A stretch of 64,000 bases of DNA from assembly GCA_958296135.2 (NCBI GenBank), contig CATQHZ020000001.1, positions 1 through 64,000 on the forward strand, written 5' to 3'. The notes under the pieces were generated by a model that saw only the letters and a list, made by a program, of their open reading frames with translations, was not told the DNA's origin and made no database searches. Of the stretch, positions 1 through 64,000 are shown piece by piece. Position numbers and translations under genes: made by a program. The DNA is from an uncultured Poribacteria bacterium (lineage in GTDB: Bacteria; Poribacteria; WGA-4E; WGA-3G). How positions within the stretch are numbered: the first letter of the stretch is position 1; every line of letters starts with the position of its first letter.

Positions 1-149
1 TATCGGAACGGATTCTCGTGCCAATTGTCTGTATGGCATCATTCTAGCAAAAATCGGAATTTGTGTCAAGAAAAAAATGCCATCAAAACAAGGCTATGCC
101 ATTTTCAAAGTGTCGCGTCCCTTCATAGGTGGAGACTCGCCTGTTGCTG

Positions 150-1877
150 TTAATCTGATATCAGCGGCCCCTCGCCCACAGAACGCCCCGCCAAAAACAC
201 GCGCCACGTAATAGTATGTGGTGCTATTGCCGGTTCAAGGGCCAACGTATATCGATACATCCCGCCATCTTGGAGTGGCTGCATCGGCTGCGCGTCCCGA
301 TACAGCCGTGCATCCTGCATCAACGTCACCGTCGGGGCGAGGCCGACAAGCGGCTCACTCGGAATCGCGACGATGTCCCAATACCGCGGCAGCACCGGAT
401 TCGGCAGCACCGAAGAAACGAACGTCACCGCCGCAAAGCGCGTGGCACCGTAGTCATACGTTCTGACGATGTGCGGCTGGAGTCGCGGTGTTTCAGACTG
501 CAAACTGGGCACGAGCACCGCTTTCGTCACCGTAGGCGAAAGTGCCAATGAACCCACGCCTGACGCGGACAACGACACCTCCTGCACCGGGCTCAAAACG
601 TCGTGCTGATAGTCAATCAGATGTAGCCGCCAATCCTGTGCCGGTGTCTCACCAGAGAAACTGAGCGTCACGCCCGCAGCGGTTTGAGAAGCCTCCCATT
701 CAAAGACGAGATAGGCGGCAGCAAAATCCGGCAAGGTGTGAGACATCACCAGGGGCTGTTCGGGAGAAACACCTGTGCGGATACGATGCACCCGCGTCGG
801 CGAGAGTGTGAGGTTCACGTGCGCGTAATCGGAGAGATAGTTCGCAATCTTCCAGTCAGCGAACAACTCGGTCATCGTCACGTCGTATCCCTGTTCTTGC
901 AGTGCAGCGGCGATACCGTTCATGGAAGTGCCAGCGTGCTGCACAATGTGCCGCAGCGTACCCGTTCCCCCATAGCGTTCGTGCAAATAGAGCATCCAGA
1001 GAAACGCCGCGCCATAGTGCGGCAGGGATGTCCCTCCTGCCGCTGGCCAGGCCGTGAGAGAGACAGAAGAGTGCTTCTCAAAAGCAGCGATGTGCGCTCG
1101 CGAGGCGTAGCCACAAAGGAACGCCGCGTAGTCCGCGCAGCCCTCATCCACCCAGATCGCCTCACGGCTGTCGTGCCGCCAATGAATTAAATGTTGGAGC
1201 TCATGCGCGATGACGTTCTGCGCCTCTTCACTGTTAAGATTGAGCGGCAACGTATCAATGTAGAGCATATCCGCCACATTGCTGCGAATGGCAAGCCCGC
1301 GGAACCCCGGATGGCGGCGGACACCTCGCCCCTGGTCTGCCGAATTAAAAAAGCCTGCCGTGTAGTGTCCTGAGACATCAGCCGCATCCCGAATGTTAAG
1401 CAGCAGCAGAATCACGCGTCCATTCTCATCAACATCCGGCGGCACGCCGAATACCGCTGTCAATGTCGGATAGATACCCCGCGGGCCAGCCGGTGTCGCC
1501 TCGTCAAACGCGTGGATGAGCGTTTCCACCGTGCGAGGCGTGACGCGCCCTTCCCATGCCGCCGCCTCAACGTAAACATAACAGAACCTGCCGACACCGC
1601 GCAACACGGCGGAAACGGTATACTGTTGCATGCTGCGAAAGTCTGGCGCGAAGAAGGTGCGTTCCGTCCCGACAGGCAGGGCTGGCTGCACCTGCCCGGG
1701 CGCAGATGGAGCGTCTTCCCTTTGCAGGGGCCGCGCGCGACGCTCCGCCCCAGTCGCCGCGGTTTGCAACGGTGTTTTGAACGCCGGTGTGCCGCAGCGG
1801 AACGCAACACTTGGCTGTGGACACATCAGCAAGAGGAGCACGAAAAAAAGGGACACCCGAGAAAGAACAGTTTTCAT
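150..1877 (-). CDS. Secreted zinc metallopeptidase (M30/immune inhibitor A-like)
   Basis: Signal-like N-terminus MKTVLSRVSLFFVLLLL; HELQH zincin motif with downstream WVDEG. Start moved to ATG 1877 because the upstream ORF extension is repeat DNA. Confidence 0.75.
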   Translation of the reverse strand: MKTVLSRVSLFFVLLLLMCPQPSVAFRCGTPAFKTPLQTAATGAERRARPLQREDAPSAPGQVQPALPVGTERTFFAPDFRSMQQYTVSAVLRGVGRFCYVYVEAAAWEGRVTPRTVETLIHAFDEATPAGPRGIYPTLTAVFGVPPDVDENGRVILLLLNIRDAADVSGHYTAGFFNSADQGRGVRRHPGFRGLAIRSNVADMLYIDTLPLNLNSEEAQNVIAHELQHLIHWRHDSREAIWVDEGCADYAAFLCGYASRAHIAAFEKHSSVSLTAWPAAGGTSLPHYGAAFLWMLYLHERYGGTGTLRHIVQHAGTSMNGIAAALQEQGYDVTMTELFADWKIANYLSDYAHVNLTLSPTRVHRIRTGVSPEQPLVMSHTLPDFAAAYLVFEWEASQTAAGVTLSFSGETPAQDWRLHLIDYQHDVLSPVQEVSLSASGVGSLALSPTVTKAVLVPSLQSETPRLQPHIVRTYDYGATRFAAVTFVSSVLPNPVLPRYWDIVAIPSEPLVGLAPTVTLMQDARLYRDAQPMQPLQDGGMYRYTLALEPAIAPHTITWRVFLAGRSVGEGPLISD

Positions 1878-2067
1878 ATTTTTTGTCCTTGCTGCTGGCG
1901 AGCGTGTAGGCGTTCGGGGATACCGAACGCCGAAGATGTGCTGTTTGGCTTTCGCAAACAGCACTGCACGCTCGCCTGAGCCAAGCGTTCGATAACGGTG
2001 GTTTGTGTAGAGATGATTGACGTGCATCATCCGCATGCGCCGTTGTTGCAGGCTAGGTGCTTTCGCT
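1875..2067 (-). repeat. ~100-bp dispersed repeat, copy R1 (carries an 87-bp insert)
   Basis: Aligns by eye with 8015-8116 except for the insert at 1893-1979 and one replaced hairpin. Confidence 0.9.
1893..1979 (+). mobile_element. T-shaped miniature element, copy T1
   Basis: Outer stem, hairpin, GAAGAT linker, hairpin; absent from the homologous site in 8015-8116. Confidence 0.75.
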
Positions 2068-2266
2068 AAAGAAGAAAAAGCAAGAAAAAAGTGAAAAAAT
2101 GTAGTCCTCCGCGGTCGATGATAGATAACGTCAGCCTAAGTCGGCTGACGTTATTGCACCAAAAATGCATATCAAACTTCTGCTTCTGCCATTCTCCCCA
2201 AAAGTAGAGGCCGGTGCAGAAAGCGACGAGGAGTATCGCGCCGATGGTAATTTGTCTCAGGGACAT
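2066..2266 (-). pseudogene. Truncated paralog of the 2749-3567 gene (N-terminal anchor only)
   Basis: LYFWGEWQKQKFD resembles IYFYAEWQKAQFD; the frame then runs into a perfect hairpin (2125-2154) and non-coding-looking DNA. Confidence 0.55.
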
Positions 2267-2748
2267 GAGTTCTCCATTGCGCGCGCCACAAGCGCGCTGA
2301 GTAAAACGTTTGCTAATCTACTGTCTCATAAAACGCTTTTTTTGTCAAGTTTTTTAAGACAGTCGCTCGGGACTGTCCTAAAAAAAACTTTGCGTTCTCT
2401 CCTGATTCGGAGAGTTGTCCGGCGGCGTAGGCTGAACCTAACTGACACACTGTGTTCAGTTAACTCCTTCCGGATGTCGTTAATGCTTATGATGGAGAGA
2501 AGATGCGCGGGGCGCGGGCGACTTGGATGAGCGCGAGAAGTGCGCCGATGAGGATGCTGGTTAAGAAACGGTTCATTTTATGGAAGCATCGAGACCGGGA
2601 GGGCTCTCTTCCTATAAAAAACCCCGCTGTGGAAAACCACGAAGTAGACATGTTGATTTTAACACGCATTGATTTTTTCTGAAGAAAAGTACGCGTTAAA
2701 ATGTGTGTGATGGGCGGATAGAAATATCCACCCTGACAGATTGCGCGT

Positions 2749-3567
2749 CTACTTTTTCAGTTGGCGGATGGCCTCCTTCACTCGTCTGCTCCTGGGATCC
2801 TCCGCCAGTATCCGCTCGAGTTTTGGCAGGATGATGTGTGCCACGATGCCGTCTAAGTCTGACCGGTGCTGTGTGCCAACCTGCCTTAGGATTCTAGCAG
2901 CGTTCGCCACGCCTCTGGTATAATGTTCGTCCCCTTCTTTCAAATCCAGATAGGGGATGAGGTAGGGAACAGATGGGGGTCCCATGGCGACGAGTGCTTC
3001 GGTGAGAGGGCTGCCTGAGAAGGGGCTCTCAACCTGATAAGCGACGAGGATTTCAATGGAGCGGGGATCGCGGAGGGGACAGAGTGCCTCCATCAACATG
3101 ACGATTTCTTCGGTGTTGTCGTCAGGGCCCCCTTCGTAGCCAAAGCTCACCGGGGGTGGTGTCAATTGCGCGATGAGTGCTGGGGTTCGGGGATCTGCGG
3201 TGCCGCCCCAGGCGAAGGGATTTTCCATAATATAGTCAAGTTTGGCCCAGGCTTTGGCAACCGGGTCCTCGGCATCAAGTTCGGCGAGGTTTTCGGGTTT
3301 GCTTGCCTCGTGCGGGCTGCCGGTGCTGGGTGGTTTCCAGTCGTCGCTGGGTATGAGTTCGGTCTCGCCGGTGTCGTTATTGTGTGCATCGTCGGCGGGT
3401 TTCCAGTCACCGTCGGGTTTCCCGTGGCCGCCGGGTTGTTCGTCGGCGGCGGGTGGCACGGGGCGTGCTGCGTCGAATTGTGCTTTCTGCCATTCAGCAT
3501 AGAAGTAGATGGCGAGGCAGAGCGCGAGTAGGATGCAGAAGCTGCTGATGAGGGTTTTGGCGTTCAT
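2749..3567 (-). CDS. Membrane-anchored hypothetical protein with a HEAT-like C-terminal region
   Basis: AAGGAG RBS before ATG 3567; N-terminal TM helix; ALVAMGPPSVPYLIPYL HEAT-like segment. Confidence 0.7.
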   Translation of the reverse strand: MNAKTLISSFCILLALCLAIYFYAEWQKAQFDAARPVPPAADEQPGGHGKPDGDWKPADDAHNNDTGETELIPSDDWKPPSTGSPHEASKPENLAELDAEDPVAKAWAKLDYIMENPFAWGGTADPRTPALIAQLTPPPVSFGYEGGPDDNTEEIVMLMEALCPLRDPRSIEILVAYQVESPFSGSPLTEALVAMGPPSVPYLIPYLDLKEGDEHYTRGVANAARILRQVGTQHRSDLDGIVAHIILPKLERILAEDPRSRRVKEAIRQLKK

Positions 3568-3794
3568 GAGGGTTCTCCTTTGGAAACGTTTTATAGCAAT
3601 CAAGTATCGGACCTTTTGTCTCTCCTACAGGACTCCGCTTCATCTCGGGTGCGGGGAGATGAAGTGGTGTTGTTCGTTGAGCACTAACGTGATGTGCCGG
3701 TTGTCTTTTTCAAGGATAACCTGTTTGGGTGCAATCATAACCAAGCACCAGCCGTTTTGGGAAACATCATCGAGCGTGACGAAGTGAATCTGTT

Positions 3795-3864
3795 GCATGC
3801 GGTGCTACGGCGATGAGCGTCCCTGCCCAGACCCTCGTTATCGAACGCCTCGCGCCAAGACAAA
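3795..3864 (+). repeat. ~100-bp dispersed repeat, copy R2 (5'-truncated)
   Basis: gcatgcggtgctacggcgatgagcgt...gttatcgaacgcctcgcgccaagacaaa matches R3/R5 and abuts the TPR gene stop codon. Confidence 0.8.
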
Positions 3865-5508
3865 TTACTTCAAAGCCTCCAATTTCTCGCGGAGCTCCAC
3901 CGCGATATCCGAACCTTCCGGGGCCACTTGCACGGCGCGTTCCAACGTTTGCACCGCCTTCTCCTTCAACCCCTTTTCCAGATACGCATCGCCGAGGTGT
4001 CCCAGGATTTCCGGTGTCGCCGGCAGGTGCCGGTCTGCCAGTTCTAACAACTCAATCGCGTCCGCGACTTGTCCCTGCTTCAAATAGATGAAGCCTAAAC
4101 TATCAAGGTATGCGCCGGAGGTAGGCGAGACTTTGAGTGCGCGCTGGACGAGCGCGGCTGCCTCCTCTAAGTGAATGCCCTGCTCGGCGTAGAGGTACCC
4201 TAACGCATTAGATGCATCGGGGTGCCCCGGTGCCAACGTCAGCACCTTCCGGAAATAAGTTTCGGCCTGCTTGAGACTGCCCAACGTTTGATGCGCGCTG
4301 CCGCTGCCGTAAAGCGCGCCCACATGGTTCTCATCGGCGGCGAGAAGTTTGTCAAAAGTGTCCAACGCCTGTTGCGGCTGTTCAAATCGCAAATAGACTT
4401 GGCCGAGCGCATACCGCACCTCAGTCAGCCGTGCCTTAAGTTCCGCGCGTTCCGCACGATTCCGAGTCTGCCGCGTCTTTTCAAGCGTCAACCCCAGTGC
4501 CTTCGTCAGGTGGAACACCGCCGTATCCAAATCGTCCACCCATTGATAGGCGAGTCCGATGCCGAAATGCGCATCAAGTTCCGTTGCGGCCAACTCGCCG
4601 GAGACAGGCCCGTGCGCCGCTGCGTCGTTAATCGCCTCCAACACCGTGCCGAAAGCCGCCACCGCTCTCTCATAGTCCCCCGCTTGAACGTAAAGCAATC
4701 CCAAGTGATTCCGGACCCGCACATTTCCCGGCTGAATCGTAACGACACGCTGATAAGCCTGGAGTGCCTGCGGTGTCTGTCCTTCAGCTTCATACAACTC
4801 GGCCAGCCGTTCATGAAACCGCGCCTGAAACGGCTCGATGCGAGTGAGTGCCTTAAAAGCAGCGATGGCGAGTGCTGTCTCGCCGAATTCGCTAGCAATC
4901 TGGCCGAGGTACCACTGCCCATCAACGTGGTCTGCATCTAATTCAACCACGCGTTTTAAAACCGTGCCGAGTTCCGTCTGCATCGGGTTCGCCTGTCGTC
5001 TCTGAGTTGCGAACGTCCGTTGAATTAAGAGACGCGCGAGGAGCCAAGTGGCATGCACATTCTCTGGATTCAGCGCGAGTGCTTGTCGGCAATCGGCTTC
5101 GGCGCCGCGGACATCCTGCAACGCCTCAAAGCGGAGTGCGGCGCGCCGCGTATAGATGAGACTGGACGGTGGCCCGTCGGCGATGAGGGTATCGTAAGCC
5201 GTCCGGCTTTCGGAAACCAGGTTGCGTCCGACGGTTTGATGATAGACGGCCGACATGAAGCGAGCATACCGCTCAGCGGTGAGGCGCAGTGCCGCGCCGC
5301 CCGCTTCCGTTGCGATAGGCAGCTCTTGTAAGGGTGGATGAGTCGCGCGTGACTCATCGGCCCCCGCACTTCCGACGGAAACCATGATTAAAAAGACAAG
5401 GCCTATCATCACCCCAGCTGTCGCTGTTTTTAACTGCACAAGTTGTGCAGATGGCGTTCGCTGGATTGCTTCGATGATATGATGCTTATGCGTCAAGAAA
5501 TATGTCAT
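3865..5508 (-). CDS. Tetratricopeptide-repeat protein (start uncertain; may be ~5409)
   Basis: Multiple TPR motifs (NALGYLYAEQG, YLDSLGFIYLKQG, HLGDAYLEKG); hydrophobic N-terminal segment. Confidence 0.85.
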   Translation of the reverse strand: MTYFLTHKHHIIEAIQRTPSAQLVQLKTATAGVMIGLVFLIMVSVGSAGADESRATHPPLQELPIATEAGGAALRLTAERYARFMSAVYHQTVGRNLVSESRTAYDTLIADGPPSSLIYTRRAALRFEALQDVRGAEADCRQALALNPENVHATWLLARLLIQRTFATQRRQANPMQTELGTVLKRVVELDADHVDGQWYLGQIASEFGETALAIAAFKALTRIEPFQARFHERLAELYEAEGQTPQALQAYQRVVTIQPGNVRVRNHLGLLYVQAGDYERAVAAFGTVLEAINDAAAHGPVSGELAATELDAHFGIGLAYQWVDDLDTAVFHLTKALGLTLEKTRQTRNRAERAELKARLTEVRYALGQVYLRFEQPQQALDTFDKLLAADENHVGALYGSGSAHQTLGSLKQAETYFRKVLTLAPGHPDASNALGYLYAEQGIHLEEAAALVQRALKVSPTSGAYLDSLGFIYLKQGQVADAIELLELADRHLPATPEILGHLGDAYLEKGLKEKAVQTLERAVQVAPEGSDIAVELREKLEALK

Positions 5509-8017
5509 GCTCTGCCTCCAATTCAATTGTGCCGACATCGACAACGGTTTCGTCGCCCTGGAGTGTCATCACACGGACGCCGGTGGTAGTTCTCCCGATG
5601 GGGCGAATGTCGCTGACAGCCATGCGGGTGACATACCCGCTGGAACTAATCAACACTAATTCATTTGTATCCGAGACGCGTTTGGCGGTGACAACTGGGC
5701 CGTTCCGCTCGGACTGCTTGATGGCGATAATGCCTTTGCCGCCGCGTCTTTGCGGCCGGTATTCAGAGAGATAGGTGCGTTTGCCATAGCCGTTTTCCGC
5801 GACAATGAGCAGCGTCTCCTCCTTTTTTTTCGGCTCGGCTTCAGTCTCATCTGTCTCTGTCTCTGGCGCGGGCGGTTGCGTGCGTGCAGTGACTACCATT
5901 GAGACAACAGCGTCGTCAGGTTTCAGGCCGATGCCACGCACACCGCGGGTATTCCGTCCTGTGGCTCTCACCTGTGCCTCGTCGAACCGGATGGCGGTGC
6001 AGTTCTGGGTGACGAGGAGCACCTCGGCGGTGCCATCGGTGAGTTGCGCGCCGATAAGCCGGTCTCCTTCATCAAGGCTCACAGCAATGATACCGGTAAC
6101 GAGGGGGTTCTGAAAACGGGCCAAGTTCGTCTTTTTGACAATGCCATTCGCCGTTGCCATAAAGACGAAAGCGTTCTCGTTAAATTCACGCACAGGGACA
6201 AAAGCGGTAATGTTTTCGTCCGGCGCGAGGCGGAGGAGGTTAACTATGGCGCGCCCTGCGGCGGTGCGCCGTCCCTCTGGAATCTCAAACACTTTCAGCC
6301 AATAGCACTTGCCCTTATCGGTGAAGAAGAGGATGTACTGATGCGCGGAGGCGATGAAGAGATGCTCTAAAAAATCGCCATCTTTCGTGACACCGCCCTT
6401 GATGCCGACACCGCCGCGTTTCTGCTTCCGGTACGTATCAATCGGCAAGCGTTTGAGATACCCGGCATGCGAGAGCGTCACCACCATCTCGTCGTCTGCA
6501 ACCAGGTCTTCGATGTCAAAGGCTTGGACGGCGGCGGTAATTTGGGTGCGGCGTTCATCGCCATAGGTGGTTTTGAGTTGCTCCAACTCGGTGCGGATGA
6601 TGTCGGTGATGAGAGTGTCACTGCCGAGAATGGCCCGCCGTTCCGCAATCTCCTCCAATCTATCAGTGTGCTCGTCATGGATGCGCCGGCGTTCGAGCCC
6701 GGTGAGTTGCCGTAGCGTCATCGTCAAGATTTCGCGCGCCTGCTGCTGACTTAACTGGTAGGTTTCTCGCAGCTGCTGCAGTGCGGCATCCGGCGATGCG
6801 GCTGTCTGGACGCGCTCAATGATATCTTCCAAGTTTTGCAAGGCTGTGAGATACCCTTCCAAGATATGCGCCCGGCGTTCGGCTTGCGCCAACTCAAATT
6901 GTGTGCGCCGCCGGATGACATCGCGGCGATGTTCCAAGTAGTGCTGCAGTATCTGGGCCAAGGTTAACACTTTCGGCAGCCCATCGACGAGACACAACAA
7001 ACTCGCGCTGAAGTTGGTTTGCATCTGCGTATGCTTATAGAGCTGGTTGAGAATGACTTGCGAAATCTCGCCCCGTTTCAGTTCAATGACGATGCGGATA
7101 TCGCTATCGGATTCGTCTCGGATATCCGAAATGCCGGTAATCGTTTTGTTGACAACGAGGTGATACATCCGTTCCAACAGATGGTTCTTCTTCACCTGAT
7201 ACGGAATCTCGGTGATGACGATTTGTTCTTTGGGCGTTCTCCGCGCACCTGTCGCGGCGCGCTCGATGACGGCTTTGGCACGGAGCGTCATGCTGCCCCT
7301 GCCGGTGGTATACATCTTTTTGATGCCATCGGTGCCGACGATGCTGCCGGCGGTGGGAAAGTCAGGACCGGCGATGTATGCCATCAGCGTTGCGGCATCG
7401 GCACCCGGGTCCTCCAATTTACAGAGCAGCGCGTCCACGACTTCACGCAAGTTGTGCGGCGGAATCCGCGTCAGATAGCCTACGCCTATCCCGGTGGTGC
7501 CGTTGAGGAGCAGATTGGGCAACAGGCCGGGCAGCACCGTCGGTTCTTCCAACGACTCTTTGTAGTTGGGCTGGAAGTCGACAACCTGCTTTTGGATGTC
7601 GGTGAGCATCTCGCCGGCGATGTTAGCGAGACGGCATTCGGTGTAACGCATCGCACCGGGCGGATCATCGTCGATACTGCCGAAGTTCCCCTGCCCATCA
7701 ATGAGCGGATACCGCGTGCTGAAATCCTGCGCCATGCCGACAAGTGTATTGTAAATGGGCCCGTCTCCGTGCGGGTGGAAGTTTTTCATCACCTCGCCTA
7801 CGACAGCGGCGCACTTGTCATAGGGCCGCTCGGCGGTGAGGTTGATTTGTCCCATGGCGTAGATAATGCGCCGGGTGCTCGGTTTGAGTCCATCGCGCAC
7901 ATCCGGTATCGCGCGATTCGTGTTCACACTCATCGCGTAGGTGAGATACGATGTTTTGAGCTCGTTTTCGATGTTGCGTTCTTGTATGTTTTCATGTACC
8001 GCCATGCGTTCGTTCAT
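5486..8017 (-). CDS. gyrA: DNA gyrase subunit A
   Basis: RAIPDVRDGLKP, FHPHGD, catalytic AMRYTE, GyrA box QKRGGVG, pinwheel repeats. Confidence 0.98.
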   Translation of the reverse strand: MNERMAVHENIQERNIENELKTSYLTYAMSVNTNRAIPDVRDGLKPSTRRIIYAMGQINLTAERPYDKCAAVVGEVMKNFHPHGDGPIYNTLVGMAQDFSTRYPLIDGQGNFGSIDDDPPGAMRYTECRLANIAGEMLTDIQKQVVDFQPNYKESLEEPTVLPGLLPNLLLNGTTGIGVGYLTRIPPHNLREVVDALLCKLEDPGADAATLMAYIAGPDFPTAGSIVGTDGIKKMYTTGRGSMTLRAKAVIERAATGARRTPKEQIVITEIPYQVKKNHLLERMYHLVVNKTITGISDIRDESDSDIRIVIELKRGEISQVILNQLYKHTQMQTNFSASLLCLVDGLPKVLTLAQILQHYLEHRRDVIRRRTQFELAQAERRAHILEGYLTALQNLEDIIERVQTAASPDAALQQLRETYQLSQQQAREILTMTLRQLTGLERRRIHDEHTDRLEEIAERRAILGSDTLITDIIRTELEQLKTTYGDERRTQITAAVQAFDIEDLVADDEMVVTLSHAGYLKRLPIDTYRKQKRGGVGIKGGVTKDGDFLEHLFIASAHQYILFFTDKGKCYWLKVFEIPEGRRTAAGRAIVNLLRLAPDENITAFVPVREFNENAFVFMATANGIVKKTNLARFQNPLVTGIIAVSLDEGDRLIGAQLTDGTAEVLLVTQNCTAIRFDEAQVRATGRNTRGVRGIGLKPDDAVVSMVVTARTQPPAPETETDETEAEPKKKEETLLIVAENGYGKRTYLSEYRPQRRGGKGIIAIKQSERNGPVVTAKRVSDTNELVLISSSGYVTRMAVSDIRPIGRTTTGVRVMTLQGDETVVDVGTIELEAEHDIFLDA

Positions 8018-8116
8018 ATTTTTTGTCCTTGCGCCAAGCGTTCGATAACGGTGTTTGTGTAGAGACGCTCATCGCCGTAGCGTCGCATGCGCCGTTGTTG
8101 CATGCTAGGTGCTTTC
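8015..8116 (-). repeat. ~100-bp dispersed repeat, copy R3 (no insert)
   Basis: Matches R1, R4 and R5; ends in AAGGACAAAAAATATG, which is the first in-frame gyrA ATG. Confidence 0.9.
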
Positions 8117-8129
8117 CGGCAGTGTCTCC

Positions 8130-11103
<2,974 letters not shown>

Positions 11104-11661
11104 CGCTTTGCGTGACAAACAACCGCTGCAGCGCATTCTTCAAAGCTTCATCCGTGATGCCCGCGAGAGCCAACTCCATTGCCGTACGCGTCGCCGGCGA
11201 CACTGCCGGTGACACTGACGCGGTTGATGTTCTCACCCCTTTCGCCGATGAAAGGCCCTGTTCCTCCTGTCCACCGTCCGGCGCGCGAGAGCCTCTCCCT
11301 CCCGGGCGACATTCTAGCCGTAAGTCCCTCAGGACCGGACGCTCCAACCGCGCATTCAACCCAGCCACAATCTGCACCTTGTGGAACGACACCTCTGTCT
11401 GATACGCCGGATGCGTTGTCCAGACGGTGAGGATGCCATCCGAAAGCGAGGCGGGATGCGCATGGTTCGCAATAGGTTCGCCGACAACCTCGCGCCAAAG
11501 GGACAAAACTTGCTGCTCCAGCATCTTCGCCGCAAAGTGCCGCTCGCCGATGAGCGTTTTCAGTAGCGGCGAGATATGTTCGGTACCGCTCGGCGGCACG
11601 CTTCCAGTCTTCCGCATAGGACACCCCTCTACTGTCGATACTTAACTCCAGAAACCAGAAA

Positions 11662-11766
11662 AGCGAAACAACATAGCATGCAACAACGGCGCATGCGGTG
11701 CTACGGCGACAAGCCTCTCTGCACAAACCACTATTAGCGAACGCTCGCGCCAGGACAAAAAACATG
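11662..11766 (+). repeat. ~100-bp dispersed repeat, copy R5 (no insert)
   Basis: Matches R4; contains the recF stop codon. Confidence 0.9.
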
Positions 11767-13017
11767 CCCATTCTCAACCATGAAGACACAAGGGGCATCC
11801 AGATGGCGCAAGAGCCGCTCCTGCTGAGTCGCCGTGATGAACGTTTGCGCGCAGACCTGCTCAAGCACATCTAACAAGAACGCCGCGCGCTTGTCATCTA
11901 ATTCAGACACCACATCATCTAACAGCACCAGCGGCGCGCTACCCGTCCGCTCGCGAATCAGCTCAACTTCCGCCAGCTTGAGTGCAAGCGCAAGAGTGCG
12001 CTGCTGTCCCTGTGAACCGTAGGCGCGCGCACCCTCGCGCACCCGAAAGCCTTCACGTTCCGTCTCCAAGTCCAGCTGGAAATCATCCCGATGCAGACCG
12101 GCAGTCGTCGTGCCGCGCCGCCTATCCGTTTCGCGAGCCGCTCGCAAAGTGTCGCGAAATAGCTCCTGAACCTCAGCCGCTTTCCCTTCCCCGGTCGAGC
12201 GTGGCGGCTGTGCCGAATACGAAACAGTCTCCGAAGATGTTGATATCGGTAAACCGATGTCAACCGCACGCCCAACCGCGCCCAGCCTAGAGCCTGTCTC
12301 TCGCTGTGGATGCCATGCAGGACGATACGTCAACCTCAGTTGTTCGCGCCCGCCAGTGAGTGCCTTATGCTTTTGTAGCGCGTACTGTCTCAAATGCTGG
12401 AGTCCCTGAATCCGTTTCAAAATTACTGCCGTGCCGGCCTCAACCAGCAGTTCGTCCCACACGTCGAGTTGCGCCGTCCCGTGCCCACGGGCACGCCCGA
12501 ACGCTTTGAGCAATGCATTCCGCTGCTTCAGCACGGAACGATACTGCTGTAAATCCGCAAGATAACGGCTGTCTACCTGTGACAAGAGCGCATCGAGAAA
12601 GCGCCGGCGTTCACCCGGCGCGCCTTTGACTAACGCCAGCGACTCCGGTGAGAAACAGACAACGTTGCACTGCCCAAGCCACCCCGAACGCTTTGGCTCA
12701 AGCACGCCGTTTTTTTTAAGCGTGAACGGCCCCGTCGCCACTTTCGTCGCCTCCAAGCACAGCGCATCCGCGGCACCCGGATCCTCGGTGACATCGAGGC
12801 ACCCCTTCAAATAAAAGCCCGCCGCGTTATATTGAATTAACTCGGATACCGCGTAGGCGCGGTGCGATGCAGCAGTGCAGAGGAAATAGATAGCCTCTAG
12901 CAGACTCGTTTTTCCTTGTGCATTCCCGCCAAGAATTAAGTTAACACGCTGGGGAAAACCGATGTCACACTGAGTATAATTCCGAAAGTTGCGTAAGACG
13001 AGGTGAGTTAACTTCAT
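11734..13017 (-). CDS. recF: DNA replication/repair protein RecF
   Basis: NFRNY, GGNAQGKTSLLEAI, GSQGQQR, LLDDVVSELD. Confidence 0.97.
   Translation of the reverse strand: MKLTHLVLRNFRNYTQCDIGFPQRVNLILGGNAQGKTSLLEAIYFLCTAASHRAYAVSELIQYNAAGFYLKGCLDVTEDPGAADALCLEATKVATGPFTLKKNGVLEPKRSGWLGQCNVVCFSPESLALVKGAPGERRRFLDALLSQVDSRYLADLQQYRSVLKQRNALLKAFGRARGHGTAQLDVWDELLVEAGTAVILKRIQGLQHLRQYALQKHKALTGGREQLRLTYRPAWHPQRETGSRLGAVGRAVDIGLPISTSSETVSYSAQPPRSTGEGKAAEVQELFRDTLRAARETDRRRGTTTAGLHRDDFQLDLETEREGFRVREGARAYGSQGQQRTLALALKLAEVELIRERTGSAPLVLLDDVVSELDDKRAAFLLDVLEQVCAQTFITATQQERLLRHLDAPCVFMVENGHVFCPGASVR
12192..12278 (+). mobile_element. Degenerate T-shaped element T3, in frame inside recF
   Basis: Imperfect outer stem, decayed hairpin with AATA loop, GAAGAT, and hairpin gttgatatcggt-aa-accgatgtcaac; coincides with an atypical RecF segment. 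Confidence 0.6.
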
Positions 13018-13059
13018 TTTTCCACGTTACGATGCGAGAAGATTGTGGTGCGTTTTCTC

Positions 13060-13320
13060 GGAGTTATGCACATTTCTACTGTTAATACTAAGTACGATTA
13101 ATATATAAATTGTACTTAGTAGTAGTAGTAGGGGATGTGCATAAGTGCATAACTCGCTTAAACCCCTGATACACTCGGTAGGAAGGCTGTTGATAACCTG
13201 TGCATAACTTTTGGAGTTATGCACAGGTTATCAACATACGTCTGAAAAAAAGAGTTATGCACAGGTTATGCACAGGTTATGCACAACGTGTTAACAGAGT
13301 TATGCACAGGTTATGCACAG
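13060..13320. other. oriC: Replication origin oriC
   Basis: Nine TTATGCACA and two TTATCAACA boxes; AT-rich tract 13077-13116; five TAG trios (13117-13131) next to tandem DnaA boxes; directly downstream of dnaA. Confidence 0.92.
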
Positions 13321-13383
13321 GTAATTGACATTCAAAAAAGCCCTTTGGGCGGCAGCCCTTCCGCCGCGCAGGAAGGATAAACC

Positions 13384-14739
13384 TTACCGAAGTTGGACGC
13401 GCAGCACCTCAATGATTTGTTTCAGTTCTGTCTCTGTCTGGAGTGCCTTCTCCATCTGCCGACAAGCGTTCATCACGGTGGTATGGTTGCCTCGCCGAAA
13501 CGCCTCGGCGATGCTGGTGAGTGATAGCGGTGTCAATTCGCGACACAGATACATCGCCGTTTGGCGCGCCAGGACGATGGATTTGGTGCGCTTCGGCGAA
13601 ATCAAATCGGTGAGGGTGATGCCAAAGTATTCCGCCACCACTTTTTGAATCCCCTCGGCGGTGAGGGTTTTCTGCTGCGGGAAGAGTGGTGCGGCGACGA
13701 CTACATCGTTCAACACCTGCCGCGCGAAGGCGAGGCTCACCTCCTCTTTCATAATCGTCGCCTGAGCAACAAGCCGAATCAGCGTGCCTTCCAATTCGCG
13801 GATGTTCGTGGTGACAACCTCGGCGACGTAACTCAGCACGTCATCGTCAATGTTGTCTAACCCCTGGTCTTGGCATTTCTGGAGGAGAATGGCGACGCGC
13901 ATCTCATATTGCGGCCGGTCTATCTCCGCCACCATCCCCCATCCGAAGCGCGATTTGAGGCGTTCTTCAAGCGTCTCTAGCGTGTCCGGCGGCCGGTCAC
14001 TGCTCATAACAATCTGGTTGGAGTTCATGTGCAGCTCGTTGAAGGTGTTAAAGAACTCCTCTTGTGTACCCTCTTTCCGTTGTAAGAACTGAATATCATC
14101 GATGAGGAGCATATCGACAGTGCGGTATTTAGTGCGGAAGCCCTGTGCAGCAGTGCGGTTGACAATGGACTCGACGTATTCGTTCATGAACGTCTCGGAG
14201 GTGACATACAGCACCTTCTTCTCCGGGCGGCGGTGGGAGAAGCGATTGCCGATGGCGTGGAGCAGGTGCGTCTTGCCGAGGCCGACACCGCCGTAGATGA
14301 AGAGCGGATTATATTCGCCCCCGGGGTTCTCGGAGACAGCAAGAGCCGTGGCGTGACAGACGCGGTTGCTGGAGCCAACGACGAACCGGTCGAAGACATA
14401 GTTGGGGTTCAACCCTGTTTCGCCGTGTGGGAGTTGCACGGCAGGCTCGGTTTCGGGGTGTTCCGGCGCAACAGCGGCGGCAGCGGAAACCTCGGTAACT
14501 GTCAAGGCGAGGGACACCGCGGCGGTGCCAAAGCGGGCGGCTAACGCACGCTCGATATCGCCGCGAAACCGCTCCTCAATCCGAGCCTGGGCGAACGCGG
14601 AAGGCACGGCGAGTGTCAAGGTATCCGCCGTGAGGGAGAGAGGTGTCGCTTGCCGCAGATAGACATCCTGCCGAGCTGTCTCGTCCAAAGCTGCAAGTAT
14701 TTCTAACCAGAGTTCATCAAGGTTTTGCCGCATGAGCAT
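13384..14739 (-). CDS. dnaA: Chromosomal replication initiator DnaA
   Basis: YNPLFIYGGVGLGKTHL, LLIDDIQF, QEEFFNTFN, NIRELEG, HTTV. Confidence 0.98.
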   Translation of the reverse strand: MLMRQNLDELWLEILAALDETARQDVYLRQATPLSLTADTLTLAVPSAFAQARIEERFRGDIERALAARFGTAAVSLALTVTEVSAAAAVAPEHPETEPAVQLPHGETGLNPNYVFDRFVVGSSNRVCHATALAVSENPGGEYNPLFIYGGVGLGKTHLLHAIGNRFSHRRPEKKVLYVTSETFMNEYVESIVNRTAAQGFRTKYRTVDMLLIDDIQFLQRKEGTQEEFFNTFNELHMNSNQIVMSSDRPPDTLETLEERLKSRFGWGMVAEIDRPQYEMRVAILLQKCQDQGLDNIDDDVLSYVAEVVTTNIRELEGTLIRLVAQATIMKEEVSLAFARQVLNDVVVAAPLFPQQKTLTAEGIQKVVAEYFGITLTDLISPKRTKSIVLARQTAMYLCRELTPLSLTSIAEAFRRGNHTTVMNACRQMEKALQTETELKQIIEVLRVQLR

Positions 14740-14797
14740 TTATCCTAAGTGCTGAAGATAACAACGAAGCTGAGCTGCTAATTATGCATGACGTTTA

Positions 14798-14826
14798 ATT
14801 ATATCATTTTTTTCACAAAATAGCAA
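14798..14826 (-). promoter_or_regulatory. Sigma70-type promoter for dnaA
   Basis: TTGCTA-17-TATAAT on the minus strand. Confidence 0.65.
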
Positions 14827-14923
14827 CTTAAATTGATGAAAATTTTCCACTTCTCTATTTTTCATGAAAACGGCTATTTTGTCAAGCAGATAAATTGTCG
14901 GAACAGGACAATGCATAAAAAAT

Positions 14924-14952
14924 TTGACAAATAGCAAAAAATACGGTATAAT
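14924..14952 (+). promoter_or_regulatory. Sigma70-type promoter for rpmH
   Basis: TTGACA-17-TATAAT. Confidence 0.8.
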
Positions 14953-15004
14953 TTCTTACAGAATTTATCGAATGAACACTCACATCGAGAAAGGAATGTG
15001 ACTC

Positions 15005-15139
15005 ATGAAGCGAACCTATCAACCGCATCGGCGGAAACGGAAAAACAAACTCGGCTTCCGCAAACGCATGTCCACCCGCTATGGCCGGAAAACTATCGCT
15101 CGCCGCCGCGCGAAAGGCCGCAAAGTGCTCAGTGCCTAG
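15005..15139 (+). CDS. rpmH: 50S ribosomal protein L34 (not in the ORF track)
   Basis: Hand translation [44 protein letters not shown]; divergent from dnaA. Confidence 0.97.
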
Positions 15140-15175
15140 CGAAGCCAGCACCCCACAGAAGAGGAGGAAGACTCA

Positions 15176-16591
15176 ATGTCCTGCCGCCCCAACATCGTCT
15201 ATTTACTAGTAGACCAGGTTCGTGCCAGTGCCTTGCCTGTCTATGGCGAAACGCAAATCGAAACGCCGCACATAGATAGGCTCGCCGAACAGGGCACCGT
15301 CTTCTCAAACGCCATTGCCACCGCGCCGGTCTGCACGCCTTATCGTTCCATGCTGCTCACCGGCCGCCACCCACAGACGACTGGGCATCTCATCAATTTC
15401 GTCAAAACCCGACACGATGAGATAGGCCTCGGCGACGTATTCAGCCGTAACGGCTACCGCACGGCGTGGATTGGCAAGTGGCACCTCCACACCGGTTCGT
15501 TCCCCGAAATCGGCGGACGGGATTACGTGCCCGAGGGGCGCGACCGGCTCGGATTCCAGCACTGGCGCGGCTACAATTTCCATACCGATTACTATAACGG
15601 CACGGTGAACCTGGATGGCTGGCGGAACGAACGATGGGAGGGTTACGAGACAGACGCGCTCAACCGATACGCATGCCAGTTTATGGACAGCGTTGACGAC
15701 ACCACCCCCTTTTGCTTATTTATCTCGCCGCATCAGGCGCACTTCACGCCGTATGACTTTGCACCGCAGGCGTTCTACGACAGACTGCCCGATGAACTCC
15801 ACCTTCCTGCGAACGTTCCGGATGCACTTCGGGAGGAATCGGCGCAACTCTATCGGCATTACCTCGCCATGACGTTGGCTATCGATGACATGCTCGGCGA
15901 ACTCATGGCGTATCTGGCGCGGATAGGGCGCGTGGAGAATACGTTGCTCGTTTTCGGGGCAGACCACGGCACACAGGGCGGCGCGCAGGGCCTCCCTTTC
16001 TGGGCGAAGAAGCAGCCTTATGAGGAGTCTATCAAGGTGCCGCTTATCATGCGGTTGCCCGGCGTGTTTGAGGGCGGCAGGACATGTGAGACGCTTACCT
16101 CTCCCGTAGATTTGTTTCCATCGCTGTGCGGCTTGTGCGGCATTCAGCCACCGCGCACCGTCGAAGGGTACGATGTGTCTGCATCGTGGCGCAGGGAACC
16201 GGGGGCACTTGAGCAGGATGCTGTCTTGACAATGAATTTCGGCGCAACCTACGATTATCTCGTGGATGGCGACGAATGGCGCGGCGTGCGCACGAAAACG
16301 CACAGTTATGCACGGTGGCTTGATGGAAAACGGGTGCTGTATGATGTCGCCGCAGATCCGCTGCAACTGACGAATCTGATAGGACACCCTGAAGCACAGC
16401 CGTTAGCCGACGAACTGGAAGAGACGCTCGCCCAATTGATGGCAGCCCGAAACGACACGTTGCAACCGGCAACGCAGTACACCGATTGGTTCGACGCGCA
16501 ACGGCGCATCGTGCGGAATGCACACGGCCCCCTCGCAAACCCGGAGGATGAACCCAACTGGTCGCGGTTGAAAAACAACACAATAGGATAA
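15176..16591 (+). CDS. Cys-type sulfatase
   Basis: RPNIV..LVDQ, CTPYR (CxPxR), LLTGR, GKWHL, DHG; GAGGAGG RBS. Confidence 0.93.
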   Translation: MSCRPNIVYLLVDQVRASALPVYGETQIETPHIDRLAEQGTVFSNAIATAPVCTPYRSMLLTGRHPQTTGHLINFVKTRHDEIGLGDVFSRNGYRTAWIGKWHLHTGSFPEIGGRDYVPEGRDRLGFQHWRGYNFHTDYYNGTVNLDGWRNERWEGYETDALNRYACQFMDSVDDTTPFCLFISPHQAHFTPYDFAPQAFYDRLPDELHLPANVPDALREESAQLYRHYLAMTLAIDDMLGELMAYLARIGRVENTLLVFGADHGTQGGAQGLPFWAKKQPYEESIKVPLIMRLPGVFEGGRTCETLTSPVDLFPSLCGLCGIQPPRTVEGYDVSASWRREPGALEQDAVLTMNFGATYDYLVDGDEWRGVRTKTHSYARWLDGKRVLYDVAADPLQLTNLIGHPEAQPLADELEETLAQLMAARNDTLQPATQYTDWFDAQRRIVRNAHGPLANPEDEPNWSRLKNNTIG

Positions 16592-16693
16592 ACGCAGTCT
16601 CTGCACCGTAGGCGCGCGTCGGAAGCGCGCCATTATCGCCCCATCTTGACCCAAAGTGCCTATGGTGACGCCTTAACGCTGATTGAACACCTT

Positions 16694-16783
16694 TGCCGAT
16701 TTTGGCGTAGGCAGGTTTGCGAAAGCCAAACCTGCCGAAGATGTGTCATTCGGCTTTGCGAATGACACTGCGCCAAAATCGGA
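16694..16783 (+). mobile_element. T-shaped miniature element, copy T4
   Basis: tg-ccgattttggcgta / ggcaggtttg-cgaaagc-caaacctgcc / GAAGAT / gtgtcattcg-gctttg-cgaatgacac / tgcgccaaaatcgg-a. Confidence 0.75.
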
Positions 16784-16796
16784 GTGACAAACGAAA

Positions 16797-18026
16797 ATGC
16801 CGAGAACGTTTAAGCTACCTCATTTTTATCAGAGTCCCGTGATTTCGGTTGTCAAACAGGCGCGTCGGCATCGCGATGCGCGCAAGCGCGACTTGTCGCC
16901 GTCTGTGCTAGACTTCGGACCGGTGCGGTTTAAAATCGCCCGGCACTTCGGATTCTGTTACGGCGTGGAGAATGCAGTGGAGATAGCCTATCAGGCACTC
17001 GAAGAGAATCCCGACAAACGGATTTTCCTGCTCTCCGAAATCATCCATAACCCGCGCGTCAACGAGAATTTGCGGCACCGCGGCGTGCAATTCTTGTCCG
17101 ATACCGAGGGCAAACCGTTACTCCCCTTTGATGTCTTAACGCCGGCAGATGTCGTCATCGTCCCTGCGTTTGGGACAACGCTGGAAGTGGAGGCGGCACT
17201 CCACGCGCGCGGCGTGAAACTCTCCGCTTACAACACTACCTGTCCGTTTGTCGAGAAGGTTTGGAAGCGCAGCCAAGAAATCGGCAGGCAGGACTACACC
17301 GTCGTTGTCCACGGCAAGCGGTATCATGAGGAGACGCGCGCCACCTTTTCGCATGCACAAGCCGAGGCACCGGTTGTCGTCGTGCGCAATTTGGCAGAGG
17401 CGGCGATGCTCGCAAAGGTGATTCGTGGGGAGGCCGACGAACGCTTTTTCTTTCAAAACTTCGCCGACCGGTATTCGCTGGGCTTCCATCCGGATGTCCA
17501 TCTGAAGCGCATCGGCGTTGTGAATCAGACGACGATGCTCGCCACGGAGACACAGGCCATCGCCGATTTGCTACGCGATGCCATTATGGCGCGATACGGT
17601 GAAGAGAACCTCACGGAACACTTTGCGGATACCAAGGACACCCTCTGCTACGCCACGAAAGAGAATCAGGACGCAACGCTCGCGCTGATTGCAGAAGGCG
17701 GCGATGTGGCTGTGGTTGTCGGCGGCTATAATTCTTCCAATACGAGTCATCTTGTCGAACTCTGCACCGAGCGGCTCCCTACTTATTTTATCCGAGATGC
17801 GTCGGAGTTGCTGAGTCCGAGGCGCATCCGGCATCTGGTGCTGGAGACGAAGCAGGTACAGGTGACAGAGGCGTGGTTGCCGTCGGGTGAGCCGATAGAC
17901 GTTGTGCTGACAGCGGGTGCCTCTTGTCCGGATGTGCTGTTGGATGAGGTGCTGCGGAAGATTGTGGGTTGGTTTCCGAACGCGCGCGCGATTGAAACGG
18001 TGCTTGCGCCTTATCAGGAAAGGTGA
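16797..18026 (+). CDS. ispH: 4-hydroxy-3-methylbut-2-enyl diphosphate reductase
   Basis: FGFCYGV, IIHNP, TTCPFV, NQTT, TLCYAT.ENQ, SSNT, TAGASCP. Confidence 0.95.
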   Translation: MPRTFKLPHFYQSPVISVVKQARRHRDARKRDLSPSVLDFGPVRFKIARHFGFCYGVENAVEIAYQALEENPDKRIFLLSEIIHNPRVNENLRHRGVQFLSDTEGKPLLPFDVLTPADVVIVPAFGTTLEVEAALHARGVKLSAYNTTCPFVEKVWKRSQEIGRQDYTVVVHGKRYHEETRATFSHAQAEAPVVVVRNLAEAAMLAKVIRGEADERFFFQNFADRYSLGFHPDVHLKRIGVVNQTTMLATETQAIADLLRDAIMARYGEENLTEHFADTKDTLCYATKENQDATLALIAEGGDVAVVVGGYNSSNTSHLVELCTERLPTYFIRDASELLSPRRIRHLVLETKQVQVTEAWLPSGEPIDVVLTAGASCPDVLLDEVLRKIVGWFPNARAIETVLAPYQER

Positions 18027-18107
18027 TGCAGGGCGAGGGAAACCCTCGGCAGTTAGTGACTGCCGGGCCCCCGCGCTACAGTGATGGGCGTGTGAGAGAT
18101 AAAAAAC

Positions 18108-18941
18108 ATGAAAAACACTGTCATCCTTTGGTTATGCCTCTCGCTCTGCATACCGCCACCACTCGGTGGCGATACCGCTACACCCGCGCCTACCGAAATG
18201 GTGCTTATTCCTGCAAGGGAGTTCCTGATGGGTAGCAACGACACGGATGCAGACGCGGACGAGAAACCGGCGCATGCTGTCTACGTGGATGCCTTTGAAA
18301 TCGATGTGTTTGAGGTAACAAATGCGCAGTTCAAGGCGTTTGTCGATGCGAACCCGCAGTGGCAGAAAGGCAACATCCCGGAGGCGTTCCATCGGGGCTC
18401 CTATCTGAGCCACTGGGATGGGAATACCTACCCTACCGGCAGGGGAGATCATCCTGTTGTTTATGTCAGTTGGTATGCGGCGATGGCGTATGCGCAGTGG
18501 GTGGGCAAGCGGCTCCCGACAGAGGCGGAATGGGAGAAGGCTGCGCGCGGCGGGCTCACCGCGAAAAAATACCCGTGGGGCGATACAATTGATTCAAGCA
18601 ACGCGAACTACGACAAAGGACGCGCCGGCACGGCCCCCATTGGCGAGTATCCGCCGAACGGATACGGCCTGTATGATATGGCGGGCAACGTTTCGGAGTG
18701 GTGCCTTGATGCCTACGATGCCGAATTCTATCACGTTTCACCGAGACAGAATCCGCTCGCTGGTGAGGAACTCGCGGCGGTTCTCACGCATTTCGCCGAG
18801 GCGAAGACTCCTCGTGTGTTGCGAGGAGGCGGCTGGCTCAATGTCGCGACGCGCCTCCGCGTTGCAGTTCGCGACCGGCCGTTGCCCACTTACGCCCTGA
18901 ATTTCATTGGGTTTCGCTGTGTAAGAGGGGTTACGCCTTGA
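18108..18941 (+). CDS. Secreted FGE-sulfatase (SUMF1-like) domain protein, probably non-catalytic
   Basis: EVTNAQF, HPVVYVSW, RLPTEAEWEKAARGG, NGYGLYDMAGNVSEW, GFRC; no catalytic Cys pair. Confidence 0.9.
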   Translation: MKNTVILWLCLSLCIPPPLGGDTATPAPTEMVLIPAREFLMGSNDTDADADEKPAHAVYVDAFEIDVFEVTNAQFKAFVDANPQWQKGNIPEAFHRGSYLSHWDGNTYPTGRGDHPVVYVSWYAAMAYAQWVGKRLPTEAEWEKAARGGLTAKKYPWGDTIDSSNANYDKGRAGTAPIGEYPPNGYGLYDMAGNVSEWCLDAYDAEFYHVSPRQNPLAGEELAAVLTHFAEAKTPRVLRGGGWLNVATRLRVAVRDRPLPTYALNFIGFRCVRGVTP

Positions 18942-19007
18942 GCACTACCGTGCTTTCAAGAACGTTTTCAACAGGCTTGCGCGAGAAAGGGAGCTGTTAG
19001 GTTCGCT

Positions 19008-19138
19008 CGGCCCCTTTGAACCGTAGCGCGAGGGCCGTTACGCCGAAACTTTGTCATCTCTGCAGCCTCGCTGCAGAGATGTCCACTGTCCCTCGCGAAG
19101 CCCCGCGCAAGGAAAAAACGGCCCCCTTCACGGTCGAA
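19008..19138 (+). repeat. Composite GTAG-REP-like element with a nested hairpin
   Basis: Near-identical reverse-complement copy at ~25937-26068; partial copies in hisC and at ~55485. Confidence 0.85.
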
Positions 19139-19231
19139 CGATTTTGCGTGCAAGGCGTAATTGTTTCTCAGGGTGGTAAATCCAAATTGATGTCCCTTCG
19201 GGGGATATCACAACCGAGAGGCATTCTGACG

Positions 19232-20014
19232 ATGTGGCGCACTTTGTTTAGCAACAGACTTGTCTTCGTCGGCATCCTTTTCTGTCTGTTGAGTATCGCG
19301 GGGAGTCTGTTTTATAGCTGGCATGTTGAACGCGGTCTCCGTGAAGATGAGGCGCGCACCAAGCAGTTCCTCCAGCAGCTAGAGACTCCCGCTGAAGAAG
19401 TTCGCGCGCAACAGGTCGCCGGGCCGGCCGGTCCCGAAAAGGCAGGCCAAGCGGATGTCCCGTTTCCTGCTGGCGACTTGGCTCAAACGGCTGATGAAAC
19501 TGCGGAGACGCTAGTGAGCGAGGATGCAGCACTCGTTGATGCAGACGCTGCACTGTTTTCAGAAGGAACGCCAGGCACTGATGCATCACCTGTTTCGCCT
19601 TATGGTGTCTCACCTTATGGGTTTGGGCCCTATCCAGAAGTACCTCCCGACTTCCCTGAACAGGATGTTTGGGATGAAATTAGCACAAGTTCAATGGGGC
19701 CGGAACATGAACTGATAGCGAGAGTCCAAATCAAACTGTGGACTCAGGGTATTTGGGCGGGCGGCGCAGTCTTTAAGAGCGGTTACGGGCTGATTTATCC
19801 TATCCTCCCCGATGTGGTTTATATTTCATGGGATGAGTATGTGGATGAAAATGGCACCGTTCACCGCTATGTTTCACGACAGTTAACGCACCCGGAAACC
19901 GCGGACCGGTACGAGGCGGACATTGATAAAGGCATCTTTGCGCCGACTTTAACCGTTTATGAGTTTCCCGATGGGGGGATTGACCCCTATGAATTTCTCG
20001 GGCTGCCGAGATAA
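19232..20014 (+). CDS. Membrane-anchored hypothetical protein (VSPYGFGPYPEVPPDFP motif)
   Basis: N-terminal TM helix, acidic linker, aromatic C-terminal domain; the upstream ORF extension is repeat DNA. Confidence 0.7.
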   Translation: MWRTLFSNRLVFVGILFCLLSIAGSLFYSWHVERGLREDEARTKQFLQQLETPAEEVRAQQVAGPAGPEKAGQADVPFPAGDLAQTADETAETLVSEDAALVDADAALFSEGTPGTDASPVSPYGVSPYGFGPYPEVPPDFPEQDVWDEISTSSMGPEHELIARVQIKLWTQGIWAGGAVFKSGYGLIYPILPDVVYISWDEYVDENGTVHRYVSRQLTHPETADRYEADIDKGIFAPTLTVYEFPDGGIDPYEFLGLPR

Positions 20015-20029
20015 TCATGAAATATGCGA

Positions 20030-20130
20030 GGCCCCTTCCTACCGTAGCGCGAGGGCCCGGCGATCGCGAATCGCCGAGGGTTCCCCTCGCGATCTCTCGA
20101 CCCACACAAAACGGCCCCTTTCACCGTACC
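20030..20130 (+). repeat. GTAG-REP-like element
   Basis: Matches 10804-10855 and 22610-22690. Confidence 0.85.
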
Positions 20131-20172
20131 GGTGCTTTTGATAGGTTTCCTCTTCACTTCATCCAAACGCGC

Positions 20173-21459
20173 CTACCCCGCAAGTGCCTTCAACAGCGCA
20201 TCCGTTTCCGATGGTTTCCCGACACTGATGCGGAGATGGTCTTGGAGTCCAGGCGTGTTGAAGTAACGAATGAGAATTCCTTGCCTCGCTAATTCTGCCT
20301 GCAGTTCCGCGGCATTTCTTCCTACTACCCGGCATAAGACGAAGTTCGCCTGACTGCGATAAGGCTCCAGAAAATCGGATGCCGCCAGTGCCGCCGCTAA
20401 ACGTTCCCGTTCCGCGACAATCTTCTGCACATTCTCCATCAGGTATTCGGTGTCTTCAAGCGATGCGAGTGCGGCTGTCGTGCCGGCGACGTTCACGTTG
20501 TAAGGCTGCTTGATTTTCAGCAGTTGCGCGCGAATCCACTTCGGAAAAATCCCGTAACCCACGCGTAACCCTGCCAGCCCTGCCCATTTACTGAACGTTC
20601 GGAGGACGATCAGGTTATCGTGTTCTGTCACCCAAGTTGCGCGCGAAGGGACGCGGGGGACAGTGGACATCTCTGCTGGAAAACCCGCAGAGATGACAGC
20701 GTTTCGGCGTGACGGCCCCCGCGCTACGGACGAAGGGAAGGTCTCCTGTCCTGCAAACTCAACATAAGCTTCATCAAGCACGACGATGAGGGGCAATGCG
20801 AGCAGGCTGCGTAAGTCTGCGTCTGGTAGGATGCTGCCATCGGGGTTGTTTGGGCTCGTCACGAAGAGCAGTTTCGGTGTGCCGGTAGGAGTGCCCGCCC
20901 GCGACGGCCCCTTTGAACCGTAGCGCGAGGGCCTGTCCCTCGCGAAGCCCCGCGCAAGGAAAAAACCGCCCCCCTTCACGGTCGAGTCTACGGTGGGCAT
21001 GAGGTGTTTGATGTCCACCGAGAAATCCGGGTTGCGCGGCACAGTGATGACGGTGCCCCCGTTGAGTTCCGTATCAAACGGATACATGCCGAATGTCGGT
21101 GGGCAGTTGATAACCGCGTCGCCGGGCGTGATGAATAACCGCATCACCAGATCGATCAATTCGTCGGCACCGTGTCCGACGACGATGTGGGAGGCATCCA
21201 CGCCGGTATATCGGCTGAGTGCTTCACGGAGTGCGGTGCTCTCGGGGTCTGGGTAGATATGGTAATACGCTTCGGCGGCGAGGGCTTGGTAAATGCGCGG
21301 CGAGGGCCCATACGGATTCTCGTTTGCATCGAGTTTGATAATGTCCTCGGGCCGCCGGCCGAGGCGGCGGCTCAGGACATTGAACGGGACGATAGGCGTA
21401 TAGGGGGCCATCGCCGCGATTTCCGGTCTCATCAGGGAGCCTCGAAGAGTTTCTGTCAT
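20173..21459 (-). CDS. hisC: Histidinol-phosphate aminotransferase with two in-frame repeat inserts
   Basis: KLDANENPYG, YPDP, SPNNPDG, DEAYVEF, RTFSKWAGLAGLRVGY. Confidence 0.93.
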   Translation of the reverse strand: MTETLRGSLMRPEIAAMAPYTPIVPFNVLSRRLGRRPEDIIKLDANENPYGPSPRIYQALAAEAYYHIYPDPESTALREALSRYTGVDASHIVVGHGADELIDLVMRLFITPGDAVINCPPTFGMYPFDTELNGGTVITVPRNPDFSVDIKHLMPTVDSTVKGGGFFLARGFARDRPSRYGSKGPSRAGTPTGTPKLLFVTSPNNPDGSILPDADLRSLLALPLIVVLDEAYVEFAGQETFPSSVARGPSRRNAVISAGFPAEMSTVPRVPSRATWVTEHDNLIVLRTFSKWAGLAGLRVGYGIFPKWIRAQLLKIKQPYNVNVAGTTAALASLEDTEYLMENVQKIVAERERLAAALAASDFLEPYRSQANFVLCRVVGRNAAELQAELARQGILIRYFNTPGLQDHLRISVGKPSETDALLKALAG

Positions 21460-22538
21460 TGGTTTGGATGCTGCGACGTTCTCACCTCAGCGAGGCGCGG
21501 CGTTAATTCTCCCAGCGGCCGTTCGCCGTTCAGGACGCGCTCGAAATCATCAACAATCATATCCGCTACGCGCAGGTTGGAATCTATTGTCCTACCGGCG
21601 ATATGCGGCGTATGCACGACGTTATCCCTATTCCGCAGTAGATCATCGAGCGGCAGCGGTTCTTTGTCGTAGACATCAAATGCGCCGGCGAGTTCGTCTG
21701 CAACGATGCGTTCGCGTAGGGCATCCATGTCAACAGCGTGGGCGCGCGTAATCACCACGACTAACGCGCCTTTCCGCAGCCGATAGATGCGTTCGCGATT
21801 CAGCAGGTGCCGCGCGGAGGGTGTCGGCGGCACGGCGACGAAGACGATGTCGGCACCGTCCACGAGTTCGTCCATGTCGACGCGCCGGATATCCCATTCT
21901 TGCAGCAGCGTGTCGGAGACAAACGGGTCATAGCCCATCACGTCTGCGCCGAAGGCCCTGCACCACTGCGCAATCTTCCTGCCGATCTGGCCGAGGGCGA
22001 TAACGCCGATGCGTTTGGTGCCGAGATCACCGTTGACAAAATCCGGGTCATCGCAGAATTGATGTGCAACCGGGAGTTTGTCGGGCCCCCAGATCGGGTT
22101 CTCCCAGTCCCAGAGAGGTTCACCGGCGGCGAGTTGTTTATGCCACTGCGCCGTGCGGCGCAGGGAAGAGAGCGCGAGCCCGAAGGCGCATTCCGCCACC
22201 GATTGTGCCCAGGCGCGCGTCGATTCAATCACGGGAATGCCGCGCGCTTGCAGTGCTGCAAACGGGATGCCGTGGCCGGTGTTGTCCGTCATTGTGCCGA
22301 GCACTTTGAGGTTCGGTGCAGCGGCAATGCACGCTTCTGTCAGCGAGCCGCCGAAGTGCACGATGCCGATGGCTTCGTCTAGCGGCACCTGTTCGTGGAT
22401 AGGCGCGCTGCGATAAGTGGTGTTCAGCACGGTGGTTACGCCGAGGGCTTCCAGGCGTTTCACGGCTTGTTCGTGTAGAAACGGCCAGGAACGCTCGAGG
22501 TCTGGCGTTCGTGTAAAGAGAAATTGAGGTGTAGACAT
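21456..22538 (-). CDS. D-isomer-specific 2-hydroxyacid dehydrogenase
   Basis: SVAE, LGQIG, YDPF, TRA, DVYDKEP, TPHIAG; ATGA overlap with hisC. Confidence 0.88.
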   Translation of the reverse strand: MSTPQFLFTRTPDLERSWPFLHEQAVKRLEALGVTTVLNTTYRSAPIHEQVPLDEAIGIVHFGGSLTEACIAAAPNLKVLGTMTDNTGHGIPFAALQARGIPVIESTRAWAQSVAECAFGLALSSLRRTAQWHKQLAAGEPLWDWENPIWGPDKLPVAHQFCDDPDFVNGDLGTKRIGVIALGQIGRKIAQWCRAFGADVMGYDPFVSDTLLQEWDIRRVDMDELVDGADIVFVAVPPTPSARHLLNRERIYRLRKGALVVVITRAHAVDMDALRERIVADELAGAFDVYDKEPLPLDDLLRNRDNVVHTPHIAGRTIDSNLRVADMIVDDFERVLNGERPLGELTPRLAEVRTSQHPNQ

Positions 22539-22833
22539 TTTTGTATTTCCTCGCTAGTTAGCGGTGGTTTGGCTGCGTTTGTGCTAATAACTCCCGCTGA
22601 TGAGAGAGAGGCCCCTTCGTACCGTAGCGCGAGGTCTTGTGCCTCGCGATCTCTCGACCCACACAAAACGGCCCCTTTCACCGTAGCGCGTCGACTTAAC
22701 GTTGTCAAGTCTTGCATGTTTGAGTTCTTCCTGCATGGAGCCCGGCAGTCACTAACTGCCGAGGGTTGGCAGGAGGTAGGCGCGATTTGAAACCGCGACG
22801 CTTATAGGGTTGGCAAGGAAACCTGTTCATTGC

Positions 22834-25716
22834 CTAGGAAAAAATGAGATGCGGCGCGGTCGGATATCGGCCACGGCGGCTGCCGTAGAGCGCGAATCCC
22901 CCTTTGTGTTTTGCATCGGATTTGACTTGATACCGGAGTGTTAACGTTTCAACGCTTTTGGCGCGAACTTGTTTGAGTTGCTCGCCTTCAATCGTGAGGC
23001 GCGTGAGATATCCATAGGTGCCGGGTTCGCCGTGGATATAGGAGAGCGCGCCGCGCGCATCCGCCGGGCAATCTGGCAGTGTCACTGTCTCGATTTCCAC
23101 GCCGTTGATGGAAATCGTGACATCTGTGGGATATTTCTCGGGTTCCGTTTGGCGTGCGCCGCCGTTGAAGGCGGATGCCTCAAAAACGAGTGTCAGTTGT
23201 TGGGCCTCTTTGGGTATCTTCGCCAGCTCGTGTTCCGAATCGGCTGGCAGCCTCAGCGCATACTCGGCGTAACCGGTGCCTTGCGCGGCCATAAGTTGTT
23301 CTGTCACCGTTGGTTCTGACGCGTCCCACTGCATCTCGGCGGCTTCGCCTGGGTAATAGCTGACGAGGCAGATTTCGCCTGTCTCGCCGAGGGCATCCAT
23401 CCAGCGCGCGAGGGCAGCGTTCTTGAGAAACGTAGTGTGGCCTGCGGCTGTCTCTGACATGTAGTGGGCAATGATACCGTGGCGTTCCTGATGCGGGTGT
23501 GAGGGCTTCACTATCTCAAGGTTGATGAAGTTACGCGCCACAACGGTGCCGGTTGCATCTTCCACCCAAACGTGCAGTCTGCTGACAGCGGGGTGGACAG
23601 CCGGTATCTCCAGTTCCAGCCGATGCACCTTTTCTACCTGATACGGTGGAAACGGAATAGGAACGGGGGTTCCGGAGACGACACCGCGTGAGAGTGAACC
23701 GGTGGCATGGCGCGCGTCCAGCCGCCAGTGAAGTGTGGCACCCGTAATCTCGGCGTGCGAGAAGTGGCTGGTATAAATGTCCATGGCAACGGTTTCTCCG
23801 GGGGCTACAGTGGTGCCAGGCGGGTAATCGATGGCGATGAAGTCAAGCGTGTTGATATCGCGGACATCGTAGCCGAATTCTTTCACCGTTCTGTCATAGT
23901 TCATGAAGCCGTTGTGCTCCCACTCAATGTCCTGCAACTCGGTGTAGACATAGCCACAGATTTTGGGATGCAGGCGCAATTCGTTGGTGAGATATTTGAA
24001 GCACCACGAGATGTCCTTATCGCCTGCACCGGCTGAGATACCGCCGTATTCGCTGTTGATGAGGGGCGCGTCGGCTTGCACGTTATCACCGGCATAGTTG
24101 AAGGAGGAACCAGGATACGTCTGTTCCACGACGTTGGCGATGTGCGCCTTGGCGCGCGCGTAGTCGTTAATATAGAAGTGCCACGAGTTGATGTCTGTCT
24201 CAACGTGATCATAGAGGCACGGCGAGTTATCTTCAACGAGGCGGGTTGCGTCCAACGTTTTGGCGAGGTGATACATCTGGCGCACCCATTCTTGGCGTTC
24301 GGGGAGTTGCGCGAAATCGCGCCCGCCAAGTCCCCACGTTTCATTGAAGATGCACCATGAGATGATGGCGGGATGGTTGTAATCGCGGGCGATGGTGCCG
24401 CGCAATGTCGTTTCCAAGTTCGCCTTCGCTGTCTCGGTATAGGTGCTGAAGTTGGGGATATCGCTCATAAACAGCATGCCGAGTTTATCTGCCCAATAGT
24501 AGAGCCGCGGTTCGTCAACTTTAATGTGCAGGCGCAGGAAGTTGAACCCGAATTCTTTGGCGCGGGCGATATCGGTGCGAATGGATTCATCGGTGAGGAA
24601 GGTGTAGACTCCCTCAGGGGTAAAGGATTGATTGAGCGCACCGAGGAGGTAGACGGGCCGGTTGTTGAGGTAGATATATTGGGTGTCGCCGCCAGGTGCT
24701 TTCTCAATGGAGACGTTGCGCATGCCGAAATAGGTAAAGATTCTATCCACAACGGCCTTAGATGTGACGTCGGATACCAATTCTAACGTCACATCGTAAA
24801 GGTTGGGGGTGTCAACATCCCAGAGGCGGAGACGTTCTGGCGGAATATGAACGGTGAACTGTGTTGTCGCTGCGGCATCGCGATGAGAATCTGTCCCGAC
24901 CGGTATCTCTCCCTGCATTCCGTCACAGTGCCAGCGCAGCGTCAGGTTCTCGCTCAGGTTCTCGCGAAGTGCCGCCACCTTCACATCAAACGTAGCGGTG
25001 CTGGCATTGATATCGGGGGTGATGTGGCACTGCTGCAGATGGGTGGCGTTTCGCGGTTCGAGTGACACCGTTTGCCAAATGCCACTGGTGCGGACGTACC
25101 AATTCGCTTGTTTGCCGACAGTCTGTTCGCCGTGGTCTTGCGCATCGTAGGCGCGCACGACGATGTCGGCGGGTTCACCGGGGGTAAGCGCATCGGTGAT
25201 GTCAAATTCAAACGGGAGGTAGCCGTTTTCGTGTTCGCCAATAAAGCGGCCATTTACCCAAACTTTCGCGTGCCAGTCGACCGCGCCGAAGTGGAGGATA
25301 ACACGTTTCTCTTGCCAGGGTTCTGGCACGGAAACCGTTTTTCGGTACCAGCCGATGGTGTGTCGAGGTGCGTCTCGGTAATTGCCTTCGCGCGAGAGCC
25401 CGCCGCAGGTTACCTCTTCTGGATGCAGATAAGCGTTTGTGCTCAAATAGGTGGCACTATCGGCGGTTGCTTCTTCTCCCCAGGCGGCGAGACTTTCCCA
25501 AGGATAGGGCACCTGAATATGCAGCGGCGTGTCGGGAAACTGATTGGGCGCGAACCACTGAGCCTGTTCGCCGGTATCGCCCGGGTCGAAGGTGAAGTGC
25601 CATGTGCCGTTGAGGTTGAGCCAGTCAATGCCTTCCGAGGTCCCGCGTTGGAAATCGGGGCGCGGATATTCTGGGCGCGGTTTTTCGTTTGTCGTGAGGC
25701 GTTCGTTCTTATGCAT
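22834..25716 (-). CDS. Glycoside hydrolase family 2
   Basis: NLNGTW.F, LHFGAVD, SGIWQTV, GFNFLRLHIK, NHPAIISWCIFNETWG, NSEYGG. Confidence 0.9.
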   Translation of the reverse strand: MHKNERLTTNEKPRPEYPRPDFQRGTSEGIDWLNLNGTWHFTFDPGDTGEQAQWFAPNQFPDTPLHIQVPYPWESLAAWGEEATADSATYLSTNAYLHPEEVTCGGLSREGNYRDAPRHTIGWYRKTVSVPEPWQEKRVILHFGAVDWHAKVWVNGRFIGEHENGYLPFEFDITDALTPGEPADIVVRAYDAQDHGEQTVGKQANWYVRTSGIWQTVSLEPRNATHLQQCHITPDINASTATFDVKVAALRENLSENLTLRWHCDGMQGEIPVGTDSHRDAAATTQFTVHIPPERLRLWDVDTPNLYDVTLELVSDVTSKAVVDRIFTYFGMRNVSIEKAPGGDTQYIYLNNRPVYLLGALNQSFTPEGVYTFLTDESIRTDIARAKEFGFNFLRLHIKVDEPRLYYWADKLGMLFMSDIPNFSTYTETAKANLETTLRGTIARDYNHPAIISWCIFNETWGLGGRDFAQLPERQEWVRQMYHLAKTLDATRLVEDNSPCLYDHVETDINSWHFYINDYARAKAHIANVVEQTYPGSSFNYAGDNVQADAPLINSEYGGISAGAGDKDISWCFKYLTNELRLHPKICGYVYTELQDIEWEHNGFMNYDRTVKEFGYDVRDINTLDFIAIDYPPGTTVAPGETVAMDIYTSHFSHAEITGATLHWRLDARHATGSLSRGVVSGTPVPIPFPPYQVEKVHRLELEIPAVHPAVSRLHVWVEDATGTVVARNFINLEIVKPSHPHQERHGIIAHYMSETAAGHTTFLKNAALARWMDALGETGEICLVSYYPGEAAEMQWDASEPTVTEQLMAAQGTGYAEYALRLPADSEHELAKIPKEAQQLTLVFEASAFNGGARQTEPEKYPTDVTISINGVEIETVTLPDCPADARGALSYIHGEPGTYGYLTRLTIEGEQLKQVRAKSVETLTLRYQVKSDAKHKGGFALYGSRRGRYPTAPHLIFS

Positions 25717-25809
25717 TTTATGTCCTTATTGCGAGATTTGCATTAATATACCATATCAACAACAAAAAAAGCAAGTTTTAATAATTGAAGTAACGCCCGC
25801 GAAAGAGAG

Positions 25810-26190
25810 CCTTTTCACCGTAGCGCGGTGGGCCATTTTCACCGTAGCGCGAGGGAAAACCTGTCCCTCGCAATCTCTCAACCCTCTCAAAACGGCCCCT
25901 TTCACCGTAGCGCGAGGTCTTGTGCCTCGCGATCTCTCGACCGTGAAGGGGGGGGCGGTTTTTTCCTTGCGCGGGGCTTCGCGAGGGACAGTGGACATCT
26001 CTGCAGCGAGGCGGCAGAGATGACAACGTTTCGGCGTAACGGCCCTCGCGCTACGGTTCAAAGGGGCCGTCGGTGAAAAGGGCCCCTGGGTCCGTAAGGC
26101 GCGGTCCTGTGCTGCGCCATGCCTCGGTCTATCAAGGGGCTTCGCGGCGGACAGGCCCCGCGCTACGGCCCGCGCTACGGCCCGCGCGGC
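25810..26190. repeat. Cluster of GTAG-REP-like units in both orientations
   Basis: Three tttcaccgtagcgcg units, one inverted composite copy, and tandem ggcccgcgctac. Confidence 0.85.
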
Positions 26191-26197
26191 AAGCAAA

Positions 26198-29100
26198 TCA
26201 TTGAAGTTCGCCGCGCACAGTAAGCGCGCTAGCGATAGAGAGAAAATCCCTGCCCTCCTCGACTCTGTCATTGTTGTAACTGACACCGAGGTGCAAATTC
26301 GCTGAGAAATGCGTGCTGATTTTGTAACCCACGCGCAGCGTGGTTTCATAACGTTCGGAACGCTCCTCTCGATTCGCACCGAATTCCTCGCGGCGGATCG
26401 CCCAAGAGAGCGTGTTCGTCAGTTCCAAGTCATGCTTCAATGGAATTCTACCGAAGAAAGGAATGCGGATGCCGTTCTCCGTGCGATACCGATAATCGAC
26501 GCTGAGATTCGGTGTCACAATAAACGCGCGGCTCAGAATGCCGCTCCGCTCCTGGTCGCGGATAGTCGTGCGGATGCCGAGGGCGGTTCGTGTCTCCGCG
26601 CCCCAGGTGTGATGCCAGCTGAGGGATGGCGTATGGGCGGCACTGTCGCTAAGCGTGACTGCCAAGTTCGCATTGTTCCGCGTCGTGAAACTGTAGCGGA
26701 GTTGGAAACTCGTTTTCTCTTGGGCTTTCAACTTCACGTCTGCCTCGTAAGTCTCGGCATGCGAGAAGTAAGTGCTACCCGCGCTCTTTCGGGAACTATC
26801 GGACGTGCTGTAGTTGGCACCGAGGGATGCCCATCTCCACGGATCTACGGCGCTCCGCACGGTATAGCGGTTGCTGCGCCGGGAATGAGTGCGTTCTTGC
26901 GCATCGTCTGGGAGTGCCCAAATTTCTACAGCGGAGAGCCCAGATGCAAGTTGCCGATAGGATTCTGTCGCGGTGAAGTTGGCATTCGTGCTGACGGTGA
27001 AGGTTTTGAGGATACGATGGAAAAGGGTTTCCTGAACGATGCCTCGTTCGTCCGCCCCATTGTGACTGCCGCTCCTACCCTGCGGGCCCGGGAGAGCTGT
27101 CCTACCGTTCAGACCCGGGATGTCCCTCCTACTGGGTTTATCGCGTTCGATCCAGTCGCCGCGGTTTTCTTCTAATTCTTGGATTTGTGTTTCGTCAATC
27201 CCAGCATCGCGTAGCAGTTCTGCGTCTGAATCGGCCTGGCGAGAGACAGGCCCTCCCCCTACGTTCCCTAAAGTTGCTGGCGCGTTTGGCGGGGCTTCTT
27301 CGGGCAAGAGCCAACTGAACCACTTTTGGATGCGGAGGTTCATGCCGAGGCTGACGTTGCCGTTGAGGGAGGCGTTCTTCTGTTCACTGAACCAGTTTTC
27401 ACGGAAACTGAGCCGACTCGTCACGGTGGGGCGCAATCCGAGCAAGTCGCGATTGAGACGCGGCGTAAGTGACAGCCGATGCTCGCGTTCGGCGATAGAG
27501 AAATCGGCGGCTTCTTTTTCTTCCGGAGTAGAAGAGGCATCGCCAGGGACAGCCCCTTGCCCGACGAGACTTGAGCTGTAAGTGAGCGTCTCACGTCTCT
27601 CTAGGGTGCGGCGAACGTCGTAACTCGGATTAAGACTGAAGGCGTTTGTCGGAGTAATGTTCAACGTAATCGAACCACTGTCAGTCTTCTCATCCCGATT
27701 TCTGCCATAGCCGTAACTGTAGTAGGAGGCGGTTGTGCCGCTCGTATCTGTCGCCGTTTCAGGTTTGGCAAGGATATCTTCGTGCCGATACTGCACCTTA
27801 GTGCCGAGTTTTTGACCGAGGTTGTATTGAAACACACCGGTGTAGAGATGGCTAATCTGCGTGCCTTGCCGCTCGTTCCAAAAATCTTGATAGTTGTAGG
27901 CGAACCCCAGGTTGGGATAAGGGTGTCGGTTAAATTGGACAGAGATATCCCGGTTGAGCGTCTCACTCTTGCCGCTTTGGAAACTGGTATAACTGCCACG
28001 GCGTGCTTCGGTTTCAGAATCCTGCTGGCGCACGGAGTAACGGATGGGCAGCCAAGAGAAAATGTTCACATCAGCGTCAATATTGAAGTCGTTATTGGTG
28101 GTGCTGTAGCCGCGCGAGGAGAGGCGTTGCCGGCCGATTTCGCCCGCGCCGCTCTCAAAATCTTTGTCTTGGCTAGCATAGCCGCCGCGGAGTTTGATGA
28201 GGCTGCCAAGCGAGACAGACATATTCCCACGGCGCGCCCAGCCGGAGCGGACGAGCGGGTCACCGAGGTGGATTTCGTTCACCCAAACTTCGCCGCTGAT
28301 TTCGCGCCCAGTGTCGTTCCGGATGCCGAGCAGGATGCCCCCGATGTTTTTGATAGAGAGCTGCGCGTTAGTGTTGCCTCTGACGGTGAAGCCATCCGGA
28401 TGCCCATCGGGCACCTCTGCGGCCTGTTGGGCGAGTGCCTGTCCCTCGCTATCGCTCGCAACCACATCCGACATCGCATTTCTGCGCCGGTCGCGCAAAT
28501 CGATTTCAATGAGCCGCCATCCCTCAAAGTCGATGGGGAGGGTATATTCGTAGTAGTCGGTGAGGTTTTCAAAGACGTTGATATCCTCCTCTTCCTGCTG
28601 CGGGTTGACGAACGGGTCGGCGTTGTAAAAAGCACTTCGATAGCCGGTCCGGACGCTAGGTGCGAGTTGTAAGACGAAGGTGGTGTGGCTTTTATCGCCA
28701 TACAACCAGAGGCGGAGCGTGTCGTGTTTGCTAAAGTCTTGTCCCTCACTTTGCGTTAAGCCCTTGAGCTGCTTGGAGGTAATGCCGTAAGAACCAGGGA
28801 AAAGGTAATAGGCGAGGCTCAACGTCTGCTCGCGCTGCTGCTGCGTCTGAAAACCGAGGGAAGTTGCGGAGAACGGATGCAGTTTTTTGAAGAGTTCCCC
28901 GTACTGTTCATGGCCTTCAATTTCAAGATAGGCACTTTGGTAATCGTCATAGCTAAAGTTGTCTTTCGTGCCGACGACGAACGTTTCAAGAGTGTTTTCG
29001 ACGATTTCACGCGTGGCGAGTTCACCTGCCAGTATGCCTCCCTGTTCCAATTCGGGCTGCGGCGCGCCGGAACTGCGTGTCACAATGCCTTGCTGCCATT

Positions 29101-32100
29101 TATTGCCGACAATCTCAATGGATGCCCATTGGAATGCGCCTTGCACCGTGCCGGGCTGGTTTTTCATGAGCCAGAAGCGGAAGTGCTGGACGAACACGAG
29201 ACTTGGCACACGGGAACCTTGCGGCACGAATTGGGAGAGCGGAATGCTGAGGAACATCCAGCCATTGTTGTTTTTGCTCTTAATCCATTCGTTTGGAATC
29301 TCGTTGAACGGTATAGCAATCTGGAAATAGGCATTGATGTCGTTCAACACGCCGTCGCCGTTCAAGTCTTCGCTATCCAGCACCTGATTGTTCCTGCCGA
29401 ACGGGACGCGTTCAAACGCGCCGTTGAACGTCCAGCCGATATCTTCGCCGGTATCAAGTGCGCCGTTGCCGCGGTAGCGGAGTTCATCGGGGAGGTTTTC
29501 TAAATCCAAGTCGAGCGCGTCAACTTTGCCATCGGCGTTGATGTCTAAGAGGGTATCGGGCAGGTCTTCGCTATCGAGGCGTTTGTCCCTGTCGGTATCT
29601 TCGCTGAGAATACCGATGTCAAGGAAGAGCGTGACAGCGTCATCGCCTTGGACGCGCATCCATAGTTCAACGAACCCGCGTTCGGAGAAGTCAACACCGG
29701 AATTGGAGATACCACTGGCGAAGCCGCCCCACTCTTCCACCAGGTCTGTGAAATCGTAGCCTACCTCCATAATAAGCCGTTCTTCGGTGGAGAGGGAGAG
29801 CGGCTGGATAGAAGAAGCGGGGACATCGCGGTTGCGCATATAGTTGCCGACTGCCGCCGATTCGTCTTTGTCTTTGAGCACCACGTTGAAAAGCGCGCGG
29901 TTTTCATTCGTCGTTTCTAGGATAGTAGCAACCTCCGTAGCGCGAGGCCCTGTCCCTCGCACCGGAATGCTACACAGTTTCCAATTGTATTTGAGCGTCG
30001 GCACGGTTGTCGATTCCTTCGCGCCTTCCATGCTATCGATGAGGGCGACACCGACGGAATTCGGGTTGTTGTGCGAATACGCCGCCTCACCGCTGAAGTC
30101 AATGGAGAGCGGGAAATTCTGGACGTGAATGAACGGCAGCGGGTTAAGCAGCCATGCGATGTTAAAGGCTCTACCGAAACTGGTGTTGATATTGAACGCC
30201 TGTAAACGGTTGGGAACGCTGTTGACATCGGGTATCTCTGCAGGCCGTTGTCCCGTGTTCAGAATGTAACCGGTAGAGAGGTTAAACCCTTTTTGGAAGA
30301 TGGGATTGAAATAGTTCATGCCTGCGCCGTAGCTGCCGAGGTACCCGCTGCGCGAGCGGCCCCCGAATCCGCCGTAGCCGCCGCCATAGCCGCCGCCATA
30401 GCCGCCATAGCCGCCGCCGAACCCGCCCATGCCGCCATATCCACCGCCGAACCCGCCCATACCGGAAGAACGTCTACCGAGCCCGCCGCCGGAGAAAAGG
30501 TCTGTTCCGCCGAGGTTGGTTCCGGGGCCGCCGAGGCCGGGTTGCGGTATCTGGAGGCCGCCGAGGCGATTGAACCGGTCTTCAAGGTTCTGTTCTCTCG
30601 GGGAGGCTGCTTTGGGTTTGTGGCTGTATTCCACCCACACGCCGGCGACGGCTTGTTGTGATGCACCGCCGAACGGCGTTTTTTCAAATTCGACGACGAT
30701 TTCGTCGAATTCATCGAGTTCCGTGAAAAAGCGAATTGTGCCGACTTCATAAACCATCATATAGTCCGCATCGCGCACGAGTTCTCTGCCGTTCAAGCGC
30801 ACTGTCTCGCTGTTCGGAATGACGAACAAGCCGACGTTATAGGTTTCGGATTGATACGAGTAGTCGGCGATGAGGGTGTAAACCTGGTCGGTGGTGCGAA
30901 GGCTTTCGAGATAGATTGCCTCGTTGTTGAGCGTGTCTCTGTATTTGTAATAGGGATGCGCGGCATCGCTGATTTCAAACGGCCGGAATTCCGGAAAACG
31001 GAGAATCCCCCGGTCGTAGTCGATGAACTGCACGTCAACGTTACCGTCGCCGTTCCGGTCCAGTCCGAAAATTTCGATGTAAGGCACGCGCCCAGCATCT
31101 GTCTGAAACGTCTCGCTTTGTCCCTGTCTGATGATGGATAGTTGAAAATCGCGCGGGTTGATATTGCGGTGACCGAGGCTATAGACGTGGCTTGCTTCGG
31201 TGCCGCGGAACCCTTTCTCCTTAAGGACGACGTAAGAGTCCGGATGCACCGGAGAATTGTCCCCAGGGACATCGGGAACCGGGGAATCAAGACCGGGGGG
31301 TTCTCCTACGGGGGAATCGGGAATTACGGGTTCGTCGGGGAAGACGCTGCCGGGGTTACCGACGGTGCCGCCGCCATCGCCAAGGTATTCATAGGCGACA
31401 ACGATAGTATAACTCGCCGAGATAGGACTTAAGAATTCTATCTCGCCAGTCTCGTAGTCGATGTTGTAGTCCTGCCCCGGAAACTGCGGGTTGAAATAGC
31501 CTTGACTTGTGCGCTTGCCACCCTGATTGTTGCCGACAACTCCATCATCGATGTAAATTTCCTCGCTGCCGGATTTAATGGGCAGGTATGCATCGTGGAT
31601 TAAACCGTCGGAGCCCTGGTGGATGAGGTAGAACCGATTTTTGACGTAGTTGGCATCGGCGATTTGGACACCGCGCGGGCCGTAACTGCCATACCCACTG
31701 GCGCGGCGGGATTGCCCACGGAATGTGCGCACCTCACGCACGCCTTTGCTGCGCGAACCGAACATCGTCACGCGAGTGTTTTTCCACTCAAACACGCCTT
31801 CCAAGCCGAATAGGTTGCGGTTGATGTTCAAGAAACGCGTATTGGGCAGATTCAGCGTGATGTCGCCGAAGGCGACAGTTTTGATGATGCTGTCGGGTTT
31901 GCCTTCATACCAGATTTTGATTTTCTGTTCTTTCGCGCCGCCGAGGCCATAGCCGCCACCATAGCCGCCGCCGTAGCCGCCGCCAAATCCGCCGCCACCG
32001 CCAAACGGAGAGCCGGCACTGTAATCGACAGCGATGTGGGTGCGTTCGCCGACACGCCCGTGCAAGCCGAACTGCTGTGACTGCCGCATGTTAAAGCCGG

Positions 32101-32998
32101 AGGCGCGCGGGACACCGCTTCTGTACCCGCCGTAGCCGCCAAATCCGCCGCCGTAGCTGCTGCCGCCATAGCTGCCGCCGTAGCTGCTGCCGCCGTAGCC
32201 GCCGCCGTAGCCGCCGCCGTAGGTGTCGCCAAATCCGGTGCTGCCGTACCCGAAATCGTCGTAACTGTAGGAGGAGGTTAAACCGAGGTCGAGTCCGGAA
32301 CTGTACCCGCCGTAGCCGCCGCCGTAGCCGTAGCCACCATAGCGGTTCAGATCGCCGTCACCGAAATAGTGCGTCTTGTTTACCTCCACGGTGACAGATT
32401 GGAAGCCGGTGATCTGGAGGTTGGAATCCATAGGGAGCGCGATACCCTTTTCGTCGCGCTTCTTTCTCGGTTTCCACGTGTCAAGTTCGTCGAGTTTGAT
32501 AAGCCTGGGGGCATACCTCCATCGGCGGAGGCTTTCGAGGTAAGCGTCTAGCGGCTCTTCTGGCTCCCCAGATGCTTCTTTCTCGTCTGCAGGTTCGTCA
32601 TCACCCAGTGTGAGCGGGCTCTGCCAATCCGTTTGCCAAAGAAAAAAAGGGCTTTCTGCCTGGCGCGAACCGGCGTTCGGCATCTTCTGGGCCGATGACG
32701 TTGCCGCATCGGGCCGAAAAAACGTTGTTTTTTCGGCCCGGTCTGGTTGAAGCGTTGGGCTCGCGTCGGGCGCGGATTTGGCAGGGGCAAGCAAGGGCAG
32801 AAAAAATAGTAAGTGTAAAAAAACCACTACCTTTAAAACCCTTTTAGGGGTGCAATATTTACGGAAGACCCCGGGGGCGTTCACAGAAAATGTTCGGTTC
32901 AAGGAAGAATGCTCCGATTCTGATTGTTGCGTAATTTGAAAGATATAACGAAAAGCGGCGGATAGAAGTTTACTTAGCTGGAAATAAAAACTTGACAT
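26198..32998 (-). CDS. Very large outer-membrane protein, SprA (T9SS translocon)-like; start uncertain
   Basis: DYNIDYETG, LVRDADY..YEVG, LDSEDLNGDG and WVNEIHL motifs; alternating beta-strand C-terminal third; signal-like segment near aa 52-74. Confidence 0.65.
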   Translation of the reverse strand: MSSFYFQLSKLLSAAFRYIFQITQQSESEHSSLNRTFSVNAPGVFRKYCTPKRVLKVVVFLHLLFFLPLLAPAKSAPDASPTLQPDRAEKTTFFRPDAATSSAQKMPNAGSRQAESPFFLWQTDWQSPLTLGDDEPADEKEASGEPEEPLDAYLESLRRWRYAPRLIKLDELDTWKPRKKRDEKGIALPMDSNLQITGFQSVTVEVNKTHYFGDGDLNRYGGYGYGGGYGGYSSGLDLGLTSSYSYDDFGYGSTGFGDTYGGGYGGGYGGSSYGGSYGGSSYGGGFGGYGGYRSGVPRASGFNMRQSQQFGLHGRVGERTHIAVDYSAGSPFGGGGGFGGGYGGGYGGGYGLGGAKEQKIKIWYEGKPDSIIKTVAFGDITLNLPNTRFLNINRNLFGLEGVFEWKNTRVTMFGSRSKGVREVRTFRGQSRRASGYGSYGPRGVQIADANYVKNRFYLIHQGSDGLIHDAYLPIKSGSEEIYIDDGVVGNNQGGKRTSQGYFNPQFPGQDYNIDYETGEIEFLSPISASYTIVVAYEYLGDGGGTVGNPGSVFPDEPVIPDSPVGEPPGLDSPVPDVPGDNSPVHPDSYVVLKEKGFRGTEASHVYSLGHRNINPRDFQLSIIRQGQSETFQTDAGRVPYIEIFGLDRNGDGNVDVQFIDYDRGILRFPEFRPFEISDAAHPYYKYRDTLNNEAIYLESLRTTDQVYTLIADYSYQSETYNVGLFVIPNSETVRLNGRELVRDADYMMVYEVGTIRFFTELDEFDEIVVEFEKTPFGGASQQAVAGVWVEYSHKPKAASPREQNLEDRFNRLGGLQIPQPGLGGPGTNLGGTDLFSGGGLGRRSSGMGGFGGGYGGMGGFGGGYGGYGGGYGGGYGGFGGRSRSGYLGSYGAGMNYFNPIFQKGFNLSTGYILNTGQRPAEIPDVNSVPNRLQAFNINTSFGRAFNIAWLLNPLPFIHVQNFPLSIDFSGEAAYSHNNPNSVGVALIDSMEGAKESTTVPTLKYNWKLCSIPVRGTGPRATEVATILETTNENRALFNVVLKDKDESAAVGNYMRNRDVPASSIQPLSLSTEERLIMEVGYDFTDLVEEWGGFASGISNSGVDFSERGFVELWMRVQGDDAVTLFLDIGILSEDTDRDKRLDSEDLPDTLLDINADGKVDALDLDLENLPDELRYRGNGALDTGEDIGWTFNGAFERVPFGRNNQVLDSEDLNGDGVLNDINAYFQIAIPFNEIPNEWIKSKNNNGWMFLSIPLSQFVPQGSRVPSLVFVQHFRFWLMKNQPGTVQGAFQWASIEIVGNKWQQGIVTRSSGAPQPELEQGGILAGELATREIVENTLETFVVGTKDNFSYDDYQSAYLEIEGHEQYGELFKKLHPFSATSLGFQTQQQREQTLSLAYYLFPGSYGITSKQLKGLTQSEGQDFSKHDTLRLWLYGDKSHTTFVLQLAPSVRTGYRSAFYNADPFVNPQQEEEDINVFENLTDYYEYTLPIDFEGWRLIEIDLRDRRRNAMSDVVASDSEGQALAQQAAEVPDGHPDGFTVRGNTNAQLSIKNIGGILLGIRNDTGREISGEVWVNEIHLGDPLVRSGWARRGNMSVSLGSLIKLRGGYASQDKDFESGAGEIGRQRLSSRGYSTTNNDFNIDADVNIFSWLPIRYSVRQQDSETEARRGSYTSFQSGKSETLNRDISVQFNRHPYPNLGFAYNYQDFWNERQGTQISHLYTGVFQYNLGQKLGTKVQYRHEDILAKPETATDTSGTTASYYSYGYGRNRDEKTDSGSITLNITPTNAFSLNPSYDVRRTLERRETLTYSSSLVGQGAVPGDASSTPEEKEAADFSIAEREHRLSLTPRLNRDLLGLRPTVTSRLSFRENWFSEQKNASLNGNVSLGMNLRIQKWFSWLLPEEAPPNAPATLGNVGGGPVSRQADSDAELLRDAGIDETQIQELEENRGDWIERDKPSRRDIPGLNGRTALPGPQGRSGSHNGADERGIVQETLFHRILKTFTVSTNANFTATESYRQLASGLSAVEIWALPDDAQERTHSRRSNRYTVRSAVDPWRWASLGANYSTSDSSRKSAGSTYFSHAETYEADVKLKAQEKTSFQLRYSFTTRNNANLAVTLSDSAAHTPSLSWHHTWGAETRTALGIRTTIRDQERSGILSRAFIVTPNLSVDYRYRTENGIRIPFFGRIPLKHDLELTNTLSWAIRREEFGANREERSERYETTLRVGYKISTHFSANLHLGVSYNNDRVEEGRDFLSIASALTVRGELQ

Positions 32999-33211
32999 AT
33001 CGTGACTGATGTGGATAATATGACGTTAATGTCATTCGTATCGTCTCTGTAGGGCAGGGCCAGTGTTGATTTTCACCAATGACATCAAAAACCGAAAACT
33101 AAATCGTCCTGCCGCAAGAAACATAAGACTTGACAACGTCAAGACACCCTGGTAAATTAACCTAAACACCCCAAAAAACCTCCGCCGAACGCATTGCGAA
33201 CGACAAAAAAC

Positions 33212-35179
33212 ATGCAAACAAACGTCTCTGCCTTAACCCGCGGTGTCACGTTCCGAGCCGTCGCGCTGGCACTCATACTTATCCCGATTAACTGCTATTG
33301 GATTATGTATACGGAGATGGTCTGGTGGGGTCTCTTCCCTACCACAATGTCGCTCTTTTTCAATGCAGTTTTCTTTCTTTTTTGCCTCACGTTCCTCAAT
33401 CTGCTTCTGGCAAACACCGTAGACGCAGTTTCCAACCGCGCCTCCCGGAACGGACACAAGCAGGAACGGACGCGATGGGCATTGACGCATAGCGAGCTCC
33501 TCGTCATCTACATCATGCTATGCATGGCAAGTGCCGTCGCATCGCACGACCACGCGCAAGTCCTTATCCCGATGATAGGACACGTCTTCTGGTTTGATAC
33601 ACCCGAGAACGAATGGCGCGAACTCCTTTACCGGTACATGCCAGAATGGGCAACCGTCCAAGACAAACAGATTTTGGAGGGATTTTATGAAGGACAAACA
33701 ACGCTTTACCGCGCCGAAGTGCTGCAGGCATGGCTCGGGCCTGCGTTGTGGTGGACTAGTTTTATCGTGGTGCTTTTGCTCGTGATGGTATGCATCAACG
33801 TCGTCCTACGCAAGCAGTGGACAGAACGTGAGAAACTCGCCTATCCTATTATCCAGCTACCCTTGGAAATGACGCGGCACAGCGGTGCCAACTTCTTCCG
33901 CGGCGGTCCCTTTTGGACAGCCTTCATCCTCGTCTCCCTTTTGAATCTTATCAACGGGCTCAGTTATCTGTTCCCGACGATACCTATCCTCGGCGTGCGG
34001 TTTCGGAATATCAGCCACTTTTTCACGGAGAAACCGTGGAATGCTATCGGGTGGACTCCGTTTTCCATCTATCCGTTCGTCATCGGGCTCGGATTTTTCA
34101 TGCCGTTAGAGCTATCGTTTTCTTGCTGGTTTTTTTACCTGTTTCGCAAGATGCAGCGCATTGTTGGCGCGATTCTCGGCGTGCGAGGACTCCCGGGATT
34201 TCCGTATGACCGGCAGCAATCCCTCGGCGCATATTTGGGGCTCGCCATTTTCGCGCTCTGGGCCAGCCGAAAATACCTCGCCGAAGTCTTCAAGCAGGTG
34301 ACAACGGGACGCTCGAACCTTGACGAATCGGTTGAGCCGATGCGCTACCGGACTGCGCTCGCCGGCATAGTGCTCGGATGCATCTATCTCATCGCCTTTT
34401 CTGTGAAAATAGGCATCAGCATTACGCTCGGCATCGCCTTTTTCGCAATATATTTTGCGCTGTCAATAGGCATCACGCGGATGCGGGTTGAATCCGGTGC
34501 ACCCGCGCACGATTTGCATTTCATGGGCCCTGATTACGCGCTCCCGGCAATTTTAGGCTCACGCCGAATGGGCGGCTCGAATCTCACCGCGCTGTCCTTC
34601 CTCTTCTTCTTTAATCGCGCGCACCGCAGTCATCCGATGCCGCATCAATTAGAGGGATTTCAACTCGCCTCCCGCGCGCGGTTTAATCCGAAGCCGTTGG
34701 TGTGGGCGATGCTGCTCGCCGTGTTCGTCGGTTCGATTGCATCGTTCTGGGCATATCTGCACGATGTCTACCGCTTCGGTTCCGCGGGAAGTTTCGCGCG
34801 GCATCCGTTCAATCGCCTGCAACAGCAACTCAATTTCCCTACCGGCACCAACATTCCTGAAGTGACATTTATGGGCATCGGCATGGGGTTCACCTTCCTA
34901 CTGATGTTTTTACGGATGCGGTTTTTCTGGTGGCCCTTCCACGCCGTTGGGTATGCTGTCTCCGGTGCCGCGGACTGGTGCATGAATTGGCTCTGGAGCT
35001 CCCTCGTCATTAGCACGGTAGCGAAATGGCTCATCATCAAGCAGGGCGGCTTGCAGTTGCATCGGAAGGCGGTACCTTTTTTCCTCGGCTTAATTCTGGG
35101 AGAATTCGTCGCGGGCAGTCTATGGAGTTTTTTCGGCATGGCGACAGAAACGCGGATATTTCCGTTTAAGGATTGGTGA
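33212..35179 (+). CDS. Polytopic membrane protein (DUF6785/DUF6784-like, putative transporter)
   Basis: Many TM helices; LRKQW..REKLAYPI.QLP, WWPFHAVGY, PFFLGLILGEF. Confidence 0.75.
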   Translation: MQTNVSALTRGVTFRAVALALILIPINCYWIMYTEMVWWGLFPTTMSLFFNAVFFLFCLTFLNLLLANTVDAVSNRASRNGHKQERTRWALTHSELLVIYIMLCMASAVASHDHAQVLIPMIGHVFWFDTPENEWRELLYRYMPEWATVQDKQILEGFYEGQTTLYRAEVLQAWLGPALWWTSFIVVLLLVMVCINVVLRKQWTEREKLAYPIIQLPLEMTRHSGANFFRGGPFWTAFILVSLLNLINGLSYLFPTIPILGVRFRNISHFFTEKPWNAIGWTPFSIYPFVIGLGFFMPLELSFSCWFFYLFRKMQRIVGAILGVRGLPGFPYDRQQSLGAYLGLAIFALWASRKYLAEVFKQVTTGRSNLDESVEPMRYRTALAGIVLGCIYLIAFSVKIGISITLGIAFFAIYFALSIGITRMRVESGAPAHDLHFMGPDYALPAILGSRRMGGSNLTALSFLFFFNRAHRSHPMPHQLEGFQLASRARFNPKPLVWAMLLAVFVGSIASFWAYLHDVYRFGSAGSFARHPFNRLQQQLNFPTGTNIPEVTFMGIGMGFTFLLMFLRMRFFWWPFHAVGYAVSGAADWCMNWLWSSLVISTVAKWLIIKQGGLQLHRKAVPFFLGLILGEFVAGSLWSFFGMATETRIFPFKDW

Positions 35180-35255
35180 CGCACGACACCTGTAAGGGCC
35201 GAGAAAGATATCCACCTTTATAGAACGAAATCAGCTGGGATACGCGAAAAAATAG

Positions 35256-35284
35256 TTGACATCCGTGCAAAAATGCGGTATAAT
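35256..35284 (+). promoter_or_regulatory. Sigma70-type promoter for argF
   Basis: TTGACA-17-TATAAT. Confidence 0.75.
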
Positions 35285-35345
35285 TAACATTTCTTATTGA
35301 CACTGTATGGACAGATTTCTCTCTCTGTCCGTTTTCTGGAGACAA

Positions 35346-36299
35346 ATGATGCATCTCATTAACCTCAAAAATTGGACACAAACGGATATTCTGGATACCG
35401 TCGAAAACGGAATTCACATCAAAACCTATCCTGAAAAATATTGGCACGTTGCCCGTGGGACGAACCTTGCGCTGCTATTCCAAAAAACCTCAACGCGTAC
35501 TCGGTGCGCCGGCGAAATCGGAATCACACAACTCGGCGGGCATGCACACTACCTTGACTGGCGCACGACGAACTTCGGACTCGCTGACCTCGGTGACGAA
35601 ATACGCGTCCTGTCGGCGTATGTCGATGTCATCTTAGCCCGGTTCTTGGAACATGCCGACATCGCCACGGCTGCCGAAGCCGCTGATGTCCCTATCATTA
35701 ACGGATGTTGCGACAGGTATCATCCGACGCAAGCACTCGGCGATTTGATGACAATTCAGGAGACCTTGGGTAAATTGGAAGGCGTTAAATTGTGCTTCAT
35801 CGGTGTTCATAACAACGTCTGCAATTCGCTCATCGCCGCCGGGATGAAGGTGGGCCTTGAAGTCACCGTCGTTGCCCCCGAAGTCAACCCCGCCGCCGAG
35901 GATAAGGCTCTCTGGGAAGCGGCAGAACGGAAGGGCACCTACAAGCCTGTCCGACTCGGAGAAACCTCGGGGCCCGGGACCCCGTGCCGCGTGCGGGAAG
36001 CCATCGCCACGAGCGATATCGTCTACACAGACACGTGGATAGACATGGAATTCTTCACCGACCCGAGTTTCGCTGAAGAACGGAAACGGCGTTTGGAAAA
36101 GATGAGTCCCTATCAGTTGAACGCGTCCCTGCTTGAAGGGCACGAGTGCCGGATTATGCACTGCCTGCCGGCGCATCGCGGTTATGAAATCGCCGGTGAG
36201 CTGCTTGACGATGAACGTTCACTCATCTTCCAGCAATCCGAAAACCGCCTCCACAGCATGAAAGCGGTGCTGCTAAAGGTGCTATCCACCGGGGTGTAG
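35346..36299 (+). CDS. argF: Ornithine carbamoyltransferase
   Basis: STRTR, HPTQALGD, YTDTW, MHCLPAHRG, QSENRLH. Confidence 0.9.
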   Translation: MMHLINLKNWTQTDILDTVENGIHIKTYPEKYWHVARGTNLALLFQKTSTRTRCAGEIGITQLGGHAHYLDWRTTNFGLADLGDEIRVLSAYVDVILARFLEHADIATAAEAADVPIINGCCDRYHPTQALGDLMTIQETLGKLEGVKLCFIGVHNNVCNSLIAAGMKVGLEVTVVAPEVNPAAEDKALWEAAERKGTYKPVRLGETSGPGTPCRVREAIATSDIVYTDTWIDMEFFTDPSFAEERKRRLEKMSPYQLNASLLEGHECRIMHCLPAHRGYEIAGELLDDERSLIFQQSENRLHSMKAVLLKVLSTGV

Positions 36300-36355
36300 G
36301 GAGCTGTTCCCCGATAAGGTATTAACTCCTGTTTACAGGAGATAACACTTCAACC

Positions 36356-37501
36356 ATGAAAACCAACTTACATCACCTTGAATGTAGCAAATGCGGGAAA
36401 ACTTATCCGCACACCGTCCCACAGAACGTCTGTCCTCTGTGCGGGAAACCGTTATTTGCGCGCTATTCCCTTGAGACGACATGGAAACGCGAAGCACTTT
36501 CGTCCAGGGCCCCGACGCTGTGGCGTTACCGGGAACTCCTACCGGTCAGCGATGAGGCCGACATCGTCTCGCTTGGCGAAACGATGACACCGCTCATCCA
36601 CGCCAAAAGGCTCGGCGCAGCGGTGGGTTCGCTGACAGAGGTATGGATAAAAGATGAATCGCGCCTGCCGACGGGCAGTTTCAAGTCGCGCGGCTTGGCG
36701 ATGGCGGTTTCCATGGCGAAGGCACTCGGGCTCACACAACTCGCTATTCCTTCTGCTGGCAATGCGGCGACAGCACTCTCACTTTACGCCGCCGCTGCGG
36801 GCATCACCGCGCATATCTTCATGCCGAAGGATACACCCGCTTTTAACAGGATGTCCTGCAGACTCGCGGGCGCGAACGTCACGCTCATCGATGGATTAAT
36901 CTCGGATGCCGGTAGAATTGTAGCGGAACGGAAAACCGCTGAAGGGTGGTTTGACGTATCTACCCTTAAGGAACCTTATCGCGTGGAAGGCAAAAAGACG
37001 ATGGGATTTGAACTCGCCGAGCAATGCGGATGGGAGCTGCCAGATGTCATCATCTATCCTACCGGCGGCGGCACCGGCATTGTCGGGATGTGGAAGGGGT
37101 TCGCGGAATTGGAGGCACTCGGCTGGATTAGCAAGAAACGGCCGCGATTCATCGCCGTGCAAGCGGCGGGCTGTGCCCCGATTGTCAAGGCATGGGAAGA
37201 AGGCTCGCCGGAAGCAGAACCGTGGCCGGATGCGCACACCATCGCAAGTGGATTGCGCGTGCCGCAGGCAATCGGCGACTTTCTCATATTGGCGGCGATT
37301 CGCGAAAGTGGCGGGGCAGCAATCGCTGTCACAGACGATGCTATCCGCGAGGCGATGCATCTGCTCCCAGCAACCGAAGGACTCTTGACGTGCCCTGAAG
37401 GCGCGGCGACTGTCGCCGCACTCAAACAGGCGGTAGCAAACGGAAAAGTCGCGCCTTATGAGCGCATTGTGCTATTTAACACAGGCGGTTATCAGGGATA
37501 G
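36356..37501 (+). CDS. thrC: Threonine synthase
   Basis: N-terminal CxxC pairs, LWRYRELLP, PTGSFKSRG, SAGNA, EGKKT, PTGGGTG. Confidence 0.88.
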   Translation: MKTNLHHLECSKCGKTYPHTVPQNVCPLCGKPLFARYSLETTWKREALSSRAPTLWRYRELLPVSDEADIVSLGETMTPLIHAKRLGAAVGSLTEVWIKDESRLPTGSFKSRGLAMAVSMAKALGLTQLAIPSAGNAATALSLYAAAAGITAHIFMPKDTPAFNRMSCRLAGANVTLIDGLISDAGRIVAERKTAEGWFDVSTLKEPYRVEGKKTMGFELAEQCGWELPDVIIYPTGGGTGIVGMWKGFAELEALGWISKKRPRFIAVQAAGCAPIVKAWEEGSPEAEPWPDAHTIASGLRVPQAIGDFLILAAIRESGGAAIAVTDDAIREAMHLLPATEGLLTCPEGAATVAALKQAVANGKVAPYERIVLFNTGGYQG

Positions 37502-37553
37502 CAAAAAACGCGATAGGCGCGCTTTCAAAGCACGCCTACCGGGAGAAGTTCGG

Positions 37554-38291
37554 TTATTTATCTCGCTCAAGATAATCGTAGGTGGGTTTCCCACCTTCTT
37601 CACTAGCAGCAGGTGCTTCCGGTTTGCCAATGCGGTAACCGACGCGGTATTGGCGCACCGAGATGATCGGATAGGGCCCATCGAACCCGGTGATGGTGCC
37701 CTGCACTTCGACCTCTTTCTCGTTATCGGCGGCATCGATGCGCAGCTGATCGAATTCGGCACTCGCGCTGAAAACGAACTTCTGGTCTTCGCTACCTGCC
37801 GTCATCGCGTGATGGATGTTAGAGGTATCGGGCCGCCAACGCCGCCACGATGGCACATTCCGGATGTAACTCCGGGCGAAGCCGGGGTGTTCAAACATTT
37901 CGCCTCGGATAGTCGCCTCGGTTTTGAGGACGCGGGAATGCCCGAGCCCATGCCGGCCCCGGAAGCGCGAATCACTGAGCTGACGGATAATGTCATGCAC
38001 GTCAAACGTGTGCGTCTCACTGTATTTAGAGACACCTTGCCGCGGTTTGACTTCAACAAGCGTTGTGAAGAGCCGCTTTTTCCCGTTCTTGCCAATAGGG
38101 GTAGAGAAAGTGATGTCTTCGGCATCCGCCCACGGCTCTAACAACCGGCGGATCTGACGAGCGTCCGCGTTGCTAACGACATCGGAAATCTCTATCTTCA
38201 ACGTTGCCACTTCAGCCATGCTCAACGCGCTAATTCCGACAAGCAGAAGTAGCACGGCAAAGGTGAAGCAGTAGAAATGTGTCCGTTTCAT
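37554..38291 (-). CDS. Secreted hypothetical protein
   Basis: AGGGAGG RBS and signal peptide; no recognised motif. Confidence 0.7.
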   Translation of the reverse strand: MKRTHFYCFTFAVLLLLVGISALSMAEVATLKIEISDVVSNADARQIRRLLEPWADAEDITFSTPIGKNGKKRLFTTLVEVKPRQGVSKYSETHTFDVHDIIRQLSDSRFRGRHGLGHSRVLKTEATIRGEMFEHPGFARSYIRNVPSWRRWRPDTSNIHHAMTAGSEDQKFVFSASAEFDQLRIDAADNEKEVEVQGTITGFDGPYPIISVRQYRVGYRIGKPEAPAASEEGGKPTYDYLERDK

Positions 38292-38446
38292 TGGGACTTC
38301 CTCCCTTTGAACATTTCAGGATGGACGCAGCACTTCCGCCGTAGGCGCAATTCAAAACCGCGCCTACCAGCACGTGTCAATTTTTGCGTCGCTCCTGCAG
38401 TCTTTACCTTAATTATACACCATTCTCTAAAAAAAGTTGCAAAAAA

Positions 38447-41400
38447 ATGTCAGAACCGATTTACAACAACCGTTCCCTCTTTTCGAGTTATTATCTTGAG
38501 AAGGTAGTGACGGAACAAACCGATGCATCGCTCACGGATGTCTATGAACAGATTCAGCGACTCTACGCGCCCATCGCTGCGGATGCGTCTCGGCTGAACG
38601 AGGCACAGACAGAGGAGCTGTTCATTCGTCCCGTGCTCCGAATCCTCGGACACGCCTTTGTAGTGCAACCGATGCTTCGCACGGCGCAAGGCACGAAGCA
38701 ACCCGATTACGCCTTCTTCGCTGGCACCGAAGCGGTGGAGAAGGCGCGCCCATCGCTCAATACCGACGATTTTTTCAACACTGCTACCGCTATCGGTGAC
38801 GCGAAGGCATGGGGCCGAAATCTCGACCGGCGGTTGGACGGACCCGGCGACGCATTCTCGAATAGCAACCCAAACTATCAGATCGATTTCTACATCCGAA
38901 CAGCCGGACTGACGTGGGGGGTGCTCACCAACGGAAAGCAGTGGCGGCTCTATCATCGCAATACCAGCTACAAATTGGATAGTTTCTACGAAGTAGACCT
39001 GGGAGAGGTGCTAACTGATGACGACGTAAACGCTTTTCGCTATTTTTACTACTTTTTCCGCAAAGAGGCGTTCGCTCAAGAGGTTGCCGCTCGTCCCGTA
39101 GGGCGAAGGGCTGTCCCTCGCCATGATGTCTCAACCTTTTTAGATAACGTATTAACTGGCAGCGCACGCTACACCGTCGCCGTTTCGGATGACCTCGGGG
39201 ACAGAATCTATTCGGCGTTAGAGGCACTGATTAACGGATTTCTCGCCTATCCCGATAACCAGCTAATGAATAGCTGCCCCCCCCCACTTCACTTGCATTA
39301 ATACAATTAAACACCGAGTTGGACACTCTCCACGAAAATTGCCTCATCCTGCTCTATCGGCTCCTATTTATTCTGTATGCCGAAAGCCGCGGGCTGCTGC
39401 CGCTTGAGGATGCAGATTACCACGCAGCCTATAGTTTGGATGCGCTTGCCACCGAGGTCCACTCCGAACTTGATGCCCAGACAGAAATGCCTGCGCTGCG
39501 GAGTGACTACTGGGCGCGCCTCCAAGATTTGTTCCGGCTCATTGACAAAGGATGGGAGGAACGTATTCCGCAATATAACGGCGGGCTGTTTAATCCGGCG
39601 CGCCACCCGTTTTTAGAAGCCGCTAAAATCGGGAACGACGTGCTTGCCGAAGTCATTAATCTGCTCACGCGCACGAAGGCGAAGGAACGCATCGCCTACC
39701 AAGACCTGGCGATTCAGCACCTCGGCAATATTTACGAGGGATTGCTGGAATATAACGTCAGCGTGCAGGATGCACGGTTAGAAACCGCGCCTACGGAGGT
39801 GCGGTTAGTTCGCGACAAAAAAGAACGTAAGGCGAGCGGCAGTTACTATACCTCCGATGCAATCGTTCGCGCGATGGTTGAAGACGCGCTCGAACCGCTC
39901 TGCAACCGCAAGTCTTATGAGGAGATTCTCCGGCTCAAAGTGTTGGATCCGGCGATGGGCAGCGGGCACTTCCTCGTCGGCGCGATTGATTATCTCGCAC
40001 TCCAGTTGGCGACACACCCCGACGCGCCGCCTGTCCCTGCGCGCTTGGAAGGCGCGCCTACTGATAAGTTTGCAGACGACACGGACACCGAAATCGCCTA
40101 TTGGCGGCGGCGCATCGTAGAAACCTGTATCTACGGCGTAGATCTGAACCCGATGGCGGTGGAGTTGGCGAAAGTGTCGCTTTGGCTTCACACCGTGGCG
40201 AAAGACGAGCCGCTCTCCTTCTTGGCTCACCATATTCGTTGCGGGAATTCGTTGATTGGGGCGGATATCGCCGAGCTCGCCAATCTGCCAGTCTTGTCCA
40301 AACGTCGTCGCGCCGCCGAAACCCCGCAAACCGCGCTCACCATGGATTTCGGATGGACGGATACCGTCTCCGAAGCAGTGGGGCATTACCTCGTCATTGA
40401 GACGATGGAGAGCCAGACCGCGGACGATATCCATGCGATGGAGCAAGAGTTGCAGCTCGCGCAGCAGCGGCTCAGCCATCATAAGGCAATCGCGGATTTC
40501 TGGATGAGCGTCCATTTTGGCAATGCCGTTACGCCCGGCGATTACCGCGCGCTCACCACGGAAGAGACAGACGCACCTCTCCACGCGCTTGTCTATCAAG
40601 AAGCACGGGCATTGGCGGAACGCTACCGCTTTTTCCACTGGGAGATTGAGTTTCCTGAAGTCTTCCGCGATGCATCGGGACATGCATTGGCGAACCCCGG
40701 CTTCGATGCCATCATCGCCAATCCACCTTACGGCGCGAAGCTTGACTCGCACGAGAAGGCTTATCTCAAACGGGTTGCAAAAGAGACGCAGAATTTGAAC
40801 AGCGCGGCACTTTTCATTGACGCTGCTAAAAACCGCTTGCTGAAATCGGACGGTGTGCTTGCCTTCATCGTGCCGAAGTCGCTGTTGTATGTCGAAAGTT
40901 GGCGGAGTTTAGCGTTCGCGTTGCTCGACAAAACGCGGGTTTTGGTTGACGTTGAGGCGGCGTTCAAAAACGTCAAATTGGAGCAAGTGTTTTTCATCTA
41001 TGACATGCATCACGCTGCGGATTTTTACACGGCGCGCAAATTTGTCGATGAGACATGGATCCGCACCGTCGAAATTCCCACGTCCTATGTCAACGCCTTT
41101 CAAGCGTGGATTTGCGATGTATCGCCGGAAGAAATTCGTCTGGGGGAACGGATAAATCGCATTGGGACGTTTATGCGGGCTATTTCTCAGACGACTCGCG
41201 GTTTGTCTGTAGAGAGACTGCTGAAGCCTTCGGGTGATATTGCGTTAATCGGCGGCAAAAACATAAACCGCTACGGAGTTGAAGGCGTGAAAGGCTTTCT
41301 AAATAACGAAGCCCTTGACCGGACGAATAAGAAAGTGCAATCGCTACTTCAACCCAAAATTATCTCTCAGAAAATCGTAACGACGAGGAAGATTAACGCT

Positions 41401-41772
41401 ACTGTTGACAAAGCGGGGGATATATTGGGCGTGAATACCGTCGAAAATACCTTTATCACAGATGCAAACTTTCATCCGAATTTTATTGTCGCCTGTTTCA
41501 ACGCCACATTGGTGAATTGGTATGTCCACCGGTTTATCTATTGTTCGGCGAGGATGACGATGTTTTTTGACAACTACTATGTCGGCAAAATCCCGATTCC
41601 GGTTGTAAGTCTCGCGGAACAGCAGCCTATCGTTGAATTGGTAGAACGGGTTCTGGCGGCGAAACGGGAGGACCCGGATGCGGACACGTCTGCGCTGGAG
41701 CGGGAAATTGACGCGTTGGTTTACGCGCTTTACGGCGTGACGGACGAGGAGATTGCGGTTGTGGAGGGATGA
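38447..41772 (+). pseudogene. Type IIG (Eco57I-like) restriction-modification enzyme, frameshifted at C9 (39277-39285)
   Basis: 5' ORF has a PD..DAK nuclease motif and LTNGKQWRLY. 3' ORF has LLYRLLFILYAE, GSYYT, DPAMGSGHF, NPPY and a TaqI-like C-terminus. One extra C fuses the two frames with no stop. Confidence 0.85.
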
Positions 41773-41813
41773 CGCGGGCTCAGTGTGCCCGCGTCATGCG
41801 TTAGGGGTTGGCG

Positions 41814-42164
41814 TTAGGGGCCGTTATTTCGATGGGGTACCAGCATCCGTGTGACTTCATCGAGAGTTGCTGCTTGTGCGGCGGTGCGCAACAGCTGGTT
41901 GAGATGTTGCACATCGGTGATGCCCTCAAACAAGGGCTTTAGAAATTGCACATCCCTGTCTTGGAAGCGCGCGTCCAAGACATTCATGAGGGCATCGATA
42001 GCAGTGCCTCGCGCGCCTTGTTCCCTGCCGCGCGTCATGCCGAGTTCAATGCCTTCTTCTCGGCCTTCTTCCCGGCCGATTTCTTTTCCCTGTTGTAGTG
42101 CCTCGTGACGTGCTTCTTCCAGGGGCTGCTGCATGAGGCGTTGGAAAATGGATGTATGTCTCAC
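41814..42164 (-). CDS. Stand-alone copy of the Rpn C-terminal module (RpnS-like)
   Basis: Near-identical to 42243-42617; has its own GGAGG-5nt-GTG start. Confidence 0.7.
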   Translation of the reverse strand: MRHTSIFQRLMQQPLEEARHEALQQGKEIGREEGREEGIELGMTRGREQGARGTAIDALMNVLDARFQDRDVQFLKPLFEGITDVQHLNQLLRTAAQAATLDEVTRMLVPHRNNGP

Positions 42165-42242
42165 GTTGTCCTCCGTAGTGCGAGTTCTGCCGAACCTGCG
42201 CGGTTTGAGATGCCCCGAACGCTAACGCCGCGGGTTGTTGCG

Positions 42243-43304
42243 TTAGGGGCCGTTGTTTCGATGGGGTACCAGCATCCGTGTGACTTCATCGAGGGTTGCT
42301 GCTTGTGCGGCGGTGCGCAACAGTTGGTTGAGATGTTGCACATCGGTGATGCCCTCAAACAAGGGCTTTAGGACTTGCACATCCCTGTCTTGGAAGCGCG
42401 CGTCCAAGACATTCATGAGGGCATCGATAGCAGTGCCTCGCGCGCCCTGTTCCCTGCCGCGCGTCATGCCGAGTTCAATGCCTTCTTCCCGGCCTTCTTC
42501 TCGACCTTTTTCCCGGCCTTCTTCCCGACCGATTTCTTTTCCCTGTTGTAGTGCCTCGTGACGTGCTTCTTCCAAGGGCTGCTGCATGAGGCGTTGGAAA
42601 ATGGATGAATTTCTCATATCTTCCTCCGAAATAATTGAGTAGATTGTCTCCGGGGCGTAGGCAAGATTGCCGAAAATCCCCGTTGACATCAGTAAATTGT
42701 CGATACTCGCCGTATCTAGCGGCAGTTGCCGCGTCGTCGCGACGCACTGCCGCAGCCACGTGACACTGCTGACTCCCGCCGGCGGTTGCATCAACGGCAC
42801 AAACGGCATTAAACCGGGCAGTTGCGTCTCCAGAATCGGACCGCCGTCGAGTTCATAAAGCCGAATCACTTCATATTCCGAGATGAACCGTTGTCCAGGA
42901 ACGTGCACATTTTGATAATAACTGCCCGGATCCCGGCGTCCGGCAGGGCGTTGAAAGTAGATAACATACGAGCGGATGGGGAGTTCGGTGTCTTCGTAGC
43001 ATCTCCCACGGTAGCCAGCAATCCGGCGTTCTATCGGGATTGGGTAACTATCATACATCTGATATTCGCGATGGATGAGCGTTGGTTCGCCGACTAGCGA
43101 GATTTTCGTCAGGCTATCCATGCGGCGCACATCCATAGCCGGGAGTTCTATATCAAGATGCTCGATGAATTCAAAATCGGATGTGCCGAGTAGCAGGCGC
43201 AACATATCGTTTGGGAATGCACGCGCCGAATGCTTCGCAGCAACATCGTATCGGTTTGCTGGCAAATTGTCCCAGTCAAAAGGGTTCTGAATGTCATTTT
43301 CCAT
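42243..43304 (-). CDS. Rpn-family PD-(D/E)XK nuclease/putative transposase with an internal start at 42617
   Basis: YD...K, RRMD, IHREYQ, Y.VIRL; GREEG repeats in the C-terminus; GGAGG-AAGAT-ATG inside the gene. Confidence 0.8.
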   Translation of the reverse strand: MENDIQNPFDWDNLPANRYDVAAKHSARAFPNDMLRLLLGTSDFEFIEHLDIELPAMDVRRMDSLTKISLVGEPTLIHREYQMYDSYPIPIERRIAGYRGRCYEDTELPIRSYVIYFQRPAGRRDPGSYYQNVHVPGQRFISEYEVIRLYELDGGPILETQLPGLMPFVPLMQPPAGVSSVTWLRQCVATTRQLPLDTASIDNLLMSTGIFGNLAYAPETIYSIISEEDMRNSSIFQRLMQQPLEEARHEALQQGKEIGREEGREKGREEGREEGIELGMTRGREQGARGTAIDALMNVLDARFQDRDVQVLKPLFEGITDVQHLNQLLRTAAQAATLDEVTRMLVPHRNNGP

Positions 43305-43403
43305 ACACGTTAGTATACAATAGATGCGAGGTTGCAATCAAGTTTTTTGCGAATTGTTTGCGTTGAAGCATGACACGGGAACCGTGCGCGCGTCCATGTC
43401 TAC

Positions 43404-43917
43404 TTACTTGCTGGTAGATGCTGTTGCGGCTTTGAACACGGCATCAAGTGCCCCGAAAAAGACCGGCAAGCCAGCCACATTGAACCGGGTAACGTTGCGG
43501 GTAAAGACATCGCCGACAAGATGTCCAAATTGCCAATGCTCACCATCGGTGACAATGCCATAAACCGGGATATCCGCATCGGTATTGATTTTTTGAGCGG
43601 CTACCAACTCGGCGAGGCATTGCCTCCAACCCATGTCAAAATCGTTCTTCTTTGCTTTCACGAGAAGTATCAGTGGGCTGCCAACAACGAGAGGCCCCAA
43701 TTCAGACCGCGTAGCAACAAGGTACTGGTGTGCCAGTCAAAGTATCATCGTAACCGATGGATTCACCTATCCAGAGCGCATAGTCTTTGGCGTATGCCTT
43801 ATAAACTTCCAATAAAATCGGGAAGATAATTGCCTCACACCGGGCTGCCTCTGAGCCAAAAACAGCAATGTGCTGTTGTTTAAACGCAAACTCTTGCAGA
43901 AAATGATCCGACGGTTT
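43404..43917 (-). pseudogene. Decayed PD-(D/E)XK / HsdR-N-like nuclease
   Basis: Hand translation SEAARCEAIIFPILLEV...LTGTP[frameshift ~43725]YLV...VKAKK..QCLAELVAAQ..YGIVTDG; RBS AAAGGAGG is followed by TAG rather than a start codon. Confidence 0.75.
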
Positions 43918-44287
43918 CTACCTCCTTTCAAATTAGGATACCACATTTTTCTCCAAAAATCAAGTCAGCGGCATTTAGTTTTCAGTGTTCAAGCTCCGAG
44001 TGTAAGGGCGGATTGCCATATCCGCCCGTGTTTTCGCGCGGCGGACAGCTCTAGTAATCTTTCCTGATAGGTTATCCAAGAACTGAACGATTCTGCATGA
44101 AAATGAAATTCCTTGAAAAAGGAGCGCGAATATGTTAACATTAAAAATAACACGATTTTTTAGGGCGTTGCTCACAGCGAGCAGGACGATTTCGTTTTCC
44201 CCAGTCTCGATGCAGATGCATCGTTGAATCGTTCCGCGCCGCGAGCGCGCCGCTTGACACGTTTGAATGAAAAAGGAGATACCAGTC

Positions 44288-45223
44288 ATGAAGAAAATGT
44301 TTTGGATAGTAACGATGCTGTCTGTGCTCTGTGTTGCCACCAGTTACGGGCAGTATAACGGCGAGTGTTGGGTTGTAAGCGAAGGCACCACGGTCTATAA
44401 GTTGTATTCAAATGGGAACGCCGATCCGCAGGTGATTCCCAACTTACCGCAAGCGAGTGCGGCTGAAGTGAATCCGGCCGATGGTGTCGTGTGGATTGCT
44501 GTCTCGGCGGCAAATACCGTCTATCGGTATAACCCAAACAGCGGCGAGTTTCTGGCGATTCCGGATATCAACCGGCCGAGCATGATAGCCATTAATCCCG
44601 CAGACGGTTCGGCGTGGATTGCCGGGTTTGATGCAGTCAAAAAGGTATCCGGCGATGGTGCCCAGGTACTCGCGACAATAGAGGCACACGAGCCTGCTGT
44701 GGCAGTGAACCCGAAGGACGGTTCCGCATGGATAACGAATGCCCGCGGTCCGATTGCGCGTTACGATGCCACGGGGAATAAAATCGCTGATGCGCCGCCG
44801 ATGGGCGAACCGAAAGGCGTAACGGTTGACTACCAAGGAAACGCCTGGGTCGCGGACAGCCAACACAGCGTCCTCATGCGAGTTTCACCTGATGGCCAGA
44901 AATTGGTGGAGATAACCGATATTCTGAATCCTACGTCACCCCGTATCAATGTGAAGGATGATAGCGTGTGGGTAGTCTCGCAACAATCGATGCTGGTAAA
45001 TTTATCGAAGGATGGGACAAAAGTGACTGAATTCCCCGCTGGGATGGCAATCGTCGCGATAAGTGTCTCGCCAACCGATGGGGCAATTTGGGTGGCAGAC
45101 CTGCTCGGTGCAACGTTCACCGGCGAAGTGAGTAAATACTCGGCAAGCGGCCAAAAACTGTTTCCTAACCCGATTCCACTTCTACAACCTTCCTCCGTTT
45201 CGGTTGGGTATTGGGAACCATAA
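44288..45223 (+). CDS. Secreted beta-propeller protein (NHL/Vgb-like)
   Basis: AAGGAG RBS, signal peptide, repeated VNPxDGxxW blades. Confidence 0.8.
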   Translation: MKKMFWIVTMLSVLCVATSYGQYNGECWVVSEGTTVYKLYSNGNADPQVIPNLPQASAAEVNPADGVVWIAVSAANTVYRYNPNSGEFLAIPDINRPSMIAINPADGSAWIAGFDAVKKVSGDGAQVLATIEAHEPAVAVNPKDGSAWITNARGPIARYDATGNKIADAPPMGEPKGVTVDYQGNAWVADSQHSVLMRVSPDGQKLVEITDILNPTSPRINVKDDSVWVVSQQSMLVNLSKDGTKVTEFPAGMAIVAISVSPTDGAIWVADLLGATFTGEVSKYSASGQKLFPNPIPLLQPSSVSVGYWEP

Positions 45224-45264
45224 AAAATGCGCGCTGCCAAAGCGCGCAAAGGGGGCACACCATC

Positions 45265-47691
45265 ATGATTAGACACTGCCTTTGCCGCATCGCTGTTTTT
45301 ATTGCTGTTGCTGGCGTGCTTTCCGGACGCGCAATCGCGCAACTCCCCGATTTTCACGTTGACGCGGACAGCATCACCTTTTCTAATCCGGCACCCGTTG
45401 AAGGCGAAGAAATCATCATCTGGGTCCGTGTGAAAAACGTGGGGGATGCCACCCCGACGATGAACGAAGACCTGGTGGTTAACCTTTATGAAGGCGACCC
45501 GAGGAAGACGCAACCCCTTCAAATTCTATGCAGGGATGTCATTTTAGAGTTAAAACCCGGAAAATCTGGGCGCGTGAAGGCGCGATGGCGGCCACCGCCC
45601 GGGCAAGCGGAGATTTATGCTGTCGTCAATCCTCCCGGGGATGCGCACATTCAGGAGGCTGACGCTGGCAATAACGTCGCGCATACGACGCTCGTCGCAG
45701 AAGCATTGACATTCCCCGCCGCGACACCCAAGCAAATTGAAAAGGCGATAGCCAGAGGTGTCGCTTGGATAGAAGCGCAGCAAGGCAAACATAGCCGCAC
45801 CTGTCTGCAATGCGGGGCTGTGAACCAGCTCATTCTGTCCTGCATCACTTGCAACGCGAACCTGAAGGGATTGGCAGAGAATTTTATACCGGGCTCTATG
45901 TGGAATTTCGGCGAAGACCGGACGCAGGAAACCGCGCTGGCATTGCAGGCACTGCTCGGAGCCGGACGAACGCTAGACTCCACCGCTGTCCAAAAAGGGC
46001 TCACGTTTCTGTTGGAACAGGATTGGAATGAATTTTCGGTATACCAATATGCAGTGGTAATCCCAGTTTTAGTGGCGACGCAGGATCCTACCTATAGGGC
46101 GCGCGCCCAATTTGCGGTGAACCAGCTCGTCAAAAAGCAGCTCCCAGTGAAGAATAGCCAATTTGCCGACCCGAGAGACAATGGTGGCTGGGGATATGGC
46201 TACACCGCCGATGGCGCGCACATGAACATGGTTATCTACGCGCTCTACGCCGCGAAACAAGCAGGACTTGAAATTCCGCAGCAAACGTGGGAACGCGCAG
46301 AAAAGTGGGTCCGCCGAAACCAGATTGAAACCGGGGGGTGGCTCTATAATCTCGTTGACGATGGCTCACCGTGGGCGATAGGTGTCTACGGCAGCATGAC
46401 GGCGACCGGATTGTGGGCCCTTCGCGCTTGTGGGGCCCCCGTTGAAGATGCGCAAATCCAAAAAGGCATCGCGTGGGTGAGGAAGTATTGGACGTTAACG
46501 CGAAATCCCGGTGCTAATTCATGGCTTTACTATTATCTGCTCTCGTTGCAACGGTTCTGCGACATCCCGCCGATGCAGGAAACGCTTGCAGGGCACGCAT
46601 GGTATGATGAAATGTCCAGCATGATGGTAGCGCGTCAGGAGCCGAATGGCAGGTGGCAAGGCGCGGAGAGCGATTTCTTGACGACATGTTTCGCGGTGAT
46701 GTCTTTAAGCCGCGCGCTTGTCGGGCCGACACAACCCAATATCGGCATTGTGCCGCGGAGCCTGCGGTTTTCGCCGCCTGCGCCGCGCGTCGGAGAAGCA
46801 GTCCGCCTCAGTGCAACGCTCAGAAATACCGGAACGCCTTTTGATGGAATTCTTAACGTCGGATTTTACGTCGATGAGGGGGAGGTTGCGACAGCAGAAG
46901 TACTTTGGACTCCCACCCTCGGCGAAACATCGATATCCGCTGACTGGGTACCCACGACGGCAGGCGACGTGACAGTTGCCGCACAGATAGAGACATCCGA
47001 TAACAGTGCCGTTACGCACAGCCTGTTTACAGCGGACAATATGGCGACAGAGGCACTCACTGTCTATCCGCAATCCACGGCGGCGACAGACGCGCAACTC
47101 GCTAAGCCTCAAAAACTTGGAGAGAACCTTTATCAGCTCGGCAGTGTCATTTTTGATACCAACAAACGCGAGGTCCGCGTGCTGGGCGAGATTAACATTG
47201 TGGGTGCGGATGCCAATATTGAATTCTTCGCCTGCGGCAAGCTTGGCAAAACGCACGAAAGTGTGCTCATCCTTCACGCTGAGCCGTTTTATCTATTTAC
47301 GGCATTGGGCCTGCTCGCTCTTGAGCCAGGCATGAATCTCGTTGACGAAGGCGATGCGCGGCAACCAGAGGGCTCACTCGTTGAAATCTGGGTAGAATGG
47401 GAACGCGCGGATGAGATTGTCTCACGCCGAGCGGAGCAGTTGATGTGGAATGCCTTCCAAGAACGGCCGATGCAAGAAACGCCGTGGGTTTTCACCGGTA
47501 GCAGGATTATCAACAATCAGTTGACTGCGCAGCTTTTTCATAACATCATCGCTGTCTATCGCGACCCGGACGCGCTTTTCAATCATCCGCTGCCCACCGG
47601 CACCGACGACAACACCTACCGTGTCAACACGGATGTGATTCCGCCGCAACGCACAAAAGTGACGGTGATTATTCGGCCGGTGGATGCTTAG
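45265..47691 (+). CDS. Secreted CARDB + prenyltransferase/squalene-cyclase-like barrel + CARDB + YdjY-like protein
   Basis: VKNVG...E.DAGNN; QW-type motifs (NGGWGY, Q.ETGGW.Y, QEPNGRW); EFFAC..GKTHESVL. Confidence 0.7.
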   Translation: MIRHCLCRIAVFIAVAGVLSGRAIAQLPDFHVDADSITFSNPAPVEGEEIIIWVRVKNVGDATPTMNEDLVVNLYEGDPRKTQPLQILCRDVILELKPGKSGRVKARWRPPPGQAEIYAVVNPPGDAHIQEADAGNNVAHTTLVAEALTFPAATPKQIEKAIARGVAWIEAQQGKHSRTCLQCGAVNQLILSCITCNANLKGLAENFIPGSMWNFGEDRTQETALALQALLGAGRTLDSTAVQKGLTFLLEQDWNEFSVYQYAVVIPVLVATQDPTYRARAQFAVNQLVKKQLPVKNSQFADPRDNGGWGYGYTADGAHMNMVIYALYAAKQAGLEIPQQTWERAEKWVRRNQIETGGWLYNLVDDGSPWAIGVYGSMTATGLWALRACGAPVEDAQIQKGIAWVRKYWTLTRNPGANSWLYYYLLSLQRFCDIPPMQETLAGHAWYDEMSSMMVARQEPNGRWQGAESDFLTTCFAVMSLSRALVGPTQPNIGIVPRSLRFSPPAPRVGEAVRLSATLRNTGTPFDGILNVGFYVDEGEVATAEVLWTPTLGETSISADWVPTTAGDVTVAAQIETSDNSAVTHSLFTADNMATEALTVYPQSTAATDAQLAKPQKLGENLYQLGSVIFDTNKREVRVLGEINIVGADANIEFFACGKLGKTHESVLILHAEPFYLFTALGLLALEPGMNLVDEGDARQPEGSLVEIWVEWERADEIVSRRAEQLMWNAFQERPMQETPWVFTGSRIINNQLTAQLFHNIIAVYRDPDALFNHPLPTGTDDNTYRVNTDVIPPQRTKVTVIIRPVDA

Positions 47692-47919
47692 GAAGTCTAC
47701 CTCGGTCTTGTCTTCCCGTAAGGCGAGGGCCTGTCCCTCGTCTTACCGTGTTCTGCCGTTATTGGAAAACGAAATCGTTTTGGAAATAGCACGGCATTGT
47801 GGTATTTTCGCGCCGTATATGTTATACTTAAGTCTCGCGTGCAAGGTGCTCAAGATTGGGACCCCAACAGGTTTTAGCCAATATAAATGGCTTGCACGTG
47901 CCGTTAAAGGAATATCCAA

Positions 47920-48426
47920 ATGGCAAGAGATAAAGACATAGTCGAGAAGAGAGTGCCTGTCTTCAGTTTCAGGCAGGGAATGTTTCTTGCAGACCTTATT
48001 TTCTTTCTCGTGCTGATAGCGGGCTATACTCACATGGTAGGAAGATATGAGTTCGCCAAAGGCAGGGAAAGTTCTGTTGAAACGATAATCGCCATCGTAG
48101 GACATGTTGGAGAGTTTATTTCGGTGGCTTTCGTTTTAACCTTGTTTTTTGAAATCGGAGGGTCTCTTATCATGATACTGTGGAACCTCTACAAGAGGGA
48201 ACAAGAGAAACGACTCAGGGAAGTGACGGCCGAAGTGACGGCCGAAGTGACTAAGAGAGTGACTAAGAGAGTGACGGCGGAAGTTGCTGCGGAAGTGACG
48301 GCGGCAGTCACCACGGAGAGAGATCGGGCGTGGACAGAGTGGAACACCCGGCGGATGGCGGCAGAGGCAAGCGGTACCCCTTTTCATGAACCGCCGCCGA
48401 CTTCGCCACAAGTTGCCCCGGAATAG
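47920..48426 (+). CDS. Two-TM protein with a 4-aa-repeat C-terminal module; paralog of 55833-56369
   Basis: AAAGGA RBS; two hydrophobic helices; EVTA/RVTK repeats; W..W..RR.AA...G.PF.EP.P tail. Confidence 0.75.
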   Translation: MARDKDIVEKRVPVFSFRQGMFLADLIFFLVLIAGYTHMVGRYEFAKGRESSVETIIAIVGHVGEFISVAFVLTLFFEIGGSLIMILWNLYKREQEKRLREVTAEVTAEVTKRVTKRVTAEVAAEVTAAVTTERDRAWTEWNTRRMAAEASGTPFHEPPPTSPQVAPE

Positions 48427-48650
48427 CGAACGGTTTCCCGCCCCGCTTCTGTGCGGGGGATCGGATGAATCTCTGTGGAGCGGGAGTTCTTCTCGCTCCA
48501 TAACACAATGCGGAACAACTATTCCGCCCAGATTTTAGGGGCTAAAAATAGCATCGAAAACGTAGTCATCGACAACGTCAATGACAAGTTACGCAAAGGA
48601 ACGTTATTGCTCCAACCCACCTATCCGAACGCTTTACGCCAAAATAAAAA

Positions 48651-50069
48651 ATGAGACAGAAAACTGAAAACAAGCCCCCCAATATCCTGCGGGAGATTCA
48701 ATCAAACAAGGTGAAGCCGGTGTATCTGCTCTGTGGCGAGGAGAGTTTCCTCATTGAGGGAACGCTCAAGCAGATGCTGGATACCCTACTGACACCCGAC
48801 ACGCGCGATTTTAACCTCTCCTTTTTAGAGGGAACCGCTGTCACAACGCGCGAAATCCTGAGCCAGGTCGGTCTCTATCCCGTCATCTCCAAGTGGCGGG
48901 TTGTCGTGGTGCGCGACCCGCAGTTTTTCAAGACGCAGAAGCGTGCGACGCCGATAACGCTCATCCGCAATGCTGTCAAATTGGAGAATGCGGATGCCCA
49001 AAAATGTATCGTGACGATGGCGAAACTGTTGGAAGTTACACCGCAACAGCTCGCCGAACGCCACGCAGATTTCACAAACGCTGTCGACGCAGTTATTGAT
49101 GAAGTGGGCGATAAATTAACCGCGGACGAGCGCGCGTTCCTGGAGCGGCTACCGCAAATCGCCGAAACGGTAGACGTTTCTTCTGCGGATACCAGGGATG
49201 CTGACGATGCAGAATTGCTGTTTGAATGGCTCCAAGGCGAACTCCCCAAAACGAGCGTGCTGATAGTGACGGTGCAGGGTGCTGTCAACGAACGGAACCG
49301 CCTCGTGAAGCAAATCCAAGAGGTGGGCCGCTATGTCTCCTTCCAACCGTTTTCTGGGGCCGCTTCAGGGGGGAACGTCACTCGCGACCCGCTCTATAAA
49401 AAAGTCTCGGAGAAGTTCGCCGAATTTGATAAGCAGATAACGCCCCGCGCCTACAACCAACTCCGCACTCGCACCGGCGGCGACATGCACACCATCGCCG
49501 AAGCCATCAACAAGATTGTGAATTTTGTCGGCGATAAACACCAGATTGACGAGCAAGATGTACGGAATATGGTAACGCAAAATACCTTTGACAGCATTTT
49601 CGACCTTACCGATGCAATCGGTAGGCGTTCTGTCGCGCAAGCACTGAAAAGCCTTCACGAAGTGTTAGCCAGCGGCGAACCACACATTAAGGTGCATACG
49701 CTGATTATCCGCCAACTCCGCCTGGCACTGCAGGCGAAACTCGTCTCGGCAAAAGGAAACCGCAAGCAAATAGGGCGCAGAATGCAGTTTGATACGTTTG
49801 TAAACGACATTTTTAAACCGCTCTCCCACGAAATGGCGGATTTACTCCCAACAGCCGCGGATACGAACGTCCTGAAGCAACGGCCCTATGCCGCCTACAA
49901 AATTTTTCAGACGCTCCATGCTTTCACCGTTGAGGAACTTATGGCTGCTCTTCAAAAGGCGTTGGAAGTGGACACCCAATTGAAAACCAGCCAATTAGAC
50001 GCTACCTGCATTTTGGAGCAATTGGTGTGTGAGTTGTGTGAAAGCCCGAGGGGCCGCAGGCATCCTTAA
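48651..50069 (+). CDS. holA: DNA polymerase III subunit delta, with a long internal insertion
   Basis: PVYLLCGEESFL, DFN, IFDLTDAIG, D.QLK....D...LE.LV. Confidence 0.88.
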   Translation: MRQKTENKPPNILREIQSNKVKPVYLLCGEESFLIEGTLKQMLDTLLTPDTRDFNLSFLEGTAVTTREILSQVGLYPVISKWRVVVVRDPQFFKTQKRATPITLIRNAVKLENADAQKCIVTMAKLLEVTPQQLAERHADFTNAVDAVIDEVGDKLTADERAFLERLPQIAETVDVSSADTRDADDAELLFEWLQGELPKTSVLIVTVQGAVNERNRLVKQIQEVGRYVSFQPFSGAASGGNVTRDPLYKKVSEKFAEFDKQITPRAYNQLRTRTGGDMHTIAEAINKIVNFVGDKHQIDEQDVRNMVTQNTFDSIFDLTDAIGRRSVAQALKSLHEVLASGEPHIKVHTLIIRQLRLALQAKLVSAKGNRKQIGRRMQFDTFVNDIFKPLSHEMADLLPTAADTNVLKQRPYAAYKIFQTLHAFTVEELMAALQKALEVDTQLKTSQLDATCILEQLVCELCESPRGRRHP

Positions 50070-50178
50070 CCGAGCCTATTTTTTACTATCCTTTTCGCGT
50101 CGAGAAGACTCTATCTCATAGCAAAGAAAATAACCCGGTTGAGTCTACGTAGTTCTGATAGAAAAAGGAGGATTTGGC

Positions 50179-50412
50179 ATGTCACAAATCATTCTCATTA
50201 TTGCCATTATTTTTGGTAGCGTTACCGTGACGACGCTCGGATGCGTGTGGATGGGGACATCCTACTACGCAAAGAAACGCGGATTAACAAAAGGCGCATC
50301 GCAACACGAGATAGAGGCACTTCAGAAGAAGGTGAACCACGTGCAACAAGAAGTGGTAACCCTCCGGAAAGAGGTGAAACGCCTCATCAAAATCGCCAAG
50401 GGCGGCGGGTAA
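50179..50412 (+). CDS. Small single-TM coiled-coil protein
   Basis: AAGGAGG RBS; TM helix followed by a heptad pattern. Confidence 0.7.
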   Translation: MSQIILIIAIIFGSVTVTTLGCVWMGTSYYAKKRGLTKGASQHEIEALQKKVNHVQQEVVTLRKEVKRLIKIAKGGG

Positions 50413-50426
50413 GGGAGGGATATCGC

Positions 50427-50768
50427 ATGGGATTGCTGCTACTTCTCATTTTTCTTGGGCTGATGCTCTTTTTTATCGTTGAGTTTGTGGCCGTGATTAC
50501 CGCCGTTGTGGCTATCGTTGCCGGTGGGACAATGCTCATCGTGTTGGTGAGCGTCTGGCTGTGCACCTCGTATTTCCTCAGGAAATCGGGTTACGAGCCG
50601 GGCGGCGCGCGAAACGCCTATCGCCAAGTTGAATCCGATTTGGACGGGGTGATTGCGGATTTGCAGGAAGTCCGCTTTGAATTGGACGAGGTTGCGCCGC
50701 TCTTGCAGGACCTGGAATTTATCAGATATGCCCGCCAGGACCGCAGAACCGGCAAAAAATCTTCGTAA
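50427..50768 (+). CDS. Small membrane protein with a coiled-coil tail
   Basis: GGGAGG RBS; long hydrophobic N-terminus; VWLCTSYF resembles VWMGTSYY in the upstream gene. Confidence 0.7.
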   Translation: MGLLLLLIFLGLMLFFIVEFVAVITAVVAIVAGGTMLIVLVSVWLCTSYFLRKSGYEPGGARNAYRQVESDLDGVIADLQEVRFELDEVAPLLQDLEFIRYARQDRRTGKKSS

Positions 50769-50903
50769 TCGTCCGGATGAAGGACAGCTGTTCCTCACCG
50801 TTCCAAGGGTGTTCCGCAGTCCCGTAGGGCGAGGGAAAACCCGGCGAGCGCGAATCGCCGAGGGTTTCCCTCGCCAGGCATCGAGCGTGACAGGAAACGT
50901 CTG

Positions 50904-50930
50904 AACGCCTTGGGCTTCGGGCGTTTTTTG
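50904..50930 (+). terminator. Intrinsic terminator
   Basis: aacgcc...ggcgtt stem followed by a T run. Confidence 0.5.
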
Positions 50931-50983
50931 TTGGTTGAGAAATCGCGGGGAACAGGCCCCCGCGCTACGAACTTGTAGATGCG

Positions 50984-52312
50984 TTAACCCCGCAATTCCT
51001 GCTGAATCCGCGCAACAACCTCCGCTCTCGCCACAGTCTGCTGCTCCCGAGTAGCAAGATTCCGAATCGCAACCGTCCCCGCCGATACCTCATCTGAACC
51101 AAGGATGGCGACGTAAGGAATGCCCCGGTTGTCCGCGTATTTTATCTGCGCGCTGATACGGGCAGGCCGGAAATAAACCTCGGTGCGCACACCGTTTTGG
51201 CGCAAAAGTGTCGCTAACTTCAGAGACGCCGGCATCAACTCGTCGTCGAAAACGGATACCAATACGTCTGTCACCGTCTTGCCGATGGAAGGCGGGAACA
51301 TGTCAAACGCCTCCATCACGTCAATAATCCGTTCGATGCCGAAGCTGGTGCCGGTAGCAGGGTAACTCTGCTTGCTGAAACTCCCGATCAGTTCGTCGTA
51401 TCTGCCGCCGCCGGTGATGCTCCCGATTTTCGGTTCTTTGACGACTGTTTCATAAATCGGTCCGGTGTAGTATTCCAACCCGCGCACCATCGCCACGTTG
51501 ACCCGGTAGCATTCTTCGGGAATACCGAGCATCGTGAGGTAGCCGATGAGCCGCTGCAATTCCGCGATGCCTTCTCGCGCCGCCGCCGAATCGCCGAGTT
51601 GCTCACCGAACGCGCTCAGCACCGTCTCTGCATCGCCTTCGATCTGGAGCAGCGGGAGCAGCTTCGCGATGACAGGTTCCGGAATTTCGTTTTGGCCCAA
51701 CTCCGCCCGAACCCCGTCCAACCCGATCTTGTCCAATTTATCGATAGAACGGTAGAGTCCACCGAGTTGCTCGGCTGGCACCCCGGCGAATTGCCCGATG
51801 CCGGTGATGAGCTGCCGGTCGTTGATATTAATCTCGAATTGCTTGAAACCGAGGCGTGACAGCACCTGATAGATGAGACTCACATTTTCTGCGTCCGCCA
51901 GCATGCTCTCGCTGCCGACGGTATCGGCATCGCACTGATAGAATTGGCGGTAGCGTCCCTTCTGTGGGCGTTCGGCGCGCCAGACCGGGGCGATCTGGTA
52001 TCGCTTGAACGGTTTCGGCAGCTGCGGATACATGGCGATGACGCGGCAGAGCGGCACGGAGAGATCATAGCGAAGGGAGATGTCCTCCTTCCCGCCGCTG
52101 TGTCCTGCCTGATAAATGAGTTTTTCGGCATCCGGGCCGTATTTGCCCATCAGCACTTCGGAGAGTTCCAGCGCGGGCGTTTGTAGCGGTTCAAACCCGA
52201 ATGCCTCAAAGACTTCTTGAACGGTATTAATGACGTAGTGTCGGCGGAGCATCTGTTCGGGTAAGATGTCTCGCATCCCGCGCGGCACGCGCGGTTTGAT
52301 AAAGGTTGCCAT
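50984..52312 (-). CDS. hisS: Histidyl-tRNA synthetase
   Basis: PRGMRD, LRYDLSVP, VWRAERPQKGRYRQFYQCDAD, RGLEYYTG, GGGRYD, SFGIERI; AAGGAGG RBS. Confidence 0.96.
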   Translation of the reverse strand: MATFIKPRVPRGMRDILPEQMLRRHYVINTVQEVFEAFGFEPLQTPALELSEVLMGKYGPDAEKLIYQAGHSGGKEDISLRYDLSVPLCRVIAMYPQLPKPFKRYQIAPVWRAERPQKGRYRQFYQCDADTVGSESMLADAENVSLIYQVLSRLGFKQFEININDRQLITGIGQFAGVPAEQLGGLYRSIDKLDKIGLDGVRAELGQNEIPEPVIAKLLPLLQIEGDAETVLSAFGEQLGDSAAAREGIAELQRLIGYLTMLGIPEECYRVNVAMVRGLEYYTGPIYETVVKEPKIGSITGGGRYDELIGSFSKQSYPATGTSFGIERIIDVMEAFDMFPPSIGKTVTDVLVSVFDDELMPASLKLATLLRQNGVRTEVYFRPARISAQIKYADNRGIPYVAILGSDEVSAGTVAIRNLATREQQTVARAEVVARIQQELRG

Positions 52313-52428
52313 GGGTTCCTCCTTTGTGGTATATGAACCGTCTTGGTCCGTAGCGCGGGGACCTGTCCCCCTCGCTCGCCGGGCCCTACGGGACTGCAGG
52401 ACGGTTGTTGTTAACCGCCTACCGGCTG

Positions 52429-53232
52429 CTAGATGTGCCCGGGCAATGCCTGGCTCCGCCGCCGGCGCAGCCCCTTCTCCAACGTCTGCTTGAATTCCGC
52501 AATCTTCGCCCCTTTCCACGAGTCTTTCAGCGATTTCGGGTTCGCAATCAGGGTAGATTCGGATTCTCGCAGCAGCTCGATTACCTTGAGTTCGTTCGCC
52601 ATGAGCGTCCGCCGGGACGAGGTGGAATTGTCGATGATGGCATCCGCTTCTTCGGGCGGCTTCCCTTCGGTTGCGCCGAAAGAGAGCATCAGCGTGATGG
52701 GCGACTGATAACTGCCGCGCGTATTGAGCCGCTTCCACGGTGTCAGGATAGCGGGGGCAATTTGGTTATCTGTCTTCTCAAGGATGTATTTCTCGGCGAG
52801 GTTGAGATACTCGGTGGAGATGCGGATGCTGTTAGAAAACGCGCTGGCGAGGGGCGCGCAAGAATCGGCGAGCTGCATCAGCTCTTCAAACGTGTTGATG
52901 TCATCGCGTTCTTGGCGCACTGCCAGCACAATGTCAATGCGCCCGTATTCTAGCGGCAAGATTTCTTCAACTGCCGCGTCTGCCTCCTCTGTCCAATCTT
53001 GTCCGGTGATGCCGATGTCATAGAAATCGTCCATCCCGACGTAGACAGGAATCTCTTGTGGGCGCGATATCTTGATTTGCAGTTCGCTGTCGTTGCGAAA
53101 GGCGGCGCGATACAACCGGTCTGTCTCCGTATACCCGTTGACATCGTAGCCGGCGCGTTGGAGCATTTCAAGCGTTTCGCCCTGCAGGCTGCCTTTGGGC
53201 AAAAGTAGGTTCAGTTTTTTTTCTGTTTGCAT
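52429..53232 (-). CDS. hisG: ATP phosphoribosyltransferase
   Basis: LPKGSL, RPQEIP.YV, DIGITG.DW, STEY, SFGATE, ADAIID. Confidence 0.92.
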   Translation of the reverse strand: MQTEKKLNLLLPKGSLQGETLEMLQRAGYDVNGYTETDRLYRAAFRNDSELQIKISRPQEIPVYVGMDDFYDIGITGQDWTEEADAAVEEILPLEYGRIDIVLAVRQERDDINTFEELMQLADSCAPLASAFSNSIRISTEYLNLAEKYILEKTDNQIAPAILTPWKRLNTRGSYQSPITLMLSFGATEGKPPEEADAIIDNSTSSRRTLMANELKVIELLRESESTLIANPKSLKDSWKGAKIAEFKQTLEKGLRRRRSQALPGHI

Positions 53233-53474
53233 CAGAGGGCTTCCTCGTAGTCAGTTCGTTTGAGTCTGTAGGCCGGTCTTCCTGGGCCTGATGTTCCGTG
53301 AATCGTCGAGCCCGGGAGGCTGCGCCTCCCGGAAGTTATATGACATTAACTTGATTCGCATCGTCTCTGTAGGTGGAGATGCACCAAATCTGGATCCGTT
53401 CGGGATTAGGCGAGCCCGAAGGACAGCGGAAAACTGGATATGACAGACGCAGGAAAAATCAACTTCATTTGGTA

Positions 53475-54902
53475 TTAAAGATCGGCGATAGCGACAACCT
53501 CTGCCTTGTCTGTCTTCAGTTCGATTCGGCGAATGGGTTGAGCTGGGGCTAAGCGGAGCACGTATTCATAGTTCGCTTGCACAGCATAATCGTGCTGCGC
53601 TTGAGCATCGCGCGCCATCAGATCTACCTCCACAATCTTGCCGGCGCGCCGCAGTTTTTCAGCGAGACGTTGCGCCTCCGCCGTGAGTTCCGGCGAAGTT
53701 GTCGCGATGAAGTAATCGCGTTTCGCGGAAACCGTGGCGTTCTCCGTTTGGGCAAACGCCGCCATCAGCGAGTCAAATTGAAACGCAAACCCCGCACCGG
53801 GAACCGAAGGCCCGCCGAACGATTCAATGAGGCTGTCGTATCTGCCGCCGCCACAGAGCGGCAACTGCGGTTCCGCCAATTCAATTTGGAAGACATTGCC
53901 GGTGTAGAAATCAAACCCGCGCGTGAGCCCGAGGTCTATCTCAAAATCGGTGATGTCGTGATTGTGAAGTGCATCGCAGAGGGCAATCAATCCCTGTTTC
54001 TCCGTGTCTGCGATGCCCTGGAGATATGTGTCCCACGCCGCGAGGACTGTCTCCTTATCGCCACGAATTTTCGATACGTTGATGCAGTTCTGCCCGACAT
54101 TGGTTGGGAGCAGAAAATCGTGAAACCATTTATACCGGTAAGTGGCACCCGCTGTTTGCGTCAAATTTTGGACCCAGATACGGGTGAGTGACTGTGTAAA
54201 GAGGTCTGGATGTTCCGGCTCCACTTTAAGAATGCCATCATAATCCGGCCCCTGCATCCGCCCTAACGCCTTGTGATGTTCGCGGAGGACTTCCGCACGG
54301 TGCGGCGGACGCTGGATGTCGGCTACAAGTTCGGCGAGTGTCTCCAAATCTAAGATGATTTCCCCGAGGTCCCGCGGATGGAGGCCGACCGGTTTTAAAA
54401 TCTGCCGGAAGATGCCGGGCGCGCCGATTTTCAGTTTCGTATTATGAATGTTCAATTTTTCCAAGATTCGGACAGGAAGTGTGATGATTTCCGCGTCCGC
54501 GAGGGCTGATGCCGGCCCGATGAGCTCCACGCCTGCCTGCCGGAACTCCCGATGTGCCGATGCTGACGCTTGCCGAACGCACTGCCCGATATAGTAGAGT
54601 TTATACGGATAAGGCTGGCATTGCAGTTCGCCGTTCGCGATAAGCCGGCACACGGGTGCAGTCAGTTCCGGGCGCAAGGCGTAATCGACTCTGTCTGAAC
54701 CGACGAACGTAAACATTTTTTGACGGATTTCCTCGCCGGATTGCGCCGATAACAGCGCGAAGGATTCAAACAGCGGTGTCTGCACCTGCGCGTATCCGTA
54801 TGCCTCAAACGTTTCACGAACGACATTTTCAACGAAATTTCGTTGAACCATCTGGTCTGGCAAAAAATCGTTTGTGCCGGCCGGTTTGGTAAATTTTGCC
54901 AT
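53475..54902 (-). CDS. hisZ: ATP phosphoribosyltransferase regulatory subunit (HisS paralog)
   Basis: PAGTND, LRPELTAP, REFRQAGVELIG, GGGRYD; degenerate motif-2 loop; directly upstream of hisG. Confidence 0.75.
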   Translation of the reverse strand: MAKFTKPAGTNDFLPDQMVQRNFVENVVRETFEAYGYAQVQTPLFESFALLSAQSGEEIRQKMFTFVGSDRVDYALRPELTAPVCRLIANGELQCQPYPYKLYYIGQCVRQASASAHREFRQAGVELIGPASALADAEIITLPVRILEKLNIHNTKLKIGAPGIFRQILKPVGLHPRDLGEIILDLETLAELVADIQRPPHRAEVLREHHKALGRMQGPDYDGILKVEPEHPDLFTQSLTRIWVQNLTQTAGATYRYKWFHDFLLPTNVGQNCINVSKIRGDKETVLAAWDTYLQGIADTEKQGLIALCDALHNHDITDFEIDLGLTRGFDFYTGNVFQIELAEPQLPLCGGGRYDSLIESFGGPSVPGAGFAFQFDSLMAAFAQTENATVSAKRDYFIATTSPELTAEAQRLAEKLRRAGKIVEVDLMARDAQAQHDYAVQANYEYVLRLAPAQPIRRIELKTDKAEVVAIADL

Positions 54903-55036
54903 TTTTTGTATGGCCTCCTTAATAGGACTGACGCATATCCTATCTCCCCGTAGGCGCGCTTTCAAAGCGCGCCTACGGGGGTGTTCTGCGTCTGTGTCTT
55001 GCTTACGGGTATCTCCCTACCAGCGGTGTGCCACTT

Positions 55037-55123
55037 AAAAAAATCCCCGGCAAACGGTGCACCTTATCTCTGGCGCGCAGCTATCGCGCTGCACAGAGGA
55101 GAGCGGTTAGTTTGCCGGGGTTT
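55037..55123 (-). terminator. Attenuator terminator of the his operon (long loop)
   Basis: CCCCGGCAAAC pairs with GTTTGCCGGGG, followed by a U run; 54-nt loop. Confidence 0.6.
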
Positions 55124-55184
55124 GCACAAGCTAGGCTTGCGTCGTGTCCACGAAGGTGTTATGCATCATCCTAATCCGCTCTGC

Positions 55185-55232
55185 TCAGGCATGGACCGGA
55201 TGATGATGAGGGGTGAAAAATAGCGTTTGCAT
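55185..55232 (-). CDS. hisL: His leader peptide MQTLFFTPHHHPVHA
   Basis: 15-codon ORF with four CAT codons, between the promoter and the terminator upstream of hisZ. Confidence 0.8.
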   Translation of the reverse strand: MQTLFFTPHHHPVHA

Positions 55233-55267
55233 GATTTTTTTTTTTGCTTCAATAAGCAATTTATTAT

Positions 55268-55296
55268 ATTATACCCTATTTCAGAGCAAATGTCAA
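55268..55296 (-). promoter_or_regulatory. Sigma70-type promoter of the his operon
   Basis: TTGACA-17-TATAAT on the minus strand. Confidence 0.8.
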
Positions 55297-55301
55297 ATTT
55301 T

Positions 55302-55331
55302 TTGACATTTTTCGGGTGAGTGTGGTATACT
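55302..55331 (+). promoter_or_regulatory. Divergent sigma70-type promoter
   Basis: TTGACA-18-TATACT with a TG extension. Confidence 0.6.
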
Positions 55332-55546
55332 ATATGCATCTATAGGGTAAGTGCTCCTGAAAATTCAGAATGAGACCTGGTTATTTTCCAACCTGCCTCC
55401 AGCAGCTAAGAGGGGCCCCTTCTTCCGTAGGGCGATGGTCCGGCGATAGCGAATCGCCGAGGGTTTCCCTCGACTTGCCATGCTCGCGGGGACAGTGGAC
55501 ATCTCTGCAGCGAGGCGGCAGAGAGGACAAAGTTAAAGTAAGGTAG

Positions 55547-55681
55547 CGTGCTTTCGCGAGGCGACACACGCACGTTTGCTGTAGGCGTGACCGTGCTTTC
55601 GCGAGGCGACACACGCGCATTTTCTATAGGCGTGACCGTGCTTTCGCGAGGCGACACACGCACTTTTGCTGTAGGCGTGAC
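55547..55681 (+). repeat. Three tandem 45-bp units containing (G/A)TAG
   Basis: Units start at 55547, 55592 and 55637: cgtgctttcgcgaggcgacacacgc-N-taggcgtgac. Confidence 0.9.
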
Positions 55682-55832
55682 CGTAACGGCTCCCGCGCTA
55701 CGTTTCGGAGAGCGGCATCGTCCTGTCGTCTGCTAAAAAACTTGACATTCTGCGCGAGATGCGCGAGACTATTCTTACATCGCCTGGTGCTGCTTCTGTC
55801 TGGGCGGTGAACTGGAAGGAACTGCAACCTGC

Positions 55833-56369
55833 ATGAAAAAACAACAATCTAACGATACGGCACAGGACAGGGTTCCGTTTCTCGGTGTGAAACGTCGCTG
55901 GGTAGGCTATGCGTTGTTCATCTTCGTCCTCAGTCTGCTTGTCTATGCGGGTTTCTCGACTGCAGAGCAGCTCAGTACCGCTGGTTGGCGTGGTTTCCCA
56001 ACCGTCCGCGCCATCCTACATGATACGTCGCAGTCTCTACCGATGTTGGGTGTTGCGCCTATCGTTATTCTGGTGATATGGGAGTTTCTGATGATTCTGT
56101 ATGAAATTGTGAAAGAGCAGATAGAGGCGCGTCAGCGTTCTCGCATTGCCGCCCATGAGGCGCGCGGCGAGGAGCGGGGTATCAAACTCGGCGAGGAGCG
56201 AGGTATCAAACTCGGCGAGGAGCGTGGTCTTGAACGCGGTCGGGAATTGGAGCGCGATGCTTGGGTTGACTGGTTTGAACGCCGGCAAGCGGCGGCGGCG
56301 GCGGGCGAACCGTTTACCGAGCCGAATCCCGCCGAAAAACAGAACGGCACCTCGCCTCCTGCGCCCTAG
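55833..56369 (+). CDS. Two-TM protein with a GEERGIKL-repeat C-terminal module
   Basis: Two hydrophobic helices; tail motif shared with 47920-48426. Confidence 0.75.
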   Translation: MKKQQSNDTAQDRVPFLGVKRRWVGYALFIFVLSLLVYAGFSTAEQLSTAGWRGFPTVRAILHDTSQSLPMLGVAPIVILVIWEFLMILYEIVKEQIEARQRSRIAAHEARGEERGIKLGEERGIKLGEERGLERGRELERDAWVDWFERRQAAAAAGEPFTEPNPAEKQNGTSPPAP

Positions 56370-56773
56370 CACCAATTCGCCAGGGCTTAGCGGTATTTAG
56401 TTTTCCGCACGATACGTCGCAGTCTCTACCGATGTTGGGTGTTGCGCCTATCGTTATTCTGGTGATATGGGAGTTTCTGATGATTCTGTATGAAATTGTG
56501 AAAGAGCAGATAGAGGCGCGTCAGCGTTCTCGCATTGCCGCCCATGAGGCGCGCGGCGAGGAGCGAGGTATCAAACTCGGCGAGGAGCGTGGTCTTGAAC
56601 GCGGTCGGGAATTGGAGCGCGATGCTTGGGTTGACTGGTTTGAACGCCGGCAAGCGGCGGCGGCGGCAGGTGAACCGTTCACCGAGCCGAATCCCGCCGA
56701 AAAACAGAACGGCACCTCGCCTCCTGCGCCCTAGCACCAATTCGCTAGGGCTTAGCGGTATTTAGTTTTCCGC
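56019..56773 (+). repeat. Tandem duplication of the 3' part of the 55833 gene
   Basis: Unit 1 is 56019-56407 and unit 2 is 56408-56772; unit 2 lacks one 24-nt repeat. Confidence 0.92.
56480..56734 (+). CDS. Stand-alone copy of the C-terminal module (alternative start 56432)
   Basis: GGGAG followed by TTTCTG-ATG; intact frame; substitutions are synonymous. Confidence 0.55.
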   Translation: MILYEIVKEQIEARQRSRIAAHEARGEERGIKLGEERGLERGRELERDAWVDWFERRQAAAAAGEPFTEPNPAEKQNGTSPPAP

Positions 56774-56848
56774 TGTCGAATTTTCTTGACATTTTCCGCA
56801 AAAAGGGTATATTGTCTTAGTAAAGGTAGGAGCGATGGGAGGAAGTCA

Positions 56849-57481
56849 ATGGGATTTCCAGTTTACGATTACCGCACAGATATCCGAAATGTGTTGGTGA
56901 CACCACAGATTCGCTCGCGGTTCTTGAAAATGGAGCCGGGACAAAGCGCGCAGCTTCATAGCCACGACCTCGGGCACGAGATTTTCCTCATTTTGGAGGG
57001 CCGCGTTGAATTTACAATTGACGGCGAGACCGAGGAGCTCGGCCCAGGGCAGATGTGCATGGCTTTGGCAGATCAACCGCACTCGGTGCGCGTCCTCGGC
57101 GACGAACCGATAACGATGTATCTGTCGGTTACGCCGCACATCCATCCGACTCACACGCCGCGTGCAGAGTCCGGTGAACGGCTTCCGCATAATTTCGCGC
57201 CTGCGCGCGCCTACGATGTGGCGCCGGATATGCAGATATCCGTGGCGGAACTCGTCACGCGGCAGGGACATGCGGCGCAATTATTGGCTGAGCTCACCGA
57301 AACGTGCGCGGAAGTTCAGCAAGAAATGGGCGCGCAGCTCACGGAGGCACTCGCGTCAGGAGATACTGCTGCAGCGGAAGCCGCGCGCAAGGCGATGTGG
57401 GAGGCACTTTATCCGGTTTACCGTGCCGTATCCGAATTGGGTGCTGTTTGGAATGTGCTTGCACCGCGCGCGACATGTTAA
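56849..57481 (+). CDS. Cupin-domain protein
   Basis: HSHDLGHEIFLILEG, PH; GGAGG RBS. Confidence 0.85.
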   Translation: MGFPVYDYRTDIRNVLVTPQIRSRFLKMEPGQSAQLHSHDLGHEIFLILEGRVEFTIDGETEELGPGQMCMALADQPHSVRVLGDEPITMYLSVTPHIHPTHTPRAESGERLPHNFAPARAYDVAPDMQISVAELVTRQGHAAQLLAELTETCAEVQQEMGAQLTEALASGDTAAAEAARKAMWEALYPVYRAVSELGAVWNVLAPRATC

Positions 57482-57492
57482 TTGTGCTTTTT

Positions 57493-57744
57493 TTTGTTGC
57501 ATTATCTTTATATTTATGGTATAATTAAAGGGAGCATGAGAATAAGTTGACCTTTATTGCGAACGTCTGGAAAATTATCTCGCGCAAATGCGATTTGTCT
57601 TGACAATTTTCTGGAATTTTTGTTGCATTATCTTTATATTTATGGTATAATTAAAGGGAGCATGAGAATAAGTTGACCTTTATTGCGAACGTCCGGAAAA
57701 TTATCTCGCGCAAATGCGAATTGCCTTGACAATTTTCTGGAATT
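57493..57744 (+). repeat. 126-bp tandem duplication of promoter DNA
   Basis: 57493-57618 and 57619-57744 differ at 3 positions; each contains TTGCAT-17-TATAAT. Confidence 0.92.
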
Positions 57745-57947
57745 AAGGTAAACTTCTATTTGATAAGAAATCGACGTTTGAGAAGTCCGCTGTCGCGCGC
57801 GTAACGGCAACACGCCGGTGGTGAAACGCTCTTGGCTTACGTTATGCCGAAGCCGTGGAGTGCGTCTCTCACACGTGAAATTCGCTCGCGTTGTCCGCAA
57901 GGGCGCGCGAACGCCAAAATGGCAATTACATGAGTAAGGAGTATCTA

Positions 57948-60743
57948 ATGAAAAATCAGCTTTTGACTGGGAAAATCTTGTTTTCCTTATTAGCTGTTGT
58001 GATGTGTTTGGGTTTCACAGCGATGAGTCACGGCCAAGCCGTCGTCTCTGTAGAGCCTGCTGAAGTAGCCTCCCCGGCCGCCGGGGAAGAACTGATGGTG
58101 AGTATTAACATCGCGGGTGCTGCAGATGTCGCCGGTTATCAGATGACGGTGAATTTCGATGCAACGGCCCTCGCAGTCGGTGAGGGTAAAGCGGCTATCG
58201 GAGATTACCTTCCCGCTGGAGCATTTCCTATCGTCACGCCTGGCGAGGGTAGCGTCACAATCGCGGCGACTTCTCTGACAGGCGCGGCCGCGGCTGCCGA
58301 TGGCACACTCGCTACAGTGACGTTTACGGTTGTTGAGGCAAAGGCCTCCGCGATTACATTGACGGATGTCACGCTCTCGAATGCTGCCGCAGACTCGTTG
58401 GCAGTCACATCCATGGATGGCGCGGTGACCGCCGCTGCAGCTGAAGCACCCGCTGAAGGCGAAGAGCCTGCCGAGGGTGAAGAACCCGCTGAGGGCGAGG
58501 AACCTGCTGAGGGCGAGGAACCTGCTGAGGGTGAGGAACCTGCTGAGGGTGAGGAACCTGCTGAGGGCGAGGAACCCGCTGAGGGTGAGGAACCCGCCGA
58601 AGGCGAGGAACCCGCTGAGGGTGAGGAACCTGCTGAAGGCGAGGAACCTGCTGAGGGTGAGGAACCCGCTGAAGGCGAGGAACCTGCTGAGGGTGAAGAA
58701 CCTGCTGAGGGCGAGGAACCTGCTGAGGGTGAGGAACCTGCCGAAGCTGAGATGCCCACCAGCCAAATGTTTGAAGTTACCCTGACGAACCTCACCACGG
58801 GTGAAGCTGGAGCAGGGGGACAAATTCTTTCACCGCCCATATTTGTTGCGCACGCCGCTGGCATTAATCTCGCCCCAGTGGGCGAAGCTGCTAGTGAGGC
58901 AATCGTCGCCCTCGCTGAAGGTGGCGATGTGTCAGGGCTCGCTGCTCTGGCAACAGCCGCGGGGGCATCCTTTGTCGTTGCAGATGGCGCTGTCCCGCCC
59001 GGTGGGAGTGCCACCGCTACGGTAACGGCTGACACAGCCAACTCCTCGCTCTCTGTTGGAGCGATGTTGGTGTCCACGAATGATGGATTCATCGCGCTTA
59101 CCGATTTTGCGCTCTTCGATGCAGATGGCGCGCCCGTAACGATGAGTCTTGACCTCAGTGCTTACGATGCTGGCAGTGAAGAAAATACGGAGATGGGATC
59201 AGACATCCCCGGCCCGATCGGTTTAGATGCCGCGGCAGACCCCGAGGGTAGCAACGCGCGTGTCCCAACTGAAGGCGGCGTTATCGCTGCACACCCAGGC
59301 ATCCAAGGCGGGGCCGAGGTCGGCGAAGCATTCGCATGGACAGAACCCACAGCAATGCTGACGATTACGCCTGTTTCGGCTCCAACGCCGGTGGAACCGA
59401 CAGAACCGACGGAACCGGTGGAACCAACGGAACCAACGGAACCAACGGAACCGGTTGTCGTAGAGCCCACGATGCCTGCAGAATCCGGCTTTGATGTCGC
59501 ACTTGAACCGGGATTGAACATGATTTCTATCCCGTTGATGCCGGAAGAACCTTACACCGCGAAATCGCTCGCGGACATGTTAGGTTCAACGATTGTCATC
59601 AAACTTGATGCTACCACGCAGAGCTTTGTCGGCTACACCGTCGCCGAAGGCGATGACGGGTTTGCCATTGACGGCGGACGCGGTTATATCGTCAATACGC
59701 CGGCTGGTGGTGTCGTGACGTTCACCGGAAGTGCCTGGTCCAACCCGACAACGGAAGAACCGGCTGTGGTGGAACCACCGGCAGATGATGATCCTGTTGT
59801 TGTTGTGGAACCACCGGCAGATGATGATGCCGCTGTTGTGGTGGAACCACCGGCAGATGATCCTGCTGTTGTGGTGGAACCCCCGGCAGATGATGATCCT
59901 GTTGTTGTTGTGGAACCACCGGCTGCCGATGATCCTGTTGTTGTGGTGGAACCACCGGCAGATGATGATCCTGCTGTTGTGGTGGAACCACCGGCAGATG
60001 ATGATGCCGCTGTTGCGGTGGAACCTGCTGCCGAGGAACCTGCTGCTGACGATGCCGCTGTTGCGGCGGAACCTGCTGCCGAGGAACCTGCTGCTGAAGA
60101 GGCTGCACCCGCTGCACCCGCACTCTCCACCTATAAGAGCGCGTGGGCGTTCATCGTCACAAGCGACTTACAGGGCATGGAAGCCGGCGCATCCTACACC
60201 GTCATCGCAGAGAACCTGCGCACCGGTGCTGTCACGAGTCAGCGCGTCAGCAGTGACGTGAAACGCTCCGCTGCTGTTTGGGCAGACATGAATCGTAAGA
60301 GCGTCGTGGAAGCCGGCGACAAAGTCGAAATCACGCTCCATGATGAGCGCGGTGCCGTCGTTTCCGGGCCCTTCCAGCGCACTGTGACAACTACGGATAT
60401 TCGGAATGCGTTCCTGACGCTGCAACTGCGCGTCGGTGATGTGCAACCGAAGGATACCATCCTTGCACAGAACTTCCCGAATCCGTTCAACCCAGAAACT
60501 TGGATCCCCTATCAGTTGAACCAAGCAACTGAAGTCACGATCCACATTTACGACGCAGCCGGCCGTTTAGTCCGGACGCTCAACCTGGGTTGGCAGCCGA
60601 CTGGCTCTTATATGACTGCCTCTAGCGCAGCCTATTGGGATGGCCGAAACGAAGTCGGTGAACGTGTCGCGAGCGGTATCTATTTCTATACCCTCCAGAC
60701 ACAGGATTTCACTGCTACGCGCAAGATGGTCATCCTGAAGTAG
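57948..60743 (+). CDS. Secreted cohesin + spondin_N protein with acidic repeats and a T9SS type-A/FlgD-like C-terminal domain
   Basis: Signal peptide; VAGYQ..V.FD...GTLATVTF cohesin pattern; LSPP..VAH, ALAEGG, MLVSTNDGF, YDAGSE.N.E spondin_N motifs; QNFPNPFNPETWIPYQL...RKMVILK. Confidence 0.88.
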   Translation: MKNQLLTGKILFSLLAVVMCLGFTAMSHGQAVVSVEPAEVASPAAGEELMVSINIAGAADVAGYQMTVNFDATALAVGEGKAAIGDYLPAGAFPIVTPGEGSVTIAATSLTGAAAAADGTLATVTFTVVEAKASAITLTDVTLSNAAADSLAVTSMDGAVTAAAAEAPAEGEEPAEGEEPAEGEEPAEGEEPAEGEEPAEGEEPAEGEEPAEGEEPAEGEEPAEGEEPAEGEEPAEGEEPAEGEEPAEGEEPAEGEEPAEGEEPAEAEMPTSQMFEVTLTNLTTGEAGAGGQILSPPIFVAHAAGINLAPVGEAASEAIVALAEGGDVSGLAALATAAGASFVVADGAVPPGGSATATVTADTANSSLSVGAMLVSTNDGFIALTDFALFDADGAPVTMSLDLSAYDAGSEENTEMGSDIPGPIGLDAAADPEGSNARVPTEGGVIAAHPGIQGGAEVGEAFAWTEPTAMLTITPVSAPTPVEPTEPTEPVEPTEPTEPTEPVVVEPTMPAESGFDVALEPGLNMISIPLMPEEPYTAKSLADMLGSTIVIKLDATTQSFVGYTVAEGDDGFAIDGGRGYIVNTPAGGVVTFTGSAWSNPTTEEPAVVEPPADDDPVVVVEPPADDDAAVVVEPPADDPAVVVEPPADDDPVVVVEPPAADDPVVVVEPPADDDPAVVVEPPADDDAAVAVEPAAEEPAADDAAVAAEPAAEEPAAEEAAPAAPALSTYKSAWAFIVTSDLQGMEAGASYTVIAENLRTGAVTSQRVSSDVKRSAAVWADMNRKSVVEAGDKVEITLHDERGAVVSGPFQRTVTTTDIRNAFLTLQLRVGDVQPKDTILAQNFPNPFNPETWIPYQLNQATEVTIHIYDAAGRLVRTLNLGWQPTGSYMTASSAAYWDGRNEVGERVASGIYFYTLQTQDFTATRKMVILK
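58452..58739 (+). repeat. 16 x 18-bp coding repeat (AEGEEP)
   Basis: 288 bp with synonymous variation between units. Confidence 0.95.
59755..60110 (+). repeat. Coding repeats VVVEPPADDD and EPAAEEPAA
   Basis: Visible at both DNA and protein level. Confidence 0.9.
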
Positions 60744-60796
60744 TTCTCGTCGTCGGGGCGGTATTGCCGTTTCTAGCCGCCCCACCGACAAGAAGC

Positions 60797-60845
60797 CAAA
60801 AACGCCCCGCCGCAACGGTTTATCAACCGGCCGGGGCGTTTTTTT
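60797..60845 (+). terminator. Intrinsic terminator after the cohesin gene
   Basis: aaaacgcccc...ggggcgtttt stem followed by a T run. Confidence 0.6.
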
Positions 60846-60965
60846 AAGACAGATTTTTGTTGTTCGCCAGACGTTTGATAACGTCTCTTGTGCAATAACC
60901 GTTTGCAAATAAAATACACATTTCCATTGCGGTTTCTTTGAAACTGCAATGTTGATAGGAGAATC

Positions 60966-62060
60966 TTGATGACGTTAAAACATATCGTCCCTCTTTGCGC
61001 TATCCTCGCCCTCATTTTCGTAGGAGCGACCGGGAGCGTATTCGCTTTCTCTTTCGGCCCGTTAGATGAGAAAACGGGTGCCCCGAATGAAGGCACTTGC
61101 GCAGAATGCCATGTCGGCAATGACTTGGACTCCCCAGACGGGTCACTGACACTGGTTGACATCCCGGGAACTTATATGCCTAGTGAAGTGTATGAGATTG
61201 TCGTGGAGTTGGCACACGCTAATCAAAGCCGTTGGGGATTTGAAATGACGGCTCTCGATGCAGATGGCGCGAAAGCCGGCACCTTTGAACTCGTAGATGA
61301 AGCAAATACGCAGTTATCCACAGCAAATGACAAACAATACGTCAAGCACACAGCCGCTGGAACCGCGCAGGCGAAGTGGACTATTCAATGGACTGCCCCG
61401 GATACCGACATCGGGTCCATTACGTTCTACGCCGCAGGAAACGCCGCCGATGGCAAAGATGGAGCGGCGGGAGATTATATCCACACCACATCGGCTGAAT
61501 CAACGCCGCCTATCCCCACCGTCGCAGGCGTTTCATTAGAAGCCGACAGCATGGCGCAGTCAACGATGGATGCCACCGCAGGCGTAACGTATACTCTCAC
61601 CGTCACAAATACCGGGAATATGGCAGATACGTTAACGCTTGAAGTTTCGCCAGAAGTCGGCGTTGATGGCAGTGTCCTCGGCAAACTCAGCCAGGCATCC
61701 GTTGAACTTGATGCCGATGCAACCGCAGATGTCACATTGACAGTCGCTGGCGATGAGTTGACAGCCCCGGGCGATTATGAAGTCACCGTAACAGTAACTT
61801 CGGGCACTGATGATACGAAGACAGCGGATGTCGTAACGACAACAACGATAGAGATGCCGCCGATGCCTGAGTTCCCCGCTTGGGATCTCAATGAGGATGG
61901 CATCGTCAATATCCAAGATCTTGTCCTCGTCGCGGGCCAATTTGGGCAATCTGGGGCAGACCTGGCTGGCGATGTGAACGGCGATGGCACGGTGAATGTG
62001 TTGGATCTCGTCACAGTCTCTTCACATTTCGGAGAAGAGACAGCTGCACAAGCCCAGTAA
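60966..62060 (+). CDS. Secreted reeler-like (choice-of-anchor V) + Ig-like + type I dockerin protein
   Basis: TGAPNEGTCAECH, GFEMTA, W...WTAP, FYAAGNAADG; DLNEDGIVNIQDLV and GDVNGDGTVNVLDLV. Confidence 0.82.
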   Translation: MMTLKHIVPLCAILALIFVGATGSVFAFSFGPLDEKTGAPNEGTCAECHVGNDLDSPDGSLTLVDIPGTYMPSEVYEIVVELAHANQSRWGFEMTALDADGAKAGTFELVDEANTQLSTANDKQYVKHTAAGTAQAKWTIQWTAPDTDIGSITFYAAGNAADGKDGAAGDYIHTTSAESTPPIPTVAGVSLEADSMAQSTMDATAGVTYTLTVTNTGNMADTLTLEVSPEVGVDGSVLGKLSQASVELDADATADVTLTVAGDELTAPGDYEVTVTVTSGTDDTKTADVVTTTTIEMPPMPEFPAWDLNEDGIVNIQDLVLVAGQFGQSGADLAGDVNGDGTVNVLDLVTVSSHFGEETAAQAQ

Positions 62061-62257
62061 TCCCAAATCAAATGCGGCAGGATCGGATGAAGTTTCTGAG
62101 GCTATAACCGCTTTGGAAGGGAGCGCGATGGTCTGTCCCCGCGAACGTGACACGGCGAGGGACAGGCCCTCGCCCTACGGGAAGGGGAGGCGGCATTAAA
62201 CATAGCCCGATTTCGTTCTTAACCTTCGGATGATCTTGCGCTACAATAGGAGCGAAC

Positions 62258-63325
62258 ATGGCAGCTAAATATCGCGTTGGAATTATCGGATGTGGCGGCA
62301 TCGCCAATGCCCACGCGCGTGGGTATCAAGGCGTTGAACAAACCGAGATTGTCTCCCTGGCAGACCCGGTCCAAGCCGCACTTGACAAGTTTTCACACAC
62401 CTACGGTGTGCCGAGCGAGCACTGCTATCAGGACGCGCGCGACATGCTGGATAGCGAAACCCTCGATGTTGTGAGCGTCGCGACGTGGCATAAACTTCAT
62501 GCGCCGATGACAATCGCTGCCTGCGCGCGGAGCCCGAAGGCTGTCCTTTGTGAGAAACCGATGGGTGTCAACCTCGGCGAGTGCGATGAGATGTTAATCG
62601 CCGCGAACCGGAACAACGTCAAAGTTGTCATCGGGCATCAGCGCAGATTTAATTCGGCGTGGACAGACGCGCGCAATCTCATCGCCGCTGGCGCAATCGG
62701 GGAACCGCGCCAAATTGTCTGCCAGGGTGGGCAGGGGCTTTTGAACGACTGCTCACACCTTTTTGATATGATGCGCTATGTGCTCGGAGATCCGGCACCG
62801 CAGTGGGTCATCGGGAACGTAGAGCGCAAAACCGAACGGTACGAGCGCGATATCCAAATCGAAGACCGGAGTGCCGGGATTATCGGTTTTGAAGGTGGAT
62901 GCATCGGCATGCTCCTGCAGGAAATCGGCAGACCGAATTATCAGGGCGGCATCGTCTACGGCACAGATGGCATCGCCGACGTAACCGAGGCACGCGTCCG
63001 GCTCCTGAATAATAAAGCAACGGATTGGGAGGAACGTCCCTCCGATGGTACGAACCAGCACGTCGCGCAGGCGGCCGAATTAGTCAGTTGGATTGAAGAC
63101 GGCCCTGAGCATCGCGGTGAGGCAAAACATGGGCGCGCCGCCGTTGAAATTATCATGGCCATCTACGAGTCCACGCGGATGCATGAAGTGGTGCAATTGC
63201 CGTTGCGGACGCACGCCAATCCGCTTGATTTGATGATTGAAAACGGCGATTTGCCGATTGAACGCCCCGGGCGTTACGATATTCGGGCGTTTTTGTTGCA
63301 CGGCGAATCCATGACACCCGAATAA
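62258..63325 (+). CDS. Gfo/Idh/MocA oxidoreductase
   Basis: GIIGCGGIA, CEKP, GHQRRF. Confidence 0.92.
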   Translation: MAAKYRVGIIGCGGIANAHARGYQGVEQTEIVSLADPVQAALDKFSHTYGVPSEHCYQDARDMLDSETLDVVSVATWHKLHAPMTIAACARSPKAVLCEKPMGVNLGECDEMLIAANRNNVKVVIGHQRRFNSAWTDARNLIAAGAIGEPRQIVCQGGQGLLNDCSHLFDMMRYVLGDPAPQWVIGNVERKTERYERDIQIEDRSAGIIGFEGGCIGMLLQEIGRPNYQGGIVYGTDGIADVTEARVRLLNNKATDWEERPSDGTNQHVAQAAELVSWIEDGPEHRGEAKHGRAAVEIIMAIYESTRMHEVVQLPLRTHANPLDLMIENGDLPIERPGRYDIRAFLLHGESMTPE

Positions 63326-63441
63326 TACCGTAGCCTGTCCGTTACCCGTAGGGCGAGAGCCGTCTCTTTAGGAAACCTGGCAGCCTTTAGGCAGATAACG
63401 TCTTAGTTGCATAGAAATGTGTTTTTTTTTGTTAGAAAAAC

Positions 63442-63470
63442 TTGACAATGACGATAGAATAGGGTATAAT
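63442..63470 (+). promoter_or_regulatory. Sigma70-type promoter
   Basis: TTGACA-17-TATAAT. Confidence 0.75.
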
Positions 63471-63564
63471 AGCACCAGGAACCTAACAAAAGAGGGATTT
63501 ATTGTGCAACCTATCGAGATAACGACACCGAAGCCACGCTACAACTCATGAGGCTGAGAAAACC

Positions 63565-64000
63565 ATGCAAATTACACAAGGCGTTAGCGTTGGGTTGGCG
63601 GCACTGCGGCGCAACAAATTGCGCTCCGTGCTCACGACGCTAGGGATAGTCATCGGCATCGCGACCGTTGTCGCCGTGGTGTCTCTCGGCGGCGGTGCTG
63701 AACAGATTGTGTTGGCCGAGTTGGAGAAAATGGGTGCCGCTAGCATGATTTACTGTTTTCGGCCAGGCTATATTAAAAGAGATGATGGCGTGTATGTGCG
63801 GAATACTACTCCCGAACAATTGGAATACGAGGACGGTGACTTTATCCTTGAAAATTGTCCTAATGTCGCCAACGTTTTAATTGCTTCCGAACGGGAATTT
63901 TCTGTCAAGCATAAACGGACGGCTCAGTCTCTCCAAGTTGATGGTGTCACCCCTGCTTACCAAGATGTGGAGAATTGGTATGTGAAACTTGGCCGGTTTC
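63565..64000 (+). CDS. MacB-like ABC transporter permease (partial; runs off the window)
   Basis: Hand translation ALRRNKLRSVLTTLGIVIGIATVVAVVSLGGG. Confidence 0.85.
   Translation, partial: MQITQGVSVGLAALRRNKLRSVLTTLGIVIGIATVVAVVSLGGGAEQIVLAELEKMGAASMIYCFRPGYIKRDDGVYVRNTTPEQLEYEDGDFILENCPNVANVLIASEREFSVKHKRTAQSLQVDGVTPAYQDVENWYVKLGRF

Follow-up and report, generated by a model that had tools for sequence, protein, structure and literature searches.

A small T-shaped repeat with filled and empty insertion sites near a replication origin: a candidate REPIN-like element in a Poribacteria-like lineage

The window analysed here, a single stretch of 64 kb in a genome of ∼5.0 Mb, carries near the replication origin three intact copies (T1, T2 and T4) and one decayed copy (T3) of an element of 87–90 bp, the T element; all four are confined to 1.9–16.8 kb of the window. 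T1 (87 nt, 1893–1979, plus strand), which was identified by folding, by a scan for T shapes and by a covariance model, is situated 13 nt upstream of the ATG (1877–1879) of a minus-strand gene, the product of which has a signal-peptide-like N-terminus. T2 (89 nt, 10957–11045, minus strand) lies between DciA and gyrB, and T4 (90 nt, 16694–16783, plus strand) between a sulfatase gene and ispH/lytB. T3, a probable decayed copy of 87 nt or 29 codons (12192–12278, plus strand), is located inside recF. T1 and T3 are antisense to local transcription; T2 and T4 are in sense orientation, between co-directional genes.

Each of the three intact copies consists of an outer stem bearing two hairpins, which are joined by the common spacer GAAGAY. 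T1 begins with TGC at its 5′ end and continues through an arm, the tag GTAG (1906–1909), hairpin 1 (1909–1931), the spacer GAAGAT (1932–1937), hairpin 2 (1938–1964), CTGC and the second arm to TGA at its 3′ end. In T2 (plus-strand coordinates) hairpin 2 occupies 10972–10998, the spacer 10999–11004 and hairpin 1 11005–11030, with the tags CTAG on the top strand and TTAG on the bottom strand. T4 contains hairpin 1 at 16710–16736, the spacer at 16737–16742 and hairpin 2 at 16743–16768, and its tags are GTAG and GCAG. The outer stems comprise 12–13 pairs in the intact copies, one fewer than the 13–14 bp given in a preliminary description of this DNA, and the hairpin loops 4–7 nt. A hairpin tip of T1 recurs in T4 as its reverse complement, a match first pointed out in that description and exact over 17 nt.

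As single-stranded DNA, T1, T2 and T4 are predicted to adopt the T shape on either strand, and both strands fold equally well. The folding z-scores of the intact copies range from −7.4 to −9.8, and none of 200 shuffles folds as well. A scan for two hairpins of at least 7 bp on an outer stem of at least 8 bp returns exactly three places in the 64 kb, namely T1, T2 and T4, and ten dinucleotide shuffles return one place in total. Folds, T-shape scan and covariance models agree on the positions and anatomy first assigned to the copies. At 20 of the 31 base pairs both partners differ between copies and pairing is kept; 98.9% of all pair cells are paired, values of covariation and pairing seen in none of 500 shuffles, and pairing falls to 32–42% when the 3′ partners are slid. 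Among the 93 pair cells G-U occurs only twice, and one-sided variation is absent from all pairs. The preliminary description held that the outer stems differ almost entirely yet stay paired. The stems are nevertheless related: 3 of the 12 outer-stem pairs are invariant and the arm of T3 is intermediate between those of T1 and T2. Likewise, the phrase “conserved in structure, not sequence” is an overstatement: sequence is retained in the spacer, the tags, the termini and a large part of the hairpins, the cores of T1 and T2 share 84% identity over 55 nt, and the arms are the most variable part.

A covariance model built from T1 alone (R1) scores T1 at 117 bits, T2 at 62.7, T4 at 61.1 and T3 at 21.4 (E 0.006), with the next match in the window at 14.4 bits. 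The model built from the three intact copies (R2) scores T3 at 24.4 bits (E 6e-4), followed by a match at 14.2 bits. Since a control of unrelated DNA (319,219 bases, picked for the core motif) reaches 25.3 bits with R1 and 23.4 bits with R2, we regard T3 as no more than a probable decayed copy; a sequence-only HMM gives it an E value of 0.015. Independent support comes from the word CGAAGAYG: four of its seven sites in the window, those of T1–T4, are followed at offset 7 by a hairpin of at least 10 bp, against a background of 231 such hairpin starts in 128,000 positions. Flanking hairpins were looked for at the other three sites (11522, 21839 and 55919), and none was found.

T3 is read in frame and antisense as approximately residues 247–275 of RecF. 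This region belongs to a linker, hypervariable in poribacterial RecF, whose length ranges from 15 to 70 aa in the relatives (120 listed, 17 aligned with the query); relative to solved structures of RecF, it has no more than about 39 additional residues. Judged from these sequences, an in-frame insertion into recF is plausible, and one copy would then be tolerated in frame inside this gene. A clean empty allele for T3 had to be given up, because every RecF relative has a hypervariable linker at this point and a proof at the protein level is therefore impossible. Intragenic REP dimers have been reported to encode 20–30 aa and to be frequent in replication and repair genes (PMC3733652), a parallel to T3 in recF.

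T1 and T2 interrupt a repeat of ∼105 bp that is present in five copies. The copy holding T1 (1980–2064 with its continuation at 1873–1892, minus strand) is split at ...CCTTGC|GCCAAG... (plus-strand reading), and the copy holding T2 (10914–11099, plus strand) at ...CTACGGC|GACAAG.... Three copies are empty at both sites: 8015–8116 (minus strand), whose 3′ end runs into the start codon of gyrA (8015–8017), 11662–11766 (plus strand), which overlaps the 3′ end of recF, and a partial copy at 3795–3864 (plus strand). Folding of the repeat's single strands is no better than that of shuffles (z 0.3 to −0.8), which rules against the repeat as a structured target. In the alignment T1 and T2 occupy two different CpG sites of the repeat, each of which is empty in four of the five copies; both insertions have unambiguous boundaries, and neither filled site shows a target duplication. 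Rather than alleles, the empty sites are paralogues of the repeat within one genome, and they document two insertion events only. The alignment, to which 3795–3864 adds a fifth and empty copy, confirms clean insertion without target duplication at different positions of the repeat, as described before; the earlier proposal of a non-autonomous element is supported. Small hairpins around the insertion points are no more than suggestive.

Each strand of the T element leads from a 5′ T-(G)C through an arm of 10–12 nt to an NYAG tag and a perfect hairpin of 9–11 bp, and the two hairpin modules face each other over the 6-nt spacer GAAGAY in two-fold pseudo-symmetry. The T element thereby pairs two REP-like hairpins of opposite orientation, a symmetry that the preliminary description missed and that puts the element next to REPINs instead of setting it apart as something new in kind. 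The tags are GTAG/GCAG in T1 and T4 and CTAG/TTAG in T2; their AG is invariant at all six hairpin feet and the full GYAG is present at four. At all six ends the NYAG tag ends 16–17 nt from the junction, and at five of the six strand ends of the intact copies a flanking C meets the T of the element. The left junction of T4 is T|T, with the closest C|T located 2 nt upstream (16691|16692). Read along one strand, the left junction is C|T and the right junction A|G, and both targets known from empty sites are CpG. The left flanks, CCTTGC in T1, CTTGTC (within GCTTGTC) in T2 and CACCTT in T4, are similar but not identical. Classical GTAG REPs occur in the same genome: the family GTAG-CGCGAGGG..CCCTCGCG occurs at least 13 times in the window, which also holds a second, “double-foot” REP family, GTAGGCGCGC..GCGCGCCTAC.

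In published REP systems, the single-stranded substrate of TnpA-REP is cut at C|T on the 5′ or the 3′ side of the REP, and during strand transfer the attacking 3′ base must be a C, which is joined to T (PMC8266576, PMC3333891); the choice of CT has been proposed to depend on A3G4 of GTAG (PMC8266576). The “clover” fold of REPINs, recognised by a RAYT dimer, has been proposed as transposition-competent (Fig. S11 legend, Bertels and Rainey 2011, PMC3116915). On balance, we consider the T element to be probably a non-autonomous, REPIN-like REP doublet that adopts a clover fold and is mobilised by an HUH Y1 enzyme. We observe the fold with its covariation and pseudo-symmetry, the tags, the empty sites and the exact boundaries; an enzyme, a single-stranded intermediate and an order of steps are what we infer. 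The enzyme would be a dimeric HUH Y1 protein of the RAYT/TnpA-REP type with its gene elsewhere in the genome. It would bind both hairpins, and the AG of each tag would guide a cut at C|T, 16–17 nt upstream. The 5′ T of the element would then be joined to a 3′ C in the target, resulting in insertion at CpG with no target duplication. As judged from sequence, the GTAG-type tags and the C|T junctions do appear to point to such an enzyme acting on folded single-stranded DNA, as had been suggested earlier. Since the two hairpins differ from each other (a heterodimer) and are not mutually complementary, a strand cannot zip into one long hairpin, and the T (clover) is the stable fold. With C|T on the left and A|G on the right of one strand, the boundaries cannot result from a “peel and paste” of a single strand, which needs C|T at either end, and we therefore assume a two-strand or other route. 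Several observations speak against the REPIN-like reading: besides this junction asymmetry, the paralogous nature of the empty sites and their small number, no ORF of at least 100 aa in the window matches a transposase family, the tags of T2 (CTAG, TTAG) are not GYAG, the left junction of T4 is not C|T, and the arms vary between copies, as opposed to the conserved flanking 16-mers of classical REPINs.

A more specific proposal, which we rate as a possibility well short of probable, is that the T element represents a REPIN lineage locked in the clover fold, the filled and empty sites of which would reveal how RAYT-type integration proceeds. Both junctions are C|T, on opposite strands, at a CpG, which would imply a symmetric two-strand or cruciform event or, alternatively, that two strand transfers to 3′-C ends follow one another at a replication fork. 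Covariation of the variable arms would keep the two cleavage sites side by side. Integration of this kind would differ from peel-and-paste of a single strand as in IS608.

It is rather unlikely that the T element is instead a minimal IS200/IS605 derivative (“PATE”), in which hairpins 1 and 2 would be the left-end and right-end hairpins of one active strand; a TnpA(IS200) dimer would move it as a circular single strand to a position 3′ of a short word in the target. IS200/IS605 elements and the T element share hairpins in single-stranded DNA, insertion without target duplication and guide words at the hairpin feet; two hairpins lie on one strand of the T element, and its left flanks are alike (CCTTGC| in T1, GCTTGTC| in T2, CCTT| in T4). 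Insertion without direct repeats and cleavage set by guides 5′ of the hairpins are indeed described for this family (PMC3333891, PMC8266576). However, IS200/IS605 elements are strand-asymmetric and their ends are not inverted repeats (PMC3333891), whereas the T element is pseudo-symmetric with complementary arms and has a C|T junction and an AG tag at equal distance on both strands; strand-asymmetric ends free of terminal inverted repeats, together with a fixed 5′ word of 4–5 nt, are not what we find. Moreover, by the cross-complementarity rule (PMC8266576), the words AGAT/AGAC 5′ of hairpin 2 predict a right junction A|T, A|C or G|T, but A|G is observed, and the window contains no tnpA gene.

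The preliminary description also considered a structured RNA. Many REPs have been argued to act as RNA (PMC3733652), and a small RNA, ribozyme, cis-regulatory or terminator-like element that happens to be repeated would explain the strong fold, the three-way junction, the covariation and the sense orientation of T2 and T4 between co-directional genes. We nevertheless consider an RNA very improbable. A search of the whole window against Rfam gave no match at the gathering score, and none overlapped the T copies at E values up to 5 (positions 1–20000). Two copies are sense and two antisense, T3 lies within a coding region, and no hairpin is followed by a T run. Both strands fold equally, with few G-U pairs and no one-sided pair variation, and insertion polymorphism with exact boundaries is a property of DNA.

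Integron attC sites and the attachment site of phage CTX are recognised in folded, single-stranded form. The T element could be a folded-DNA substrate of another recombinase, either of a tyrosine recombinase acting on a forked hairpin (integron attC-like, Xer/CTX-like) or, with the outer stem as terminal inverted repeat, a classical DDE MITE. Structure conserved more than sequence and insertion without a duplication speak for this reading, but it is just as improbable: a MITE is expected to have conserved terminal inverted repeats as its best conserved part and a target-site duplication, whereas the arms of the T element are its most variable part and no duplication is present; no conserved R/L box pair, cassette array or nearby integrase was seen on reading the window; and neither model explains the regularities of tags and C|T junctions.

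Among the 130 ORFs of at least 100 aa in the window, none matched a Y1/HUH or other transposase family. The core pattern CGAAGAYGTKNNNNTYGGN{4,6}CRAWNNNMAC was searched in a collection of genome contigs, and a hairpin check found the T layout at 0 of 114 loci among the matches listed. The pattern is too permissive; its loci (at least 114) are chance matches that look like conserved coding words, judged by reading their flanks. With blastn in distant mode, neither T1 nor T4 had a match among plasmids, nor T2 among phages. In the literature searched, where an example drawn only in the figures of REP papers could be missed, we found no description of a T-shaped or poribacterial repeat of this kind.

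The spread of REPs and REPINs is still described as unresolved, and a T family with exact filled and empty sites could test the mechanism directly. The T element offers boundaries that on both strands coincide with the dinucleotide cleaved in vitro, a constant tag-to-cut spacing and a fold unable to collapse into a long hairpin, and it would extend REP-doublet elements to a Poribacteria-like lineage. Taken without the link to an enzyme, it is a small structured repeat of unknown mobilisation.

The preliminary description compared the T shape to the AAV inverted terminal repeat, a long stem with two short hairpins that is processed by an HUH enzyme. The comparison holds for topology only: the AAV repeat, ∼125–145 nt long, terminates a viral genome of linear single-stranded DNA and is not an interspersed chromosomal insertion, and a relation in sequence is not expected.

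Among bacterial systems, the genes of “class 3” Y1 enzymes are described as lying next to atypical structures that have a CnGA foot (PMC6006769). The terminal words of the T elements are CTGA, CCGA and CGGA, but the word is not at the 5′ hairpin foot, and we retain this link as a lead only. The T element resembles the REP/BIME sequences of E. coli and their TnpA-REP (Ton-Hoang 2012, PMC3333891; Corneloup 2021, PMC8266576) in that its C|T junctions, with the C on the flank side, match the site cut in vitro and the requirement for a 3′ C in strand transfer, and in that the AG of its tag occupies the position of the proposed guide. A bulged stem is required in E. coli REPs; the hairpins of the T element are perfect and more like “group 3” REPs. 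BIMEs, unlike the T element, are arranged in tandem, and their linkers vary.

In the naming of Di Nocera 2013 (PMC3733652) the T element is an “HH” heterodimer. The commonest REP dimer type described there has its tags outside and includes heterodimers that fold separately, with some partners 1–5 bp apart; as in the GTAG-tagged HH dimers, the tag of the T element lies directly 5′ of a perfect stem (6–13 bp in that account, which accepts GYAG variants). The T element differs in having a 12- to 13-bp complementary arm outside each tag as part of the inserted unit, in the tags of T2 (CTAG, TTAG), which are outside the variants listed there, and in loops of 4–7 nt where loops of 2–3 nt are common.

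The comparison with REPINs (PMC3116915) is the closest to the reading that we favour. Unlike in REPINs, the hairpins of the T element differ from each other and the T fold is stable rather than a long hairpin; its spacer is only 6 nt, compared with the 71 bp between invariant 16-mers in the GI doublet of P. fluorescens; it conserves spacer, tags and termini while the arms next to the tags vary; and it occurs in a lineage that is Poribacteria-like by its RecF relatives, with a RAYT that we only postulate. Like REPINs, it combines two inverted REP-like palindromes in one unit of ∼90 nt, maintains its fold by compensatory changes and is non-autonomous, and recognition by a Y1 dimer and an active clover form are both proposed for REPINs in that study.

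The coordinates assigned to the four T-shaped copies in the preliminary description are exact. Either strand of the three intact copies, T1 (1893–1979, + strand), T2 (10957–11045, − strand) and T4 (16694–16783, + strand), folds as single-stranded DNA into an outer stem carrying two hairpins (z-scores −7.4 to −9.8; none of the shuffles folds equally well). A scan of the 64 kb for this topology finds the places of T1, T2 and T4 and no other, and ten shuffled windows yield one place in total. A covariance model built from T1 only recovers T2 at 62.7 bits, T4 at 61.1 bits and T3 (12192–12278, + strand) at 21.4 bits, with the next match at 14.4 bits; with a model from the three intact copies, T3 scores 24.4 bits (E = 6e-4) and the next match 14.2 bits. 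Since unrelated genomic DNA totalling 319,219 bases (from 100 of at least 114 loci listed, each chosen for a core-motif match) reaches 25.3 bits with the T1-only model and 23.4 bits with the three-copy model, T3 is insecure by score alone; a sequence-only profile finds it with E = 0.015. T3 is independently backed by the seven CGAAGAYG sites of the window: four of them, those of T1–T4, have a hairpin of 10 bp or more at offset 7, against a background of 231 such hairpin starts in 128,000 positions. The T feature is real, and of the four copies claimed, three stand as intact and T3 as a probable decayed copy.

The mobile-element reading was also broadly right. A repeat of ∼105 bp occurs in five copies, all within 10 kb: around T1 (1873–2064), at 8015–8116, around T2 (10914–11099), at 11662–11766 and, partially, at 3795–3864. 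In the aligned repeats, T1 and T2 are two clean blocks at different positions, at which all other copies are empty, and neither insertion shows a target duplication. Each junction has different bases on its two sides, which leaves no freedom to shift the boundaries. The targets, in element orientation, are CCTTGC↓GCCAAG (T1) and GCTTGTC↓GCCGTA (T2), both at CpG. In these two events, with paralogous repeat copies of one genome as the empty sites, the filled and empty copies show that the inserted unit is the whole T, outer stem included.

The 3′ end of the 105-bp repeat (GGACAAAAAAYATG) forms the start-codon region in two copies (gyrA and a gene starting at 1879), and a word resembling it lies just before an ATG near 33213. 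A further two copies run antisense to neighbouring genes, and single strands of the repeat fold no better than shuffles. The repeat could be a mobile cassette serving as leader or promoter.

Decisive for reading the T element is its two-fold pseudo-symmetry, the same layout being readable from both strands. The top strand reads C↓TGC across the junction, followed by the arm, an NYAG tag and hairpin 1; the bottom strand reads C↓TC, followed by the arm, NYAG and the reverse complement of hairpin 2. The tags are GTAG and GCAG in T1 and T4, and CTAG and TTAG in T2; their AG is invariant in all six feet and ends 16–17 nt from the junction. Flank C meets element T at five of the six strand ends of the intact copies, the exception being the left end of T4 (T↓T), where a C↓T sits two bases upstream. 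As had been noticed, a hairpin tip of T1 recurs reversed in T4: the 17-nt tip of T1 hairpin 2 is present as its reverse complement in T4 hairpin 1, which would make sense if top-strand hairpin 1 and bottom-strand hairpin 2 were interchangeable modules of a single kind. A derivative of IS200/IS605 would have insertion without target duplication and hairpin recognition in common with the T element, but it fails on this symmetry, and hairpin 2 breaks the guide rule.

Covariation was assessed across the three intact copies as aligned by the model. Standard pairs fill 98.9% of the 93 pair cells, and both sides have changed in 20 of 31 pairs and one side only in none, although with three sequences in an alignment itself fitted to the structure, and with inverted DNA repeats whose complementarity may persist without selection for the fold. 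None of 500 column shuffles matches the observed pairing and covariation, and sliding the 3′ partners by 1–3 columns lowers pairing to 32–42%. The claim that structure and not sequence is conserved was overstated: conservation extends to the spacer GAAGAY, the termini (5′ TGC ... GA 3′) and the words adjoining the hairpins, T1 and T2 are 84% identical across 55 central bases, and three outer-stem pairs are invariant. The T3 arm GGTCGAGCGTG is intermediate between those of T1 (GGCGAGCGTG) and T2 (GGTCGACGGCT).

G-U pairs occupy only two cells and both strands fold equally, so a DNA-level element fits better than the structured RNA entertained in the preliminary description. The RNA reading is further weakened by the orientation of the copies relative to transcription (two sense, two antisense), by the location of T3 within recF and by the insertion polymorphism, and a search of Rfam finds no family that matches the element. 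A tyrosine-recombinase substrate is a less probable alternative and leaves all the regularities of tags and junctions unexplained. A classical MITE does not fit, given the absent duplication and the variable arms.

T3 comprises 87 nt, or 29 codons, and its antisense reading gives part of RecF residues about 247–275. Relative to a solved RecF structure, the RecF of the window is longer by about 39 residues in the region from position 211 to 284, where each of the 17 aligned poribacterial relatives carries a linker differing in length and sequence. Because of this variation at the same place, an in-frame insertion of T3 into recF is plausible from sequence. The hypervariable linker (residues about 235–285; gene at 11734–13017) spans 15–70 amino acids in all poribacterial relatives examined, in some with simple repeats such as DIDTDIDVD, and may be a recurrent landing place of small insertions. 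Among the REP dimers described in PMC3733652, intragenic ones, which add 20–30 residues, occur often in genes of replication and repair.

The window takes in the origin region of a bacterial chromosome. Pfam places there gyrA (5486–8017, −), gyrB (ending at 8130, −), the DciA gene (11072–11617, −), recF (11734–13017, −), dnaA (13384–14739, −), a sulfatase gene (15176–16591, +) and ispH/lytB (16797–18026, +). The RecF is nearest to Candidatus Poribacteria proteins, the best non-self match being 64–68% identical; its own record stands on a contig of 5,011,778 bp. Between recF and dnaA, at about 13170–13330, lies a cluster of at least eight DnaA-box-like words (TTATGCACA or the complement), some of them in tandem every 11 bp, together with a perfect 22-bp inverted repeat; the genes on either side are directed away from the cluster, which is probably oriC. 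None of the four T copies is farther than about 12 kb from this putative origin, and the other 47 kb (17000–64000) has none; the pattern may follow from the clustering of the 105-bp target repeat in this region or, with only four copies, from chance. The DciA–gyrB spacer (∼450 bp) consists almost entirely of repeats, namely REP units, the 105-bp repeat copy and T2. The longest gyrB ORF (937 aa) extends upstream across two REP-like units (10622–10943); the true start is probably the Met encoded by 10620–10622, since the conserved GyrB N-terminus begins there.

Classical GTAG REPs are abundant in the window. One family, GTAG followed by a hairpin CGCGAGGG-loop-CCCTCGCG, has at least 13 copies (10719–10860, 19003–19055, 20024–20100, 20900–20952, 22604–22697, 25800–25980, 28420–28452, 29935–29960, 39092–39124, 47712–47744, 50814–50879, 52348–52373, 55413–55478 and 62150–62180), some of them tandem or composite with a second conserved block, CCGGCGATCGCGAATCGCCGAGGGTTCCCCTCGCG. 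A ‘double-foot’ family of REP-like palindromes, GTAGGCGCGC..GCGCGCCTAC, is found at 16607–16635 (about 60 nt upstream of T4), 37513–37543, 38342–38371, 39770–39797 and 54946–54980. An element at 55042–55123, with a 14-bp inverted repeat (AATCCCCGGCAAAC and GTTTGCCGGGGTTT) around 54 nt containing an inner palindrome, is distinct in structure and unrelated to the T element by either covariance model. Other repetition includes coding tandem repeats in a cohesin/T9SS-tail protein (57891–60743; repeats at 58378–58809 and 59732–60082, periods of 18 and 33–36 nt), Gly-Tyr-rich repeats of 12–15 nt (30312–32343) in a 2266-aa ORF without Pfam match (26198–32998, −), and local duplications at 41811–42628 and 56019–56773 (200–270 bp, 92–98% identity, spacing 365–453 bp).

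REPs are described as palindromic sequences whose 5′ foot carries a GTAG-type tag, GYAG variants being allowed; the tags-outside (‘HH’) dimers are given as the commonest, and heterodimers as folding in separate units (PMC3733652). TnpA-REP/RAYT is reported to cleave single-stranded DNA at C↓T on the 5′ or the 3′ side of the REP; in strand transfer the attack has to come from a 3′ C, which is joined to T, and the choice of CT is proposed to lie with tag bases A3 and G4 (PMC8266576); the central C↓T is described as indispensable (PMC3333891). The ends of the T element coincide exactly with the sites at which an enzyme of this kind would cut, and a RAYT-type enzyme would move the element by cutting C↓T at its ends. 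Our confidence in this mechanism is moderate, because the enzyme and the genome-wide population lie outside the data examined. No transposase of any family is found among the 130 ORFs of at least 100 aa in the window, which says little either way because RAYTs are mostly single-copy, as stated in PMC8266576; a genome scan with the core motif gave chance matches only, among the matches listed. Any single strand has C↓T at one junction only, and a route that excises and inserts one strand with C↓T at each end cannot yield the T boundaries. Either both strands would be processed, for example where an extruded cruciform has its base, or separate steps of strand transfer to 3′-C ends would take place; the data favour neither.

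Bertels and Rainey proposed the REPIN doublet as the mobile unit, recognised by a RAYT dimer, and a less stable ‘clover’ fold as its active form (PMC3116915). The T element fits in as a REP doublet held in the clover fold by the difference between its two hairpins, although the T2 tags (CTAG and TTAG) are not GYAG. Its value lies in its clean junctions, and it belongs beside REP doublets and REPINs, as a variant and not as a new category.

Follow-up and report, generated by a model that had tools for sequence, protein, structure and literature searches.

The two genes under study in the window, the whole 64,000-nucleotide stretch of DNA analysed here, belong to one unannotated multi-copy family, L, of about 170 amino acids, and the 3' part of each appears to form a gene within the gene. 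An internal Shine-Dalgarno (SD) sequence and start codon just after the second membrane helix are predicted to give a separate small protein, S, identical to the C-terminus of L. The overall explanation favoured here, by analogy with the Rpn systems, combines a nested S, a portable 3' module and a restraining action of S on L, and is assigned a probability of roughly 55%. The gene-within-gene architecture itself is well supported by the nucleotide signals described below, and S is likely made.

L proteins share one layout, in which two membrane helices are followed by a helix of variable 4- or 8-aa repeats and by the tail W..W..RR..A...G.PF.EPPP. Both window genes (Table 1) match the family HMM, with E-values of 1e-65 for gene 1 and 9e-69 for gene 2, and hydropathy places two hydrophobic 19-residue stretches in each protein. 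The original prediction described two-TM N-halves, a short-repeat helix and a common tail, all of which are seen in the sequence, the tail shared by the two proteins being W..W..RR..A...G.PF.EP.P. Its description of the N-halves as dissimilar does not hold, as they are divergent homologues; gene 1 can be aligned with nine paralogues of the window's genome, and the ten paralogues of that genome align end to end. The AlphaFold2 model of L from gene 2 comprises helices 21-49 and 55-157, with a mean pLDDT of 76.8. The predicted in-frame SD and ATG after helix 2 are present in both genes (ATG at 48172 and 56091). With the 16S rRNA 3' end of the same genome (...CACCUCCUUUCU), the internal SD of gene 1 gives a duplex energy of -10.0 kcal/mol; that of gene 2 is present but moderate, at -6.8 kcal/mol.

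Table 1. Positions of the L genes, their internal signals and the related elements in the window.
Feature	Position	Strand	Description	Basis
L gene 1	47920..48426	+	168 aa; two membrane helices, EVTA/KRVT 4-aa repeat helix, W..W..RR..G.PF.EPPP tail	ORF, hydropathy
Internal SD-like GGAGGG, gene 1	48157..48162	+	9 nt 5' of ATG 48172	sequence
Nested S ORF 1 (putative)	48172..48426	+	84 aa, MILWNLYK..., in frame with L gene 1; ATG is Met85 (MILW)	ATG at family-conserved column
12-nt (4-aa) repeat array, gene 1	48219..48308	+	7.5 copies	Tandem Repeats Finder
L gene 2	55833..56369	+	178-aa paralogue; GEERGIKL (8-aa) repeats, tail as in gene 1	ORF
Internal SD-like GGGAG, gene 2	56080..56084	+	6 nt 5' of ATG 56091	sequence
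Nested S ORF 2 (putative)	56091..56369	+	92 aa, MILYEIVK...; ATG is Met87 (MILY)	ATG at conserved column
24-nt (8-aa) repeat array, gene 2	56165..56228	+	2.7 copies	Tandem Repeats Finder
Tandem second copy of 3' unit 56022-56408	56411..56773	+	one 24-nt unit shorter	alignment
Free-standing S ORF of second copy	56480..56734	+	84 aa; own GGGAG at 56469-56473	
Rpn-like gene	42243-43337	minus		
Downstream S copy of Rpn-like gene	41814-42164			

The L family is real and constrained. It comprises 1425 clusters at 50% identity (E<=0.001), with roughly 890 matches in the phylum, where it is present in 134 of 176 genomes and confined to three families of one order; it also occurs in Dehalococcoidia MAGs. 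The window's genome carries 10 full copies, along with 5 free 3' modules and 3 double-tail ORFs that stand alone. Over 39 disjoint pairs, the N and C halves have pN/pS ratios of 0.23 and 0.22, and conservation along the protein is highest in the tail. Stand-alone small proteins with double or triple tails also exist.

Across the family, an in-frame ATG occupies one aligned column just after helix 2 in 131 of 132 unique frames spanning both profile ends, although from the codon alone a start codon and a conserved structural residue are not distinguishable. SD duplex energies of -7.5 kcal/mol or lower occur at 80.9% of these 131 sites, compared with 5.0% of 3262 background ATGs located internally in long ORFs of the same genome. 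Conservation of the internal SD and ATG among homologues, set as a test by the original prediction, is thus observed. The mean SD energy is -9.4 kcal/mol, against -6.6 kcal/mol after synonymous resampling, and the observed energy lies below the null mean in all 28 sequence-context groups, with p-values within single groups of only 0.01-0.45. Residues encoded at the SD site vary (GG, QGV, VEV, KEA, WE) while the nucleotides remain constant. Between codons -7 and -3, 95 of 100 frames have GGA as their first glycine codon and the other 5 have GGG, with neither GGC nor GGT used, whereas GGA and GGG together make up 32% of glycine codons elsewhere in those ORFs; the glycine codon after the first one varies freely. 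This complete restriction to GGA or GGG indicates that the SD is enforced through codon choice. In Dehalococcoidia, an SD (-9.2 to -10.9) accompanies ATG or GTG at the equivalent boundary at seven of eight loci. The SD is weak in the IQVWDIIMYLT group (-3.9 to -6.4), and only 69 of 131 frames have no SD-like site elsewhere in the ORF that is stronger than the internal one. Gene callers applied to public data predicted proteins of 65-90 aa starting at the conserved Met.

The 3' module also occurs free of the long gene. Free modules, taken as frames starting at profile position 50 or later, make up 34 of 170 family frames and adjoin full genes, which provides the orphan frequency that had been proposed as a check. 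The conserved Met is kept in 33 of the 34 (counted by inspection), and the duplication junctions fall either just 5' of the SD or precisely at the ATG. At two loci (L075 and L080) the free S ATG overlaps the upstream stop as ATGA, and three free S modules start 7-13 nt past the upstream stop. Identity to the neighbouring full gene is 86-100%, with one pair at 79%, and parent and orphan differ in length in 22 of 26 pairs, 15 of these by a multiple of 12 nt. The pooled pN/pS of parent versus orphan is 0.33 (24 pairs), a value that includes change on the constrained parent lineage and falls short of proving constraint for each orphan. Extra S genes arise repeatedly via tandem duplication of the 3' module, and as a rule their number of repeats is not that of the parent. 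Repeat number also varies among close relatives. The 4- or 8-aa repeats set in about 17-24 residues past the Met, and across the 28 clusters of the MILYEIVK orthogroup Met and tail are 41 to 81 aa apart, the spacing changing by 4 or 8 aa at a time.

One such duplication lies downstream of gene 2, and it had been predicted to differ from the first copy by one repeat unit and synonymous changes only. The coding differences are indeed three synonymous ones (56303 G/A, 56306 C/T, 56315 T/C; Sd 3, Nd 0 for the free S ORF against its gene 2 parent), and a fourth base difference, 56381 C/T, is non-coding and lies 3' of the stop. The second copy has its own SD, as described; its longest ORF begins at ATG 56432, within helix 2, which is not the family-conserved start at ATG 56480.

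Two readings would remove the need for a separate S or for the second copy. The segment 56411-56773 could be an assembly artefact, such as two strain alleles joined head to tail, and the allele-like character of the differences (a few SNPs and one repeat unit) fits this, as does a gap in the coverage by the contigs used at 56602-56683, where the SNPs of the second copy lie. Contigs from four runs of one sample, possibly the source sample, argue otherwise: in each run a 90-nt contig piece (56351-56440) crosses the duplication junction at single-copy flank depth, and a 155-nt piece common to both copies has about twice that depth. The junction-bridging short-read contigs and the doubled depth thus confirm the tandem duplication rather than two alleles joined by the assembler, and with like duplications, at other junctions, found at 4 further sites of this genome and also in numerous others, an artefact is scarcely credible. 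Alternatively, the SD-like site and the Met could be by-products of boundary residues, or a translational pause site, and the 3' modules decaying debris of repeat-driven unequal recombination. Residue composition at the site does give an SD-like tendency by itself (the resampled null of -6.6 kcal/mol compares with -2.8 for the genome background), SD sites are weak in some subgroups, and tandem repeats favour slippage and unequal crossing-over. The glycine codon usage and the departure from the synonymous null in every context group speak against this, however, as does recurrence of the signal in a second phylum. Random 3' fragments would often lose the ATG that nearly all orphans retain; the junctions, including the two stop-start overlaps, are placed at the SD or ATG; and the orphan frames stay open, with the low pooled pN/pS given above. 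A family with no separate S product is therefore regarded as very unlikely.

The closest known parallel is the RpnL/RpnS gene-within-gene toxin-antitoxin system of E. coli RpnA-E and RpnP2 (Zhong et al. 2023, PMC10400941). According to that paper, Rpn genes have internal starts and 4-aa repeats that follow the Met at a distance of 8-20 residues, repeat number sets L/S specificity, second S copies (RpnSs) lie downstream, as with ypaA/rpnE-Ss and rpnC-Ss downstream of rpnE and rpnC, and toxicity, L-S binding and phage defence are demonstrated. Judged against that account, the L family resembles Rpn in sequence signals for an internal start, which would give a small protein identical to the C-terminus, in a helix of 4-aa repeats that each combine a single hydrophobic residue with charged ones or Gly, and in a repeat number that differs among close relatives. 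The free S copies resemble RpnSs in lying directly 3' of the long gene and in stemming each from the gene just upstream of it; relative to the RpnSs copies described there, they are far more frequent, form arrays of up to two or three, overlap as ATGA in some cases and differ from the parent in length. The S predicted here is a single helix (in AlphaFold2, part of the L helix at residues 55-157) with a short Pro-rich tail, whereas RpnA-S is described as a three-helix DUF4351-type bundle. The N-part of L is a two-membrane-helix hairpin and that of Rpn a PD-(D/E)XK nuclease; PF04754 (Transposase_31), PF12784 (PDDEXK_2) and PF14261 (DUF4351-type bundle) had no match in the two window proteins or in 123 family members.

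A link to Rpn is found, since one Rpn clade of the same phylum bears the very tail of the L family as its C-terminal module. In P0267-P0272, which are PF04754 Rpn nucleases, the C-terminus consists of KAEG repeats and YRAWYADWERRRQAAAEKGIPFDDPPPP, and hhalign of these proteins with the L family gives a probability of 99.1 and an E-value of 1.5e-18. In an Rpn orthologue from a genome of the same taxonomic family, 'GGAGGtagataatatcATG' stands upstream of MKSAAETLIEQG. As the S module that ends this clade comes with a matching internal start, it looks like a portable cassette. The window itself holds an Rpn-like gene (Table 1) that resembles the L genes in having an internal SD and ATG, short repeats (GREE/GREK, 4 aa) and a tandem second S copy, shorter by one unit and with a GGAGG of its own. 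The Rpn-like protein has a soluble N-terminal domain of about 240 aa that goes unrecognised by the models of Pfam and NCBIfam and is 33% identical to P0273, a protein bearing the W..W tail; its own C-terminus is a helical domain without that tail, unlike L. Rpn logic on a different effector, as originally proposed, is strongly supported at the level of architecture by the conserved internal SD and ATG in two phyla, the free 3' modules from the same ATG, the variable repeat number and the identical tail on PF04754 Rpn nucleases.

Searches of Pfam, PADLOC and PHROG returned no known toxin, holin or defence family for L, none of the 10 paralogues matched PADLOC-DB 2.0 at E<=0.01, and Foldseek gave no structural match (best E 2.6). 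The repeat segment of 4 among the 10 paralogues gives matches to NCBIfam FliH models that stay far below cut-offs (best E 2.2e-7), and that of 27 of 123 members matches Pfam Yae1_N. This likeness, of glycine-repeat helices with AxxxG/GxxxG, is limited to the low-complexity repeat, with the rest of FliH or Yae1 unmatched, and kinship was therefore rejected. No enrichment of defence genes was seen near family loci relative to random loci of the same genome, strong PADLOC matches (E<=1e-20) occurring in 5 of 7 family neighbourhoods and 5 of 8 random 15-kb regions. The predicted complex of L with S (residues 87-178) scored 0.47, against 0.00 for the best of 3 controls, which gives weak support. 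Of 80 solved complexes 58 pass the mark, as do 2 of 110 mismatched pairs; passes with scores of 0.60 or less comprise only 7 of the 80 solved complexes and both mismatches, and in this range a pass is wrong more often than right. Contact agreement between runs was at least 91% and partner pLDDT at least 79. Binding of S to L is considered somewhat probable. A toxin-antitoxin or defence function, with S as antidote, is suggested by analogy and held tentatively.

If L and S are both made, S could instead be a constructive subunit in a membrane-anchored co-assembly of fixed composition, whose tail recruits a cytoplasmic partner and which has neither toxicity nor a defence role. Cas10d/Cas11d of type I-D, a gene-within-gene pair with cooperating products cited in the introduction of PMC10400941, is the model for this, as its small protein starts within the long gene and joins the long product in one assembly; it is of an unrelated family, non-membrane, and has neither repeats nor free-standing copies. 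All architectural results fit a constructive subunit equally well. Many family copies sit amid housekeeping genes, one set between ftsA and ftsZ, the lack of defence-island enrichment agrees, and so do the strong conservation of the tail, as expected for a motif binding a conserved partner, and the small proteins with double or triple tails. On the other side, repeat number that varies among close relatives and about ten diverged paralogues per genome are hallmarks of conflict rather than of a housekeeping complex, the family is patchy (missing from 42 of 176 phylum genomes), and no carriers of such a module have been characterised other than the Rpn toxin-antitoxin pairs, the identical tail being found on Rpn nucleases. 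A constructive role is accordingly judged unlikely. Prophage holin-like lysis or membrane-permeabilising genes, with an internal start giving a regulator as in holin/antiholin pairs, are a further reading. The L proteins are small, have two membrane helices and end in a highly charged C-terminus, and faint Pfam matches to Vpu (E 0.026) and Phage_holin_2 (E 0.86) fall below cut-offs. Holin dual starts are N-terminal and a few residues apart, both products are membrane proteins and a phage lysis cassette lies nearby, whereas the second start of the L genes follows both membrane helices. With ten scattered copies per genome, phage genes absent beside the copies inspected, and no PHROG family common to the paralogues (2 single-member matches among 10, E>=5e-4), a holin-like origin is highly improbable.

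Under the favoured explanation, in which S restrains L, the long protein would be an inner-membrane protein whose N-terminus is short and basic; of its two membrane helices, the second would continue into one long cytoplasmic helix. The ribosome-binding site and ATG at the cytoplasmic end of helix 2 would start a soluble S of 60-100 aa, equal to the C-terminus of L and made up of the long helix, with its fast-varying count of 4- or 8-aa repeats, and the tail. By analogy with RpnL/RpnS, the helix of S would pair with its identical counterpart in L and restrain the membrane activity of L, in which the hairpins would probably oligomerise to a leaky assembly. The roughly ten paralogous L/S pairs of a cell may be insulated from one another by the number and sequence of their repeats.

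These observations suggest that the self-regulating nested-gene design is more widespread than known. It is further conceivable, though rather doubtful, that SD, start codon, repeat helix and short C-terminal domain together form a mobile regulatory cassette, with free S copies switching the specificity of the long gene. Carriers seen are the PF04754 Rpn nuclease, a second nuclease-like domain unknown to Pfam and the two-membrane-helix hairpin. If this is true, the cassette, start signal included, moves between unrelated effectors and across phyla, and any oligomerising effector could become a self-inhibited toxin by acquiring it. Free S copies of differing repeat number would then be a reservoir from which recombination changes the repeat number of the long gene, and thereby its pairing specificity. 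This would amount to cassette switching that acts on intragenic antitoxins, and membrane effectors would form a new class.

The features named in the original prediction, namely the two open reading frames, the internal SD sequence with an in-frame ATG, the repeats, the shared tail and the tandem duplication, are all present in the window sequence, and their coordinates are collected in the table below. Gene 1 and gene 2 each encode two hydrophobic stretches N-terminal to the repeats and share the tail W..W..RR..A...G.PF.EP.P C-terminal to them. Here, L denotes the full-length protein of about 170 aa, S the small protein that would begin at the internal ATG after helix 2, with the same sequence as the L C-terminus, and orphan a free-standing 3' module, or S gene, beside a full gene.

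Coordinates of the two family genes and of the Rpn-like locus in the window
Feature	Position	Strand	Description
Gene 1	47920-48426	plus	168-aa ORF
Gene 1 internal SD-like GGAGGG	48157-48162	plus	sequence
Gene 1 internal in-frame ATG	48172	plus	Met85
Gene 1 repeat segment	48219-48308	plus	12-nt period
Gene 2	55833-56369	plus	178-aa ORF
Gene 2 internal SD-like GGGAG	56080-56084	plus	sequence
Gene 2 internal in-frame ATG	56091	plus	Met87
Gene 2 repeat segment	56165-56228	plus	24-nt period
Rpn-like gene	42243-43337	minus	364-aa ORF
S copy downstream of the Rpn-like gene	41814-42164	minus	GTG start after its own GGAGG, one unit shorter

The 3' unit of gene 2 (56022-56408) recurs at 56411-56773 with one 24-nt unit fewer, one change past the stop codon and, as predicted, synonymous coding differences exclusively (3 synonymous, 0 non-synonymous). 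The tandem copy is present in the reads and does not represent two strain alleles joined by the assembler, because in contigs of four runs from one sample, possibly the source sample, a 90-nt piece spanning the junction (56351-56440) occurs at flank depth and the shared 155-nt piece at about twice flank depth. The stretch carrying the second-copy SNPs (56602-56683) lies outside the contig cover and, since contigs drop minor paths, is uninformative. A hairpin lies 3' of each copy; the idea that the post-stop difference weakens the upstream hairpin as a terminator was rejected, both versions folding at -7.3 kcal/mol, no better than shuffles. Further elements surround these genes. A 45-nt tandem repeat (3.1 copies, 91% matching, 55547-55684) immediately precedes the probable promoter region of gene 2. 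A REP-like palindrome with a 21-nt core, found 523 times in contig C1 with at most two mismatches, occurs just upstream of gene 1 (about 47710-47750), in the gap separating the paralogue at 1310495 from its orphan, and ahead of the double-tail ORFs described below. The 950-aa product of the plus-strand ORF at 57891-60743 contains EGEEPA units, about 17 in all, additional proline-rich VVEPPADD units and a C-terminus resembling a secretion-sorting domain.

The genome of the window (5.19 Mb in four contigs) holds 10 full-length paralogues, 5 orphans adjoining four of these paralogues, 3 stand-alone ORFs that carry the tail twice, and 1 divergent copy without the tail. The N-terminal halves, originally described as dissimilar, are divergent homologues, because all ten full-length proteins (10/10) align over their whole length. 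Contig C2 of the same genome (143,886 bases) has a G+C content of 36.8%, against 54.4% for the main contig, and may be an extrachromosomal element or derive from another organism. Overall, the family comprises 1425 clusters at 50% identity (E<=0.001). It occurs in 134 of the 176 genomes of the phylum, all belonging to three families of one order, with 887 matches in the phylum search and up to about 24 per genome, and a distant branch is found in Dehalococcoidia MAGs. The family is abundant in two uncultured marine lineages. One homologue is labelled at source 'hypothetical protein [Candidatus Poribacteria bacterium]', and Pfam, NCBIfam, PADLOC and PHROG contain no model describing the family. 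Kinship with FliH and Yae1_N, the sole recurrent matches, was rejected, these being confined to the glycine-repeat part of the proteins. The literature searched, with partial coverage, yielded no earlier description of the family and surfaced only the Rpn paper, a commentary and one review.

Both halves of the family proteins are under purifying selection, with pN/pS across 39 disjoint pairs at 0.23 (N half) and 0.22 (C half). The AlphaFold2 model, built from 123 sequences with a mean pLDDT of 76.8, consists of a helix at 21-49, a short loop and a continuous helix at 55-157, which is predicted to exit the membrane and bear the repeats and the W..W..RR motif ahead of the proline-rich tail. A Foldseek search of the model against the PDB found no resemblance (best E 2.6), and the family profile against PDB sequences returned Vpu alone, at E 0.49. 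For the N half, the best scores in the ESM Atlas were 0.86 and 0.84, to unnamed clusters mostly from Chloroflexota, and serve as a lead only.

Conservation of the internal start was assessed by fetching 150 loci and scoring complete stop-to-stop frames with an HMM of the ten paralogues, giving 170 unique frames. An in-frame ATG occupies the same aligned column in 131 of the 132 frames that span both profile ends, the single exception having lost that segment. Using duplex energies with the 16S 3' end of the window's genome itself, an SD of <=-7.5 kcal/mol precedes 80.9% of these 131 ATGs, compared with 5.0% of 3262 internal in-frame ATGs in long ORFs of that genome. Synonymous resampling of the seven upstream codons raised the mean energy from the observed -9.4 to -6.6 kcal/mol, and the observed value lay below the null mean in 28/28 context groups; the SD signal is partly due to amino-acid composition. 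The residues before the internal Met vary among subfamilies (GG, QGV, VEV, KEA, EEA, WE). The choice of glycine codon is the clearest signal of the internal start. Of 100 frames, 95 use GGA and 5 use GGG as the first glycine codon within codons -7 to -3. GGC and GGT are absent from that place; together they make up 69% of glycine codons elsewhere in the same ORFs and account for 46 of 58 cases at the next glycine codon in this stretch before the ATG. In Dehalococcoidia, 7 of 8 loci carry an SD of -9.2 to -10.9 kcal/mol with ATG (once GTG) at the same boundary. Counting against the signal are the weak SD sites in the subgroup IQVWDIIMYLT and its relatives, the energy of only -6.8 kcal/mol at gene 2 of the window, and the fact that only 69 of 131 frames have no stronger SD-like site elsewhere in the ORF. 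At the level of sequence, the putative gene-within-gene architecture is well supported.

The orphan modules, whose frequency the original prediction had proposed to examine, account for 34 of the 170 frames, starting at profile position >=50 beside full genes, and 33 of the 34 keep the internal Met, as read from the printed sequences; random 3' fragments would often be expected to lack the start. Duplication junctions vary from case to case; they either precede the SD or coincide exactly with the ATG. At L075 and L080, in two genomes of the genus to which the window belongs, the orphan ATG overlaps the stop codon of the upstream full gene as ATGA, and three further orphans have their ATG 7-13 nt past that stop. 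Parent and orphan differ in length in 22 of 26 pairs, by a multiple of 12 nt in 15 of these, and in the window's genome 4 of 5 orphans are exactly one 12- or 24-nt unit longer or shorter than their parent. Repeat number is highly variable among close orthologues of gene 2. The pooled orphan-parent pN/pS was 0.33 over 24 pairs, leaving out one identical pair, one pair of doubtful parentage and a split gene. Public gene calls contain 65-90-aa proteins beginning at the internal Met.

Other arrangements of the modules were observed. An array of family genes and modules at locus L081 (G030:C1:5482521-5487084) includes one copy interrupted by a TGA four codons ahead of the internal ATG, which divides the gene into a membrane part of 79 aa and an S ORF of its own. 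The three stand-alone double-tail ORFs of the window's genome (112-125 aa; loci L016 and L017, C1:4797670-4801281) have the order helix-tail-helix-tail, a fusion of two S-like modules. Every one of the three ORFs has an SD of its own, and an 865-bp tandem repeat contains two of them. Similar multi-tail small proteins are present in public data, for example in protein clusters P0158, P0177, P0180 and P0187.

To our knowledge, the Rpn nucleases carry the only characterised intragenic antitoxins. A direct link to them was found in a search for longer proteins, where P0267, a 369-aa protein scoring 79 bits for PF04754 (cut-off 21), has KAEG repeats and YRAWYADWERRRQAAAEKGIPFDDPPPP at its C-terminal end. 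It matches the family in hhalign with a probability of 99.1 and an E-value of 1.5e-18, and an orthologue, 92% identical and from a genome of the same taxonomic family, reads 'GGAGGtagataatatcATG' ahead of MKSAAETLIEQG. The family tail occurs on six clusters of PF04754 Rpn proteins and, in P0273, on a different N domain. Other Rpn genes inspected from the phylum share this type of internal start, and the repeats, but have an ordinary helical C-terminus. The profile comparisons establish a module common to the L family and a group of Rpn proteins. In the window's genome, PF04754 and PF12784 gave no match. The Rpn-like gene of the window has an internal GGAGG with ATG ('GGAGGaagatATG'), four-residue GREE/GREK repeats and a helical C-terminus; its N domain matches no Pfam or NCBIfam model and is 33% identical to that of P0273. 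Adjoining this locus are two neighbouring plus-strand ORFs, 38384-39298 and 39319-41772, with matches to models of type IIG restriction-methyltransferases and DrmMI (E 1e-18 and 5.7e-96); the two may be a single split enzyme.

The Rpn paper (PMC10400941) describes internal translation starts, four-residue repeats beginning 8-20 residues past the Met, loss of L-S pairing with unequal repeat numbers, and second S copies downstream of rpnE and rpnC, and the commentary (PMC10400984) leaves open what has driven the fine-tuning of the repeats in evolution. The family is not an Rpn, because it has neither the nuclease domain nor the DUF4351 fold, both of which define Rpn, yet it appears to work like one by every sequence-level test available here.

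Examination of the gene neighbourhoods gives a toxin-antitoxin or defence reading no support. Of 7 family neighbourhoods, 5 contain PADLOC matches at E<=1e-20 (the window, L163, L167, L168 and L170, and not L166 or L169), as do 5 of 8 random 15-kb regions, indicating no defence-island enrichment, and the 'mad3' matches resemble generic ATPases. The neighbourhoods of L164 and L165 were scanned with Pfam only and stand outside this count. L164 (C1:4806394-4807462 of the window's genome) consists of a full family gene and two orphans between ftsA and ftsZ, inside a cell-division and cell-wall gene cluster. At L167 (C1:1303000-1318000), the paralogue at 1310495 and its orphan lie within a clear defence cluster. 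It includes fragments matching type III methyltransferase (E 1e-160), genes resembling HEC-03A/B (E 1.6e-110 and 7.8e-22) and, immediately upstream, an ATPase.

Taken together, the alignments demonstrate a family of predicted two-helix membrane proteins whose start signal after helix 2 is conserved in the nucleotide sequence, and in which putative free S genes have been born and retained repeatedly. In the proposed mechanism, S would be made from the internal start and would pair with the identical helix of L, restraining an L activity dependent on self-association of the membrane hairpins. The L and S complex prediction lends weak support to pairing. It scored 0.47 against 0.00 for the best of three controls. 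Of 80 solved complexes, 58 reached the mark, as did 2 of 110 mismatched pairs; among those at <=0.60 were only 7 of the 80 and both mismatches. Run-to-run contact agreement was at least 91% and partner pLDDT at least 79. The main rival is a constructive complex of L and S. A possible toxin-antitoxin or defence role of L and S is inferred from the Rpn analogy and the variability of the family.

The family would be a second, membrane effector class using the Rpn design and, in part, the Rpn module. With gene copies in the hundreds and 3' duplications in the dozens, all independent, and with variation in repeat number, it constitutes a natural experiment for studying how long and short pairs hold specificity. 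The putative nested small proteins are missed by standard annotation. Should L turn out to be toxic, the family would represent a new type of small membrane toxin with the antidote encoded inside each gene.
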